Notes under the pieces: generated by a model
The model's input: the letters and a program-made list of their open reading frames with translations, nothing else
The model's database searches: none
What the model was told of the DNA's origin: nothing
Translations under genes and position numbers: made by a program
In this document: piece after piece, positions 1 to 64,000 of the stretch
How positions within the stretch are numbered: the stretch's first letter is position 1
Layout of the letters: each line of letters starts with the position of its first letter
DNA from: Phyllosticta citribraziliensis
Lineage: Eukaryota
Assembly (NCBI RefSeq): GCF_038025025.1
Contig: NW_027117344.1
Span: forward strand, 1,364,001 to 1,428,000
Length of the DNA stretch: 64,000 nt
Reading direction: 5' to 3'

Positions 1-539
1 TTCTAATCCCTGGGCATTGACTACAACAAGGTGATTATATATTTCGACCATTTCGACCAACTGGCATCAATGTTCAACGTCGCAGACGGGAATAAGCCAA
101 TCCGAAATGCAAGACCGTAGCATTATACGCTCAACGTGCGTCCTACGGGCCTTGCACCAAGCCTGTTCCTGTTTTCATGAAGTTCCGACACCCTGAGCCG
201 GCAGATGGCTTACTTCTCGATTCTGGAACTCATCGACCCGCCTGGAAGTTGGATCTTTGCGCTCGCTTATGCAGCGCCATGTCAGTAGTCGCCCCCTTGG
301 TTCCAGAATGTCGTCGTGGTTTCGTGGTTCTGGACAGGACGCCAAAGACCCTTGATTCCACTGCTTGGGTCTGACGTCTCCAGTCATGTGAAATTTGCAA
401 GTGCCCGCTCTAAAGTCATGATCAAAGAATATCATTAGTCCTACATATGTCATCAGTTGACTTTCATTTACAACAATCTTCAGAATACCCCGTGCTCCTT
501 TTTCCTTCTGTGCAAAAAAAGCCATGTGACTACAGCAAT

Positions 540-1968
540 TTAACAGCCTTTGTAACCCTTTTCCTGCCAAACTTTGACGCTCTTGACCAACATCTCGCCA
601 CTCTTCTCCCATGTCGGATACCATTTGTTCCGCGCGTTCCAAAAATCCCTGGGAGCGGTCAATGATGAGTCGACCCAAGGCTTGCTGTTGCGGCCGTCCT
701 TGAACCATCCGTTGGTTGCACCGACGGCGACGTTGATGATGAGATAAAAGTCTTGGTCGAAGGGCGCCGCATTGTTTCCCGCGGCCTGCCATGGATTGAC
801 AATGCGGGTGCCGTTGGAGTCGGCGACGGGGAAGTGGCCACGGGTGAAGAATGGTTCGTTGAACTTGACGTACATGACCTGGATAATGCGCGAATCGACG
901 TAGGTGAAGAGGTACTTTTCACTCCATTCGAGGCCAAAGGTGTGGAAGTCGGTGGCATAGGTGGTGAGCTTGGCTTTGCGCTTGACATTGGTCTTGTACC
1001 AGCCATCTTCGCTGGTAGAGGGGCCGTAGTGCAGCGTCGAAGAGACGATTTCGTTGCCGCCTTGACCGTACGTGTAGTTGTTGCCGCGCGATTCCATTAT
1101 GTCAATCTCACCGCTGCGCGGCCAGTCTCCGTACGTGCTGTTGACGGGCATCATCCAGATGGCGGGCCAGAGCCAATCGCCCGCGGGGAGCTTTGCCGTC
1201 ACTTCCACCCTGCCGTACTTGATGCTCAGACCTTTCATGGTGTTGATGCGACCGGACTTGACTGGGTTCACAATCGTACCATTGGTGGTGTTTGTGGCCA
1301 TGTGACAGTTCTTGTACACATCCGAAACGCATCCGCCACTGCCGGTGAGATCAATCAATTGGTTCGTCTCGATCAGGCTTTGATCTTGGAGAGTGGGTTT
1401 GATGTGAAGAAGGCCGTCCTTTACAAACACATTTTCGTCTGTGTTTGTCGTCACGTCGAACTGACCATTTCTGTGACACGTTAGTCTTCTCTGTTGGTTT
1501 CGCAGAATTGACGACCTACCCGTAGCCACCCGCATTCACCTCCTTTGTCCATATTTTTTCATCCAGACCATTTGCAAAGTTATCATCCAGCACCTGGCAA
1601 TACTCGTGATCAATGACAGAGTTCAAGCCATCCCATACCAGGACCGCTGTCACGGCAATGCCGGCGAAAAGGCCGATCAAGGGGAAAATGGTAATCCATT
1701 TTGCCTTGGGATCTTTCTTCTCCTTCCAAGGCTGTTCCACGGTTCCCTTTTTGATTCTCCTCGATCGGAAGAAGGGCTGACGCGCGACAGCGTGGAAGTC
1801 GTACAATGAAGTAGTCGCGGAAGCCGGCATGGATCCATACGGCGTGGCAAAAGGATTCGAAGCCGCACGTTGGATAGTGGGCACCGGGGAGATGACATCG
1901 CTTTCTGGGGTGCCCGGCCGATTTGAAGCAGTCGCGGTAGAAGTGCCCGAACTGGCTTTTTCGGCCAT
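540..1968 (-). CDS. GH16 beta-1,3-glucanase / beta-glucan-binding-protein-like enzyme with an N-terminal membrane anchor (~459 aa)
   Basis: Exons 1968-1520 and 1470-540; GT-AG intron 1519-1471 with GACTAAC branch joins GGYG|NGQF in frame. GH16 motifs KYGRVEV, GDWLWPAIWMMP and catalytic WPRSGEIDIMESRGN; hydrophobic segment WITIFPLIGLFAGIAVTAVLVW. Confidence 0.93.
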
Positions 1969-4900
1969 ATTGGAAAATTTTACGGAAAGATGAAATGAAC
2001 AAGTTGAAGCTGCACACAGAGGCTCAAAGCAAGAGAGGAGCGTACAATCACAAATCCTCTGGGTATCTTGACTGAATGCAAAGGGATGGCAAGGCAGGGA
2101 CGCAAGGTAAGATAAAGCCAGAATGACAAGCCTCTTGAGGGCCTCGACACCTGCGGCTTGGAACCATGGTCCATTGACGACTTGCCTCACATCAATAATT
2201 GCCGGGTCGAGATGGAGCTGAGTCTGTAAAGGCGGTAGCAAAAGAAGTGCGCTTGCCCCAGTTGGTCAGGATGGAACCGAGGCTAGCGGCTGAGGGTCGT
2301 GGACATGGTGATAGATGCCGCATACGGAAAGTCTCATTGTGGCTTTGGCGGTGGCGTGGACCACGTCCACCGACGCCAACGTACCAGCTCATCTATACGC
2401 AGATCGTGCCGTATTATGGAAGGCTTTGCTTGGAAGTCAACATCGAATAGGCGCCGTCGGCAAAGCTTCGTGAGCTATCACGATGTAGTAGCGTCAGCAA
2501 ACGCACGCACATGATTGATAGTGGAAACCTGGAAAAGACCAGGCGATGGAAGACATGTTTGATGAGGATTTAAACGTGGGGCGAGGACGATGTTAGGTTT
2601 TGGATGGCTGTCCGGGAGTGGGCTAGCGCCGTCGGCTGCTGAGGTGCTGCACAGACCTCCACGACATTTGACCTGTCCTCCACCGCACCAGAGCCATTAC
2701 TCAATCACCATGTCCCTGATTCACATGCAGGCAACCGAAATTCTGGGCCTTTCAGTCACCCGGCCTGATTGCCACCACCAATGGTGTGGCCTCGCCAAAA
2801 CGATTGATTTCAGCAGCTATCCGTCTCGTAGCGCCTAATCGCAGACGCTGCTGCGCCGTGTTGCGCCACAACTCTTCCAATCCAAGCGTCGCATCTCTAT
2901 TGCTGGACATCGAAATCGAGGTGCCTTACAGCCATTTCATCATTCTCGCTTGGATGCTTCATGACCTGCTCCTCAACCATTTCAGCCGCGTCTATTGCTT
3001 TTGGTAAGACTTTTTTGCCTACGCCGATTGATCCAAGTATTCGTCATCCCAGTGTGCGCCACTCCCGAAACAAATCTACACACTGAATTGGACCTTGATC
3101 TCGCAAGCAGCATTGTCTGGATTGCTAAAGTCAAACAATCATCTTGTGCCCTCTCAGAAGGCTGTGCTGCTCTGAAGATTGACACGATCTTTCCGGGTTT
3201 CTTCTGCTAACTATCTGACGACGTCGTGCGATCTCTTGCAAGGGCTACTCCGGATTTCTGGGTCTGGCGCATGCTTTGGACAGCTTTTCGCTTTATGATA
3301 CAAAGAGAACTTCTCAGTGGACTCTCTGGGAGAGGACTTGATTGCGACGGGCATGTCTTGAAGATTCCACGTGTAGTTGCAGGCGCAGCATTCTTGGAGG
3401 TTCCAGAACGGAGATGTTTGCACCACGTCGTCAAACGAGTCACGCACAATCAAAGCAGAAGCTACCGCAGCCCGGAACAAATCGTGAGCAATCGCGTCGC
3501 TATCTCACAGTCCTCCCCTGAAGCTCTGAGGCGACTTCTAAACTAGCAACAATGATGGAATGTTTTACTGAATGGATTGAAAGGACGAACTCGATGAGTC
3601 ACTTTCAGAATTGAGCGCCGCCAGGTTTTATCCCTCCGCAACCCAAATCAGCAGCTTACAGCGAAGCCAAGGCTTTGCTATCTGCCTATACCTGCAGAAC
3701 AAGACGCCAACGAGTGCGAGCTGAAAGGCAACATCTCCGGAAAGAATTCGAGCATCAAAATCTGGCTGCCGAAACCCTAGTGCAGCCAAACGTTCGACGG
3801 TTTCCTACATCCATCATTTGAAGAGCCCAAATGTTTCCCGTCGCCGTTCAAGGAAGCACAAATGGTTTCTGCCCGCTTTCTGGACGCAAATGCTGCTCAG
3901 CCTCGCTTTACGACTCCAACAAGACGAGCGCTACTTGTGCAACGAAGACCTTGATAGGATGGTTGTCAACTCTGCTCGTCCAATCAGAAGGGTGTTGATT
4001 GATAATAGACAAGGTTCGTTGTCAACCTTCGAGATACTAGAGGGCCTGGTCGGCTCAGCAGCTTGCAGGAAACACTTTTCATTGGAGAACTTCGCCGAGG
4101 ACGAGTGCAGGACTTGAAATTCTCACATCACCTTTAACTTTAGGCACTGAAGGATTCAGACAACGCACACAATACGTGGACTTTGACTTCGTTCTGGCTG
4201 AAGCATTTTTACCTCGGATACGGATCGCAAGCGAAATCCGACCCTTTCCAGCTGAGACGGGGAGTCGGATTCAGACTGCTGATAAACACCAAAACGGCTT
4301 GTCTTTTCACTGCACATCGCGAATATGCGACGAGGTTTTCATACCATCCAGACTTTGTGCTCGCAAAGCCTACTGATTTGAGAAGGGACGTTGATGGGAA
4401 TCTGAAGTTGCCACGGTTTGTTCTTCGTGCGGATGGGTATTGAAGCTCACCATTCCTCTCCACCACAGCTGCGCGAATGCTGCACGTCAGTTGTCCACAG
4501 AAGATCGGAGACTCGCCCCGCGGAAGCAACTATTGATCTTTCGAGCCTGAGGTATTTGCCTCAGTACCTGGGCTTGACAGACCGACATCGAGGCAGCCAG
4601 TCAGTGGAGTCTTGTCCGAGCATTCCACCTCGCAAAATGCTCAAATAAAGTTCTGAACTGGGCACCGAGGCCTTCTTGTACGCAATCATCATGACTTAAG
4701 CTTCTTCAAGGCACGACGATGAAGCTAAATACAGCATGATGGACGCTGCACAGAACGTTGAAAAACTCGATGTGATGGATTTGAGTTCAGCCTCATCATT
4801 GGGAACTCCTTACATAGCAAAGGCCCTTGATGACAAAAATATCGATCATAGCAATTGCCTGATCCGGTCTATCACCAAGTCAGATGACCATACAATCGAA

Positions 4901-7149
4901 TGGTCATTCAGCTGCGGTCGTGGGCACACGGATGGAAAGGTAAAACCTCGTGTTCAGTGTTGGCAATTGTTGCTTACACGCCTTCATGCATGCGACACTG
5001 GTCTGTCCGAAACAGATCTCGGGACGCGATGCTTCCATTGCTTGGAAGACTTCGGGGTCGCCGAGCTCTGATCCCGGTCCGTACTCGGTATAGGCATCCC
5101 CAGGCGGCTTTGGGCATGGTCTTGTACCCAGAGGCAACGATTTCAAGACTGTCCTGAAAGCGGGCCAACGGCCGCTAGGAGGGTTCGGTACGGACTTCTG
5201 TGGTAGAGTGTGGCAGTGTCGCAGGATTTCTCGCCATTCAACACGACGTCCAGGTATCTATTCTGGCTGTGTATTCTCGAATATTTGCGGCGGTCGTTCC
5301 GTGTTTGCGTCCAACCCCGGTGCGCATCCTTGGGTGCGGATCCTTGGGTGCGGAGCAGATCGACAGGTGCTTCCCGGCGCTTTCCTCATCTTTCCGGTTT
5401 CCAAGGAAAGCCTCGCACTTCCGTCAAAGGACACTGCAATGTCGACAATCGAACTGGCGGACCTTTCCATTATTACAGTACACACGTTGATGAGCCCAGA
5501 TCGTGACGGTGAGCCATCCCTCCCCTGTTTATCTATCAGCAAACCAATCTCAGGCTGGAGAAGGTGTACTGTACATGTTCAAAGCCTCCCCGCCGTAACT
5601 CGCCAAACTACTCTGCGCCTTGCTAGCTTCTTACGGTATCTTTAGGGCGTGGCACTGGTTTTGCATGTCATGTTTGCTCCAGAGTCTTCCGCATCTCGCA
5701 GGGACAGTCGTGGCCGCGAGTTTAAGGTTACTACTTCAGTTAATCGCTCGAGTTGAATAGCCGGTGAGGCTGAAAACAAGGCTTGATCTTCCGTCATGGT
5801 ACAAAGCGAGTGTGTTGGGCGTTTCGCGTGGCTGATGAAAGTTAGTTTAGCGACAAGGCTTCTGCCAACGACAGGGATATCCATGAAATAACGGCTCGGT
5901 GGTGCAAGACTTTAGAACTTCGGAAGTCGAGTTGGAAGACCGTTGCCGGTCCGAACGGCTTCGTGGCCTCGAAACAAGGACAATTTGCCGCATCCTGCAA
6001 AGTGTTGGATCACAGGCATGACGAAGGCACTGTTTACCGTGATGCACTGCCTGCTAGCCCGGCGCATTATGATGCCCTTTTCGGCTTCGCCTCCTTTCTA
6101 TCGATTCTTCAGCCGTCCATTTCTTGTTCACTGATCGAAATGTGAGAGTTTCAATCCGGATACGTCCCGTCGAGGCGTTGCAAGGAAAAGCGACAAGGAT
6201 CGCTCGTCTTCTGGCTCGAACAAAGACAGCGATGATGCGTTCTTCAACCAGGTCGCTGTTTTCCAACTCTAACAGGCTTTCGGTCCAGCTGCTCCTGTGG
6301 CCTTGTCCACAACCTAAAATAGAGAGTTGTTTTTCGGGCCCCGTGTTGGTAAGTTGTGGCTGCTCGATAGTGATGGATGTGCAGGTGACGACACTGCAGG
6401 CCCGCGACTTCGCCCGCTATCTACTCCCAGAACAGGGTCGTGTGCGGCCCATCCATGACTTTATTTTTAGGTACAGGGAGAACAGGGCCTTGCTGCAGTC
6501 GAACACCCGTAGAACATCTTAAAGCACGCCATTGCAGCGGTCTTCATGTTTCAGTACGAAGCAAACCGGTCCTCTCAATTCTCGCCAATTATAATCTGCT
6601 CAAATCCCGCGTCTGGGTGAGGGTGGAGTTGAAACGATCAGCAAATTCTTTTGTCGCATTTCTCATTTGCGGTTGCATCAAAGATACCCGGGGCTTTTCT
6701 TAGCAGTGTTAACATGTTGCCAAGTCTCTACGTTGGTGTGAGTATCTCTACAAGATCCAAAGCCAAGTTGATTCAGCTGATGTTCCGAGAACAGGCTCTT
6801 TTAGGTGTAGCAGTACATTATGTAGCTGCCGCAGGATTTAGGACTGTTGGGTCGTCGGGCTGTACTGCGCAAATGGTGTTCCTCCAACCATTCACCGACA
6901 ACGCAATCTTCCTGGACAACTACCACCCAAACTACGGAGGACCTGGTGTCAACCTTCAAACTGGAGCACACGCACCTGACGAATATGTCTATGATGGAAC
7001 CAAGACTTCAGTGTTCAGCACTAAATTCAATTGGCGGACTGCAGCTTTGTAGAAGCTCAAACCCAAATCTAACACCTTTTGCTCTGCCGGAGCATTCTTT
7101 CCCGATGGCACTTTGATGAACCTTGCCGGAGCAGAACCTACTGCCAAAG

Positions 7150-10100
7150 GGCCGCCACTTTTCTGACACCCCTTATACAATTTCTGACACCTCCTCTACA
7201 ATTACTGACACCTCCCCCCCATAATGCCTGTGGCGCCTGCTATAGCACTGATAGCTAGATATTTAAAGTTATAATTACCTTGCTAAATTAGGTAAATTGT
7301 ATATAACTTATAATATTAATTCTATCTATATATCTATCTCTCTATATTACTTACCGCTATAAGGACAGTTTTAGATATAATAATAATAGTATAACTTTCC
7401 TACCTTATAAGGCTAAAGCGCGCGGCCTTACTACTATAGTAGCTACTAAGTAAATAGGTCTCTAGCTTTACTACTCTAAGGTCCCTTATTAGTATCCTCC
7501 TCTTATAATAATAGAATAGGCTTATACTTCTAAATCTCCTTCTAGTACTTCTACTTATACTCTTATACCCTCTTAACTCTATAGTTATAGATATTATAAG
7601 TAAAGTAGTAATACCTTAGTAGTATTATATACTAGCTATATTAGCTACTTTACTCTTCTAGCTACTCTTCTATCTACTCTTCTATCTACTCCTACTCCTC
7701 TATCTACTCCTCTACCTACTCTATTTAAATTAGTAGTTATAGAGAGGTTAGCTATATATACTTCTATTTCTCTACTATAGTAGCTCTAGCTATAGTTTAG
7801 CTATTTATTTAGTATTAAAGGTACTACTCTAGAGTAAAGTTACTATTACTATTAGCTTATATATTCTTATCTACTTATATATTCTTATCTACTTATATAT
7901 TCTTATCTACTTATATATTCTTATCTACTTATATATTACTTTCTTTTTTATCTTCCTTATCTTCCTCCTCTTTCTTATTACTACTAACTTTAACTATATT
8001 CCTAGTAGTATTTATATAGCGCCTCTTTTTTAACTTTTACTTATCTACTATAAGAGAGAGAAGTATATTAAGTAACTCTTAGATATCTAGCTATTTTATA
8101 GCCTTCTTAGTTCTTTTTAATATAACCTTCTTTCTCTTTTAAATAGTACTTTATATAGTATCTTCCCTTTACTCCTCTACTTTAAACTAAGATAGCTATT
8201 AGTATATATTATTTCTTAGCTAACTATATTATCTAATAATATATACTAGGTCCTAGATATAGCTATACTCTCCTAGTAGCTATAGATAGATAGAGTTTAC
8301 TAGAGATAGAGAAGGAGTTATACTACTATATTTAATAAAAGTAGTATATATATACTTATTAGAAGGGTAAAGGTACTAATATAGATTAATATTATAGAGC
8401 CTAACCTGCTATTTATTATTATTACTAAGTACTTAATAGATAGTATAGATATAGATAATACTATATATTCCTATAAAGTTAAGAGAATAGATATAAGTAA
8501 ATTATTAATCTTCTTCTAGTATATACTCCTACTTTATAAGTCTTATTTAAGTAAGGAGTAGATTTAGAGTAAAGTATAAAACTTTCTCCTTAACCTTCTA
8601 GCTAATATTTAGGTCTAACTTAATAGAGTATATAGTATAGCTATACTCCTTACTAATTTATTATATAATCTTTATATACTTATTAGCTATAAATACTATA
8701 ACCTTATCCTTAACCTTTAAGAGATTACTAGTAGATAAAAGAAGATATAATTTAATATAGTAATAGGTACCTTTAAGCTTTAAAGTAATAGTATTTCTAT
8801 AGTATTAGTAGTAGAATATCTAGATAGTAGACTATTTCTCCTTATATAAAAGCTACTCTAAATTAATATAGTTAATAAGGATACTAAACTCTATATTATA
8901 ATTAGCTTAAAACTTAGCCTAGTATATATTAAAATTAGCTTTATTCTTAATATATATAAGATTATAGAAGTAGCTTTAAAACTTCTTTTACTTTACTCTT
9001 AATTTATCTTACTCCTTAGGCTCTTATTAGCTATTAACTTACTAAGCCTACTTTATATAAACTAGGATATTTTTAAGGATATACTATATATAAAGAAGCT
9101 AAGAGATATTAGAGAAGTAGATTCTAAGAGCCTTCCTTAAAGTATCTTCTTTATTAGTAAGAAAGAGGTATACCTTATCTTTAATTTTATACTAATAGAG
9201 TAGATCCTTAAAGAACTAAATTATAGTATTATATATAGGTTCTAATTTATTAGGAAGGAAGTAGATACTAATAGTAAAGACTAAGTTAGTATAAATAATA
9301 CTAATAATTTAGAGGAGTAGTATATTATACTTATTAATTTTATAAGTAGTATCTATAAGGATTACCTCTAGCTAGTACTAGAGAAGAGAGATAGCTATAA
9401 TATATATAAAGAAGAGGATATAAACCTACTATATATTATCTAGTTAGTAGAGAACCTACTACTTATCTTAATTAGCTTTTAACTTATTAAGTAGAGCCTA
9501 TATAGTAGTCCTTCCCTAAAGCTATTTAAGCTTATACTTATACTTCTTAAAGTAGATATTACTAAGCCTAATATATAGATAACTAAGAGAGGGATTATTA
9601 TAGATAAGTAGCTAGATATACTTTATTAGTATACCTTAGTTAAAAAGGCGGCGTATTTATATTATAACCTTAAATAACTACTTCTAGTAGGTAGTATAGG
9701 CGCTTATATTAATAAAGTAGTTATATACTATCTTAATATAGTATATATTACCCTTATTATTAGGTGCATTAACTACTTATATATAGCTAGTAATAGAAAT
9801 AAGGATATCCTATTCCCTAGTAGTATCTTTATTAGTAGTCTAGTTATTATTAGTAATTATAATAAGGTGCTTATAGTAATAGCCTTTAATAGAGGTATAG
9901 TACTTAGTTACTTTAGAATTATACTCTTTATAGTAATTATAGTATATCTAGACCTTTATAATATAATCCTTCTTCTTTAACTTCTTTAAATATAAGATAT
10001 AGTAGGCGTAATTATACTCTTTTAACTAGGTAATTAAGGTATCTTAGGCGGCTTTTTAGGTGGTATATACTGACTTAGGTGGTAGTATAAGTAGGAGAGA

Positions 10101-10665
10101 TTCTAGCGCGCCTTTATTACTATTAGGTATAAAGATATAGTTAAATAAGGCAGCGGCACCTTTAAAGGCTTTACTTATTACTTGCTTTATACCGCGCGTA
10201 TTAGGTGTAGGGAGTGTAAGTAATACCTTACTAATTAGGTCGCTGGCTTTACTAAGAGTAAGGTCTTATTCTAGTAGAGTACTATAGCTGTGGCTGCGGC
10301 TGTAGCTATAGCTATAACTATAGCTGTAACTATAACTATAACTGCTATATTTACTACTACTATTACTCTAGGGTGGCATTATTATAAATAGTTAAGAGGT
10401 AAGAGGTAAGAAGTAAGAGGGAGAGAGGGAGAGAGGGAGAGAAAGAGAGGGAGAGAGTAGTAGTAGTAGTAGTAGTAGTAGTAACTAAGTACTATAGAGG
10501 TAACTAAGCACTGCTAAATTAGGTAGTTAGTAAGCTAATTAGTAGCTGGCGTTATAACTTTAAATATCTAGCTATAGGCGCCGCAAGTAATTATAGGGGG
10601 GAGGTGTTAGTAATTATAGAGGAGGTGTTAGAAATTATATAAGGGGTGTTAGAAAAGTAGCGGCC
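7150..10665 (-). mobile_element. Mutator-like (MULE) DNA transposon, full length (3516 bp), RIP-inactivated
   Basis: TIRs of ~115-125 bp (GGCCGCCACTTTTCTGACACC.. at left, ..GGTGTTAGAAAAGTAGCGGCC at right) with three internal CTGACACC repeats. TSD TGCCAAAG 7142-7149 / TGCTAAAG 10666-10673. Minus-strand MULE motifs readable through RIP: EVILxDxTYKxNKYNxxLL (ends ~9368) and QLLCIWHILKNI-like (~9066-9103). Confidence 0.92.
7856..7937. repeat. 18-bp tandem repeat (CTTATATATTCTTATCTA) x~4.5 inside the MULE
   Basis: Directly visible. The unit length is a multiple of 3, consistent with a former coding repeat in the transposase C-terminal region. Confidence 0.85.
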
Positions 10666-11676
10666 TGCTAAAGATAGGGTTAGTAATGGCTTTAATACTA
10701 TCTATAGGTACGCCCCTAGCCCTTATACTAGAGGTAAATATACTATAGACTAGATTAAAGGTCTATTATACCTCTAAGCTAGGAGATAGTATCTAATAGC
10801 TAAAGCTCTTACTAATAGAGATATCGTGGTTATAGGAGGGTCTAATAGAGGAGGTTTAGTTATAAATAAGGTTAATATAAACGTGCCGACTTATAAATTA
10901 GTAATATAAATAGGCGTGCTACCTCTACTAGTTAAACTACTAATTCTAGAGTTTACTAATAACGCCGATATAAATAAGGCCTATAACTTATACCTAATTT
11001 ATAAGTAAATATTCTTAATTAGATAAGGTATATAACTAACCCTTTTATAGTCGCCCTCCTTTCTAATAAGGTAAATACTAATAAAGTATTTACTCTAGCT
11101 AGTAATATAGCTGTTATCTAGAACTATAAGATGGATAAATTAGTTAAGACGCTTCTAGATACTCCTAAGTAGGCGCGTAACTTTCCTTCTTCTTTAACTA
11201 CGGTCCTACTACCTCTTTTAGCTACAAATAATTTTAAACCTACGATCCTGCTCTATAGTAGCAGCTCTAGTAATAAACCTGTGCCTAAGACCCTAGATGA
11301 CTACTACTATATTAAGCCTTATACTATAAATCTAATATAGGAGCAAGTTAATAATCTCCCTAATAGTAGATAGGTTATAATAGACTCTATCCTTCTTCCT
11401 AATAGCAAGGTGCTTTTTATTAACGGCGCGTATACTAGCTCTATAGGTAGTTTTATAGTAGACGACCTAGTTATAATCCTACTTATCTACGACCTAGCTA
11501 AGCTAGTTAGCTTACGCTTTATACTACTTCCTAAAGTTACAATCCTATAGATGTACCACTTAATCGCGTAGCTGCTGCTAAATAGGGAAGTATTAATCGC
11601 CAGCTCTAACCCCTTAGTTATATATAATAAGGGTGGTAAGGTCTTTAGTAACTGGCCTAACTTTAATAATAATAGA

Positions 11677-11943
11677 TGATAAAGTAAGATAAGAGAACTA
11701 AAGACTCTATTTAAGGCTACTCTAAGAGCTATCTATATACTGCTAAAACTACTAGGGGGAGTAGTAGCTAGTACTAACTACTAATAAGTCCTAAACTTAT
11801 TAAGATATATAAAGCTAATAGATAAGTATATCTTAACTAAAGTAGTAAGTTATTATCTAGATAAGCTATAGTTATCTAGGTAAACTATAGCTAAGATGAC
11901 GCGATAGGAGACTACTTAGTATTATTATATAGGACTACTAATA
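11677..11943 (-). repeat. Copia LTR (3' LTR of the minus-strand element), fully RIP-mutated
   Basis: Same length as 24848-25114 and aligns without gaps; differences seen are C>T and G>A. Confidence 0.93.
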
Positions 11944-14625
11944 CACCCCCTAGGATAAGAAAAGAGATAGTTATAGTAGAGTAGATATATAAGTAGTTAT
12001 ATTAACTAAATAGAAAACTTACTATATTAGTCTATACCTAATAAGGTTATAAAAGCAGTGGTGCTTAACTATTACTAATACTTTAGTAAGCCCGTCTATA
12101 ATTATCTTATTAGTAGAGATATAAGAGATAGTTACAGTTCTATCTATAACTGCCTACTTAATATACTAGTAGTATAGATTAATATGTTTTATAGTAGTAT
12201 TAAACTCTATACTATTAGTAAATTAGACGGCGTTCTTATTATTATTATAGAGCTAGATTAGTTAAGTATTAGGGCCCTTATAACCTATTTTAGTAAGAAC
12301 TTAAGTTATCTAGATAGCTTATTTAATAGTAGGAGTAAGGTTAATAAACTTAGCTTCTATTATAGATATACTAATAAGCTTCTATCTCCTACTCTTTATA
12401 TATAGTAAACCGCCTAAAGCCATGATAATGTAGCCTAATAAGGACTAATAAGTATCTAGATTATTAGTAAAAGCAGCATCTATATGGATTTATAAGCTAA
12501 GAGTGCTATTATTACTAGGGTGTAGAATGATTCTATAATTATATATACCCTATAAGTATTAAAGGACTTAGTAAGTAGTAGTAAGGTGTTTATTTAATAG
12601 GTTATAGGTATATTATAAGAGATAAGTAGTAGGGAAAAGAATAGCTAGGTGGCATCTTATTATATACTATATAAGTAAGCTAACAATCTTACTATAAAGC
12701 TATTAATAGTCTAGGTCGTTCTTGCCATTATACGCGCGTAATTTATAGGAATCTATTAGTATAAGGACGCGCGTAGTATTACTTATACTAAACTATATAA
12801 GAACGTTTTAAATATATCTACCTTAGAATAGTATAATTGTGCTATTTATATATTAATTAATATAAAGACTAAGGAAGTAATATAGTCGGCCTATATCTTT
12901 AAAGTAGATCTTAGTATTAAGTAGTGAGATAATTTTATTAACTTTAGACTTAGTTTTAGTAGTAATATAGAGATTATTAATATAGATAAGAATAAATATA
13001 AGCTTATCCTAGTATCTTATAATATAGGGTTCTAAAGGGAGAGAGCAGAAACCTAGATAGTATAAGAAATTATAGAGGTACTAAAACTAAGTAAGTAGTA
13101 ACTAGTATAAGCTATATAAGGCTCTTTAGAGATGCTAAACTTATTATAGGACCTGGTATCTAGGAGGTATATAGGTATAGACTAGGTCTTTTAGTAGTAT
13201 ATTAAGGAAGGCTATCTTAATATCCCCTTACTTATAAAATAAGTAATAATAGATGTTAATTACTAAAAATAGTATAAAAGTAGGAAATATAATAACTAGT
13301 AATAATACTTTAGATGTATTAAATCCCTTATATTAAAGATTACCTAAAACTATAACGCGGCTCTTATAGATAACCTTCTTACCTAGCTTATTAAGCTTAT
13401 AGACCTAGACCTATTATAGTAGTAGTACCTAAGAGCTATCTAATAGGTAGTTAGTCTCTTTAAAGGTACTAGTATTAGTTAACTCCTATATCTACTTATC
13501 TATAGAGGGTCTCTAATAGATAGATTTTAGCCCTATAAGGGCCTTATACTATAAGTAAGGTAGAACCTTATTAGTAGGGATGGCGTCTTATTAGTAATAA
13601 GTAGTATTTTCTATAGTAGTAAAGGCGCGTATATAGTAAGTAGATAGTTAAGGAGGTTAAGCATTATCTAAACTATATTTCTTATTAAAGAATTATATCT
13701 TAGTATGAATCTACTAAGGGTATTATAATAGTGCTATTAGTAGTAGAGTAGGTATAGGTAATAGAGATAGTAAGGGCGGTAGTAGAGTTAAAGTTAAGTT
13801 AGTAAGTACTAAATTATTAGATCTAGCGCATTTATTAGCTAGAGAGATATTAATCTAATCTATTTTATCTACTAATAGTATAATGTCTATAAACGCGTCC
13901 TCCTTACCTCTACTACTAATATCTATACTACCTATATTAGACCTCTCTACTACTTTAATTGCTTATTCTACTATATTATAGATTGCTTTAGTATTGCCTT
14001 TAAGAGTGTCTTAAACTGTTTTTAATATAAGATGTATAATAAGTGTCTTATTATTACTATTCTTAACTTTTCTATCTTCTATATTATTTATAGTAGCTAT
14101 TAAGTCTAGCTACTAAGGAGGTCTAAAATATATGTCCTAAGTATAGATAACCTAGTTTATTTAAGGGAGATATACCTAGAAGATATACTTATAGTTATAG
14201 CTAATAAACTATTCTTTCTCTACTCTTATATTAAATTTAGCGCTCTTAAGATGCTTCTTAGCTAGGATATAAGTATATATAGTAATACTAAAGACTAGTA
14301 CTAGTAACTAGACGTCCTTATACCTACTAATAGTATTATTAAAAATATTAACTAGTATCTTGCTATTAAGTGCGCGAGTGGGAAGATAGTTAAGAAGATA
14401 TACTATATATTAATAGGCTTCTATCTATAATAATTAAGGCGTATTTAACATGATACTTATAGAGTAGGCCATACTAGTAATAAGGTATATAGATAACTTA
14501 CTAATACTATTTTACTTAGGTAAGTATAGTGCTATCTTTTTAACCTTAATACCCTCTATCTTTACCTATACTAGTAGCTTTTAGCTGCTAAACTCTATGC
14601 TATTATCTATTTAGAGGGCTTAGAT

Positions 14626-15048
14626 TATTACGATAGGCGTATACGCGCCTATATAAGTACTAGGGCCAGTATAGATAAACCTAGTATTGCGCGGTTATAA
14701 GAAGCACAAGCCTCACCTTAGGTAGCAGCCTGCTATAGCTTAGGCTAAAACCTGCAGGCTGGTACTAGCTACTACAGCCTAGTACTAGCCACTATAGCCC
14801 TAGGTAGATACTATATAACAGCCTATTAATACCTTACCTTTATAACTTACCTAATAATAACTAAGGACCCTTATATAAAGGATAAGAGATAGAATAGTAT
14901 AAAGGAAGGACTAGGAAATATATAGGTAGTAAGTATCTTTTATATTTTATTCTTTTAACTTATTAGATTTAATTAAGATATATATATATTCTCTAGTAGT
15001 TTACCTTTAGCTCTTACCTATATAATAAGAAATCTATAAGTTATAATA
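14626..15048 (+). repeat. Gypsy 5' LTR
   Basis: Direct repeat of 22447-22869, same length; TATAAA at 14898-14903. Confidence 0.93.
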
Positions 15049-18000
15049 GATATAAAAGATCATTCTAAGTTTTAGCTCTATCCTACTTCTTTACCTATAA
15101 AGGTGTTATAATATTTGACCTAAGTAATATTATATATAGCTATAGTCTTATATAAGACTACTTGTTACTTTTCCCTAGTAAACCTAAGTCATCTTTATTA
15201 GGCGCATTGGTATTATCTAAGGACTAAGGAGTATTAAGTATATATTAACTATAGAAGTCTTTAGTTAAGGCTATAGGGTAGTATATAAATATTTAGGAGG
15301 TATCCTATCTATAACCTGCTTAAGGGACATTCTAAGTAGAAGACTATAAAGATAGTATAGCTAAGAATAAAGCTAACACATCTAGTACTACTAAAGGTGT
15401 TAGTACTAGTTAATTAACCTAATAAGATTCGCGTAAAGGAACTAAAGATTCGCGCAATACTAGATACTTATTAAATAATAATAAGAGAGGACCTACCCCT
15501 ATTCTCCTATATAATTTCTACTTAGTCCTAGTAGTAGAGGTAAAAGAATGTACCTAAGACCTAGGGTTAACTTATACAGTTTAAGCTCTAGTTATAGAGG
15601 CGTTTATAAAGGTACTATACTTAGATATTAATTAATTTAAATCTAAGATTGCATCCTTAAACAAGTCTTAAGTATAGTAGTAACTAAACCGCGCATAAAG
15701 GCAAAACTAGGCTCTTAAGTAAATACTCTTAAACTATACTAATAGACTTAGGGAAGTTCTAAGGGAAGGATATATTAGGCCCTCTTTATTAGCTTAGCAC
15801 CTAAGACCTATTACCCTCTCTTAAGATCCTTCTACTAGTAGAGTTATAAGGACTCTTAGACCTCCTCCTAACTATATAAGGGAAACTACTACTAAAACCT
15901 CTACTTTATCTTTAAGTAGTAAGAAATACTAAAGTAGTAAGGTTCCTAATCCTCCTCTTCTTACTAATAGAGAAGACCCCTTATATAAATACTAGACCCT
16001 CCTTATATAAAATAAAATTAAACAAAACCACAATTACTTTACTAAAGATATAGTAGAGGAGACTAAATAGAATATTACAGGTTATATTATTTCCTATATT
16101 AGTAGAGAAGTCTTATATTACCTAACTCCTTTTCTTACTTCTTATATAAAGGCTAATAAAGTTACTCTAGATAAGGATATCTTTAAATTCCTAGATAACC
16201 TCCTCTAGAGTCTATATAAATATAAGGATATAAAGAAGTAGTTATACTCTCTTATATACTGTATTCCTATAGACCTTTAGAAGTTTTAATTAAACTTTAT
16301 ATAATTAGCCTTAGATATAGATCTTCCCTAGGAATAGTAAAAAGAGGACTTTTATAATATAATAGATCCTCTCCTTTAAACCTATATAGTTACTATAGAG
16401 TAAGATAGGGATATTAACTTTTATAAGTACCTCTAATAAGCCTACCCTATTGCTTAAAGTCTTAGTAACTACTATTCTAACTATAGAAAACCAATACTCA
16501 CGTCGCGTAAGGAATAAGTAAAGAAGAGATAATAAGAATAAGTAAAGATAACTACCTTAGGCGGTATAAGTACTTTATCTTCTAGTCATGCCTAGGCGCG
16601 ATCTATATCTAGGGCTCCCTTATATAATATAACCTATAAAGGCAAAGTAGAAGTCTATATAGAGAGTAGACTATATAATTACTATAGCTAGTTTAGCTAT
16701 TTATAGAGATAATGCCCACAACCTAAGATAAAGGCAATAGAGTTAGTTAAAGAAGAAAGTACTAAAGATGTCTATATAAATAAAGGAGATTAGTCTTTAT
16801 TAGAAAATAATAAGGCCTAGGTAAAGTCTCCTACCTTAGGTCTAAACTTAGAGTAATATATATTAAAGGTTCTTATATAAATCTTAGTTACTTTATTAGA
16901 GGTGTACCCTTTACTATATAAACCTTAATTATATCTAATAGCCGCGCCTTAGAAATTTATACCCTAGCTAATACTAGTACTAGTAGTATAAGTTTTATTC
17001 ACCCTAAGCTACTACTAACTCTCCAGTCTATAGGTGCTATAAAAAAGAGAATAATAGGTAAAGGGCTTAATATTACTAGGTTTAACTAATATATAAATAA
17101 GAAAGTTAATTTTTACTTTTATCTTTAACTCTACTTCTAGGATTAAATAGTTTCTACTTATACTTTTATTTATAATATTGGCCATAATAACATAATTCTT
17201 AGGCGATAGTTTTTTAACTAGTACGATGTTCTTCTAGACTATAAATAATATAAACTAGTCTAGAGATAGCTACTAGTTAACTAATCCTTTTAGTATCTTT
17301 TACACCTACTAAAAGTCTCTATGTAAAGTAATAAACCACAGAAAGAACATTAAGTAGATATAGACTATAGAGATAAAAACTTTAATAAACGCCTTCTTCC
17401 CTTAGTATAGGTTATTAAGGGAATTAAATTTTAAACTTAAGATGCTTTTAAGCTTTCTATCTATAAAATATAAGTTATGCTAATAGAGATCTATACTATT
17501 AACCTTATATAAGTTTAAGTAGCTCTTAAAGATAAAGAAACTGAGGAATTATTAGCTTCTAAGCTACTAGCTACTTATAAGGAATTTTAAGATGTGTTTT
17601 CTAAAATAGAGTCTAATAAGCTACTACTATATCGCGTAGGGGTTAATTATAAAATATCTCTTATATATAATAGTCTACTAGAGCTTCTACCTAGTCCTCT
17701 CTATAGAATGTCTCTAGAGCAGCTTAAGGCTATAAAAGAGTATATTATTAAGAACCTTTAGAAAGGCTTTATTACTAAGAGCTTTACTACCTATACTTCT
17801 CCTATTCTTATAGTAAAAAAGCCTAGTAGGGGATGGAGATTTTACGTAGACTACTAATAGCTTAATAAATAAACTGCTAAGGATTTACACCCCCTTCCTC
17901 TTATTATAGAGTTGCTTTAGCGTGTTAGAAAGGGCAAAATTTATACTAAGCTTGATATTTAATAAGCTTTCTACTATATTTATCTTACTAAGGATTCTAA

Positions 18001-20659
18001 AGATAAGACTACCTTCTATATAAGATATAGCTTATTTAAATACTATATCTTGCTATTTAGATTAAGTAATAGACCTATAGCCTTTTAATATTTTATTAAC
18101 CAGGTTCTCTTTAAGTATTTAGATAATTTTATTATAGCTTTTATAAATAATATGCTTATTATCTCTAAAGACCCTACAGAGCACAAGGAATAAGTAAAAA
18201 AAGTACTAGTAAGACTATAAAAAGCAGGACTATAGGTAGATTTAAAGAAGAGTAAGTTTTTAGTTACTTATATAAAGTTCCTTAGATATATTGTTTCTAT
18301 AGAAGGCATTTAGATAGACCTAGATAAGGTAGAACCTATATAAAACTAGCTAATACCTAAAACCCTTAAAGCTCTTTAATCCTTCCTAGGTTTCTATAAT
18401 TTCTACTAATGATTTCTCCCTAACTATAGATAAATTAGCTGGCTATTAGAGAAACTATACTCTAAGGCAAAATAGTAACTACTAGGACCCCTAGAAGAGG
18501 AGGCAATTTAATAACTTAAGAAGCTAATATATAGTGATATACTTCTAGCTAACTATGACCCTACTCTTAATACTTATATAGAGACTAATATAAGTAATAG
18601 AGTTACTATAGGCATTTTAATGCAGCTCTAATAACCTTTATATAATTAGAAACTAGTAGCGTTCTACTCTAAGGTAATAGCTGATGCAGAACTTTATTAT
18701 AGAATATCTAATAAAGAACTGCTAGCTATTAAGAATAGACTAGAAGAATAGAGACTAATACTTATTAGCCTTAAAAAGCCTTTTCTTATAATAATAGACT
18801 ATTAGGCATTAGAGTACTACTCTACTAAACGACAACTTAATTAATAATAAGCTAGATGGTCTAAGTTTTTTATAGAGTTCCACATATAATTCTCCTATTA
18901 GCTAGGAAAGGAAAATATCATTACTAATTACCTTACTTAAAAATAAGAAGACCTAAAGACTTAAAAAGAAAAAGTAAAGGCTATATAAGAGATATGCCTT
19001 ATCCTACTAGAGACTATTATCCCTCTTTCTATTTTAGAATAAGAACTTCCTTCTCTAGTATTATTTTTAGATAAACTTCTCTATATAAACTAAGAAGATT
19101 CTAAATTAGAACTCTAGAGATAGAAGGCCCTCTTAAAAGACCTTAAATAAAGAAATAGTTAGGAACTAAAGGATGGTCTTTTATTATAATATAGTACCCT
19201 CTTTATACTAGATTGTGATAACCTCTATATAAGAATGCTTAATACTTTATATACTACCTATATAACTGCCTATCCTAGTATTATAAAGATGCGAAAACTC
19301 CTTAAGTAATATTACTACTAGCTAGCTATAAATTACATAATTAATATTTATAGGTAAGGATGCTATATTTGCTGCTAAATAAAGGAGTTTTATAATAAAG
19401 ACCTAGGCCTTCTATAACTACTAGAGATTCCTACTCGACCCTAGTAATACTTAGCTATAGATTTTAAAGAGATGCCTAAGGACTAAAAAGGCTATAATAT
19501 AATCCTAGTTATTATAGACTAGTTAAGTGGAAGAACCTTTAGCTTGCCTTATATAAAGAAGATTAATACTAAAGGAGTCTCTAGGCTTTTTTATAAATAT
19601 ATCTACTATATTTATAGAAACCCTAAGTCTATCCTATCTAACTAAGGCCCTTAGTTCATCTTAGCGTTTATAAATAAACTATATAAGCTAACTAGTATAG
19701 AGTAGCATTTTAACTTATCCTACTACTCTTAAACTAATAGTATTATAGAGATTGTTAATTAGCATCTTATATAAAGATTAAGACCTTTTATTAATTACTT
19801 TTAGAATAATTAGTCTAATCTTCTACTATTAATAGACCTTATACAAGTAACACTTCCCTATAAAGCTACTAGACTTTTACCTTTTAAGATTAAGTTAGGA
19901 TATTCCCCTTAAATATACTATAACTAGTAATAAAGAATAGAGACCCCCTAGTAACTAGAAAAGATAGCTCGTATAGTAGTATAAACACTATAAAAGAGAA
20001 GATAAGAAGCTTTTAAATTTATAAAGAATCTTATTCTTAAATCCTAAGAGTATATATACTAATAAGCTAATAAATACCGTCATGTGCTAGACTTTATAGT
20101 TAGAGATTATATCTATATTAAGAAAACTAGATGGTCTACTAATTAGCTAAACCTTAAATTAGACTTCCCTAATACTAGACCTTTTAAGATTATAGGAATA
20201 GAAGGACCCTCCTATATCCTTAATCTTCCCTTATATATAAAGATAGTTAACCTTTTCTATACTAATAGGCTATATAAGGCTAAAATGGAACAGCTTCCTA
20301 GTTAGGAATATACTAAACCTAAACCTAAGATTATTTAAGACGAGCCTAAGTGGGAAGTAGACTATATTTAAGCTAGTTAAGTCTTATATAGGAAGCTTTA
20401 ATACTAAGTTAAATAGACTAGATATAACTAAGATAACTAGTAGTATAACGTAAGTTCTTTTAGTAGTATACTATAGAAAATTAAAGAATTCCACTCATTA
20501 TACCCTATTATAGCAGGACTACTAAAAAATCTAGAAAAATAGAAGGCTGCCTTCCTCTAAGAAGAACTATAGATTAAAATAGAAAGTAATAATAAAACAA
20601 GTTACTTAGGCCTATAGTAAATATTATAAAGATATAGAAAGTAGACTGATTAGTTTACT

Positions 20660-21400
20660 ATCTACCCTTATATAAATACTATTAATCTTAACTTCTACTC
20701 TCTAGTCTCTCCTTTTTACTACTTATTTCCTACTATCCTCTTCTTTAATTTCTACCCTTTACTTCTTTCCTTTTCCCTTCTTCTTATTATAATAGTTATT
20801 ATATAAGACTATCTCTTCTAGATCCTCTAGCTTATTAGGCAGGATGTCCTACTTAGCTAAAGCCTAATTAGTTTAATCCTCTAACCTGGCTTAGTAGTAC
20901 AAGTTCTAGAACTCCTCTATATAAATTTTATCTTTATACCTCTTATAATAAGCAGGCGGCTTGGCACCCTTTAAGTTACTTATAGTATAGTTAAGGTTGC
21001 CTATACCCTAAAGGTAGTTGGCACAGCAGCCCTATAAGAAACCAGGTAGGTAGTAATAACTAATAAACGCGCGAGTATTAGTATTATCGCAACACTTAGT
21101 ATAGCTAATAGAGTTATTAATTCTAGTATACTAGATAAGAAAAGCATCGCATAAGCTGGCTTAAGTTTTAACTAATAAGTAGTTAAATTGCTAAGTAGAA
21201 ACTATAATATATAAGTAAGGCATATTATTACCTAAGGCCAAGATATACTTAGCGCGCTCTTATACTTTAGAACTACTAAGGTATACCTATATAGTTAGTT
21301 AGATAAGAATCCCTTATATTAGTAAGATAAACTTACTTATACGACACTCTCTATATTCTTATAAGGGATATAAAGCGTTAACTTAAAGTCCTACTTAATA
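20660..21400 (-). pseudogene. Relic antisense accessory ORF in the Gypsy 3' region with a Cys-rich DUF3716-like motif (boundaries approximate)
   Basis: Minus strand 21160-21005 reads SLCDAFLI*YTRINNSISYTKCCDNTNTRAFISYYYLPGFL*GCCANYL*G. Reversing RIP gives AxLIQxxG..CxKC..F..C..PG..GCCANCxW. A K/E/R-rich minus-strand tract follows at ~20700-20790. Confidence 0.55.
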
Positions 21401-22446
21401 GGCACCTTATTAGAGCTAACTAGCAATGCCACAACGCGAATCTCACTATTACTACTATTATATAAAGTAGCAGGTAGTAAGTACTTAGCTGCTAGAACCT
21501 AATAAGCTATAGGATTATAATAATAGTATATATAAGTAGGCTCTTTACCTTCTTCCTCTAAAATAGGCTGTGCGATAGCAAACTAGCAGCAATATAGCAT
21601 AATAGGCTAGTTAGTAGTAGGCTATACAGCTATAGATAATAAACCTCGCGCGATAACTAATAATACTAATTAAGTAGAACCTAATACTATAGTATACTAT
21701 AGGTAAAGTAACAAGCCTATAGCTATTCCTAGCTAAATAAGTAAAGCCTAGCCTAACTAAGTCTTTATATAAGTATCCTCCTCTATAATTATATCAGTCA
21801 GCAAGACAGGACAATAAAGTAGTAAAACCTAGATATATAATACTACTTAACAGCCTAGATAACAATTAGTAATAGTTAGAGATAGAATTAAAGTTTACTT
21901 ACCTTAGGACTCTATATAATAGTCCTTATAGATACTACTAGCTAAAACAGCTCTCTAAGTAAGTAGCAACTATAACAGATCGCGAACGACGCCATATAAT
22001 AATAACTTAATACTATAACTCTTATATAATAGTAATAAGTCCTAATAGACTAGACTATAATGAGTAGTAGATATATTAAGTATATAGCAGCCAGGAATAT
22101 CTACTTTACTATTAGTAGGGTATAAATCATTTAAATTATTAGAACCTTTATATATAATAGTTAGTTTACTAGATTATAGCTAAATTAGACTAGGGCAATA
22201 ATATACTTTAATAGAGAGCTTTAGATATAGCTAAATAAGATAGCAACCTTCTATAGGTCGCACAGTAAAAGAGATAGTAATAGAAAGAGATAGTATAGTA
22301 GTAGACCTAGACTAATAATTATACTTTATAACTATATAGAACGCTTAAATTACTAAATTACTACTATTATATATTATAAGTCTGCACCTATATAAGCGCC
22401 TATAGCTACTAATTCCTATAATTTTAGCTTCTCTTTAGGGGGGGCA

Positions 22447-22869
22447 TGTTATAATAGGTATATATATACCTATATAAGTACTAGGGCCAGTATAGATAAA
22501 CCTAGCATTATATAGTTATAAGAAGTACAAGCCTCACCTTAGGCAGCAGCCTGCTATAGCTTAGGCTAAAACCTACAGGCTGGCACTAGCTACTATAGCC
22601 TAGCACTAGCTACTATAGCCCTAGGTAGATACTATATAACAGCCTATTAACACCTTACCTTTATAACTTACCTAATAATAACTAAGGACCCTTATATAAA
22701 GGATAAGAGGTAGAATAGTATAAAGGAAGGACTAGGAAATATATAGATAGTAAGTATCTTTTATATTTTATTCTTTTAACTTATTAGATTTAATTAAGAT
22801 ATATATATATTCTCTAGCAGTTTACCTTTAGCCCTTACCTACGTAATAAGAAATCTACAAGTTGTGACA
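22447..22869 (+). repeat. Gypsy 3' LTR
   Basis: TG...CA termini, preceded by the polypurine tract and followed by TSD TAGAT. Confidence 0.93.
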
Positions 22870-24847
22870 TAGATCTTATATTAGAACTAGGTTTTAGTCT
22901 ATTTACTAAAGTTTTAAATACTATTAAAGGCGTCGCCCTTAGTCTTTATAACTAATAAGTATTATAGATATAAGTAGTCGTCTATAAATACCACCCCCTA
23001 ATAGCAGCTATTATGGCTGACTATAAGTGGTCTAAATATATTAATATAGACGCGTCTAAAGGGCGCGTCTGCTTAAGGTATTAGTTTATATAATACTATC
23101 TAGTAGGACTTAGCTATATAGCAGGATTTATAATAGAAGTCTTAGTTACTAGTAATAATAAGTTATCCCTAGTACTAGAGCTTATTAAGTATACTAGTAT
23201 AGACATACCCTAATTACTAGTACCACGTCTTATATATCGCTATAGGAGGAGTTACTATAGTAAATACTTATACTATATAATTATTATTAATAACTATTAG
23301 AATGTTCACCCCTAAACTATTAGAGTAAGCTATAATAGCTGTTCTATAGTTTTATATTTATAATATAGAGGTAAGCTAATCTAGGTATAGTCCCTTCTAC
23401 TTAAGTTTTAAAGCTAAGATAAGACTAACTATTAGTACTAGAATATATAGAACACCCTCTATTATAAGAGTATTAACTATACTATTTATAGGATAGTAGA
23501 GTATGGCGTTGCTATAGCTAATAGCTATTACTATACCTAAACTGTATACCTAGACTAGCTGCGCGAACTATAAGTAGTTTATTAGCTTAGTTAAATTTAG
23601 TATATAGTAGGTATTAGCCCTAGTATTAACAATCTATTCATCCTTTATTAAAGCTAGATATAGGTATAGGGTAGTAAAGTAGTTCGCGCCTTATACTAGA
23701 GGGTTAGTTATTAATATTATTATTACTATTACTACTATTAGTAGTTTAGAGACTTAATTATCTAGTATATAGAATACCCCTAATACTAGCTTCTAATAGG
23801 TGGGATAGTATTTAAGGTAAAGATAGCTATACTTAGCCTTAATATACCCCTTCTTTCTATAGTAATTATAGGTAGCACAGTTAGACTTAGACTACTTAGT
23901 AGACTGCTAACTAGTATAAATAGTAAGAGCTATAGTACTATTCTTACTAGTATATTTAATCTTATTAGTTATAGTATAGAAGAGATCCTTAAACTTAGGC
24001 ATCTCCTTCTTATTATACTAATTTATATACTAAGTTATATACTAGATAGGAATATCATCTTATAAGTTTTCTAAAAGTAGAATATAGAGAATCTAGTCCT
24101 TAACTTACTATTAGATATAGCTAATATAGGCTTACCTTTATTTATATAGGGCATTATAGAATTCCTTTACTATTATAAAATTACTATATTAATAGAAGAT
24201 AAAGTCCTTAATAATATTAGCCTTAGAGAGGATACCCTTAGTATTATATATATTATAAAGCTTCTACTATATAGAGTAAGCTAAACTAGTATACCCCTAT
24301 AGTACTATTATAATAGGAAGTATAATAATTATTATAAACTAGTAGATAATATATATATCCTTCTTATAATTAGTAGCATTTTTTAGCTTATCCTTAAGTA
24401 GATAGGCATAATAGAATAGACTAAGCCTTATCTTAACTATTATCTTAAAGGTTACCTAGTTAGTAGGGCCTTTAAGTAGCTAGATATTCTTTAAAGGGAT
24501 ACTAAACTTACTATTATTTATAGTTAGGTCTACCTCTTCTTTAGCCTTAGCCTACTTAGCTAGTATAGAAGATAAGGCAGCAGTAAAGCCTAAACTACTA
24601 GATAATAAGGGAGGAAGGGAAGGTAAAGTTATAGTAAAGATAATAACTATTAGTATATTACTTAGAGTTATAGAGATAGATAATACTAATAAATTTACTA
24701 AAGAGTAGGAATTATATAAGATAATAAGGGATAAAATAATAAAATAATAAAATAACTATTAGTAATAATTATATAGATAGTATTATAGTATAACACTAAA
24801 ATAAGCTAGATAAGCAATTTATATATGTAATATAAGGGCTTATAACC

Positions 24848-25114
24848 TAATAAAGTAAGATAAGAGAACTAAAGACTCTATTTAAGGCTACTCTAAGAGC
24901 TATCTATATACTGCTAAAACTACCAGGGGGAGTAGTAGCCGGTACCAACTACTAATAAGTCCTAAACTCATTAAGACGCGCAAAGCCAACAGACAAGCAC
25001 ATCTCAACTAAAGCAGTAAGTCATCATCCAGACAAGCTACAGTCATCCAGGCAAACTACAGCTGAGACGACGCGATGGGAGACTGCTTGGTGTTGTTACA
25101 CAGGACCACCAACA
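24848..25114 (-). repeat. Copia LTR (5' LTR); outer part largely escaped RIP
   Basis: Ends ..GGACCACCAACA and retains CpA/CpG sites that are TpA in the partner LTR. Confidence 0.93.
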
Positions 25115-27173
25115 ACGGACATCGCTCGTTTCTTCAGCAGCAGCAGCGCAAGGACTCGTCGTTCCCGACCGAGTACCGCGTCGAGATCTTCACTCCCGAT
25201 TATGCCGAAAATCCGAACAGGCCCAAGGTCACTCGCGCTCCGGATGCGATTGCGTACGGCAAGACGTTCGATGTGGCGACGAATGCGCAGGGTCAGGACG
25301 TCGTGGTCAGATTGTTTTCGCCGGGCTTCCACACGCACGCGATTTCGATGCAGCAGAGGATGGTGGAGCTCGAGGTCAAGAAGGGCGCGGGACAGGGCGC
25401 ATATACCGTCACTGCGCCGCCGAGGTCCAGTGTCATGCAGGCCGGAGTTCACCTCCTGTTTATCGTCGTAGGTGGTGTTCCATCTGAGGGTGTCTGGGTT
25501 AAGCTTGCGTGATTGGGCATCGTATCCGGTTTCCCCTTGTTTTTCTTGCTTGCATAAGAATCAGTCAGCCGGTGCATGCATGCATGGCATTGCGATAGAT
25601 GGAGTAATTCAAAGGTGTAGACAGATAAATACCTCCAATGTTCAGATTTCGAGTCGAACTGTTCTTTCGCTGCACTGCAAATCATGCAAGTCATTTTGAC
25701 TGCAACTACGGCCCAAAATTCGGCATTCCACTCACATCCGCTCGCGAACCTTTTGCGGCAACTTCATCAACTCCCACAAACTCCAACCCTGTTGCCGCAA
25801 AATCCTTCCGTTTCTTCTCCCGTCCAAACCACTGACGCAGCCTCCCACTCACTCGCGCATGCCGCGTCAACGACAACGCCGACGACGTCGAGGCGCGGAT
25901 AAGCATGTCGATAAAGAACGCAAACACACTCGCGTCGCCCGAAACTCTAAAGCTACTTTTCCTCGTGGGCGCGTTCGGCAGCGCCTGGGTACAGATTTGC
26001 CGAGCTAAAAGGGCAAACAATTGGGCCAAGCTCGTTTTTTCAAAGTTTATGTCGCGCTTTGCCGCTTGTCCGCTCGACCGCGGTTTAAGGATCCGGGTGC
26101 TGGGGCGTGTTTGCGGAGGATATTACTGCTTTAAAATTTACTGTTTTTTGTTAAAACAATACTCGTAGACAGGTAAGAGACGGAAAATTGAACTGGAATG
26201 GGAAATTTTGGAACTGAAAATGGCCACTCCAGCTAATAAGTCATGCTCCACCAACAGCCAAGGCAAAGGCAGTAAGGGCGGCCCGAGACTCGTCACCCAA
26301 ATACGAAGGCGAAAAGTCCTGACCTGTTTTTGTCTGCTCTTTGTCTACTTGTCTACAGAGTCGATAAAAAGGATGTACGCAAGAGGTTCCGGCGGACCGA
26401 GACGGAGACGGGTCACACAAAAAGGTATTGCGTTTAAGAAGCGAGGACCGAGTGGGTGGCTTGAACGACTTCCACCCCTCTTGCGGGCATGAACCGGCTG
26501 TGGATATCCGACAGCTAAGCTAAGCGGGAGGGCAAAGACGAGGGCAGTGGCGTGACGCCAATAGCGTTGCTTGGTTGTGAAGAACTGGCTGTCGAGAAGG
26601 TTCGTGGCTTGCTTGATTGGATGTCTGCGGACGTCTTTCTTCTATAAATTGTCAATTAGCTCGCTTTTTGATTCAGGGCGTCTCTATGAAGCCAACGTTC
26701 GAATGCGCGTTGGTCTGTCCGAGCTCTGAGTCAGGCTTTTTGCAAACGCAGCGGTAATGGGAAGGATAACAAGCAGTTGGGTGTAGGGAGGCCAAGACAG
26801 AGACGTAAGACGACATGGATCTGGATGGTGCAGGAAACAGCGGTATTAGTATGCCCAGGAAGCAAATGGTGAGGCCGAGTCGACCCCACCATCTCTTGGA
26901 ATAATTGCTTTGGTTGCCTTCGTACTCACTCTTGCGGCTGCCCTGATGCTTAGTTTTGTACCGTCACAATCGGGAATCAAAAGAAGGGGCTTGGTTTGGC
27001 CCATACGAGTGTGAGTTCTTTGACAAGACTCTTGCGTGAGACGCGCATTCAAATTTTGAGCGTTGTAGCTAACGAATACTCGGATATTTTACAGATTCGC
27101 AGTGGACCTGTCAAACATTTGAACTTCCGAACCACAGTTTGTACGGGCAAGGCATGAAGAGAGTCAGGAGCGC

Positions 27174-28253
27174 TCACCCCTTCAGCGCCTGCACAATGTC
27201 CTTGACATCCTCATCCAAGCTCTTCTCCTTCAAACCAAGGCGCTCGTTCCAGGTAGACTCCCAGCGGCCGTATGGAGTCGTCTTGGACAGAGTCGCAGCC
27301 AAAAGGAGATCTGTGACAGTGCTGTAGTCGCCCTTGCCCAGAGCCTCGTAGACGGTCTTGACGCGTTGCTCGCCGTTGACCTCTTCGGCGACAGTAAAGG
27401 TCTTGCCTGTTGCCTTCTCCAGCGCCGCCTGGATCTCGTTCTGAGTGACCGAGTGGCTCTCAATAAAGACGTACTTGTTCGCGCTGTCGTTGTAGGCGTC
27501 GGGCTTGATCAGAAGGTTGACCAGTGCGCGGCCAATGGTTTGCAGGTTGGTCGCGCTCCAGCGCGTCTCGCCGCCGTCCCAACGACGCACCTTCGCGTCG
27601 GCAATGTTGAAGCCCAGGAATCCGACGTTCAGGCCCCAGTCAAAGAAGGGGCCCGTGATCAAGCTCGTCCAGCTGATGCTGTCCTGCTTTGTCTCCAAAT
27701 ACTCGGCCGTTTTGCGCTTGCCCGCGAGGATGGGGACTAGCTCGATGACTTTCGGGTCGGACGTGTTGCAGCCGTACTCCGTCGGGATGAAGCGCTTCAC
27801 ACCGGCCGTGATGGCTGCGTCAATGATGGGAGTTTGCGCAGATGCGTCGCCCACCAACGAGACGATGGCGTCGGTGGAGGCGGTCTTGAAGACAGATGCG
27901 AGAGCATCGTGGGTATACTCGGATTGGACGGTCTTGACGTTGGGACTTGGAGGCGATGTCAGTATTTGGAAAGAGATGGGCATGTGGTTGTCAGAAGGTG
28001 TGATTGTCATGGAAAGTTATGGTCATAGGGCGTGGTTGTCAGGGGGCGTCGGGGACGTACGGGAAAGTTGACTTTGAGCCGGAGCGCGTCAGAACGGTGA
28101 CATTGAGCGAAGAGTCGAGGAACTCTTTGAGAACCGCCGGCCCGAGGTTTCCGCCAGCCTGTTGGAACGTTTTAGCTTGGTGTTTGAAGAAGTTTATGGA
28201 GGTTTGAAGCTACTTACGCCAACAAGGACGACGTTTTTGATCGGAGAAGACAT
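27174..28253 (-). CDS. NmrA / isoflavone-reductase-like NAD(P)-binding oxidoreductase (~301 aa)
   Basis: Exons 28253-28218, 28158-28061 and 27945-27174. Rossmann motif VVLVG|AGGNLG, AGVKRFIPTEYG, TGPFFDW. Confidence 0.9.
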
Positions 28254-28946
28254 GGTGAGAATGTTGGCTTGGAAGAGATATCGAAGTCTGGCTGTGTGCG
28301 AAGCTTGTTGAGGAGATCTGGAGGATTGAGGTTGTACTTCTGAATGCCGACCCGCCAACCCATCTATATACTCCCATGAGGGTCCCCACCTTCAGATCGC
28401 CCCGCCTCGCCATGACCTTCCACAATCGCGTCACCAACCAGCTGCCGGGCACAACATCCCAACTAACCCAAGTTAGTGACTGCGCATTTGCAATCAATCC
28501 CAGACTCAACCGCTCATTATTCATCAAGCGCGCGAGCGGACGTGTACAAGTGCCGATGGTGAGGGTAAGCTTATTGCCTGTTTGGGATAGCGCGGATGTG
28601 CGGCGGGGATGTTGCTAAGCAGAGCGGAATCACAGCGCTGAGTTGCTAAGGCGGAGCGGAGGTGGGAACGCCGCAAGTCCGACACTTTCCAGCCACTTCT
28701 GCCGCATACGAGATGATGCAAACTGACGAGAGACGATTAGTTATTTCAGAGGAGCTTTCCGCGCACATTTTCGTCCGATCGCGGGTTTGACCAACGTCGT
28801 TCAGGCAGCAGGCTTATCTCGACACAACATCACGCCAAGAACACGTGGGTCTGTCAAAAAAATTCAATCATTTAGCGCTCACTGAATGCCCGTAGATACA
28901 AACAGACGGTCCCAATACTGTTCCGCTATTTTGAAAATTGGCCGAC

Positions 28947-30763
28947 CTACAACTTCGACGCCGGCGTCGCGGAGCCAGCCGAGGTGATTTCGTTGTAGAG
29001 CAAGCTGTACCCGCGTTAGTGACACGTTTACAGAAAGACCGCTGCGGAACATACCTCGTCAAAAACTCTGCGTAATCCTCTCCAGTCACTTGTCCCTCGA
29101 AGTACTTGGCGGCCAATCCAAACTTGTTGCCCCTTGGAGCTTTGCTCTCGAGCTCTTGCGCCTGCTCCTTGAGCAACCGCAGGGCGTAATCCTTGTCGAC
29201 CCTCTTGCCCTCCTTGGTTGAGACGCCATGGCGCACCCACTGCCACAGCTGGCTGCGGGACACTTCCGCCGTCGCTGCATCCTCCATGAGGTAGTTGATG
29301 GGTACACAGCCAATACCGCGCAACCAGCCTTCCATGTAGCCGAGCCCGATGTTGAGGTTCTTTCGGATACCTTCCTCGGAGATGGACCCAGGTACATTCA
29401 TGTTCAGCAGGTCGTTGCCTGTAATGTTGACGTCCTCACGACGGATGTGCATTTGGTTGGGAGTAGGCATGTGCTTGTTGAAGATTTCAGACGCGATTCC
29501 TGCGAGGGCCGGATGAGCCACCCACGTCCCGTCGTGGCCGGCGCGAACCTCGCGGAGCTTGTCAGCGCGGACGTTGTCCATGGCGACATCGTTGGCCTTG
29601 GGGTCGTTCTTGATCGGGATCTGAGCGGCCATGCCGCCCATGGCGTGAACTCCTCGCTTATGACAAGTCTTGATGAGAAGCTTGACGTAGGCATCCATGA
29701 AGGGGACCGTCATGGTCACAGCTGACCGGTCAGGGAGAACAAAGTTTGAGTTTTGGCGGAAGCGCTTGATAACGCTGAAGATATAGTCCCAGCGTCCGCA
29801 GTTGAGGCCGGCGCTGTGGTCACGGAGCTCGTAAATGATCTGTACCTTGTAAGCACGCGTCTGCAACGCAATTTTGGGCACTTACCTCATCCATTTCAAA
29901 AGCAGCCATGATGGTCTCGATCAGGACGGTAGCGCGGATGGTCCCGCGGGGCATGCCAATGTAGTCCTGTGCCAGGTTGAATGCGTCATTCCAGAGTCTG
30001 GCCTCGAGGTGGCTCTCCATCTTCGGGAGGTAAAAGTAAGGTCCAGTCCCCCGCTTGACAAGCTCCTGGGCGTTGTTGAAGAAGTATAGACCAAAGTCAA
30101 ACAAGCTCCCGGACATTGGCTCGCCGTCAACGGTGAAGTGCTTCTCTTCCAAGTGCCAGCCGCGGGCACGGGCAATGAGCGTAGGGAGGGTCCGGTCAGT
30201 GCGGAGCTTGTACTCCTTCTCTCCCTGCTTGAAGTCGACCTGTCGCCGGATGGCATCGTACAGGTTGACTTGGCCGTTGATCATGTTGTCCCACGTTGGC
30301 GCGCTCGAATCTGGAATCGTTAGCTACGGATGTAGCCCGTTGGAAACAGAGACGCACCCTCAAAATCAGCCATGTAAGTCCAGACGTCCGAGTTCAAAGC
30401 ATTCACGACCATCTTCCTGTCAGTGGGACCGGTGATTTCCACGCGCCTGTCAACCAGGCCCGGGGCGGGCGGAGCACCCTTCCAAGCATCATTCTCGCGG
30501 ATGTGTCTTGTTTCTGGGAGGAAGTCGGGCAGATTTCCCTTGTCAAGCTCGACCTGGCGGATGACGCGGCGGTCGAGCAAAGCCTTGCGACGGGCGTTGA
30601 AAGTTCGGTGCAGAAGAGCGAGGAAGACGATGGCGTCTCTGTTTAGGATCTGGCGCGTCTTATCGTTCAGAGGGCCGAGGATGTTGACGCCCTCAAGAAC
30701 GGCGGTGGGGTTAGGCGTGTAATTGGCCTTGGCCTGGGTTCCAAACTGGATCTGGGCGGCCAT
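28947..30763 (-). CDS. acuE: Malate synthase (glyoxysomal), C-terminal PTS1 -SKL
   Basis: Exons 30763-30358, 30310-29886, 29839-29055 and 29004-28947. Motifs [59 protein letters not shown]; ends ATPASKL*. Confidence 0.97.
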
Positions 30764-30857
30764 GATGGATGTCTTGATGCGACGTTGGAGGGAGTTGGAT
30801 ATTGCGACGGGTGCGAGGTCGTTGTTGATGACGATGATAAGGGTGTTGATGGGGAGA

Positions 30858-31266
30858 CCGAGGCACGCAACGGGCGAACGAAGAGCAGGAATGACGAGTG
30901 GACTGGATAGTTTTAATGGTACGTCACATCTTTGCCTCGGATGAAGAGCCAGTGGCAGTGACTAACGGGTGGCCTACGGCGGATTGGGAAGCTCTTGGAG
31001 CTAGAGCTTCCTCGGGCGGAGGGGTCGATGTCCTGGCGTCGGCTTGTGATGATGGGGCAAAAACACCCGGCGAACTGCGAGCTACCCCTCACCTCAGCGC
31101 TGCATCTCTTCGCTCCTCGATCCTGCAGCCAATCCGTTGCCGCATCCATCGTCCGCTAATTCTTTGTCCTCAGGATTTTCTCTCGAGGCTTCTTGTTTCG
31201 ACTCAGCCGACGCTAGCCACCTCAGGCCCAAGACTCAGTCTCCGGCGCCTCCCGACGATACCTCGG
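30858..31266. promoter_or_regulatory. Cluster of four CCTCGG/CCGAGG (FarA/FarB-type) sites upstream of malate synthase
   Basis: CCGAGG 30858-30863; CCTCGG at 30935-30940, 31010-31015 and 31261-31266. CCTCGG is the known FarA/FarB core in Aspergillus fatty-acid and glyoxylate-cycle genes. Confidence 0.6.
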
Positions 31267-32226
31267 AGGCTGTCGGGTAGGTCCTGGGCGTCCCGAGCGG
31301 ACAGGCCCGTCTCCGCTGTACCGGCTCGTCCTCCATTTCCCCACCTCCACCTCCACCTCCATTTCTGTCTCTGTTCTTGGCTGCGCTGCTTGTATTACAT
31401 GCCCCTTTGCCGATTCTGGAGCATGCAGTGTGACTATGTCCCGCGTCATGGTGCATTTGACTTGGATTCTTATGCCAAATCTATCAGGCACTCATTTGCT
31501 TGCCCAAAACCGCATCGCAATCCGTCGCGACCATCTGCACAGCAATCTCGCCGTGTCTTGCCGGCTTTCAGTCCTTGATGACACTATTACTCGATTACAT
31601 TCGCAATACTCTGCAGCTTCCAACTTACTGTGTGCAAACGCAATCAACGTCGCCCAATCAAAGATAGGGAAACGCCGCGCTGGCGCCTCATTACCAAACA
31701 GTATCGAGCAAACACCACCTGCGAGCAACCGCGTGCTTGAAAATCACGAAAAGTTTCTCCGTGGGCATTTGCGTCTCACCACAAGTCCAATCCTCGATTT
31801 TCTCTTACCAAATCTACGAACCTTACATCCTTACTCTCTGCTCACTACTGCAAGGTCATGACTCCACACCTCGCTAGCGCCTACCAACTGCCAAATTGCG
31901 TAAGTCGCTCTTCGCTGCCGCTGCCGATTCGCCGACGCTTGCTCCTTCACCACCTCTGACCATATCCATTTGCCAATATTACTCGGAGCCCTCCAAAAGC
32001 TACATGTAGGTGCGCAGCTTCGCAACATTCAACAACGTCATGGCGAGATTCGATTGGACAACGCCACCAAAAAATATCATCGAGAGCTACAACATCCACA
32101 CCATATATGAGTTGCTCACGAAAGATGGTTGATTATAGGACCATCGAGGCACTCGTTCCCTGGAAAATCACATTCTCCTGCGCCTGTGCATGAATGTCCT
32201 ACATGATGGAAATGATCGTTATTTAT

Positions 32227-32838
32227 TCACGCCAAAATGACCTTTTCCGCACCCCCAATCAATTCTAGCACTGGGATTCTCCTCTCCCGCTCATTCACAC
32301 CACCGCCACCAGCGTCCCACCTGCCCCCCTCCCTTTCCGTCCTCAAAAACGCCATCGCCTTCTCCCTCAGTCCATCCCACTCCATCAAACCGCTCACGGC
32401 ACCCGTCTCCCTCAACGACTCCACCGCGCACCGAACCCACTCGACGCAATCGAACTCCTGCGTCCCTTCGTCATCAGCACCACCGCCCTGACAAACCGGC
32501 ACGCGTTCCAAAATCGCCGCAACTTTGTCGACCGACTCTACAAGCTTGCCCATGGCGACTGTGAACAGAAGCCGCGGCTCCTCGTGCAGCGAGCCAAGGC
32601 GCGCGTGCTCGTAGACCCATGGCTGCGTCGCCCCGCTGCCGTCGGACGCGATCTGCAGCGTATTCTTGACGTGGTGCTTGTGGATGAGCGCTTGAGGAGA
32701 TTGTGATTGAGAGGGAGTTGTGGGCGCAAAGGGCGTGGGAATGTTTTTGGGGCAGATGAGGAGGGCGTAGTGTGGGGCATCGGGGTGTTTTGGGCGCGCG
32801 TAGAGTGCGAGGTGGAGGCGTGGTTTGTTGCGTCGCAT
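32227..32838 (-). CDS. Conserved fungal hypothetical protein (203 aa), possibly DUF6914-like
   Basis: Single ORF with coding-like composition. The pattern NKPRLHLALYAR..HYALLICPK..HHVKN..FDCVEWVR resembles a widespread ascomycete family (recalled, not searched). Confidence 0.75.
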   Translation of the reverse strand: MRRNKPRLHLALYARPKHPDAPHYALLICPKNIPTPFAPTTPSQSQSPQALIHKHHVKNTLQIASDGSGATQPWVYEHARLGSLHEEPRLLFTVAMGKLVESVDKVAAILERVPVCQGGGADDEGTQEFDCVEWVRCAVESLRETGAVSGLMEWDGLREKAMAFLRTEREGGRWDAGGGGVNERERRIPVLELIGGAEKVILA

Positions 32839-33413
32839 GGCTTTGCAGTGTTCGAGTCTGCGCGTTGATCTGAAGCAGTGTTCTTTGATTTGGCGTGGAC
32901 GAAAGCTTTCAATTGAGGTGTTGAATGTAGGGGTGAGGCGTAGTCTTTCGGTGCGCGGCTAACTTGCACCTGCAAGGATGGAAAGTGGACCCACGAGTGC
33001 AGCCACACTCAGTATACGGCAGGACCGCCCAGCCATCACGAAAGACTTGGTTCGCAGAGCCATTTCAATGGCTTCTCCAAGTTGGAGTTTTGATGGAAGC
33101 TGCTTATGGCCATCCTTGTAGTACGAAAGCTCCTGCACACCGGTAACCTGGAGCGTTATGCTCCCTGTCAGTTACCTCTAAAAGTGTGAGAGCGTTTCCT
33201 AACTGCGCTCTATCTACCCCCAACAACGCTGCAGGAAATGGCGATACTTTAATCACCGAGCCTCAAGTTGTCCCTTGCCTGCAGTCCGAATCGGAACCAA
33301 GTTACGTGCATGACGTAGTATGGGGAGGCATCCCTGCGAGATACCGTAGGTAGGTACGCGAGCTGACAACCTCGGCCCAGATGTCTCCGCGCGCAGGTCG
33401 CGTGTTCAACACC

Positions 33414-34683
33414 ATGTTACAACACGCCTCTATAAGAATGCTCTGCTCGGTGAGATTGTGTCGCCGAGGTCTTGCGATCCGACAGCTTGGAGCAAGTCCT
33501 AGATCCTGTCGAGCTTTTTCGGGACTCTTGCCAGCCGCGCATCGTGCGCCACAAAGTAGAGCCGCACGACCTGCCATCATGCCCCAGTCTTCCAAACAGT
33601 CAACATCCACCAAGCCCCCCAGGAAACCACCCTCTCCACCACGCCCCTCCGCATCAATATTGCTCGTTTCGCCCGCCGACGAAGTCCTCTTGCTGCACCG
33701 CGTCCAAACCTCGTCTTCCTTCCCCAGCGCGCACGTATTCCCCGGCGGCAACTGCTCTGCGACACACGACGGAGAGATACCAGGTGTGGACGATGAAGCG
33801 CGGCATAAAGATGGCGATGTGTACAGATGGGCGGCAATAAGAGAAACGTTTGAAGAGAGCGGGCTGTTGCTTGCACGGAAGAGAGGACAGGAGGGACTGG
33901 CTCAGATTCCCGAGGAAGAGAGAGAACAGGCGAGGAAAGATATTCACTCTGGGACGAGGCGCTTCAAAGACGTGTTGGCCGAGTGGGATGCGGAGGCAGA
34001 TCTGGGTATGGCCAGCGACACATCACACGGAAGCGCAGCTGATTGACCTGAGACTAGCAAACCTCGTCCCCTTCACGCGCTGGATCACGCCGACCAACGT
34101 CCCCAAGCGCTTCACGACCCAAATGTACCTGTACCTCATGCCCCTCCTCTCCTCGTCACCAACATCTCTCCCGTCATCCGACGAGGCCGTTCTCCCCCTG
34201 CCCACTTCCGACGGCGGCATCGAACACACAGCCGCCCGCTTCCTCCCCGCCACGCACTGGCTGTCGCTCGCACGCGCCGACGACATCATCCTCTTCCCGC
34301 CGCAATTCTTCCTGCTGCACCTCGTCTCGCAATTCCTCCTCCCCTCGTCCAAGCCGGGCGGCGAGGGCGCTCCGTCGCTCGACCGGGACGCTCTCCAGAA
34401 GGAGCGTTCCGCTCTTCTCTCGTTTATCGATGCGAACGACTGGTCCCATAAGCGCATCTCCCCGTCCTTCCTGACCAAGACGTCCGACGGCCGCGCCATC
34501 TTGGGGCTGGACAAGTCCGGGTATGAGATTGAGGTCATGACCAAGGGAGCAAAGGAGGGGACGAGCGAATGGGTCGTCTTTGTCGATTTTCGAAAGGAGG
34601 GCCCGAGGAGGGTGGACGTCGGGAGGAGGGATGAAGTGATGAAGGAGCTGAGGGAAAGCAGTGGCAAGAATGCTAGGCTCTAA
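33414..34683 (+). CDS. Nudix hydrolase, NUDT19-like (acyl-CoA diphosphatase), C-terminal PTS1 -ARL; start codon uncertain (33381/33414/33438/33579)
   Basis: PRPSASILL, HVFPGG, Nudix box AAIRETFEESGLLL, PFTRWITP..KRFTTQMY, ILFPPQF. Intron 34006-34057; ends KNARL*. Confidence 0.9.
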
Positions 34684-35012
34684 CCATCAAATAGGACATG
34701 GAAGCTGCACATTGGGTGCCGAAGAAATGATATACCCTACTCGAGTCTGACTGCAGTCGTGACATCAATTTTACGGTTTCCGGTCCATCCACACGAAGAC
34801 CGAACCGACAGGGCAAGAGCTGCGGATGACGGGTTGTCCCGTAGGGAAACCAGTTCACAAATAAACATCTCATTGTCTGCAGAGGTATAGTGAAGAAAAA
34901 ACTCCTCCAGTCTGTCATGCAAAGATCTGACGGTTCTAACGCCGCGTATTCAAAATCCCACCACCTTAGCCCCAACTCCTAAAAATGACCTTTTTGTTTT
35001 CCAACCTCTCGC

Positions 35013-36858
35013 TTATGAGTACAGCTTCTTGTCGAAGCTGTGCAGGCCGTGGACGTTGCCCTCGGCTTGAGCACTGGCGGTGCGGAGCTCGAACCTGACC
35101 TTGCCGTCCTCGACGGCGTCCTTGAGCTCGGCCAAGCTGGGGACACCAATGTCCTGGAGAGAGTGCTGGACACCGGCCTGGAGGTAGGGGAGGAACTTGG
35201 TCAAAGAACCGCGATCCAGCACGGAGCCAGACACACCCTGGGCGACGAGGACCCTGTCGCCCTCGGAGAAGTAGCGGGCGGTACCAGCGTTGCTGGCCTT
35301 CGCGTCCTTGCTGCCGGCGCCAGCCTTCTTGTCCTCCATGGCATCGATGGAGCCCATACCGCGGTAGGCCTTGACGAGTTGGCCCTCGCGGCTGACAAAG
35401 TACTGGCCGGGCGACTCAGTGGTTCCAGCAAGGAGACCACCCATCATGATGGTGGTAGCGCCCATGGCAAGACCCTTGACAATGTGACCGACGTTTTGGA
35501 TACCACCGTCCGCAATGCAAGGAACGCCAAAGCGGCGGGCGAACCTGGTAACATTGTAGACCGAGGTAGCCTGGGGACGGCCAACGGCCATGACCTCCTG
35601 AGTGATGCAGGCAGAGCCGCTGCCCATACCAATGCGGAGACCGTCAACGCCAGCCGCAATGAGAGAAGCAGCCTGGTCACGGGTGACAACGTTGCCGCCA
35701 ATGACGTCAAGACCGGGGTACTTCTCCTTGATGAACTTGATCATCTCGATCTGGTACATCGAGTTACCCTGGCTGCTGTCGAGGATAGCAATGTCGAGGC
35801 CAGCCTCGACGAGCTTCTCGAGCCTGATCTTGTCCTCGGGGCGGGTGCCGATGGCGGCGGCGGCAATGAGCTGCTTAGACTCAGGGAGCTTCGAGGCAAG
35901 AGGGAAGTTTTGGTTCTTCATCAGGTCGGAACGCGAGACGAGGGAGAGAAGGTTGCCGTTGTCATCGACGATGGGGAGCTTGCCCTTCCTGGACTTGCGG
36001 AGCACTTCGTTGGCTTCCTCGAGCGAAATGCCAACCTTGGCGGTGACGAGGTCGGTCGACATGACGTCGGTAACGGGCTCGTCGAGCTTGTCGTGGAACT
36101 GAATGTCGCGGGCGGTGATGATGCCAACGAGCTTGGACTGGAGAGTTCCAGACTCTGTTCAAGTCAGCGACTGCAGAGCAAGCAGTGAGAGGACAAGAAA
36201 GATATGGGTGGGATCAGAATATGCGTCTCCTCATGCGACGGAATCGCATTTCGGTTGAACGAAAGTTATATTTTTTAAATTGAACATCATGAGACAAAGT
36301 GGGCGAGAGGAAAAGGGGGACTCACCAGTGACGGGGAATCCACCAAAGCCACACTTCTCCTTGAGAGCCTTGGCCTCGCCAACGGTGGTGTTGGGAGAAA
36401 TGACGACGGGGTCGAGGATGAAGCCGTTCTCGTAGCGCTTCACCTTGCGGACCATCTCGGCCTGGTCCTCGACGGAGCAGTTGTGGTGGATGACACCGAG
36501 ACCACCGAGCAGAGCCATGTGGATGGCCATGTTGTGCTCAGTGACCGTGTCCATGGGGGACGAGAGGAAAGGGGTCTTGAGGGAGATCCTCTTGGTGACG
36601 GGCGTCTCGAGGTTGACATCGGCAGCGGGAAAGCCTGAGAAAATTAGGATACGCGTCGCGAAAGTGGCGCGAGAAGTTTTGACGCGTACCGATGTAGCCA
36701 GGCAAGACCAAAAGGTCGTTGTAGGTCAGACCGCCATTGCGCTTCGAGTCGATGAGGGTGTGGATGTCCAGGCCATCGCGCTCGGCGTAGTCGTTCTTGA
36801 GGACCTCGAGGGCGGTGGTGTGGTCGAGAGCCTTGGCGGCACCGTTGACGGCGGGCAT
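35013..36858 (-). CDS. imdA: Inosine-5'-monophosphate dehydrogenase (IMPDH)
   Basis: Exons 36858-36690, 36634-36326 and 36154-35013. [25 protein letters not shown] pair, catalytic [20 protein letters not shown]. Confidence 0.97.
36211..36294 (-). ncRNA. snR54: Intronic box C/D snoRNA, snR54 orthologue (guides 2'-O-methylation of 18S rRNA, yeast Am974)
   Basis: In IMPDH intron 2, sense to the host. Box C ATGATGT (36290-36284), guide TAACTTTCGTTC (36268-36257) complementary to 18S GAACGAAAGUUA, D' CCGA (36254-36251), internal hairpin TGCGA-TTCCG-TCGCA, C' TGAGGA, box D CTGA (36217-36214). Yeast snR54 lies in the IMD4 (IMPDH) intron. Confidence 0.88.
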
Positions 36859-37083
36859 GGTGGTGGAAATTGACAAAGGGGGTATCGTAGAAGAAGAGAA
36901 CGGACGGCAGTCAGGGCGAGGATGCAAAGAAGCTGAGCTGCGCCGGGGAGGTTTTCCCAAGAAGAAAAGATTTGGAGGAGGGCGGCGGGCAGAAATTTAA
37001 GAGCGGAGCTGCGCGGCCGGAGGCTCGGCGCCGGTCCAAACTCTTATCGATACCATGTGGCGGTGTGTGTGGTGATCCGGGGC

Positions 37084-37125
37084 GCCACCTGTGCCACCTG
37101 TGCCACTTGTGCCACTTGTGCCACC
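37084..37125. repeat. 9-bp tandem repeat (TGTGCCACY) x~4.5 in the IMPDH/IQGAP divergent intergenic region
   Basis: GCCACC TGTGCCACC TGTGCCACT TGTGCCACT TGTGCCACC is directly visible. Confidence 0.9.
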
Positions 37126-37446
37126 CGAGCCACCTCTCCCCATTCTGAGGTGCAGGTGTCGCTCCTCCCGTTGCTGGGAGCGCACGGCCCCCGTAAACAG
37201 GCGTTGCTGCAGGTAAACACTCCTTCGCGCCCGCGCCTCCTCTTTTCCCTCTCGAATCCACTTTCTCGTCGTGACAACTCCCTTTCGCCTCTACTGGACC
37301 CGTCTGCCATTTTCTGCCCTTCTTCTGCGTCGAGCGACCCGTCACCCGCCAGCTACCAATCAATACATCAACAAACGCCGCCTCCGAGGCCTCTACTTGT
37401 GCGACACGCCTGTGATGATCACCTCCAGCGCAACTGCTCAGTGACC

Positions 37447-40400
37447 ATGTCTCCCGCATACCTATCGCGCTCGCCAACCAAGCCGACGCATCAAACGACT
37501 GCTCCCAGCCCGCTGCGGCATGGCTCCACCGCTTCTTCGAGCTCCTCTGATCCGCCAAGCCGAACCAGCACCGTTTCTTCTCATGGCTCTACCGACTTCC
37601 GCTCTGTCCTCAAGTCTCACAGGCGTACGCAGAATGGTAGCGTCTCCAGCGCAGCCAAAGAAGACATATCGCCAAGTGACACCTCCGGCACATTCAAAGA
37701 CATGAGGTCCATGCTACGCCCACTACCACAAGCTCCCGTGAGCCCTCCTCCTTCGCCTGAAAAGGCGACGATACCTATGCGTACATCAAGTCGAAGGGGG
37801 CACACTTCAACAGCAGAATCTTTACCAAGAGAGCCGACGCCCCCACCCAGTCGATCAGGCACCTTGGCCCCCCACCCTTCGTTGGCCACGGCCGAATCTG
37901 CCCTCCAGCGAACGCACAGCAGATCGAAAAGCCATGAGCAGTTTGCATTACCTCGAACCGATGGACCGACCTCGCCCACCAAGTCCATGGCACATTCTCT
38001 GGCCATATCGAGATCTGATTCGGTGCGCGCCCCCACCCATCGCAGGCCAAAGAGCGTTCACTTCGCCACTCAACTGGACAAATCAGACCTTGAGGACTTG
38101 GGAAAGTCCAAAACGGAGCAACTCCGCGCCCTCTCCAAATTTGCAGCAGACAACAACGAGGAAGACTTTACCATCAAATCTGCGGATCAAGAAGTGGTGG
38201 GTATGCATGGACGAAGAAGGCTCCAGCGTGGAACTTCTGTAAGAGGAAAGCGACCCCAATCAGGATGGGCCATGAGGACATGGATGGACCAGCAGCGTCA
38301 ATTCCTCCAGGCTTACGAATATTTGTGCCACATTGGCGAAGCCAAGCAATGGATCGAAGACATAATCGACAAGCAGTTGCCGCCTGTCGTGCAATTGGAA
38401 GAGGCCTTGCGCGACGGCGTGACTTTGGCTGAGATTGTGCAAGCCATGCATCCCGAGCGCCCATTTCGAATTTTCCGGAACCCCAAACTCCAATTTCGAC
38501 ATTCCGACAACATTGCGCTCTTCTTCCGATTCGTCACAGAGGTGGAGTTGCCCGAGCTTTTTCGTTTCGAGCTGGTCGACTTGTATGAAAAGAAGAACAT
38601 CCCAAAAGTCATTTACTGCATCCACGCACTATCGTGGCTCCTTTTCCGCAAGGGCATGGTAGACTTCCGAATAGGCAACCTTGTTGGCCAGCTTCAATTC
38701 GAACACCACGAACTCGAAGAGATGCAAAAGGGGCTCGACAAGTCTGGCGTCAGCATGCCCAACTTTTCCGGAATGAGCGCCAACTTTGGAGAGCCGGAGC
38801 CTGAGCCTGAACCAGAACCCGTCGAAACGGAACAAGAACGAGTCGAAAGGGAACTCGGCGAGAATGAAGCCACCATCGCCGACTTGCAGGCCCAGATTAG
38901 AGGTGCCATGGAGCGAGTCCGATTAGGCGACTTGATGCAAGTGTTGTGGGACAACGAGGACTTTTTCGTCGATGTCCAATCCAGAGTCAGAGGCGACTTT
39001 TCCCGTCAAATCGCCGATTACAAGATTGGCATGATGAAGTTTGCTGTCAATCTCCAAAGTGCTGCTCGTGGCTTTGCTGTTCGTACCCAGCAACGCCGCA
39101 AGGAGCACTCGTGGAAGAGCAAGCAAAAAGAAGTCGTTATCCTGCAGAGCTTGGTGCGTGCCCGCAGGGCGCGTACCGAGGTCAAGTTCATCAAGTCCAA
39201 GGTGCAGCGACACGAGAACGGTATCAAACTGTTCCAAGCTGCCGTCAAAGGTGCGTTGATGAGAAGAGACGTTGGAGACCAGCACGAGGCGAGTCATCAA
39301 GCACAAGATCAAGTCAAGTGTCTTCAAGCTGCCATCCGCGGAGCTCTGGCGCGGAAGCGTGCCGACGACTTGTACACCGACGTTGTCAATACAGAAGTTG
39401 GGATACAAGGGTTGCAGTCGGCTATCCGCGGCGCGCTGTTGCGCAAGCAAGTCGATGAACAATTCGAGGCAACTCAGGAGGCCGGCCGACAGGTCGAGAT
39501 GCTGCAAGCCTCGGTCCGGGGCATGCTGTTGAGAAAGACGCAGCGGGCGGAGGTCAACAGCTTGCGTCAGGAGCAGTTCACGATCAAGGCGCTTCAGGGT
39601 GCTATTCGTGGCATGGCAGCCAGAGAGAAGACGGCGCAGATCGTTGAGCACTTGTCAGGCAATGAGGCTAACTGGACTGGGCTGCAAGCGAAAATTCGCG
39701 GCAGGGCCCTTAGGTTGTCCATGGAGGATCTGCGCCAGAGGCTCCAAGCCTGCGAGGCTGGCATTGTGACGCTACAGTCGGTGCTCAGGGGTATCGGCGC
39801 CCGGACGGAACTGAATGACACTCTCGACGCCTTGGACGCTCAGTCAGACTGTGCTATCCAGCTGCAGTCTGCCGTTCGTGGAAATCTCGCTCGCAAGAGA
39901 CATCTTTCGACCCTCGATGCGCTCAGGGAAACAAGCGATGGCATTATTGATTTGCAGTCCCAAGCGCGCGGCTTCGCAGTCCGAGACCACACGTTTGACG
40001 TCATTTGCAAGCTCGGAGAAAGCGAGGACTCCATCAAAGATGTGCAGAGTCGCGTGCGAGGCTTTGTTTCGCGTGCTCGCATTGGGCGCTTGTTCATGCA
40101 ACTAGAGCCTGTGGAGGATGGCATAACCGAGTTACAGAATCTTGCGCGTGGAAAGCTCATTCGGACGCGGTTTCAAGAAAAGAAAAAGCATTACAGGGAG
40201 AACATGGAAAAGGTCATCAAGGTGCAGAGCTTCTTCCGTGCTCGCCAACAGGGCGAAGCGTACAAGAGCCTCACGACCGGCAAGAACCCTCCCGTCAACA
40301 CTGTAAAGAATTTTGTCCATCTTCTCAACGACAGCGACGTCGACTTCGACGAAGAAATCGGTAAGATCAACCACAATCGTCAAGGATTCTGCTAACTGTT

Positions 40401-42898
40401 CAACAGAGTTCGAACGCCTGCGGAAGACTGTTGTCCAGCACATTCGCCAGAATGAAATGGCCGAGCAATACATTGATCAGCTTGACATCAAGATTGCTCT
40501 TCTCGTCAAGAACAAGATTACTCTTGACGAGGTAGTCAAGCACCAAAGGCATTTTGGAGGCCATGTTGGGAACTTGCTCAGCAACAAAGAACTTGCGTCC
40601 AAAGATCCGTTTGACCTCAAGGCTCTCAACAAGAACTCAAGAAGAAAGCTTGAACACTATCAGGAGCTCTTCTTCATTCTCCAGACTCAGCCACAGTATC
40701 TTGCCCGCCTCTTCCGCAGGCTGCGCGAGCAGGGGGTTGCGGAGACGGAGGGAAAGCGAATCGAGCAGCTCATTATGGGTCTGTTTGGTTTTGCGCAAAA
40801 ACGCCGCGAGGAATACTATCTCCTCAGACTAATGTCCAAGTCCATCCGGGAAGAGGTCGACATGTGCGAATCGGTCCAAGATTATCTTCGTGGCAATTTC
40901 TTCTGGTCTAGGTTGCTCAACGGCTACATTCGTTCCCCGCGAGACCGCAGATTCTTGCGCGATCTTCTCAACCCGCTCATCATGGAGATTATGGAGAATC
41001 AAAACTTGGATCTGGAAAGCGATCCCATTCAGATTTACCGCTCGGCCATCAACAACGAGGAGCTCCGCACTGGAAGGCGCAGTCAACGACCCCAAAACAT
41101 CAGCCGTGAAGAGGCCATCAACGACCAAGAGACTCGCGACACGTTCATCGCCAACCTCAAGGAGCTTCGGGATATTGCAGACCAGATGCTCAACTATCTT
41201 GAAGATATGCTCCACAAGATGCCTTATGGTATGCGCTTTGTTACGCAACAGCAGTTCGAGGCTCTTGCCGCAAGATTTCCGTACGACGATCAGACGTACC
41301 TTCTCCAAATTGTCGGACATTGGCTATGGAAGACGTACATCCAGCCGGCCTTGGTGGCACCTGAAACTTGGGGTGTGATTGACCGTGGTCTCGCCCCTCT
41401 CCAGAAGCGAAACTTGGGCGAAGTCTCCAAGGTCGTCAACCAAATCGTATCTGGGAGACTTTTCGGCGGAGAAAATGCCGAGAACGTTTATTTGCAGCCT
41501 CTCAATCCCTACATCACCGAGGCGGTGGAGAGGATGCAAGAAATCTGGGGAAATCGTAAGTTCTGAAGTTCCGTCTCGTTCCCACCGCTAACGTTCTCAG
41601 TGATAACTCTTCGGCCAATTGACCGTCAATTTGACATTGATGAATTCAATGACCTATACAACACGGAGAAGCCGACTCTCTACATCAAGCTCCCCGACGT
41701 CTTTGCAATCCACCAGGTGATTGCAAACGACCTTCCGTCGATATGCACAACCCAGGATGATACTCCCCTGCGTGAGATTCTTAGAGAACTCGGCAGCGCC
41801 AGGTCCAACGAGTACGAGTTGTCCGGCGTTAGCTCTTCTGAGATTAGCCTGACGCTGAATCCCAAATTCCACGAGATCGAAGGCAAGTTCCCTGGCTTAT
41901 CTTTCGTTGCAAGACTAACCTTTGCAGATCCCGACGCACCGATCAAGGCATTGTACATGGAGACCAAGCGATGCGTCTTGTACATAATCCGCATACAAAC
42001 CGGACCCGACCTAATGTCCATCATGATCAAGCCAGTGACGGATGACGATGAGGACCGCTGGGCGGCCTTGATCCACGAAGAAATGTCACTTCACAATACA
42101 AACAAACGGAGCGCCTATACAGATATGGCTTCTTCCCTTCTCGACATCACAACCCTCACGTACACGGAGCTGAAGCGCACCGCTCTGTCGAATATCCTCA
42201 AGCTGGAAGCCGCGGGTCGCATCTCCCGTGGCAACCAGTTCCAGGACCTACTCAACGAAATCGCCCTCGACATTCGTACCAAGCACCGGCGGCGAATCCA
42301 GCGCTCACGTGAAATCGAAAACGTGCGCGCCACGCTAGCTGCGCTTGATGCCAAATCAGGCTACTTGGACGGCAAACTCAAGTCATATAACGACTACATT
42401 GAGCAAGCGATGCTCACGCTCCAAAGCAAGAGGGGAAAGAAGCGCTTCCTGCTCCCATTCACCAAGCAATACAACCACGAGCGCGAACTGCAGCGGCGTG
42501 GCCAGGTGCCGCGGTTCGGCTCGTTCAAATACAGCGCGCGCACGCTGCTCGAAAAGGGCGTCCTCGTCTCGTGGCGCGGCCACACGGATCGTGAGCGTGG
42601 CCTCGACAAGACAAACATCACCATCTCGTGCGACGAGATCGGCGTCTTTACAATTGAGGGCTCCCAGGGTTCCACCATGGTACCCGGCGCTAGCGCTGTT
42701 GTGCCCCTCGACGACTTGCTTGGCTTCCAATTTGACAACATGCAATTTGTCCACCTCTTCGGCGACCGTAGCGGCCCAGGCGGTGTTGAAAGCCATGGTG
42801 CAGGATCCAGCTCTGCTGGTGCCGGGCCTTGTCAGCTCAATGTCAACTTGCTTTTGCATTTGATCTTCAAGAAGTTTTATCGCGATGGCGGCGCATGA
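37447..42898 (+). CDS. IQG1: IQGAP cytokinesis scaffold (CH domain, IQ repeats, RasGAP-related and RasGAP_C domains)
   Basis: LQAYEYLCHIGEAKQWIE, LQFRHSDNI, DLYEKKNIPKVIYCIHALS, many LQxxxRG repeats, LDIKIALLVKNKI, FKYSARTLLEKGVL. Introns 40361-40406, 41556-41600 and 41883-41927 (GC-AG). Start ATG 37447 is inferred. Confidence 0.95.
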
Positions 42899-44928
42899 TT
42901 GGATGGGAGTGGAAGAGTCATTGGCTAAGAAATTTCTCGGCGAGAGATGCAAAAGAGCTGAGGCAGACAACCGGTTTTGGCCTTGAAGGTTGCCTACGAT
43001 GGCCAGGCAGGTCAAGATACGCCTAGGGCCAAGAAGACGCCAGGAAAGCAAGCACGCAGCCAGAGGATGAGAGGAAGCAGATGAACGATCCAGCCGCCCC
43101 CGCCGAGACCAAGTCAAGGCGACCGTCTCCCAGGCTGCTGGTTGGGGGACGAGAAAGGGACGGAGGAGCAGAAAGACTGGCAAAGAGAGGGACGCGCACA
43201 CTGAACGAACGGACGAGTACGGATACGAGAGTAACGGACAACGACGGACCGCGGCAGCAGCATTCACATGTCTGGCTGGCTGCTGCGATGAATGAAAGCA
43301 GCGTCATGGGTCATGGGTCACGTAAGTAACTAGGAAATGAATTGCGTGGTTTGATTGATTGATTAGGCAACTAATTGACGGAGTGAAGGGAGTGGGTTTT
43401 GGTAATGGGACGTCTTTTTTCTTTCACTTGCACTTTTATTTTCTTTCTCCCCTTTTATCCGTTTCACTTCTTGTCGTTGTTACTGCATTGGTGGTTGGTC
43501 GATTGATTGATGGAAGAGGGGCGGTCGGTGCACATGAGGCAAGAGGCATGGGTGCATTGCGTCGTTGTTGGACTGCAGGTCAGGTCAGGGGCTGGTCAAG
43601 TAGCTAGCTGCATACGTGGACGTGGGAGAAGAGAGACGTGTGTGTGGGGGCAGGGGGAGTAAAGGAAGTAACGCATTGTGGTCAGCGCGATGCTTTTTGT
43701 CATATTGTATTGATCTCGATTTCCCTGACTCTCTCCGTTCCACATCCGTGTCTACGTTCCTCCAGCAATGAGGCCTACCTAGCCTCCTACTTTGACAAGA
43801 CAAAAGAGTTGGATGTATCTCACAAAACTCTGGCAAGCGAGAGCGTTAGATGCGAGGATGAACGATCACGGGGGAGTGTTTCTGGTGTGGTACGTGATAT
43901 CTGAACGGTCGGACGAATTGATAGAAATACACACCGTAGCCTGTTACTCGCGCGTCCGGCGCTTGCAACATGAATTCGTATCAATCGTTGTGTTCATTCC
44001 TGGTCCGAGAGCATTTCAGATGGCCAAATCGACGAAAATGGATGGATAGATTTACGTGTTTCCTATATATCGACGGGGTGGGGGGGGGGATTGGGGGGAA
44101 AATGGGAAAAAAATCCTCGTTAGCGGCGTCGAAGCCAGCTAGCTCTGCTAGAGGAGCAGACGCAAGCAGCTCATGAGCCGGCAATAAACAGTAAATGTGG
44201 TAGGAGCAGTAGGGGGCGTAACGGCGTGCCGCAACGAATCCCCACTGCTCCACCGTCCGTCCGTCCGACCAACCGACCATCGACTATCCATCCGCGCGCA
44301 TAGATACAGAGTAAAGAAGCCGAGCGACCAAGCAATTGGTCGGCCGCTCGTTTGTTCCGTGAGGAAATAGTTGGGAAGAAGAAGAGAAGAGAAGCGAAGA
44401 AAGGGAGCTGGTTGTGAAGCGAAGAAAACGACGGAGAAAGCAAGCACCAACAACCAGTCACTTTTTTGGTATCAAGCAAGGAGATGCGAAATGCGTCAAA
44501 AAAGGGAAGCCAAAAGGGGTTGTGCAGAAGAAGATGAAATCGAGCCGAAAAGGGGAATAGGCTCGGCAAGTGCGTAGAGGCGGCAAAGTGCGCCAGTGAG
44601 TCAGGCAAACGCGAGAACGACAGGTATTGACCACCTCGTCTCAATCCGAACTGCTGCCGCTCGACAAGGCTTGCGCATCCACAAGGCCAAAGGCCAGAAA
44701 AAGGTATCCAAAGGTTGCACCCGCTCCAAAGAGGAGCGTGATGCAGTGACGAAGTAGAAGCAGAAGGAAAAAACAAAAAAAGATCCACAACAGATTGCCA
44801 TAGGCAAAGACCGACCGTTCAACTCCTACTTGCTAAACGAAAAGGGTATTTTCAAACTCACATCAGCATACCCAAACCAGAAACAGAAAGAAAAACATAG
44901 AAGCGCAATCATTGCAAGAGGAAGAAGA

Positions 44929-47902
44929 TCAAGGATCAGACACGTGTGACTGTCCAATATCAAACACCATGAGCGGCCAAAGTTGGTTCTGAGTGCTGGC
45001 CGCCTGCGCCACTGCAGCTGCGCTAACAGCTGGATGTGGCGCGTGGAGACCACCTGCAGCAACTGCTTGCATGTCTGCAGCAGCGGCCATGGAGTCTCCC
45101 GGACGAGCCCCTGCTCCAGCGGCACCAGCGCCATTGGACCCTCGGTGGTTGTCTGATGTGCCCAGGGACATGAGTGTCGAGGCGTGGTGGTAGTCTTGAG
45201 GTAGGTTGGTGATCATCCACTGACGCCAGGCGTCGTTTTGATTGTGGGCATTGTGTGCGGCGGCAGCGACTGGTTGCTGGTACATGAAGGTCGTGTTGGA
45301 CTCTTGAGTGGCAGCTGCTGAAGCAGCGGCGGCGTGGGCGGGATTGAGATTGGTAGGCTGGACACCAAACGATGACTGCTCGTACGTACTTGGACCATTT
45401 GGGTAGGACGAGAGCGAGGCTTGGTGGGATTCGGGGTACCCGGCATACTGCTGTCCTGGAACCGAGGTGTAAGGGTTCGAGTGTTGAGACATGGCGGACT
45501 CGTCAGCTTGATATGTATTTTGACTGGGCTTGTGCATATCCGGATTGGCACTGGAAGAGGGGTTGTATGAGACGGCATAGCCGTTATTGGTATAGGGAGC
45601 CGCTGTAGCACGCTCAGGGTGTGGAGATGGATTCGGTTCGGTTTTGAGCACAGCATTCGCTACAGCAGTGGCAGCGGTGGCTGTCTTCTTGGCTACGTGG
45701 TTGGTGATCCTTGAGATAGCGTGGTCGATTATAGCGCGGCAAGACCGCGCAAGCTTGCTGCCGGAGCCTGTTCTCTGTCAGCGGGACCCCGGGGCGTGTA
45801 TCGCGGCAACTCAAACCTACCGAGAATTTTACCGCACTCATCAATAATCAGCAACCACATGTCCATTTCTTGGTTAAGCTTTGCCAGGTCAGACGACGTC
45901 AGGTCGTCCTTTCGTTGCGAATAGACAAAGAGTGTTGTGAAGATGGCAGCCAAGTAGACAGTGCAGTTGATCCAGGGCACATCCAAGCTCTTGTACTTCC
46001 GAATCTCATCCAGATGCCGCACCATCTTGGAAGCCGCCTCCATGCACACGTCGATGTTTTGCTCCAGCAGTTGGTTGTTCGTCGATCGGCACAGAGCAGG
46101 GTGATGGAGCATGAGGTTGAACTCTTGGTCCCAGAACTGGACGTAAAGAGAAAACACATAGTCCTCAGCATCCGCCCTCGAGCCTTCACGCAGCTCTGGC
46201 GGAAGCTGCTCGCGCCATTGCCTGTGGTCCTCTTCCAGTCTTCGCAGATTCGGCTCGTACGACTCAGAAGCCTGTCGGACCGCGTAGATGGTGCTGTACA
46301 TTTGGGACGACAGGGCAACAATCTTGATTGCTTGCAGGCCGACGTGGAAGGAGCATTTGCGAAACTCGGTAAGATTGCTTTCAGACGGCAAAAAGTCATG
46401 AATCGGCTCGGGAAATTCGACGTCAATATCTTCCATGCGCAGCGGCATGGGGCGACCAAGCTTTCCAGATAGCGTAATGTGCAAGGCGTGTAGAGTCCAA
46501 AAGACTCGTTTTCTGTTTTCAATTTCGATGTGGTCCTTTTTTGGGGCGTCGTCGGCCCATGCTTTGGCAGAGCGGTGCAAGCCGAGTTCCACGGCGATTG
46601 CCAAGGTGATGGACGCCATCATCCACGCCGCCCCAGGTTTCGGGAAATTCCGCAGATGCAGGCAAAGCATTGTCAGCGCCTGCACATCCTTGATGGTGTG
46701 GCTCTGACACAAGGTGTAAAAGAAGCTCAGCGCATAACGATAGTGGGCATGCGCTTGTTTCAGCGACTCGGCATTGTTGTTGCGCGCGGAAAATTGGTAC
46801 TTGATGATGGCGAGCACCATCTGCACCATGACTTCTTCTGCTGGGGTGGGCCTAAAATTCGGGTCGCCATAGATTTTGGACAGCTGTCACGCGGTTAGCG
46901 CTACCAAACAAGAGCGACACAGGGTCTCGTACCAAGTCCATAAAGTGTGGTTTATACATGATGGGTGCATAAGGGTGCAAACCACGAAAGTACCACGTCG
47001 CATAAGTCGCACATTCGCTGTAGCTGGCGGGGAGCTCTTCCTTCTTGGGCCGCTCGACTCCTGATCCGTTCATGGCAATGGCCAAACAGTGCTGGTACGA
47101 CACGGGATTGTTCATGTCCTCGACGTCCTCGGGTACAAAGTCGCCCAGGTCGAGCTCCATGCCGTAAAAGGACAAGGACGTGCCCTTGATGGGACTGAGG
47201 ACCGAGTTGGCAGACGAAACGCCCAAGTAATTGTCGCCATTGAGCCCGGTGCGAAAAGTGGGCAGATTCGCGACGCGAAAATTGTTGGAGTCGGCCGTGT
47301 TCCCATTCATGTCGTTGCCGGGCGGTGCGTATGACAGAGTATTGATGCTGGCGCCGGGCGACACAGAGCCCCACATTTGGCCGGTCGAGGACGAAGCATT
47401 GGGCCAGGCGGCAGATTCTTGGTGTTGAGGGGTGGGCGAGTAGGCATGCGACAAGTTTACGTCGGGCTCGACGCCGAGGTCGCGCAGCTGCTGGTGCAAG
47501 TGTGCGAGGGACTGTTTGAGCTGGTTGTTTTCGTACTCGAGGGCTTCGGTGTGGCCGCGAATGGTGGCGCGTCCGGTGATGCGGTCGGTCGTCTTGCACT
47601 CGGTGTTGTTTTGCATGCATGGTGAACAGCCGCCGGGTCTTGGGTCGCAGCGAATCTTGCGAACCTGTGTTGAAGAAGAGAATTTGGTTAGCTGCAGTGC
47701 GACGCGTGTGGTGGTGGAGGTGGAGAGGGAGGCATGCCTTGCAGCGGTCGCAGGCCTGGCCGGTGCGGGTGCTGGCCGACAGCTTCTTCTTGACCGAGGA
47801 GCTGAAGTCATCTTGCGAGTGGTGATCGGACTTGTGCAGCTTCGTCGCCTGGTGGTGAGGATTTGCAGCGCCGTCTGGCGCTGGACGCTTCGCAGGCATC
47901 AT
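44929..47902 (-). CDS. Zn(II)2Cys6 transcription factor with fungal-specific TF middle domain
   Basis: ACDRCK|VRKIRCDPRPGGCSPCMQNNTEC across GC-AG intron 47737-47665; further introns 46932-46884 and 45820-45768. AVELGLHR..ENRKRVFWT..KLGRP middle-homology motif; low-complexity C-terminus. Confidence 0.93.
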
Positions 47903-48611
47903 GCGGGCGCGGGCGTCAGTCGATGACACGGCGGTCGGCGGTGGGAGGAGGGTGGAAGATGCCGTGGCCGAGCGAGTGGAAGATGCCGTCCCGGGGGGGA
48001 GGGAGAGGGTACGTCTTATGTCCTGACGCGAAGGGGGACGCGGTTGAGCAACGGTAATTGCGGGCAGCAAGCTTGGCGCAAATGAAGGAGAGGAGAGATG
48101 AGATGGGATCTGGCAAGCTCGACTCGACGCGACTCGACTCGACTCGACTTGACTGCTCTCAGGCGCGGGCTCAGGCGGTTTTCCCTGGCGATGCAGACAT
48201 GGAGGCTATCAGTCAGTCAGTCGGCCGACGACCTGGGCTGCAGTGCAGGTGAGAGCACAATCATGGCACGTGAGCCGGGCAATTATTGGGACTGTACCTT
48301 TAGGTACATGTCTGTCTTGGTTGCTGTTGCTGCCCTGGTGGTTCGCCCCGGTTGGGTCCAGCGCAGCCAGTCCAGTCCAGGGCAGGTCCAGGTCCTTCTG
48401 GGCCTCGACAGCCAACGGAACGGAACCACCAACACCACCACCGACCCTACCTTACACGATAAGGCCCAAATATACTCGACGCGCCCATCGCTCAGCCGCC
48501 GAATCTCGAGCACTAGTCGCTGCTTACCGCTGCAACGACCCGCCCCGAAAGAGTGCCCTGCTTTTGGCGCAAAAGAAACAGACCCCGAAGGAAAAATTGG
48601 CTGCGTCTACA

Positions 48612-49740
48612 ATGGCCCTCGTCCACAGCCTCGAGCTGGCCCACTTGCCCGACGTCGCAGTCCACGCCGCCCTCTTCGACCACGTCGCAAACGCCGCCGA
48701 CCTACGTCGCCACCTGCTCGACGGCAACCCAGACTATGAGTACGCCTTTCTCGACGTCACCACGGTACGCCATTGAATCCACCGTACACATCCACCACAC
48801 CTTATCCCCACGGCCTCTCCGCACTTCACCTAATGTACCTTGTGCACCATGCTGCATGTGTACCCCGGATTCCCACTCCCATCCTTCTGCCACTCCCGTC
48901 ACGTGCTCTTCTTTTTGCCTTTGGTTTCTTCCACAGATATTTGCCTCAGCACCTCAGCTAACCCGGACTGTCCTCCGCGCCTCGTAGATACTGTCTACGA
49001 CTCACGTACTAGCCGCCGTGTTTCGCGCCGTCAACGATGCGCTACACGACCGCCTCAGGAGCCGCAACGTGCATTCCGAAGTCGTCTTTTGCCTAAGCCC
49101 CAACAACAATGTACGTCCGACGAGTCAAGGCGAGAACCTCATCACGCGCCCCATTTTGCCATCCTCCAGTCCCGTCCGTCTGTCGGCTCATTTGCTTGGT
49201 CGTTGTTGGACAGCCCGTCGCACCAAATTCCCCGTCCTTCATTCCGGTCGACGCTTTGATCGCCACACCCCACCCACCACCACCACCACCACGACACAAC
49301 AATCATGGACTACTGACTGAGATTGACTGCTTGACTGACGCGTCCACCCCCAGATCGCCGAATCATTCCGCCGCTTCGGCATCCAAGACAGCACGCGGGC
49401 CCTTCTGGCCATCAAAATCACATCCACCACCCCATCAGCCCCGTCCCCCTTCCCATCTCTCCCCGCCCAAACCATCTCATCCCACCTCACCGCCAACGTC
49501 CACGGCACCCCGCTCCCCTTCGCCGACGCCGCCATCGCCCCCTTCACCGACCTGCCGCGCGTGCGCAAAATCTACAAGCTCGACGCCGCCGCGCCGAGTG
49601 CCCGTGGTAGGAATCCGAAAAAGGGCCAGGCCGCGCCGCCGCCGTTGCCTGTCAACGGTGTGGCAGGGGAAGGGAAGGGAGATGAGAGGGCTGACACGGA
49701 GGCATCCGTGTTGGGCATGATGGCGCTCAGAGGGTCGTAG
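48612..49740 (+). CDS. CGI121: EKC/KEOPS complex subunit Cgi121
   Basis: Exons 48612-48764, 48988-49110 and 49354-49740. [62 protein letters not shown]. Confidence 0.93.
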
Positions 49741-49918
49741 TCGGTCTGCGGAGAGGGGGGTCGAAGAAGTCCCGGGAGAAGCGATGTGCCTTGTGCTGAG
49801 AGCAAAGACTTGGGAGACGAGTCTAGATGGCCGTTTGTCTCGCCTTGGCAGCTTCCGTGTGCGACCTCGAGTGCCACGAGCCAGGAAAAGAAACTTCATG
49901 GAAGGATGAGGACTAGTG

Positions 49919-49922
<4 letters not shown>

Positions 49923-49964
<42 letters not shown>
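49923..49964. repeat. (GA)n microsatellite, about 20 units
   Basis: Directly visible between the convergent CGI121 and COX4 genes. Confidence 0.95.
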
Positions 49965-49967
<3 letters not shown>

Positions 49968-50260
49968 AAATTCAGGAATTCCATCTCACACTTGCACTAG
50001 TTGATCGAGCGGAAAATTGTGTCGCTTTGATACTACACCTCTACTACATCCCCTGTTCTACGTCATCCCCTTTAAAGAAAATGTAAGCGCCGCATTCAGC
50101 TCCCGTCAGGTACCAACGTTTTGCTCCATCCCGTCCCGTCCTGGGATATATACAATACAGGTAGCAATAGTCACGTTTCAATCAAGGCGAGATTTGGCGC
50201 TACGCGGTGGTAATAGATAAGGCTGTGTGGCTACCTAGCTCTGGCCCATCCACGTCGAAT

Positions 50261-51270
50261 TTACCGGTACTCGGGGCGGACAAAGTCGGCGAACGTCTTG
50301 GGCTCCTCGTACGCGTGGTGGTCGTCTGCTAGACTGTTAGTTGGTGATTTTGTCGAGGTTGCGAGACACTTACGGCCGTGGTCTCCGTGGCCGTGGTCGT
50401 GGTCGTGGGACGCCTCGGGGCCGACGTAATCCATCTTGAGGCAGTTGCCGCACTCGGGGCAGCGCTCAAGAGGGCGCTCGCGGGACATCTGATTGCTGCG
50501 CGTCAACATTGACACCTTGGCGCAACACCAGCCAAACTTACCGTCAGCCAGATGACCGTGTGCGAGTCGGCAGGGAAACCAGTGCAGCCGGCGTACTGCT
50601 CGTCGCCGAAAGAACGGACAATGATCGGGTCATCAACCGTGCCTAGACAGTTGCGTCAACATTTTCCCCTTGCAATTGGCCATATGCAAGCCATCAAGCG
50701 CGCTTTCAGCGCATCTCTCAGCGCATTCGCCCACCACTCTCAATGTCTCTTACCGAGGCGCGAAGCGTCCAGGGGCTTCATGTCGAAGACATCGACGCCC
50801 TGGACCTTTCCGAGAATCTCGAGACGCTCGAGACCGGTGGCCTGCTCAAGGTCGGTGGGGATGGTGCCGGGGGCCGCGCCGGGGGGCAGGAGGTCTGCTT
50901 CGGTGTTGATTTCTGCGTCGTCCGACGGCGGACACGGAATTAGCCAGGAGCTCTATCTCTGCATTCTTTTCTCTCTTCTCCCCCAAACAGCCGCGCGGGA
51001 CCGCGGTCCGTCGTTTGCGGGGAACGGAGCACTGCTAACCCTCAAGCTTCTTGATCTTCTTGTCCTGCTGACCGGGGAGAGGGTCCGACTTGGACGGAGT
51101 GGCTTCGCCTGGTGCGATAGGGCTGGTCAGCTTCGCGTGCCTTGGTTTTCTCGATGCTGTGGTTTTGCCAGGAGCTTACGGCGAATGACCGAGGACGCAA
51201 AGCTGCGCGCGACGGCAGGGCGGATGACGGCCCGCCTGGCGACGGCGAAGGCGGAGCGCTGGAGGAACAT
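50261..51270 (-). CDS. COX4: Cytochrome c oxidase subunit 4 (fungal Cox4 / Vb family), multi-exon
   Basis: Mitochondrial presequence MFLQRSAFAVARRAVIRP; PGTIPTDLEQATGLERLEILGK..DVFDMKPLDASR; YAGCTGFPADSH; ERCPECGNCLKM zinc site; ends PKTFADFVRPEYR*. Confidence 0.95.
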
Positions 51271-51481
51271 GTTGACGGGCAATGGATGCGGAGTGGAGAG
51301 ATACGGCAGGGCGGATGGGCGTGCAGGTGCTTGACGTGAGAGTAAGAAGTCGAACGATGCGGATCAAGTTCGGCATTTTCGGCAGGCACTGACCACCACC
51401 AAATAGCTCGCCCTTATTTCCAATCGCCTTCTGCATCTTCTCGGCCTTATCTACGACTCTCAGTCTTCTCTGTCTATTGCG

Positions 51482-52952
51482 CTATACAACCTCTCGACTT
51501 CTCAGTTCCTCCATCTCCGCCGAGGTATACCCCATCTCCGCCAAAATCTCATCACTGTGCTCTCCAAGGAATGGCGCCCGCGATCGGATGCTCCCCTTGG
51601 TCTCGCTGAATTTGACCGGGACGCCAATCACCCTCAATTCACCCGCTTCGACATCTTCGCAGGGCAATGACTCCACCATGTTTCGGGCTTGGATCTGCGG
51701 ATGCTGAAAGGCTTTTTCGATGGTGTTTACAGGGCCATGAGCCAGACCACTACCGTCAAACACCACCATCCACTCTTCAATTGGCTTTTCGCGTAATATA
51801 TCATTCAGAATGGCGTCCAGAGTCTCACGATGTTGCACCCGTGCTCCATTGGTCTGGAATCTTGGATCATGGAGGAGATCCTTTCTTCCAATCCTTTCCG
51901 CCAGGATTTTGAATTGACGGTCGTTGTTTGCACCAAGGGCCATGTACCCATCCTTGGCCTTGAAGGTATTGTACGGAGCAATGCTCGGATGAGCATTTCC
52001 GTACCGTTTGCCTTCCAGGCCGAGGTTCAACCAACTGGCACCAATGTTGACAAGTAAAGATATCTGCGTCTCAAACAGCGACGCGTCGAGTTTCTGACCT
52101 TTGCCGGTCTTTTCTCGAGCCTTCAAGGCCGCAAGGATCGCTCCATGCATGTACAGTCCAGTGCACATGTCGACCATGCCAAGTCCTGGACGTACTGGAA
52201 GCTGACCTGGTTCTCCGGAAATGTGCATGAGGCCAGCCTCGGCCGCTGCAATGGCATCGTAGCCCGCGCGCTTTGCGTAGGGACCGCTTGGGCCGTAGCC
52301 TGGAGTAAGGTGAGTTTGATATCGAGACCACGGCTTACACATACCGGAGATTGAGGCGTAAATGATGTGTGGGTTGATCCTTGAGACAACGTCGTATCCG
52401 ATCCCTAGCTCCTCTACCTTGCCAGGCACAAAGTTTTCAATCAACACGTCGGACGACTTTGCCAGCTTCAGCAAGATGTCTCGACCCTCAGGCTTCTTCA
52501 GGTCCAGGGTGATGGACCGCTTGTTTCTGTTGATGGCGTTGAAGTAAAACGACATGGGCCCTTTTGTCTTCCACTTCCCAGCTTCGCCGCTGACTGTCCA
52601 CTGCCTGCTATCGTCCTGAGATGCGTCAGCATAATCCCGAGAAACTTTGATATCCTTACCCCGGTTCCCCTCTGCTCGACTTTGATCACATCCGCGCCAT
52701 AGTCTGCCAGGATTTGGGTACAGAATGGTGCCTGTTGATCCAATCAATTGGCGGAAAGGTCAAGCTTCTCAGCGCCATACGCACAGCTAAAATCCGTGAC
52801 AGATCAAGAACCTTCAGACCTGCCAGTGGTCCTTGGGAGCCTTCGTCCCGTGCCGACGTCGACAGTAACTTTGGCGCGGCAGGTTTCGAAAGGCTGGGTG
52901 ATTGGAGGTGTCGTCGAAGCAACTGCAACCTTTTCACGGCGGTTCTCCACAT
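51482..52952 (-). CDS. CoA-transferase family III (CaiB/BaiF; succinate:hydroxymethylglutarate CoA-transferase-like), mitochondrial presequence
   Basis: GPLAGLKVLDLSRILA|APFCTQILADYGADVIKVE, NRNKRSITLDLK, DVLIENF, AGYDAIA, APFLGEHS. Introns 52784-52732, 52659-52616 and 52344-52300. Confidence 0.94.
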
Positions 52953-53176
52953 ATTGGCGGCACCAAGGTCAGGAGTTCGATGAGTCGAGACGCTCGTCGT
53001 TCAAAGATTGTTGTCCCAGGTACGCGTTTACCTTCTGAGCTAACTGCGGGGTTGTTGCATGGAGTCGCTGCGGCTAGAGCTACCATCCGAGGTCGATCAA
53101 ACATGGAACCAAGCAGTTCGATGTTTCTACGGCTTCCAGCCGACAACTTGGAAAGGAAATAACTTTATTCGGAACT

Positions 53177-54574
53177 ATGAACAGAATCAAGTCGCAGGCC
53201 TGCAGTGCCCAACGAAGTCTTGAATGTGCCGCAGCTGACGGTCTGCAGAGCTACAAGTTTTTCAAAGGTGGCGTTGGGCATAGGCCACAGTTATCTTCAA
53301 GACTTGAGGGTCAGAATCGAGAATCAAGGACGATACATGCAAGAGCTACGGAATACCTGCCCGATCTGCCAGACCTTTCAGAATCGCAGCGCGCCGTCAG
53401 GGGCGCCATTTCAAAAATCTGCACCAGGTTCCCGGACGAGTACTGGCTCGTCCGTGATAACGAGAAAAAATCGGCCGAGCGAGTTCACCACGGCCATTGC
53501 CAGACATGGATGGCTCGGCATCTGCATGCCCGCGGCGTACGGAGGCTCCGAGCTAGGGCTGGCCGAAGCCGTGACCATGGTGCAGACAGTTGCCGAATCG
53601 GGCGGTGGATTCTCGGCCACCTCTAGCATCCACATGAACATCTTTGGGTTGGCGCCCGTCGTCAAGTTTGGCGTCGAAAAGCAAAAGAGGAGATTTCTAC
53701 CTCCGTTGATTGAGGGAAAGAACAAGGGTAAAGGCGCCTTTTACAACGTATCAAGAGTAGATCATGTTGACAAACGTAGTTGCTTTGCCGCCACAGAGCC
53801 CAACACGGGCCTCGACACGCTCAAGCTGCAATCGACAGCTACCAAGACGCCAAACGGCCAGGCGTATGTTCTCCGCGGTAGCAAGACCTGGACATCAACC
53901 GCGCAACAAGCATCCAAAATCCTCATCCTCGCACGCACGACCTCTTTATCCGACGTGGAAAAGCCCTCCTCGCACGGCCTCTCCCTCTTCTACACGCCAC
54001 TCGACCGGGCCGCCGTGTCCATCGCCGACATTCCCAAAATGGGCCGCGCAGCCGTCGACTCCAACGCGCTGCACTTTGACGGATGGCGCGTGCCAGCGAG
54101 CGACCGCATTGGGCGCGAGGGCGCGAGGGCGCCGGCTCCAAGCACATCCTGCACGACATGAACGCCGAGCGTATCCTGCTGGCCGACGAGGCCGTCGGCC
54201 TGGGCTTCGCGGCGCTGCGGCGCGCCTCGCGGTACGCGGGCGAGCGCGTCGTCTTTGGCCGCGCCGTCGGCGCCAACCAGGGGGTGCAGCACCCGCTGGC
54301 GGCCAGCTGGGTGGAGCTCGAGGCGGCACGCATGTTCGACGAGGGCTGCCAGACGGGCGAGTATGCCAACGCTGTCAAGTGGTAGGCGAGCGAGACGGCG
54401 TTTCGCTCGTGCGAGAGGGCCGTCGTGGCGCATTGCGGCATGGGGTATGCGAAGGAGTACCATGTAGAGCGGTATCTGAGGGAGGTTTTGGTGCCGAGGA
54501 TCGCGCCTGTGAGTAGAGAGATGTGTCTGAATTATATTGGGGAGAGGGTTCTGGGACTGCCAAAAAGCTATTGA
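53177..54574 (+). pseudogene. Acyl-CoA dehydrogenase pseudogene (5' boundary uncertain)
   Basis: Motifs GWLGICMPAAYGGSELG, SCFAATEPNTGLDT, LRGSKTWTS, ERVVFGRAVGANQGVQHPLA and GMGYAKEYHVERYLRE are spread over different frames. Frameshift near the A-run 53465-53470, 8-bp duplication at 54111-54126, premature TAG at 54383-54385. Confidence 0.88.
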
Positions 54575-55351
54575 GTTGATGCACTGATCATTAAGTGCCA
54601 AATATCCTGGCAGTCACGTCGCTTTGGGAGCAGATGGAGGGGATCATTCATACACTCAAGTAGGTGATCAATTAGAAGCACTCATGGCAAATCAGACCAA
54701 AAGATTTGGTATCAATGTGACAAAATCCTTGGGGCGTTGACAAGGACCATTCATCTGTGATGTCCCAATGGGTGCGCATGTGCTCCCAAAACGAGGCACG
54801 CGAGGAAAATAAAACAGATGAGAACAAGAAAAACAAAACACCATTTTTGATGCCTACATGCTAGACCGACTACATGCATACACTACACACTACGACTACT
54901 ACTGATTGACTGACGACTAAAGAAAAAGATTAATTTTTTGTGGCTCCTGCTGTCCGTCCACTTCCCCAACCATCTCTCCACCCAAAACCCCCCACCACTC
55001 CCACTCCTGACCAACCCAAAAGAAAAAAAAAATAAAAAAAAATGCTCGAATCCTACTCCCACTCTCTGTTCCACTTTCGCTCCAAAGCCGCCGCACATCG
55101 CGCCCAAACACCGCGCGGTCTCATGGCCACTCACTGCGTCCATCCGATTGCATGGTTGCCGTCCAACCAACCGACCAGCAAACAGCCAAATTAACCCTTG
55201 ACCACTCGAGACAACAATCCAGCAATTCCTTTGCTTCCGATTTTCTTTGCCTTCCATGCCCACGCCACTCTCAGTATTAAAGCATTACCATTACTTCGAC
55301 CAGCAACGCTACCAGATCCCCTGGCTGTCACTGCCGCACATTCCTCCAAGA

Positions 55352-58300
55352 TTAAACTCTGATGACGACTCGAATGCCCACAGCCCTCGCTTCCCTGACG
55401 CAACACGCCATACACGTCCGGCCCACGCGAGCCACGAGCGCGTTCTCGCCGCGATCAGCGCACCACGCGCGTGCCAGAAGCGCGGGATCGCAGCCGCCCA
55501 TAATGCTCGCCGAGCCCCTGGGCGGCCTCGCATCAATGATGAGCACCTCGCCCGATGCGGCCGTCTCGTCGAGCAATGAGATGCTCGACGACGAAGGCGA
55601 GCTGTGGTGGGACTGGGCGAGCAGTTCCAGCGGCGAGACGACGCGGAACTTGTGCGCCGCGTGAAGTGGATGCGCAGGATAGCGGCGCGACGACAGCTTG
55701 CGCGGCGGCGGGAGAGGTGGCTCGGGAGGGTGCGCCGTCGTCGAGTCGTGCCGGCCGTCTGGGTGCGGGCTGTTGTTAGCATTGGTGCTGGCGCCGCTGC
55801 TATCGTTGATGGGCCCACGGCAGAGACGGAGGAATTTGTTGTTTGGAGGTGGCGTGCAAGGAAAGGCTGTTATGAAGTTGACGTCGTACGTGAGCGCCAG
55901 AGTCGTGCTCGTCTCGGGCGAGGTGAAAGTGAGATGGGCCGAATACGTGGGTGTAGGCGTGTCGTCCGTGTCACTGTCGTGAGTCTCCAACGAGGGCGGA
56001 GGTGTCTCTGGACTCAGGGCGAGTTTGGTGAATCTAATGTTGGAGAAGGGCACCTCGTATAGGTCCCTCGGGACGTTAAAGTCCTCCTCGGAGACAGCAT
56101 TGACCTGCTTTCCAGCAAGAAAGTCCGAGTCTCTTGCGATCAGGTCTGCTTGCTCGATTCTTGCCTTGCTCTTTTTCCCCTGCGACGGTGGAATGATGGC
56201 ATTGACAACATCAACCCACATGTCATGAAAGCCTTCAGGAACACATGGCACACTTATCCACCCAACACACTCTTTTGCGCCATCAAGGGCACCAAGTACC
56301 CTACCAATGACACAGCTCTTGCTCCACCAGCTACGTCCAGAGTATAGAAAGCCGCCGTACAAATTTGCCGAGTCACCCAATGCAGCAACAGCGAGCTTGT
56401 CATTCTCCAGCAGGGTGGACATGAGGAGATGAGAGATTGGCTCGCCGGGGAGAACGAGGCCGGAAAGATATGTCCGGCTGAGCCACCCACCAATGTCTGG
56501 CGGCTTGCTATCATTGCTGCGTACAGACGTGTCTCTTCGAAGCAGTGACGGTCTGAAAGATGACGGTGGCGGAGGGGGCGCAACCGACGGTTGTAGCTGC
56601 ACGGAGCGGCTGGTGACCAACCTGTTGAGGTCGGGGCGCCTGAGCGCATCATCAAAGTAACCCCCTGAATCCTTGACAGATCGTGGAGACGCAAGTGGAG
56701 TAGCAAGCGGGGTGCCGTAGATGCTCGTCGTTGCGGGTGTTGGCGTGTCTTGCAGTTTGGACGTCAGGCTGGAAGTCAGCTCGGACAAGTTGGCCCAACC
56801 CAACGACTCTGCAAAGAAAAGGAGACCAGAGAGCTGCCGATCTCGGTGTCTTGGCTTCAGCCAGAATTCGGTCTCTCGAGGTTCCTCCTGCTCTTCTATG
56901 CGAGTGTAATTCAAAGCTGCTAGGAATCCTCGTCTTTTGGGCGTCAGTGGCGCCGGCTCTTCTTCGATTATCTCAACGTTCTCCATGAAGCGCCTGGCCA
57001 GGACGAGGTCCCAGTCGGTTTTGCGGGTCTTCATATTAGCGAAATTACGAACTTCTGCCGCTGTCAAATGCAGCTTGTCCGTGACCTCCTGAACACTCAA
57101 CCCTGATATTGCATCGAGCCGCAGAAGCAACTCTGACGCCAGCAAAATCTGGAGCAGGAGCATATCGCGCTCGCATGGTCCGTCAAAATGCTCCTCTTCA
57201 GAATCTCCAGTCCCGCCTTCCCACAGCAGCTGTCCTAGCCGGATTCGCCATTCGACAGTGCCAAAATCGCACCAAATCCCCTTGGTTCTCAGGATCCGGA
57301 CCAGAGTCTCGATTTGCACCTTGAGGCCTGTAGGATCCCCGGTTGAGCCATCAAACCTCGGCGGCATCAAGAACTTGCTGAAGAGGTGGGCGTAGAGCTC
57401 TCCTGTCGACTGCGTATCCAGAATGGTCGTCCGTCCGCCACTGTCCCGGTAAGTCTGGTGGCAACGACTCAGCTCCATCAATCTTTCGTAAATGAAGCGC
57501 TGGTCCAGCCACTTGATTCCTAGCTTTTCCGGGGCTGATTGTAGCAACTCGCGATTCAAAAACGCCTCCTCATCTTCATCCTGTGTCCGGAAGCGGTCCG
57601 CCTTGGCCTCCTCGAGAAAGTGTTCGACTCCTGTCGTGCCAACCTCCAGTCCTTGCGCGCTCAACATGCTTGGCACCTCCACGACATCGATCTCGTGTCC
57701 AACGGACTGTCCGGGACCGGCATTCTGTTGATCCTCCTCGCAGGTGTGAGGCCGCAAGGTCGCCGCGATGAATGCTGCGTGGGGCAATCGTGGGCAGTCC
57801 GACACGTCCTGGAGGTTCACGTCCTGGTCGAAAGGAAAGTCGACCCTTGGAGTTCGCCGGCCTTTGGTCTTTTCGACTGCGAATCTTGGGGCGCCAGAAA
57901 AGAGCTTGGGAATATCTTCGGCCGTCAAACCTACAACGTCCATGTTGTCAGCATCTTGTTCTTCCGGCCCGGCCTCTGCTTGTTATTTCCTTCCCCTGAG
58001 GGCCGGACCACCTGGTAGCGGGAGCAGACGGCGGCCAATACGCACCCCTTTGGTCAAGACTCGTGCGCTCCTCTGCTATGACGTCGGACTGGGCATCATG
58101 GTCGTGGTCGTCGTCAATGGCAGGCGTGACGAGCGTCTCACTTATGGAGCGGGCCGAGGGAGCGGCGGCGGTTCCGTCATGATTGTCGAGCTTGGTCAGG
58201 GTAGCTCTCGAGCGGCGACGCTTTTTGAGGGTGCCTCTGACGGGGTCGGGAACGAGAGATTTGCGGCGCGGTGGGGGCGGCGTTTCTTGTTGCTGGTCAC

Positions 58301-58551
58301 AAGCAGACGGCATGTCAGCGCGTGCTGGTACCTAACATGGCAGACACGACACGAGGAAGGGGACCAACATGGAGAGGATGTTCGGCGGGGCTGGTGGTCC
58401 TCCGCAGCTGCCATCTCTCCTGTATCTCTTTGGTGAAGGAGGAAAAGAGCTGGCGCAGGTAGTCGCGCTTTCTGAGGCGGTGGTCTGGTTTTTCAACGTG
58501 GATGGCGGCATCCTGATCAGGCGCGTTCCTCCTGCGCCAGCCAAAGGGCAT
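55352..58551 (-). CDS. Large fungal hypothetical protein (~1000 aa); 5' exon structure uncertain
   Basis: 863-aa open frame 57943-55352 with globular-looking blocks (KLFSGAPRF, VEWRIRLGQLLW, GGWLSRTYLSGLVLPGE, ARAWCADRGE..CMACCVREA). Upstream ORF pieces (58551-~58366, ~58290-58026) can be joined through GT..AG introns. Confidence 0.8.
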
Positions 58552-61211
58552 GTTGCACCTTGGGTGGCGGTGGGCGGTTGGGTGGGGTGCTGCGGCTTGG
58601 GAGGGGAATGGGTCGTGTGTTTTGCGAGGCAGCGACGTATTTCTTGTTGCCGACGCGGACGAGGCAGACGAGGCCTGAGCAGCGCTCGCAGCATACACCG
58701 CTCATTGCCCGATATCGCGCGCGTGCGTTCAGGGGCGAGCGTCTCTTGGGAGGAATCAAAGCTTCCAGGGCCAGGTCGGACCGGCGGGTCATGATGGGCA
58801 AGAGAAGAGAAAAGAGAGAGGAAGAGAGAGGAGTAGCACGTTCCGGGAGGTTGGTTGCTGCACTGTATCACGGCTGGCAGGCAAACAGGGCCACACCCTG
58901 GTCGGGCAGGATGGGACTGCTTGTTGATACGGATAAGTCAACTAGCTGGGGCGCTGCTGCAGGTGCAGATGCACGCTGCCAGGTGGCTGTCTGTGCGAGG
59001 ACTGGGACGCGCACGGCACGGCGGTCAGTGTGGGCGGCCATGGGGTGAGCATGGAGGAGGAGGAGGAGGAGGAGGAGAGGGAGGTGGTGGTGGTGATGAT
59101 GAAGATGGAGAAGAGGTGGACGACAGGTACTACACAAGGCCTGACAGGAGCTGTGCTGTGGGAGGGTGCCGTGGGTGGCGGGGAAAAGCTTCGACGATGG
59201 GTTCCAGGTTGCTTCTCCCGCGCTTCGGCTCGACTTCTGGAATCCCGTCCCACCTCACCTCTGCTCAGCCGGCCCGAACCAGGCAGTGCAGCCAACCAAC
59301 CGGCCCGCCCGACTCTCCATCCGCCTGGGCTCTAGTCCCGCGACAACCACCAACTGCACCAATTCCATTTGTCAACGGGCCATGAGACCGTCCTGCGGTC
59401 CCGACGCTCACCCACCACCAACCCATCATTTGTGTCTCGATTCCGTTTCAGCCTCGTCGAGTCTTTGTCCATCTCCGTCCATTTCCAATACAAATTTCAA
59501 ATCCCCTAGGAACCTCTTGGTCTGCACGATGGACTGGACGCAGCATCGGCATCGATTCAAAGCGGGCATGGCGTCGACAACGTGGGGTCTGAGTTGTATC
59601 GAGGAATGTCAAATATAAAAAACATGGGCGCTGTACACCGGAATTGGCTGCAACTATAGCTCCTGTAGCTCCCTAGCACTAAACCAGCATACAGGAACTT
59701 TGCTTACTACCCTTACTCTTAACACACGCGTAAAACACGCGAGAGAGTGATGTAAACAGCTATTTTAAGACCCCGACCTAAACTACCAGTCGACATTCGT
59801 TAATCGATTCGACCAATCATGAAACCAGAGTTGGTTGATGGATGATTTGGAAGTGTCCGTTGGGTTAAACCAACGTCGCCCTTCACATCGTCCGTTGTCT
59901 ATATAACTAGCGGATTTTGAGTAAATGCCTATCCTGAATTGAAGCCGTAATCGTGGGTGCCAAAACTCTTTGCACCCAAGCATCAGATCCTGGCATGTAC
60001 TGCTGCGCCGGTTTGCTACACCTTTCCTTAAAGCGGGACGGGAGTTTCAGGTCTAGTGCTCCCACCTGGTTGCAAGTTCAAAAGAATCTGGCGTTGAAAG
60101 TGTAGTTAAGAATCCTCGGACAACCTAGCTCTACCAACCCTCTTGCGAGTGAGGTGCTGTTCATCCTCTTGTCGAGTTTGCTGGTGATATTTGAGTGATT
60201 CGAAGAAACGTTCAACCTCCTCTTTTTGCACATGGTAACCTCAGCCCTTGCAGAACATCACCCCGACCGTCATTACGTTGAAAGCAACTCCTCGGCATTG
60301 GGAAAAGGGCAGTTTAGGGGTTGTAGGTCTTCATTGGATAGCCGAAAGCCTAGAGCCTGGAGAGGTTCAGCAGAACCGACTACCTCTCAAGCTGCGTCGT
60401 GGGATGTATTGCAGCATTCTTCCGAAAGCTCCGCGGCGCTGAGATCTCCGGTCAGCACCAGAGCGATTCTGGGCGCTTAAAGTACGAAGGTGAATCTAGC
60501 AAACAAGTCCGCAGTCAGTCATCCTGGTACTTCGATTTCTGTTGAATCGCAGTGTCACATGGAGAACGGCAGCCAGAAGACTATCGCGGATTTGATATTC
60601 CAAAGCACTGCGGCGAGTAGTACACCAGTGCCTTCATCAGCCCCGAAGCCGTGAAAACGGCGCAATGATGATTCCTTTTTCGGTGACGGACCGAGATCTC
60701 CAGCCAGAGTGACTTGAGTAATCAATCAAGGCCGTATTGTACGCCCACGGAGACATTTGATGTGTGCGAAGGCGCCCACTTCCAGTGTTCACTCAACAAG
60801 TCTCGCCAGTCAGTCACTCGGCCGCCTCTCCACCGACCGGCAGCCACCCTCGCGGCATAAAGCGGATACCCCGCTGGACATGCTTTTTCGATGGCTGCGT
60901 CATCCTTCGTTGCCCTCTTTCATTGTAGGGAGCGTTGTGGCCGGCCAACTGACCGTGCCAGGGCTCTATTTCTTAAGGCCCTGACATGAGACGGCGACGG
61001 TGACTGGCTGCGGTAGGCATGGGTATCGGATGAACTGCGGATGGCGTTCCATAAAGCTTGCCATTCGTCCGACGCGCAGTCTCATGTGTAGCTTGGCGAC
61101 TCGACGGTCTGTCGTGCAGTGGATCGTTGGCTCGGCCAAGACGCGGACGAAGGCGACCGACGTCGCATTTCGAGGTGTTGATCTTGTCGACCGGCAGCCA
61201 CGTCTCGTGGC

Positions 61212-61572
61212 TCAGGAGTTGGACGAACTGACTCGACGCGCCTTGATTTCCGCGAGCTTCTTGTCAAGGCCGGCTTTCTGTTGCAGCAAATGCGCTCGTT
61301 GCTGTTCGAGACCGGCGATGCGTGCTTCGATGGGTACTTCCTGGGCAGCTTTGCGCGCCTGCAGACATGGCGTCAGTGATCGTTAAACCTCTCTTGGGTG
61401 TCGAAGGGTAGTTTCAGGCTATGGGTTCTGCAATGGCTTCGGTCGGTCGACGTCCTACCTGACTTTGCTGAGTTTGCGTTTTCAATCCAGCACCGTAGAG
61501 GGAACCCATCACGACGGTGGCCGCAACGCCGCCAGTGAGAGCCCACAATCGAATGGTTTTTGGCTGCACCAT
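61212..61572 (-). CDS. Small protein (86 aa) with N-terminal hydrophobic segment and C-terminal coiled coil
   Basis: Exons 61572-61459 and 61358-61212, GTAGGA..CTGAC..CAG intron. MVQPKTIRLWALTGGVAATVVMGSLYGAGLKTQTQQSQ|ARKAAQEVPIEARIAGLEQQRAHLLQQKAGLDKKLAEIKARR. Confidence 0.8.
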
Positions 61573-61856
61573 TGTAGCGGTTGAAACGTCGATGGAAGTG
61601 TCGAAGGGTAAAATGATGACGGGGCGAGATGGCAAACGTGGTTGTTGGCAAGCAGAAGCTCGCACCACCCTGCCAGTCGCTAAATCCGAAATCGCCGAGG
61701 TGAGTAAACAATCCCCGCTCTCGCGACCATCCCACACCGTCAACAACACAAACCCTCACTACCATCCGTCGCCGTCAGCCTCTTTTCCTCGTGCAGCGAT
61801 CCCTCGAGAGCCTTCCAAGACCCCTTGCGTCTTCCTAGCCTCTTAACGCGTCGAAC

Positions 61857-62273
61857 ATGTCCGGAGTCCCTCGCCAACAGTCGGGCAGCAACTCGCGCCT
61901 TAGCTCGATGCCTTCGTCCCAAAAGCCGCGACAGCTCTCCCACCTCCACTCCCAACTGGCGCAATTGACGGCGAATATTTCGGATCTCGAGAATCTGCTT
62001 CGGATGACGGCGGTCCAGGCCGAGAGCATGCGCGGTCTTGGAGGATATTGTGGCGGAATGTACGTTGGAGCACTCACAGTCCTGCGTCGGCCTCGGTGGT
62101 TATTGTACTGTTGAGGGTTGAGCGGGAATTGGTCAGCCGTCGTATTTTCACACAGCTAATGCACATTATCTCCGCACAGGTTCATGGCAGCCAGCAAGGT
62201 GCTCGGAGAAGAGACCGTCAACGGCGGCGGTAGTGGCAGCAACCAGTCCGAAGGCGCACGCGACCACCCATGA
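61857..62273 (+). CDS. HSK3: DASH/Dam1 kinetochore complex subunit Hsk3
   Basis: Exons 61857-62059 and 62180-62273. RQLSHLHSQLAQLTANISDLENLLRMTAVQAESMRGLG..GM|FMAASKVL matches the DASH_Hsk3 pattern. Confidence 0.9.
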
Positions 62274-64000
62274 TAAGAGATGCTGCTCGAGGAACCAGTT
62301 CCCCGGAACACGATAGGATGCACGCGCGGACATGTCACCATCTCAGAAGGTCGTTCGCTGCACATGCGCGACTCTGAACCTCGGCGAAGCCATGTCGTCA
62401 TGCTGCCTGCCGCGAACTTATCGAACCAATCTGCCTTGGCTTTCGACCGGTCCCAAGAGTCAACCAAGCGGCCAAGTCTGAGGAGGTTATCAGAAAGACA
62501 CACCAGATCCATGCATCGAGCGGCGCTGAATAAAAGCGAGCTTGGGAAATAAGAGTCGGCAGCTCTCGTTGCGATCTCTGCAAGAAGGCACACGGCGAAA
62601 ACGTCGCAACAGGCAACCATGATAGCACGCGAATAGAGAGCAATTCATACCGTAATTGCCCAACTGAAGAGATACGAAATTTTCCATGCGCATGTCTTTT
62701 GGGCGAAGATCAACCCACGTCTCTGAGCTAAAGCTCAAACTTAGCACAACGACCCCTGCACCCCAGATTGCCTGATGCCTCCGGAGCGACGTCTTCTTTC
62801 CCCCACCACTGCCACAGCGCCCACGGCTTGTCAAGCGTGGAGGAGGCTCCAACAAGACTGGGCCACGCTGATCCGTAGGGCTGTACTGATAACCGTTTGG
62901 AGATCAGTTAGGGTAGCCCCCTGCACGTCCCGAACGCTTGCTTGCTTGCTTGCAGGCACACGACAATCAGGACCATCACGCGCACCCGCGAGTCATCCTC
63001 AGGATAGCATCAGAGCGGATCCCGTGGGGGTACTTGATCGAGTAGATAAGTACCCCGCGAATGGTAGGTCAACCTGCCCAATTGGCAAGTGGGTTGTGCG
63101 TTCAATGGGCAAAAAGCTGGCTCGAATATCACCGAGAGTCAGCCAACCACCATCCTAGAGGAGTAACACTTTTGTCTTCCCAACCAACCCCAGGCCCTGC
63201 GCAGCGCAGCGCTCTCCCGTATCAGCGGCGCCTTAACCGCCCTGAAACGCCATGCTGGGTCCGGGGCAAGAGACAGCGGCTGCATATGCGCGCGCATCTT
63301 GGGGGGAGTCTTGGGACTGTTCGCTCCTTCTGGACATACATAGCCGACGACTGGCAACTGATAGGGGAGAGGATGAGGGGGGAAGCGTTCATCATTGGCT
63401 CCAGCCATGACCGAAAGATAATGTCGTTCGTCGCAATTGCGTGGGATGTGGTGCGAGGACGGACTGACGACGGACTGACTGACTGAAGAGCTTCTAACTG
63501 ACTGGTGGGTGGTGGGTTGCCAGAATGGCGGTAATTGGGGCGACGAGCTCGTCATTATTGGCATGACGACGAGGCCAGCCGGGCGAGACACCGGGACTAT
63601 CAGGATAGGTTCTTTAGCCAAGCGCCGTCTGCCTGCCTGGGTGTGCGTGCAACCAAGATGTAGATAAAGCGCCATGTCTACCTGCAGCAAGGCAGAGCAG
63701 CAGAGCGGTACTCGTTTTTACATGTGCATGGGATTCGGCGCTCGTGGTCGTCCTCTGTCGTCTTTCTCTCCGTCGTCACTGGTCACCTAGCCAGGCAGGC
63801 ATCTCGAATCGAGACATCCCACAACCAGTCTCTCGGGGCACCGATAGCGCTATCTATCTATCGCCCTGTGTGAGAGTGCGCGTGCGCGTGTGGGCGAAGC
63901 ATGTGTGAGCAAGTACCCGACCGTCTGTCCGTCAATCAATCAGTCAATCAAATCAGAGCGAAAAACAAAGAGTCTGCGCTGCCTGCTGCGCCCTAGCTTC

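Follow-up and report, generated by a model that had tools for sequence, protein, structure and literature searches.

The elements and the gene pieces at the locus

The window analysed here is a 64-kb stretch of the genome of Phyllosticta citribraziliensis, a citrus endophyte. It contains an AT-rich block with a GC content of 0.23-0.36, flanked by DNA of 0.49-0.57, while the rest of the 64-kb window ranges from 0.49 to 0.60. The block is made up of exactly three elements, a Mutator-like (MULE) DNA transposon, a Ty1/Copia retrotransposon and a Ty3/Gypsy retrotransposon nested in the latter. No other AT-rich block and no further copies of the three elements were found within the window. Three pieces of a single oxidase gene are distributed around and between these elements, as listed below.

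6714-7149, plus strand: oxidase piece 1, with exon 1 (6714-6737), intron 1 (6738-6794) and the start of exon 2 (6795-7149)
7142-7149 and 10666-10673, no strand: MULE target-site duplication, left copy TGCCAAAG, right copy TGCTAAAG, differing by one C>T change
7150-10665, minus strand: MULE transposon of 3516 bp with TIRs and a PF10551 domain, degraded by repeat-induced point mutation (RIP)
10674-11676, plus strand: oxidase piece 2, codons 126-444, with intron 2 at 11001-11050; GC 0.33; located by tblastn
11677-25114, minus strand: Ty1/Copia LTR retrotransposon, 5189 bp of its own sequence with the Gypsy element nested inside; LTRs, duplication, RVT_2
14626-22869, plus strand: Ty3/Gypsy LTR retrotransposon of 8244 bp, inside Copia; LTRs, duplication, RVT_1 and RNase H
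25075-25512, plus strand: ORF of 145 aa, from an ATG in the Copia LTR into piece 3; recorded as predicted protein P0145
25120-25512, plus strand: oxidase piece 3, codons 445-574 plus TGA, an intact GC-rich ORF

A tblastn search with P0001, an intact orthologue of 574 aa from Phyllosticta, returned four co-linear matches in the window. Positions 6714-7145 encode residues 1-125, interrupted by the in-frame intron of 57 nt (6738-6794); residues 125-235 lie at 10667-10999, 235-443 at 11047-11673 and 442-574 at 25111-25509. All further matches of P0001 within the window had E>2. The overlaps of one to two residues between pieces correspond to the duplicated target sites, and the pieces are otherwise without overlap. 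A preliminary description of this DNA had proposed one AA5 gene in three pieces (6714-7149, 10674-11676 and 25120-25512). This proposal is borne out, since the pieces, which were aligned to orthologues separately and not concatenated, are co-linear on proteins of 574 aa and overlap only at the target-site duplications. The two junctions predicted at the same time were also recovered: deletion of 7150-10673 yields EPTAK/D, and deletion of 11677-25119 joins NFNNN(R<-G)/HRSF, corresponding to the predicted WPNFNNNG/HRSF. From the coordinates the exons add up to 24+355+327+626+390 = 1722 nt, or 574 codons, the length of the orthologue. Every one of the 574 codons has its position, and the 1722 coding nucleotides are free of indels.

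The MULE is inserted in exon 2 of the oxidase gene, at codon 126. Its TIRs (7150-7225 and 10590-10665) are 76 nt long and 91 % complementary, and one of six frames, on the minus strand, matches the MULE transposase family PF10551 with 32.5 bits (cut-off 27.6). MULE target-site duplications are usually 8-11 bp long. Long TIRs, an 8-bp duplication and a transposase domain are thus all present.

The Copia element interrupts the last oxidase exon at codon 444. Its LTRs (11677-11943 and 24848-25114) are 267 bp each, with ends TG/TA...CA. The flanking target sites, ATAGA (11672-11676) and ACGGA (25115-25119), are identical when RIP-type changes are allowed for. RVT_2 (PF07727) was detected on the minus strand with 39.5 bits (cut-off 31.6), while the six plus-strand translations of both arms matched no Pfam family. 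An integrase family was found in none of the 12 translations at E 0.01; the sequence is heavily degraded by RIP. The Gypsy LTRs (14626-15048 and 22447-22869) are 423 bp each with TG..CA ends; their bounds were taken from strict alignment and contig evidence, as a transition-tolerant alignment over-extended them. The Gypsy translation carries RVT_1 (residues 962-1120, 60.1 bits) and RT_RNaseH (residues 1210-1317, 51.7 bits) on the plus strand. In each of the three elements the score of the diagnostic domain exceeds the curated Pfam cut-off. Pfam gave no match to integrase or chromodomain families in this translation at E<=0.01. By eye, integrase-like and chromodomain-like stretches can be seen in the downstream part.

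The preliminary description regarded the Gypsy as younger than the Copia. Indeed, the Gypsy is nested in the Copia with a perfect TAGAT duplication (14621-14625 and 22870-22874), and it is missing from a contig that represents another copy of the Copia: in record 1 of contig X1, sequence resembling 14591-14620 is joined straight to 22870. The MULE may have inserted before or after the Copia, in agreement with that description, which considered their order impossible to determine.

An AT-rich repetitive block is hard to assemble, and the 19-kb arrangement might in principle be an artefact of collapsing or wrongly joining repeats within a gene that is in fact intact. A search of sequencing runs for words of this sequence returned six runs from three studies, none with half of the words. 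Among the contigs of runs X1, X2, X5 and X6 over 22800-28500, none covers 25283-25664 and none of those listed bridges 25114/25115; the MULE junctions lie outside 22800-28500. The oxidase junctions therefore depend on one assembly and on P0145, the exact LTR-exon chimeric product, which is on record on two contigs that may come from the same strain. Several observations nevertheless make an artefact extremely improbable. The three elements have matched terminal repeats, duplications of the length proper to their superfamilies and only RIP-type differences, and removal of an element together with one duplication rejoins the coding frame without a base too many or too few. Furthermore, the inferred ends of the Copia and the Gypsy coincide exactly with points at which independent contigs end or join; one of these, from another Copia copy, diverges from the window sequence exactly behind 25114. 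The record of the LTR-exon junction product on two contigs, and a published count of one fewer AA5_1 gene (see below), also fit a real arrangement.

An AA5_1-type oxidase and the state of its reading frame

The intact orthologues carry the Pfam domains PF07250 and PF09118; P0001 matches Glyoxal_oxid_N, the N-terminal domain that forms the seven-bladed propeller, with 144.8 bits against a cut-off of 37.5. Taken alone, pieces 1 and 2 of the window copy match this profile below the cut-off (positions 19-87 with 22.7 bits and positions 180-231 with 29.5 bits, respectively), but the matches are in the right order and the whole domain is covered by the co-linear tblastn alignment. The translation of piece 2a matched no Pfam family and the two partial matches are below the cut-off; the assignment of piece 2 is based on the tblastn alignment. 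Piece 3 matches the C-terminal GO-like E-set domain PF09118 (DUF1929) with 94.6 bits (cut-off 25).

P0001 aligns with 9N3U, reported as the first fungal AA5_1 crystal structure (PMC13094651), with an E-value of 5.8e-46. Five active-site residues, C104, Y166, Y404, H405 and H517, were placed in P0001 by alignment to 9N3U and to GlxA (4UNM), together with the roles of Cys, Tyr, Tyr-His and His reported for GLOX (PMC11611005). The orthologues resemble the fungal AA5_1 enzymes Phanerochaete chrysosporium GLOX and Fusarium graminearum FgrAldOx (PDB 9N3U) in their propeller and GO-like E-set and in the positions of Cys, Tyr, Tyr-His and His. They differ from FgrAldOx in lacking WSC domains (Pfam scan of P0001), and a short hydrophobic stretch forms the N-terminus of the 574-aa protein. 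Judged by their sequences, the intact Phyllosticta orthologues are of the glyoxal-oxidase type, with a predicted aldehyde-oxidising and H2O2-producing activity. Among the papers searched on Phyllosticta and glyoxal oxidase, none characterises one of these orthologues.

In the window copy the codons of all five active-site residues (the cross-linked Cys-Tyr pair, the axial Tyr and two His) are kept. Piece 1, which extends to the first base of codon 126, includes the cofactor Cys codon (FCSAG), and piece 3 carries the last copper-ligand His (FHTH). The preliminary description had stated that the cofactor and ligand motifs FC, RWY, MYH and TH could all be located. All four are found, in part damaged: FC, MYH and TH are intact, but MYH is preceded by a stop and RWY now reads R-stop-Y. 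Unlike in working fungal AA5_1 enzymes, the codon of the second-sphere Trp of RWY has thus become a stop, in a copy that lies in three pieces and holds 11 in-frame stops in total. One of these is a TAG in piece 1 (7050-7052, from the translation); the other ten lie in the 1 kb of piece 2, which is heavily mutated by RIP. In addition, the splice donor of intron 2 at 11001 now reads AT and is lost. Neither these stops nor the altered donor had been noted in the preliminary description. A working AA5_1 gene has an uninterrupted coding sequence, and with two insertions, 11 stops and a mutated donor the copy in the window belongs to the family only as a pseudogene. The earlier characterisation of the gene as fully reconstructable holds for the coordinates, as 574 codons are accounted for without indels, but not for the open frame. 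Excision of the elements would not restore the gene, because of the 11 stops, the change of about one third of the piece 2 codons (105-106 of 311 aligned) and the lost donor.

RIP across the elements and the trapped gene piece

The mutations in piece 2 bear the signature of RIP. Its TpA/ApT index is 2.02 and its (CpA+TpG)/(ApC+GpT) index 0.22, compared to 0.86 and 1.24 for piece 1, and 0.44 and 1.04 for piece 3. In a comparison of piece 2 with P0134, an orthologue from Phyllosticta citrichinensis, 99 of the 105 amino acid mismatches are explicable by C>T or G>A changes in the window copy, while changes in the opposite direction, used as a control, account for two of the 105. For the five mismatches between piece 3 and P0134, the corresponding figures are none in the RIP direction and two in the opposite one. 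Each of the ten stops in piece 2 corresponds to a W, Q or R codon in the orthologue. The LTR pairs show the same type of change: their 72 differences (39 in the 267 nt of Copia, 33 in the 423 nt of Gypsy) are all transitions, with no transversions. Since these differences are all of the RIP type, LTR divergence was rejected as a clock. Sequencing runs X1, X2 and X6 contain further copies of Copia and Gypsy in which the patterns of transitions differ.

The extent of the mutated tract can be read from the elements themselves. In 100-bp windows the RIP signal is absent at 7150-7249 and at 25000-25114, and full from 10300 to 12100. In 7 of 7 TIR mismatches and 38 of the 39 Copia LTR differences, C or G is found on the outer copy and T or A on the inner copy. 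As only the inner copy is mutated in each pair of duplicated target sites, RIP at both sites postdates the insertions. The TAG in piece 1 is located 99 bp outside the MULE. RIP-type transitions can explain it, but it lies about 200 bp beyond the continuous RIP tract and may therefore have another origin.

The course of events can be outlined as follows. The MULE inserted into exon 2 at codon 126 and the Copia into the last exon at codon 444, with the Gypsy entering the Copia later. RIP, acting in sexual cycles, would then have turned C:G into T:A along one continuous tract, probably reaching from about 100 bp inside the outer end of the MULE to about 165 bp inside the outer LTR of the Copia. 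This tract would have taken in the single-copy gene piece of 1 kb between the elements, a "RIP leakage" into the linker. The gene is left with 11 nonsense codons and without one of its splice donors, and about 105 codons of the middle piece are altered, with the outer pieces essentially untouched. P. citribraziliensis has been reported to be heterothallic (PMC9073689).

RIP leakage near repeats has been described (PMC3105345; PMC9453070), and a heterochromatin-related pathway has been reported to mutate mainly the linker between repeats (bioRxiv 10.1101/115501). As in the AT-isochores of Leptosphaeria maculans, in Cladosporium fulvum and in the DIM-5/DIM-2 linker pathway of Neurospora, a single-copy stretch of 1 kb between repeats is densely mutated from C:G to T:A at this locus while its outer flanks are spared. 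In contrast to these precedents, the flanking repeats are unrelated elements and not copies of each other, and the trapped DNA is a CAZyme exon instead of an effector gene; the present case is described from its sequence. The hallmarks seen here, a duplication of 8 bp with TIRs of 76 nt for the MULE and duplications of 5 bp with TG..CA LTRs for the retrotransposons, are likewise canonical for nested insertions of LTR retrotransposons and MULEs in fungal genes, but here two independent insertions have occurred 1 kb apart in one gene of 1.9 kb. The type of event, transposon insertion followed by RIP leakage, is well known and the locus reveals no new mechanism. By titles and the beginnings of abstracts, the literature on Phyllosticta and repeat-induced point mutation or glyoxal oxidase contains nothing on this locus.

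It may tentatively be speculated that the locus is a natural record of RIP spreading of the heterochromatin type (DIM-5/DIM-2-like) in a Dothideomycete. For such a heterochromatin-spreading reading, the single-copy linker is crossed at full density, and the spared outer TIR arm and outer LTR end serve as internal controls.

Timing of the inactivation and fate of the pieces

Intact orthologues of 574 aa, P0134 and P0137, are present in the sister species P. citrichinensis; their accession numbers are adjacent to that of the orthologue of the neighbouring NmrA-like gene. From these adjacent numbers, the intact gene of P. citrichinensis appears to be at the same place, beside the NmrA-like gene. 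Exon 2 in piece 1 shares 108 of 118 codons with P. citrichinensis (91.5 %). Piece 3 shares 125 of 130 residues with this species (96.2 %) and 110 of 130 with P0001. The functional neighbour protein is 92.0 % identical between the two species. All insertions as well as the RIP would thus postdate the split from P. citrichinensis. The inactivation had been called recent on account of the open 3' ORF. This view is strengthened: the intact sister orthologue, the conservation of pieces 1 and 3 at the level of the neighbour and the LTR pairs with no transversions are better evidence than the ORF. An intact allele may segregate in other isolates, as the preliminary description suggested.

Conceivably the gene was already a pseudogene before the insertions, owing, for instance, to the TAG at 7050-7052, with the transposons then piling into dead DNA. 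The position of this TAG, outside both the MULE and the RIP tract, and the somewhat lower conservation of piece 1 (91.5 %) relative to piece 3 (96.2 %) would agree with such a history. It is nonetheless improbable, given the absence of indels from the coding sequence and the conservation of pieces 1 and 3, which equals that of the functional neighbour. Moreover, the TAG itself is explicable by RIP-type transitions, and at both target sites the outer copy of the duplication still agrees with the reading of the orthologue. The conclusion that is held with great confidence is that the locus is the dead copy of one secreted AA5_1-type copper-radical (glyoxal/aldehyde) oxidase gene, split by transposons and mutated by RIP after the separation from the sister species.

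Piece 3 deserves separate consideration, as it might survive as a new small gene of 145 aa that starts in the LTR, encodes a GO-like E-set on its own and is kept open by selection. The ORF, which begins at the ATG of the LTR (25075), stays open up to the stop codon of the old gene and has been entered as a predicted protein, and the piece contains no stop and is 96.2 % identical to the sister orthologue. However, the Copia lies on the minus strand, so that the promoter in its LTR is directed away from piece 3, and an open GC-rich frame of 130 codons is what is expected of a young pseudogene fragment outside the RIP tract. Such a domain would furthermore lack the propeller, which holds four of the five active-site residues. 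A new gene is accordingly very unlikely. The annotated 145-aa "E-set" protein is best regarded as a fragment with an LTR-derived start and not as a real small gene, a remnant of the dead oxidase copy.

In the CAZyme table in the supplement of PMC9073689, with columns identified by counting from the header, P. citribraziliensis has one AA5_1 enzyme and seven other Phyllosticta genomes have two. The locus explains at base resolution why this endophyte is listed with one AA5_1 compared to two in seven relatives, which include pathogens and endophytes. The loss does not track lifestyle, since the gene is retained in P. capitalensis, likewise an endophyte, as well as in the sister species. The locus also offers a tidy teaching case of RIP leakage, in which the LTR and TIR pairs, mutated on the inner and not on the outer copy, are built-in controls. 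If heterochromatin-type spreading of RIP were indeed at work, two unrelated repeats 1 kb apart would cooperate to silence and mutate the DNA between them, and this could be a general route of single-gene loss in otherwise gene-dense regions.

The oxidase gene and its pieces

A tblastn search of the whole window with P0001, the intact 574-aa P. citricarpa orthologue, yielded four co-linear matches and, beyond these, none with E < 2. They are listed here with the elements that interrupt them.

Matches to P0001 and inserted elements (window coordinates)
6714-7145, + strand: P0001 residues 1-125 (tblastn)
7150-10665, - strand: MULE (TIRs, target-site duplication, PF10551)
10667-10999, + strand: P0001 residues 125-235 (tblastn)
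11047-11673, + strand: P0001 residues 235-443 (tblastn)
11677-25114, - strand: Copia (LTRs, target-site duplication, RVT_2)
14626-22869, + strand: Gypsy, nested in the Copia (LTRs, target-site duplication, RVT_1, RT_RNaseH)
25111-25509, + strand: P0001 residues 442-574 (tblastn)

The 1- and 2-residue overlaps between the matches are the duplicated target sites. A preliminary description had proposed one gene in three pieces (piece 1, 6714-7149; piece 2, 10674-11676; piece 3, 25120-25512), joined at EPTAK/D and WPNFNNNG/HRSF. Ranges, junctions and the assignment to a single gene are all borne out by these co-linear matches, which overlap in target-site duplications only. The introns lie at 6738-6794 and 11001-11050, and the exons calculated from the coordinates (24+355+327+626+390) amount to 1722 nt or 574 codons, exactly the orthologue length, and thus zero bases were lost from or gained in the oxidase coding sequence.

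Piece 3 (25120-25509, 130 aa) is 85% identical to a 574-aa protein of P. citricarpa and 80% identical to one of P. capitalensis. Each is named 'glyoxal oxidase N-terminus-domain-containing protein' and carries PF07250 and PF09118. The codons for the five active-site residues (Cys, Tyr, Tyr-His, His), whose roles in AA5_1 enzymes are described in PMC11611005, are still legible in the window. They correspond to C104, Y166, Y404, H405 and H517 of P0001, as placed by alignment to the fungal AA5_1 crystal structure 9N3U (FgrAldOx) and to 4UNM (GlxA). The original observation was accurate, and its main reading, a transposon-split AA5_1 oxidase gene, is right.

Existing annotation treats the oxidase 3' fragment as a gene: it is on record as the 145-aa predicted protein P0145 (window 25075-25512; PF09118 only). 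Residues 1-15 of P0145 stem from the Copia LTR and the remainder from piece 3; the entry is probably an artefact of annotating the broken gene. P0145 is recorded on 2 contigs, so at least two records show the LTR/exon junction, and these may belong to one strain. In the sequencing-run contigs compared with window 22800-28500, positions 25283-25664 were uncovered and the junction 25114/25115 was bridged by none among the matches listed. An intact allele may still segregate, as the preliminary description suggested.

The inserted elements

The MULE has TIRs of 76 nt (91% complementary) and an 8-bp target-site duplication, with copies TGCCAAAG and TGCTAAAG. PF10551 was found in one of six stop-masked frames, on the - strand (32.5 bits; cut-off 27.6). 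The element also contains an 18-bp tandem repeat at 7826-7951 (a 54-nt unit in six overlapping copies). The Copia has LTRs of 267 bp and the target-site duplication ATAGA / ACGGA. RVT_2 was detected on its - strand (39.5 bits; cut-off 31.6), and no Pfam family was found in 6 translations of its + strand. A contig of run X2 tracks the Copia LTR to 25114 and then diverges into unlike sequence, which independently marks the Copia terminus.

The Gypsy, with LTRs of 423 bp and a perfect TAGAT target-site duplication, carries RVT_1 (60.1 bits) and RT_RNaseH (51.7 bits) on the + strand. It is the youngest element because it is nested. That it is younger than the Copia, as originally proposed, also agrees with a contig of run X1 representing a Copia copy without Gypsy, in which sequence like 14591-14620 is directly joined to 22870. 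Either the MULE or the Copia may have inserted first, in agreement with the same description. Further Copia and Gypsy copies with differing C>T/G>A patterns match 22800-25114 in runs X1, X2 and X6 (organisms A and B), including one Copia without Gypsy and one Copia at a different locus; these families are therefore multi-copy and common to at least two labelled organisms.

Repeat-induced point mutation and damage to the gene

The window has one AT-rich block (GC 0.23-0.36, ~7250 to ~24950), with GC 0.49-0.60 on both sides; the insertion surroundings are ordinary gene-dense DNA. All differences within LTR pairs are transitions (39/39 in the Copia, 33/33 in the Gypsy), a pattern that, with the dinucleotide indices, marks repeat-induced point mutation (RIP). 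Paired TIRs and LTRs served as internal controls, comparing the outer copy (towards the flank of piece 1 or piece 3) with the inner one (facing piece 2). At all 7 MULE TIR mismatches, in an alignment read by eye, the outer arm has C/G and the inner arm T/A; 38 of the 39 Copia LTR differences likewise have T/A in the inner and C/G in the outer LTR. The outer TIR arm (7150-7249) and the outer ~165 bp of the Copia right LTR (24950-25114) are nearly free of RIP, and their inner partners (10590-10665 and 11677-11943) are heavily mutated. In both target-site duplications only the inner copy is mutated, so RIP at those sites came after the insertions.

Scanned in 100-bp windows, the RIP signal is absent from 7150-7249 and 25000-25114 and full from 10300 to 12100. 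The mutated tract behaves as a single domain, not as one footprint per element. This continuity and the paired-repeat controls suggest that single-copy piece 2, lying between MULE and Copia, acquired its mutations as linker DNA flanked by two repeated elements. Such mutation is known as RIP leakage in Leptosphaeria maculans and Cladosporium fulvum (PMC3105345, PMC9453070). A heterochromatin-related pathway is reported to mutate chiefly linker DNA between repeats (bioRxiv 10.1101/115501), and it may have acted here.

The ORF of piece 3 is intact (PF09118, 94.6 bits), and so is piece 1 except for one TAG at 7050-7052, where all orthologues compared have Arg. Their TpA/ApT and (CpA+TpG)/(ApC+GpT) indices are 0.86/1.24 (piece 1) and 0.44/1.04 (piece 3), against 2.02 and 0.22 in piece 2 (GC 0.33). 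Piece 2 contains 10 in-frame stops, every one at a W, Q or R codon of the orthologue and one of them replacing the Trp codon of the RWY motif, and its intron-2 donor is now AT. Compared with the P. citrichinensis protein, 105-106 of 311 aligned codons are changed. C>T/G>A in the window copy alone explains 99 of the 105 mismatches to P0134, an intact P. citrichinensis orthologue, versus 2 of 105 in the opposite-direction control; for piece 3 the same test gave 0/5 and 2/5, respectively. The gene had been called fully reconstructable, which holds for its map and coordinates. It does not hold for function: stops, changed codons and the AT donor remain after element removal, which would therefore not yield a working oxidase gene.

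Age and meaning of the loss

The neighbour gene (27174-28016, - strand) codes for an NmrA-like / isoflavone-reductase-family protein, 100% identical to a P. citribraziliensis 'isoflavone reductase family protein' (92% query coverage) and 73% and 69% identical to its P. citricarpa and P. capitalensis counterparts. By eye only, long ORFs at 540-1535 (-) and 28868-30961 (-) resemble a GH16/KRE6-type glucanase and malate synthase. Contigs of run X5, a surface metagenome, show 0-1 differences to the unique flank 25776-26876, which indicates that this fungus or a very close relative is present in that sample.

P. citribraziliensis is a citrus endophyte with P. citrichinaensis as closest relative (PMC9073689). 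The 90% cluster of P0001 contains two intact 574-aa P. citrichinensis proteins, and the adjacent accession numbers of the P. citrichinensis oxidase and NmrA-like orthologue suggest the same gene order as in the window. With the functional neighbour protein as divergence yardstick (277/301 identical to P. citrichinensis, 92.0%), piece 3 (125/130, 96.2%) and exon 2 of piece 1 (108/118, 91.5%) show no additional decay. A CAZyme table in the PMC9073689 supplement, its values assigned by counting columns from the header, gives one AA5_1 gene for P. citribraziliensis and two each for P. capitalensis, P. citriasiana, P. paracitricarpa, P. citrichinaensis (both strains) and P. citricarpa (both strains). 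Together, the intact sister-species orthologues, the identities and the AA5_1 counts date the loss to after the divergence of the two sister species, and uphold the earlier view that inactivation was recent.

The locus is a young AA5_1 oxidase pseudogene, split by transposons and mutated by RIP. Gene loss of this kind is an ordinary event in Dothideomycete genomes, and loss of the oxidase has no evident tie to lifestyle. The locus is an unusually clean case, and it agrees with the published difference in AA5_1 gene count.

Follow-up and report, generated by a model that had tools for sequence, protein, structure and literature searches.

RIP mutation of a glyoxal-oxidase pseudogene piece enclosed between a MULE and a Copia element in Phyllosticta citribraziliensis

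A glyoxal-oxidase gene in the window (the whole 64-kb stretch of DNA that was analysed) is broken into three pieces by two transposons without similarity to each other, and the 1-kb piece enclosed between them is saturated with RIP, whereas the two outer pieces are clean. GC content is 50–60% across the window except for one block at ~7.2–24.9 kb, where it is 0.22–0.37. On balance we favour, with moderate confidence, the reading that a transposon nest underwent RIP in place and that the enclosed, probably unique gene piece was mutated along with the repeats by linker-type spread.

The identity of the broken gene rests on comparison with intact relatives. An open frame at 25066–25509 matched PF09118 (galactose-oxidase-like E-set, E = 7.5e-27), and its best relatives were full-length glyoxal oxidases from Phyllosticta citricarpa (P0001, 85%) and P. 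capitalensis (P0002, 80%), both of which carry PF07250 and PF09118. When these two proteins were used as tblastn queries on the window, aa 1–126 aligned with 6714–7148, aa 125–235 with 10667–10999, aa 235–443 with 11047–11673 and aa 442–574 with 25111–25509. Identity was 80–91% in the outer pieces and 59–62% in the middle piece, on whose mutated sequence PF07250 scored 28.8 bits (E = 9.1e-7), under the 37.5 cut-off. Given both families and colinearity with aa 1–574 of P0001 and P0002, the gene is a glyoxal-oxidase (copper radical oxidase) pseudogene, which we take to fall in CAZy class AA5_1.

All three pieces are read from the plus strand. The 5′ piece (6714–7149) covers aa 1–126 with an intron at 6738–6794 and a single stop, and is 91% identical to P0002 by tblastn. 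The middle piece (10666–11676) covers aa 125–443, contains 10 stops and begins and ends with the inner copy of a target-site duplication. Because the reading frame changes between the two middle tblastn alignments, a 50-nt intron was placed at 11001–11050 of the plus strand, with the acceptor TATAG and the donor ATAAGT at 11001–11006, as the original prediction had read it. The 3′ piece (25115–25512) covers aa 443–574 plus the stop codon in an open frame, and is 85% identical to P0001 by tblastn. Thus the MULE entered after codon 126 and the Copia element after codon 443, and the target-site duplications together with the colinear pieces identify both events as clean insertions into one gene. 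This anatomy agrees with the original prediction, which had outlined a host gene trapped between a MULE and a Copia element: its interval of 10674–11676 coincides exactly with the part of the gene that the two inner duplications enclose, its other coordinates were right, and both transposon identities were borne out by Pfam. In DNA of normal GC content, ~1.7 kb beyond the 3′ end of the pseudogene, there is a 280-aa open frame on the minus strand (27174–28016).

The MULE DNA transposon (7150–10665, minus strand) was identified by PF10551 at ~9069–9365 (E = 1.2e-7, 32.5 bits, cut-off 27.6); no Pfam family was matched in its plus-strand frames. Its TIRs align over 76 nt ungapped at 91%, or over ~125 nt with gaps. 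The left, outer TIR (7150–7225) is clean and the right, inner TIR (10590–10665) is RIP-mutated: of 10 CpA/TpG sites present in the left TIR, 7 have been mutated in its right counterpart, none is changed in the opposite direction, and all 7 differences between the pair are transitions. The element is bordered by an 8-bp target-site duplication, whose outer copy (7142–7149, TGCCAAAG) is unmutated and whose inner copy (10666–10673, TGCTAAAG) shows one CpA>TpA change. Within the MULE, 7826–7951 and 10400–10484 contain an 18-nt tandem array (~6 copies, overlapping), a GA-rich stretch and an (AGT)n microsatellite. GC skew runs from −0.35 at 7001–8000 to +0.31 at 10001–11000, at opposite ends of the element, a flip that hints at either strand-biased RIP or the GA-rich low-complexity tract. 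In the MULE body (7326–10589) just 26 CpA/TpG dinucleotides are left in 3264 nt, and (CA+TG)/(AC+GT) is 0.08, compared with 0.19–0.29 for the LTR elements; this stronger depletion suggests that the MULE either went through additional rounds of RIP or was degenerate before it was mobilised.

The second insertion is a Ty1/Copia-type LTR retrotransposon (11677–25114, minus strand), in which RVT_2 (PF07727, E = 6.2e-10) was found at ~12763–13404 by a Pfam scan of the element apart from its right-hand body (22864–24847). Its 267-nt LTRs, with TG..CA ends, lie at 11677–11943 and 24848–25114; the left LTR is RIP-mutated throughout, and the right one is clean over its last 191 nt. The 5-bp target-site duplication reads ATAGA in its mutated inner copy (11672–11676) and ACGGA in its outer copy (25115–25119), so that at both insertions the outer copy of the duplication is intact and the inner copy mutated. 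Nested within the Copia element is a further LTR retrotransposon (14564–22863, plus strand), which its RVT_1 (E = 3.1e-16, ~17813–18289) and RT_RNaseH (~18491–18880) domains mark as Ty3/Gypsy-like. Its LTRs of ~480 nt are 88.8% alike, and all 24 differences in a 300-nt core are transitions. No similarity between MULE and Copia was found when the block was compared with itself by BLAST, whose sole matches were the two TIRs and the LTRs of each retrotransposon. Many variant contigs from four public sequencing runs match the Copia LTR part of 11673–12000, and contigs from two organisms, coded A and B, include Copia LTR variants with G or C where the window has A or T. From these variants it follows that the Copia family has other copies, less-mutated ones included, and that it is also present in a second organism.

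The TIR, LTR and target-site-duplication pairs serve as before-and-after references for the chemistry of the changes and fix the block edges with a precision of a few tens of bases. The two Copia LTRs differ at 39 positions, all by transitions, and the left copy carries the T or A in 38 of them. When the clean part of the right LTR (24924–25114) was compared with its counterpart in the left LTR (11753–11943), every CpA/TpG site was found changed (31/31), as were 4 of 6 CpG sites, with no change at CpT (0/11) or CpC (0/8). The middle gene piece shows the same signature: 103 of its 114 inferred changes now read TpA, and 22 CpG are retained. By the usual thresholds RIP is marked by a high TpA/ApT, a low (CpA+TpG)/(ApC+GpT) and a composite index above 0, and the middle piece has values of 2.01, 0.23 and 1.78, respectively. 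As the changes are transitions only, are specific for CpA and carry the indices past these thresholds, the middle piece has been mutated by RIP; the RIP nature that the original prediction had assigned to them is thus borne out by the CpA specificity of the paired repeats.

Mutation by RIP forms one continuous AT-rich block (7250–24923), delimited by 50-bp bins, 500-bp indices and comparison of the TIR and LTR pairs. In 500-bp windows TpA/ApT was 1.5–2.8 throughout the block versus 0.26–1.17 outside, and (CpA+TpG)/(ApC+GpT) was 0–0.42 versus at least 0.97. Sliding-window RIP indices, which the original prediction had proposed as a check, separated the two compartments completely: the composite index was at least 1.28 in all 33 of the 1-kb windows inside the block and exceeded 0 in none of the 89 outside it (maximum −0.11). 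Expressed as TA/(TA+CA+TG), the transposons reached 0.88–0.97 and the middle piece 0.89, and the outer gene pieces with their surroundings 0.14–0.21 (0.20 for the 5′ piece and 0.14 for the 3′ piece).

Both edges of the block are abrupt and lie inside the outermost repeats. On the left, RIP sets in at ~7226–7250, ~75–100 bp within the MULE; on the right it ends at ~24924, ~190 bp within the right Copia LTR. Here the analysis goes beyond the original prediction, since RIP falls short even of the outer ends of both transposons. No enrichment of TpA was detected in the ten 100-bp bins beyond the block on either side. The outer MULE TIR and the outer 191 nt of the Copia LTR are clean and their inner twins are mutated, and outward leakage is therefore essentially nil, though it may not be strictly zero.

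The three gene pieces were compared codon by codon with the two orthologous proteins, a test to which synonymous changes are invisible. In the middle piece, 203 of 320 codons equal a relative, 109 differ by C>T/G>A changes alone and 8 differ otherwise; the 109 codons imply at least 114 nucleotide changes. The 5′ piece (118 codons) gave 112, 4 and 2 in the same categories and one stop, at 7050, whereas the 3′ piece (133 codons) gave 122, 2 and 9 and no stop. Codons with RIP-type changes only were thus far more frequent in the middle piece than in the outer pieces (109/320 versus 6/251; Fisher p = 1.6e-24), and other codon differences were not (8/320 versus 11/251; p = 0.24). Because the two regions differ in RIP-type changes and not in the others, the excess is attributed to RIP and not to general decay. 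C>T/G>A changes alone explain 109 of 117 amino-acid differences in the middle piece and 6 of 17 in the outer pieces.

The 10 stops of the middle piece fall at Trp positions in five cases (10751, 10787, 11119, 11170 and 11338), at Gln positions in four (10775, 10907, 11371 and 11569) and at an Arg position in one (11548), in line with the many TAG and TAA codons at Trp, Gln and Arg that the original prediction had noted. That prediction had further held that the 3′ piece looked unmutated and that the 5′ piece contained a few candidate changes, and both observations stand: in the 3′ piece only 2 of 11 amino-acid differences are compatible with RIP, and the 5′ piece has the TAG at 7050 and AAA at 7023 where P0001 and P0002 have Glu. 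The TAG (7050–7052) replaces an Arg of both relatives and requires two transitions in one codon. Three of the four RIP-compatible changes of the 5′ piece cluster at 7023–7061, within 127 bp of the MULE; this cluster may reflect either slight leakage outward or ordinary decay, and the TIR in between is untouched.

Once the gene was broken, selection was lifted from all three pieces alike, and the locus works as the internal control within one gene that the original prediction had seen in it, with a saturated enclosed piece set against clean outer ones. Comparison of each fragment with intact orthologues, likewise proposed there, places the excess of RIP-type changes in the middle piece only, and the claim that RIP acted far more strongly between the repeats than outward is upheld by the codon counts above. 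Taken as a whole, the interpretation offered there is supported in part.

Distance from the repeats does not account for this asymmetry. Across the middle piece, TA/(TA+CA+TG) was 0.77–1.00 in every 100-bp bin and neither fell nor rose toward the centre; of the 24 surviving CpA/TpG sites, 9 lie in the central 400 bp, where ~9.5 were expected. Inside the block, DNA up to ~500 bp from the nearest repeat is saturated, and outside it DNA only 1–436 bp away is clean. Since like distances give opposite outcomes, simple distance-dependent leakage fails to explain the pattern.

Whether the middle piece was unique when RIP acted bears directly on how it came to be mutated. Self-BLAST revealed no second copy of the piece in the 64-kb window. 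In a protein search with the middle region, the only Phyllosticta entries among the best 120 of 646 matches were the two orthologues, and the next matches within these 120 came from other genera at no more than 66% identity; with no further Phyllosticta match among them, an old paralogue is unlikely. Duplication of the whole gene was considered as a cause and ruled out, the outer pieces being clean. Weak as these indications are, the middle piece was probably unique DNA when it was hit. For the assembly itself, a 201-nt contig of run X1 equals 10990–11190 with 0 differences. The four public runs searched are small (each at most 0.17 of sampled words, three with only 3–4 million letters), and over 10500–12000 they leave most of the gene piece uncovered and yield no contig across either junction.

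In the sequence of events that we favour, an intact glyoxal-oxidase gene received two precise insertions, the MULE and the Copia element, the latter also carrying the nested Gypsy-like element. During later sexual cycles the multi-copy transposons would have triggered RIP, presumably in repeated rounds, and CpA sites would have been mutated over one continuous domain. The 1-kb gene piece between the unrelated repeats would have been driven near saturation by spreading, "linker"-type RIP, while at the outer edges RIP would have faded over ~75–190 bp inside the repeats, so that the equally neutral outer gene pieces escaped.

Measured against the two known classes of such spread, the locus fits in part. 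As in leakage, the middle piece directly adjoins RIP-mutated multi-copy repeats, with the MULE on one side and a Copia LTR on the other; mutation density does not fall with distance, although saturation may mask a gradient. The flat profile lowers membership in the leakage class, not the mechanism itself. As in linker-type RIP, DNA between two close repeats was mutated, on the assumption that this DNA was unique, and the flanking repeats are not homologous to each other. What speaks against spread is that the density in the middle piece equals that in the true repeats without declining toward the centre, as it would in a direct target, and because saturation has erased any distance gradient, leakage and direct targeting look alike in the mutation profile.

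A direct target is accordingly the strongest rival, although we regard it as rather improbable. It would require that the segment ~7250–24923, or a smaller part of it with the gene piece, was present in at least two copies when RIP acted; the extra copy could have arisen by segmental duplication or been carried to another site, and it may have been lost since or lie in a part of the genome beyond the window. Such a history would fit a gene piece that is mutated evenly and as densely as the transposons, and also the sharp block edges inside the transposon ends, where the end-points of a duplication would lie. Those edges need no duplication, however, for according to 10.1101/344036 RIP itself is expected to spare the ends of long repeats. 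The window, moreover, holds no second copy, and the pieces are exactly colinear through the target-site duplications, which makes this copy the original locus. The clean outer pieces exclude a duplication of the whole gene, and the index of the MULE body (0.08, versus 0.19–0.29 in the rest) points to element-specific RIP histories and not to a single duplication.

AT-rich blocks of this kind are heterochromatic in other fungi, and the enclosed gene piece might have lost its cytosines without any RIP, by slow vegetative deamination of methylated cytosines in heterochromatin. The piece does sit in an AT-rich block, and its excess changes are without exception C>T/G>A. Yet the adjoining LTR is strictly dinucleotide-specific, with all 31 CpA/TpG sites changed and none of the 11 CpT or 8 CpC; in the gene piece 103 of 114 changes end as TpA and 22 CpG persist. 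A context-free process predicts neither this dinucleotide pattern nor saturation to the level of the repeats, and we consider it very unlikely. Chimeric joining of an unrelated RIP-mutated sequence into the gene during assembly has nothing specific in its favour beyond the general difficulty of assembling AT-rich repeat nests, and is hardly credible given target-site duplications that match at both insertions, a reading frame that resumes codon for codon, complete TIR and LTR pairs, and the independent 201-nt contig identical to 10990–11190.

In-place RIP with linker-type spread thus remains our preferred reading, and its interest lies in what it says about reach. RIP that spreads into unique DNA is believed to hasten the evolution, or the loss, of transposon-embedded genes, effector genes included, and in most natural cases selection acting on the gene confounds the picture. 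The present locus provides three pieces of a single dead gene, all of them neutral, and therewith a selection-free reading, and its value is as a clean illustration of how far RIP extends. A more general rule may be entertained tentatively, namely that any unique DNA between two repeats, even unrelated ones, is saturated, and that the outer edges of the domain halt short of the repeat ends and spare equally neutral DNA; this rule, which rests on one locus, we find doubtful but possible. If it were true, linker-type RIP would need no pairing between the two flanking repeats, and the locus would be natural evidence from outside Neurospora for a DIM-2-like heterochromatin-domain arm with a hard outer boundary.

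So-called "AT isochores", extensive AT-rich regions shaped by RIP, are reportedly a feature of Dothideomycete genomes, as is said of the work of Rouxel and colleagues in 2011 and of OcculterCut. The 18-kb AT-rich block resembles them in its sharp GC boundaries and its nested RIP-mutated transposons, and differs in standing alone within a 64-kb window whose remaining DNA is 50–60% GC; what sets it apart is the piece of host gene that it encloses.

Leakage of RIP in Leptosphaeria maculans is also said to have been treated by Fudal and colleagues in 2009. According to Van de Wouw et al. (2010, PMC2973834), RIP in this fungus leaks into the single-copy genes AvrLm6, LmCys1 and LmTrans and the non-coding regions NC3/NC4 beside degenerated transposons. 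The farther a sequence lies from the repeat, the less it is affected, in a gradient that spans a few hundred bp, and Southern blots established that the sequences are single-copy. Both cases come from Dothideomycetes and concern sequence among RIP-mutated transposons with CpA-type changes and premature stops. The gradient in L. maculans runs outward, however, whereas here the enclosed piece is saturated without a gradient and the outward flanks are clean. Single-copy status, demonstrated there, is only presumed here, and the gene described here was already dead, so that selection could not shape the pattern. For Phyllosticta, a search of open-access text yielded no description of RIP leakage; of six papers that mention both the genus and repeat-induced point mutation, the one with the genus in its title has the term in its reference list only.

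A further close parallel is the linker RIP of Neurospora crassa. As described in a preprint (Gladyshev & Kleckner 2017, 10.1101/115501), unique linker DNA between repeats is mutated there mainly via DIM-2, and the heterochromatin-related DIM-2/DIM-5 pathway has an even stronger CpA preference and reaches adjoining single-copy DNA. Repeat-linker-repeat constructs and the DIM-2/DIM-5/HP1 pathway are also the subject of Wang et al. 2025 (PMC11969663). In long repeats, according to 10.1101/344036, RIP declines over terminal boundary zones of ~150 bp and is raised at ends adjoining the linker, and the clean outer and mutated inner TIR and LTR ends of the present locus match this boundary-zone pattern. 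Both systems show C>T changes with a strong CpA preference between close repeats, across a linker of 0.6–0.7 kb in Neurospora versus 1 kb here. They differ in the flanking repeats, which in Neurospora are copies of each other and here are a MULE and a Copia element without similarity, and in the outer flanks, which here are clean and in Neurospora are moderately mutated, with a "moderate level" of DIM-2-dependent RIP given in the preprint by Carlier et al. (2021, 10.1101/2021.04.05.438447). RIP of unique DNA beside and between repeats is thus already known, and the locus described here is a new example of it and not a new mechanism.

Follow-up and report, generated by a model that had tools for sequence, protein, structure and literature searches.

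The question raised by this locus is whether the stretch between pol and the 3′ LTR of a fungal Ty3/Gypsy element encodes a further protein on the strand opposite to gag and pol and, if so, what such a protein might do for the element that carries it. An earlier note on this DNA had described a single antisense Cys-rich ORF there, likened it to DUF3716 proteins, and put it forward as an undescribed component. Here, we studied the element, its copies in the same genome, and the DUF3716 genes of the host; publications cited by PMC number are used as far as their available passages go. The antisense gene is almost certainly real, and in none of the copies studied (n = 30) has it escaped disruption by RIP. 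An antisense, family-wide, six-Cys DUF3716-like gene in a Gypsy element is what we find, whereas its description as an undescribed component is not supported, since the layout has been published for brtn and for plant antisense ORFs (aORFs), and DUF3716 genes have been published from a fungal DNA transposon.

A RIP-degraded Gypsy element nested in a Copia element

The window, by which we mean the whole 64-kb stretch analysed, covers positions 1,364,001-1,428,000 of NW_027117344.1 (G000:C7:1364001-1428000) in the 31.35-Mb genome of Phyllosticta citribraziliensis, and its positions 7100-25100 form an AT-rich nest of elements with RIP marks. The nest includes a RIP-degraded MULE DNA transposon (7150-10665) with 76-nt terminal inverted repeats and a minus-strand frame that matches MULE PF10551 (E 1e-7), and a minus-strand Copia element (11679-25112; RVT_2, E 6e-10) that has 15 matches in the genome and is split by a Gypsy insertion. 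The inserted element (14626..22869, plus strand) is full-length and RIP-degraded, with a GC content of ~0.29 and RIP indices, and has at least 40 genomic copies. Its membership in Ty3/Gypsy draws on a combination of signals, namely, two LTRs of 423 nt each (14626..15048 and 22447..22869, plus strand), a 5-bp target duplication (TAGAT), a plus-strand polypurine tract, AGGGGGGG, at 22437-22444, and the order of the pol domains. Elsewhere in the genome, copies of this Gypsy family apparently sit nested in copies of the same family (L002/L018 at G000:C3:866000-874500, and G000:C5:1377000-1389300).

The gag region (15300..16799, plus strand, bounds approximate) has no Pfam match, and a purine/pyrimidine codon model prefers the +0/-2 frame pair for it. 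The pol frame (16802..20641, plus strand, frame +2), when read with X at stops, matches RVT_1 at 338-496 (E 1e-16), RT_RNaseH at 586-693 (E 5e-14), and, weakly, rve at 878-953 (E 0.026), which gives the reverse transcriptase (RT), RNase H, integrase order of Gypsy elements. Pfam matches are lost through RIP damage over the last 386 codons of pol as well; the chromodomain-like end was recognized by eye only, and a chromodomain had no Pfam match in the window copy or three other copies and no PDB match. Within a well-conserved stretch (20600-20660), pol and the antisense frame come to their ends against each other, and the two may overlap tail to tail.

A spliced minus-strand gene found across the family

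The distance of about 1.8 kb claimed between the end of pol and the polypurine tract agrees with the 1806 nt that we measured from the end of pol (~20641) to the 3′ LTR (22447). The minus-strand peptides quoted in the earlier note all lie in one minus frame (codon starts p mod 3 = 1), which reads DAFLIXYTR..SYTKCC..RAF..YYLPGFLXGCCANYLXG and then enters the K/E/R-rich tract that had been reported, with 24 such residues out of 60. The idea of one ORF has to be given up: the gene is spliced, with at least two canonical introns. Its last exon (20650..21286, minus strand) holds the DUF3716-like domain and a K/E/R-rich tail, with the true stop somewhere near 20626-20700, and is preceded by a 50-nt, phase-0 intron (21287..21336, minus strand; GTAAGT ... 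ACTAAC ... TAG) whose length and phase put the middle exon in register with the Cys codons. Both the donor and the branch point plus acceptor of this intron are present in 30/30 copies; among the further copies used below, the donor is kept in 8/9 and the acceptor in 9/9 while the interior takes indels. The middle exon (21337..21854, minus strand, ~172 codons) is defined by its transversion bias and frame-keeping indels, and a Pfam search found no known domain in it. It is preceded by a 48-nt, phase-1 intron (21855..21902, minus strand; GTRAGT ... RCTAAT ... YAG), with the donor in 24/30 copies and the branch point plus acceptor in 30/30, and by a tentative upstream exon (21903..22050, minus strand) that contains many indels. 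The highly variable interval 22050-22210 may hold another intron. The encoded protein spans at least ~380 codons, with a charged tail following the six-Cys DUF3716 domain.

In antisense, introns outlast retrotransposition, as splicing does not remove them from the genomic RNA. Introns survive reverse transcription in no other orientation, and this accounts for the orientation of the gene. Two contig-level runs, with neither the RNA or DNA kind nor the strand specified, yielded scattered pieces and no splice joint. A contig of run X2 (RNA or DNA kind unspecified) at window positions 22473-22625 ends with GC-richer LTR-like letters that include TCGCGCG.

The objection that the segment might be a private insertion fails, as a search with 20660-21660 finds copies at 89-100% identity (40 scored of 58 candidates). 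In copies chosen by RT DNA alone, an antisense Cys match lies 2.0-3.2 kb downstream of RT in 38/40, and the two without one appear to sit at nested insertions. Counted over the RT matches of all families, 49/77 have an antisense Cys match downstream, and 49/54 Cys matches pair with an opposite-strand RT. No intact copy occurs among the 30; the last exon carries 12-16 stops, and stops also occur in 76/77 RT matches.

Homology to DUF3716

Sequence comparison makes it very probable that the antisense protein is homologous to DUF3716. The six-Cys motif, C-x2-C-x11-C-x10-C-x2-C-x8-C, occupies 20987..21103 on the minus strand, and its six columns (21103, 21094, 21058, 21025, 21016, and 20989) contain only Cys or Tyr, with Cys in 8, 9, 7, 21, 19, and 5 of 30 copies, respectively. 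Of the “CC” pairs quoted in the earlier note, just one Cys per pair is a fixed column; the other (columns 21091 and 21028) varies between R, C, H, and Y and lies outside the motif. The spacing in the element (x2, x11, x10, x2, x8) compares with x2, x12, x10, x2, x8 in the host protein P0001, which scores above the Pfam DUF3716 cut-off.

When a DUF3716 profile is built solely from four intact Phyllosticta proteins, leaving all transposon sequence out, it recovers this frame at this position in 26/30 copies, 15 of them at E<=0.004. The window copy scores 19.1 bits with this profile (E 1e-5), and the best off-target score among 198 six-frame translations is -1.7 bits. The Pfam model (PF12511, cut-off 22 bits) matches 3/30 broken copies at 16-18 bits (E 0.003-0.01), none of which reaches the cut-off; the window copy, with its RIP-broken frame, has no Pfam DUF3716 match, and two other copies weakly match an unrelated Pfam family. 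By BLASTP, the window frame aligns with a host DUF3716 gene at E 8e-7, with 26% identity over 66 residues, and a genome-wide search with the host DUF3716 domain recovers, besides its own locus, two further host frames and two Gypsy family copies (E 0.003 and 0.007).

The host has two intact DUF3716 genes that score over the cut-off and lie in GC-normal DNA, L031 (G000:C11:1304896) and L032 (G000:C12:1431642), both with counterparts in P. citriasiana. At a distance of ~1 kb from L032 lies a RIPped stretch whose last part, at the contig end, is LTR sequence of the Gypsy family. In two duplicated near-terminal frames, L036 (G000:C5:17298) and L037 (G000:C13:1340782), the match to the DUF3716 domain is confined to its first half. 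Searches farther afield gave little: a protein profile search based on 21 of the 30 copies (111-356 aa) and a HMMER search with the broken frame over 1.84 billion representatives found nothing, the host DUF3716 domain alone gave no candidate as a protein query, and a mixed profile run against longer proteins returned only five Phyllosticta host proteins. Scans of viral and metagenome contigs gave no locus and no intact Gypsy element with an antisense DUF3716 gene. AlphaFold models of the host DUF3716 protein were poor (pLDDT 50 and 42), and Foldseek and PDB sequence searches returned nothing significant.

Selection on the antisense protein

Because RIP makes only transitions, transversions record the earlier evolution of the element, and we used them to look for codon structure in nine further copies, seven of which are 73-89% like the window copy. 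Transversions were counted as distinct columns, and since the copies are related the following counts are not of independent events: in pol, 151/212 transversions fall at third positions (23/151/38 by position in its own frame), compared with 28/47 in the DUF exon (20860-21286; P 2e-4; 8/11/28) and 35/63 in the middle exon (P 2e-4; 4/17/4 plus 9/18/11). In both exons the bias is to the third position of the minus frame and not to that of its plus-strand shadow. The charged tail shows no significant excess (10/26), and neither does the tentative upstream exon (29/68 over 21903-22160, P 0.07). Indels follow the same map. The net indel is 0 in 6/6 divergent copies covered for the DUF exon and a multiple of 3 in 6/7 divergent copies for the middle exon; in the 48-nt intron, it is not a multiple of 3 in 5/6. 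The third-position bias of the minus frame between sublineages thus shows that the antisense protein was under purifying selection inside the element.

Other signals proved less suitable. Counting stops shared by all copies was rejected as a marker of the coding frame, because pol also has such stops (20/466 columns, compared with 9/212 in the DUF exon), and for the same reason asking whether a frame becomes open once RIP is reversed is a weak test here. The purine/pyrimidine codon model identifies the correct pair of frames without telling which strand is coding. For 21600-21854, which is the weaker half of the middle-exon signal (18/38 third-position), frame -1 was favoured by stop count and codon model and was set aside because transversions and frame-keeping indels favour frame -0.

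A CG palindrome in the element

A motif survey over 21 natural copies and 7.8 kb placed two CG palindromes at the top, CGCGCG with 16 sites and TCGCGCGA with five. The five (15429, 16503, 21147, 21337, and 21646; span 15429..21653) are each intact in at least three natural copies, compared with 0.16 sites expected from the 649 in the genome; further CGCGCG sites lie at 14688, 15690, 17633, 19226, 20081, 21068, 21993, 22149, and 22259. The longer word TCGCGCG has 14 sites versus 1.8 expected under a host Markov model, an excess to be read in the knowledge that TCGCGCG(A) was chosen after looking, and GCGCGC is at expectation (5 vs 4.8). CGCGCG density peaks around the antisense gene, with 7-8 sites in 1.8 kb. 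The palindrome sites are old because RIP cannot create C or G. A lattice of sites at 150-160 bp was not visible, and GGTTC, an early guess, was dropped.

What these sites are for is a separate matter. That TCGCGCG(A) is a functional word seems to us a little short of an even call, and it is unlikely to be the target of the DUF3716 protein of the element itself. We lean slightly toward a motif unrelated to DUF3716, be it a host transcription-factor site, a Ser-Arg codon habit, or an effect of which sites survive RIP. APSES/MBF-type factors have CGCG-core sites. As a control, the Copia element, whose window copy has no match to the DUF3716 profile, keeps CGCGCG at 4 sites in 2.9 kb (13 copies), a density similar to that of Gypsy gag-pol (5 in 4.6 kb), and its sites are mostly flanked by A/T, as in ACGCGCGT at 12733 and 12768, all of which favours an unrelated motif. 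So do the clustering of remaining CpGs at all short distances and the Ser-Arg reading of several motif sites within gag and the antisense gene. In Pseudocercospora, the promoter of a host gene carries a repeated element whose core is a similar palindrome, TCGTACGA (PMC6637983), and this keeps the host-factor reading in play. In our survey, TCGTACGA was intact 0 times over the 21 copies and 7.8 kb, with CGTACG at two single-copy sites; RIP could hide TCGTACGA sites, yet the CG that stands at the palindrome centre cannot have arisen from TA through RIP. Several observations count against an unrelated motif: RIP cannot have made the C and G letters of the sites; the T flank is fixed in 20/20 or 30/30 copies, and TCG is the least surviving context (TCGA at four sites); and TCGCGCG occurs at one Copia site compared with 18-19 Gypsy sites counted strand-wise at equal depth.

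Comparison with known systems

The position of the gene is already known from brtn and the plant aORFs, and what appears to be new is the named domain. brtn is an antisense extra gene of Boty-like Ty3/Gypsy elements in Botrytis cinerea and Sclerotinia (Zhao et al. 2011, Virology 417:248, via PMC7264820, PMC8365987, PMC4227169), and in both cases a fungal Gypsy element, which in Phyllosticta has a chromodomain-like end of pol, carries an additional gene that runs opposite to gag-pol and sits in the interval from pol to the 3′ LTR. For the Phyllosticta gene, we could name the domain, map two introns, and show selection, and the copies examined are all dead. Plant aORF-3R genes, including gene23 of maize Grande and those of rice RIRE2, Silene Retand, and PvRetro13, share position and orientation and are present in most copies, where they are conserved like core genes (PMC7264820). 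DUF3716 is not named for these plant genes, and that review reports no clear similarity of them to other proteins and none to genes located beyond the elements, whereas the Phyllosticta gene has host relatives. The Phyllosticta element has the feature common to the brtn and aORF-3R types, an additional antisense ORF between pol and the 3′ LTR.

DUF3716 genes have been reported in another fungal transposon, as REP9-1 and REP9-2 of the IS3EU-like DNA transposon REP9 in Zymoseptoria tritici, which, unlike the Phyllosticta element, is class II with terminal inverted repeats, intact, and expressed (PMC8232023). The ORFs of Styx, apparently the same element as REP9, were named GATA, CCHC, and DUF3577 instead (PMC10853768). 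Outside transposons, likeness extends to the DUF3716 protein PSC58, whose ortholog NCU05718 binds double-stranded DNA sequence-specifically; however, both are host genes, and the binding domain is unmapped there, so that the binder need not be DUF3716 (PMC4650311, PMC10776026). As a functional model only, and with no claim of family, we also considered VANC of the Arabidopsis VANDAL transposons, a transposon-encoded protein whose short target motif is enriched within its family and differs in related families (PMC5735166). VANC motifs form dense, same-orientation arrays in non-coding DNA, and for VANC binding and demethylation are demonstrated (PMC5735166), whereas the Phyllosticta sites are sparse palindromes, mostly in coding DNA.

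A literature search, with subscription papers outside its range, found no publication linking DUF3716, an antisense Gypsy gene, and the palindrome, and none of the DUF3716 passages found within the same range concerns an LTR element. For decades, no function could be assigned to the extra genes that lie antisense in LTR elements (PMC7264820). To this subject, the present analysis adds a strand-resolved selection test, an exon map, an unbiased copy count, and a palindrome with a tempering control. The locus is a further, and dead, example, and its value lies in the selection evidence, the exon map, and the motif. A named domain with host relatives, one DNA-binding ortholog, and occurrence in a second transposon class makes the question of function testable with intact natural proteins.

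What the antisense protein might do

For the reading that the antisense protein is a DNA-binding regulator of its own element, we see the arguments as evenly poised. The active ancestor of the Gypsy lineage carried a third, spliced, minus-strand gene between pol and the 3′ LTR, with the antisense transcript presumably arising from an internal promoter or an antisense promoter in the 3′ LTR. Its product would be a zinc-binding, sequence-specific binder of double-stranded DNA that acts on the DNA of the element, possibly through the TCGCGCG(A) sites, and keeps the element transcribed, either as a transactivator or as a VANC-like anti-silencing factor. Neurospora NCU05718 binds double-stranded TTAGGG directly and without an annotated DNA-binding domain (PMC4650311), and it has been called the ortholog of the DUF3716 protein PSC58 of F. 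graminearum, which is among the edited pseudogenes tied to ascus and ascospore development (PMC10776026). In Zymoseptoria, the three further genes of the REP9 transposon were induced when the DUF3716 gene REP9-1 was overexpressed; when REP9-1 was silenced, expression of the neighbours was unchanged (PMC8232023). A broader proposal, that DUF3716 is the fungal counterpart of VANC, a transposon zinc domain that recognizes a short CG-rich palindrome of the element carrying it and thereby protects or activates that element, with words that diverge between families, strikes us as improbable. Were the motif link true, fungi would have a sequence-specific counter-silencing system and DUF3716 would gain a function; were the VANC comparison also to hold, a family-specific code of self-recognition would be common to fungal retrotransposons and DNA transposons.

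DNA is not the only partner of Cys-rich domains and charged tails, which bind RNA or proteins as well. The protein could thus work elsewhere, on RNA, the particle, the integration complex, or host development in a way that favours spread, which we regard as the most serious alternative, if a rather unlikely one. REP9-1 lowers pycnidia formation (PMC8232023), PSC58 is tied to ascus and ascospore development (PMC10776026), and the plant review leaves room for nuclear import and other accessory roles (PMC7264820). Set against this, the sole biochemical datum seen is the binding of double-stranded DNA by the ortholog of a DUF3716 protein, and overexpressed REP9-1 induced the genes of its own element (PMC8232023). 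We retain regulation of the element by DNA binding as the preferred reading.

That the gene is a passive passenger, a captured host DUF3716 gene of no service to the element, is very unlikely. The host genome does have intact DUF3716 genes, and capture in antisense would preserve introns; however, third-position bias and frame-keeping indels across sublineages that are 73-89% alike indicate selection while inside the element, and the resemblance to the host gene amounts to just 26% across 66 residues. Least probable is a role for the antisense RNA in place of the protein, with double-stranded RNA limiting the element as proposed for plant antisense ORFs (PMC7264820) and the conserved block at 22210-22445 a possible source of the transcript, because codon-position bias, six kept Cys columns, and frame-joining introns would go unexplained, although such a role might hold in addition.

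The block itself (22210..22445, unstranded) is non-coding, lies beside the polypurine tract, and is a candidate antisense promoter or cis element. It has 1.3-3.3 transversions per 100 nt, compared with 8-13 in 22000-22200, and no codon bias, and it may be an antisense promoter or a replication signal (packaging or plus-strand priming). Between sublineages, it is better conserved than the adjoining exons.
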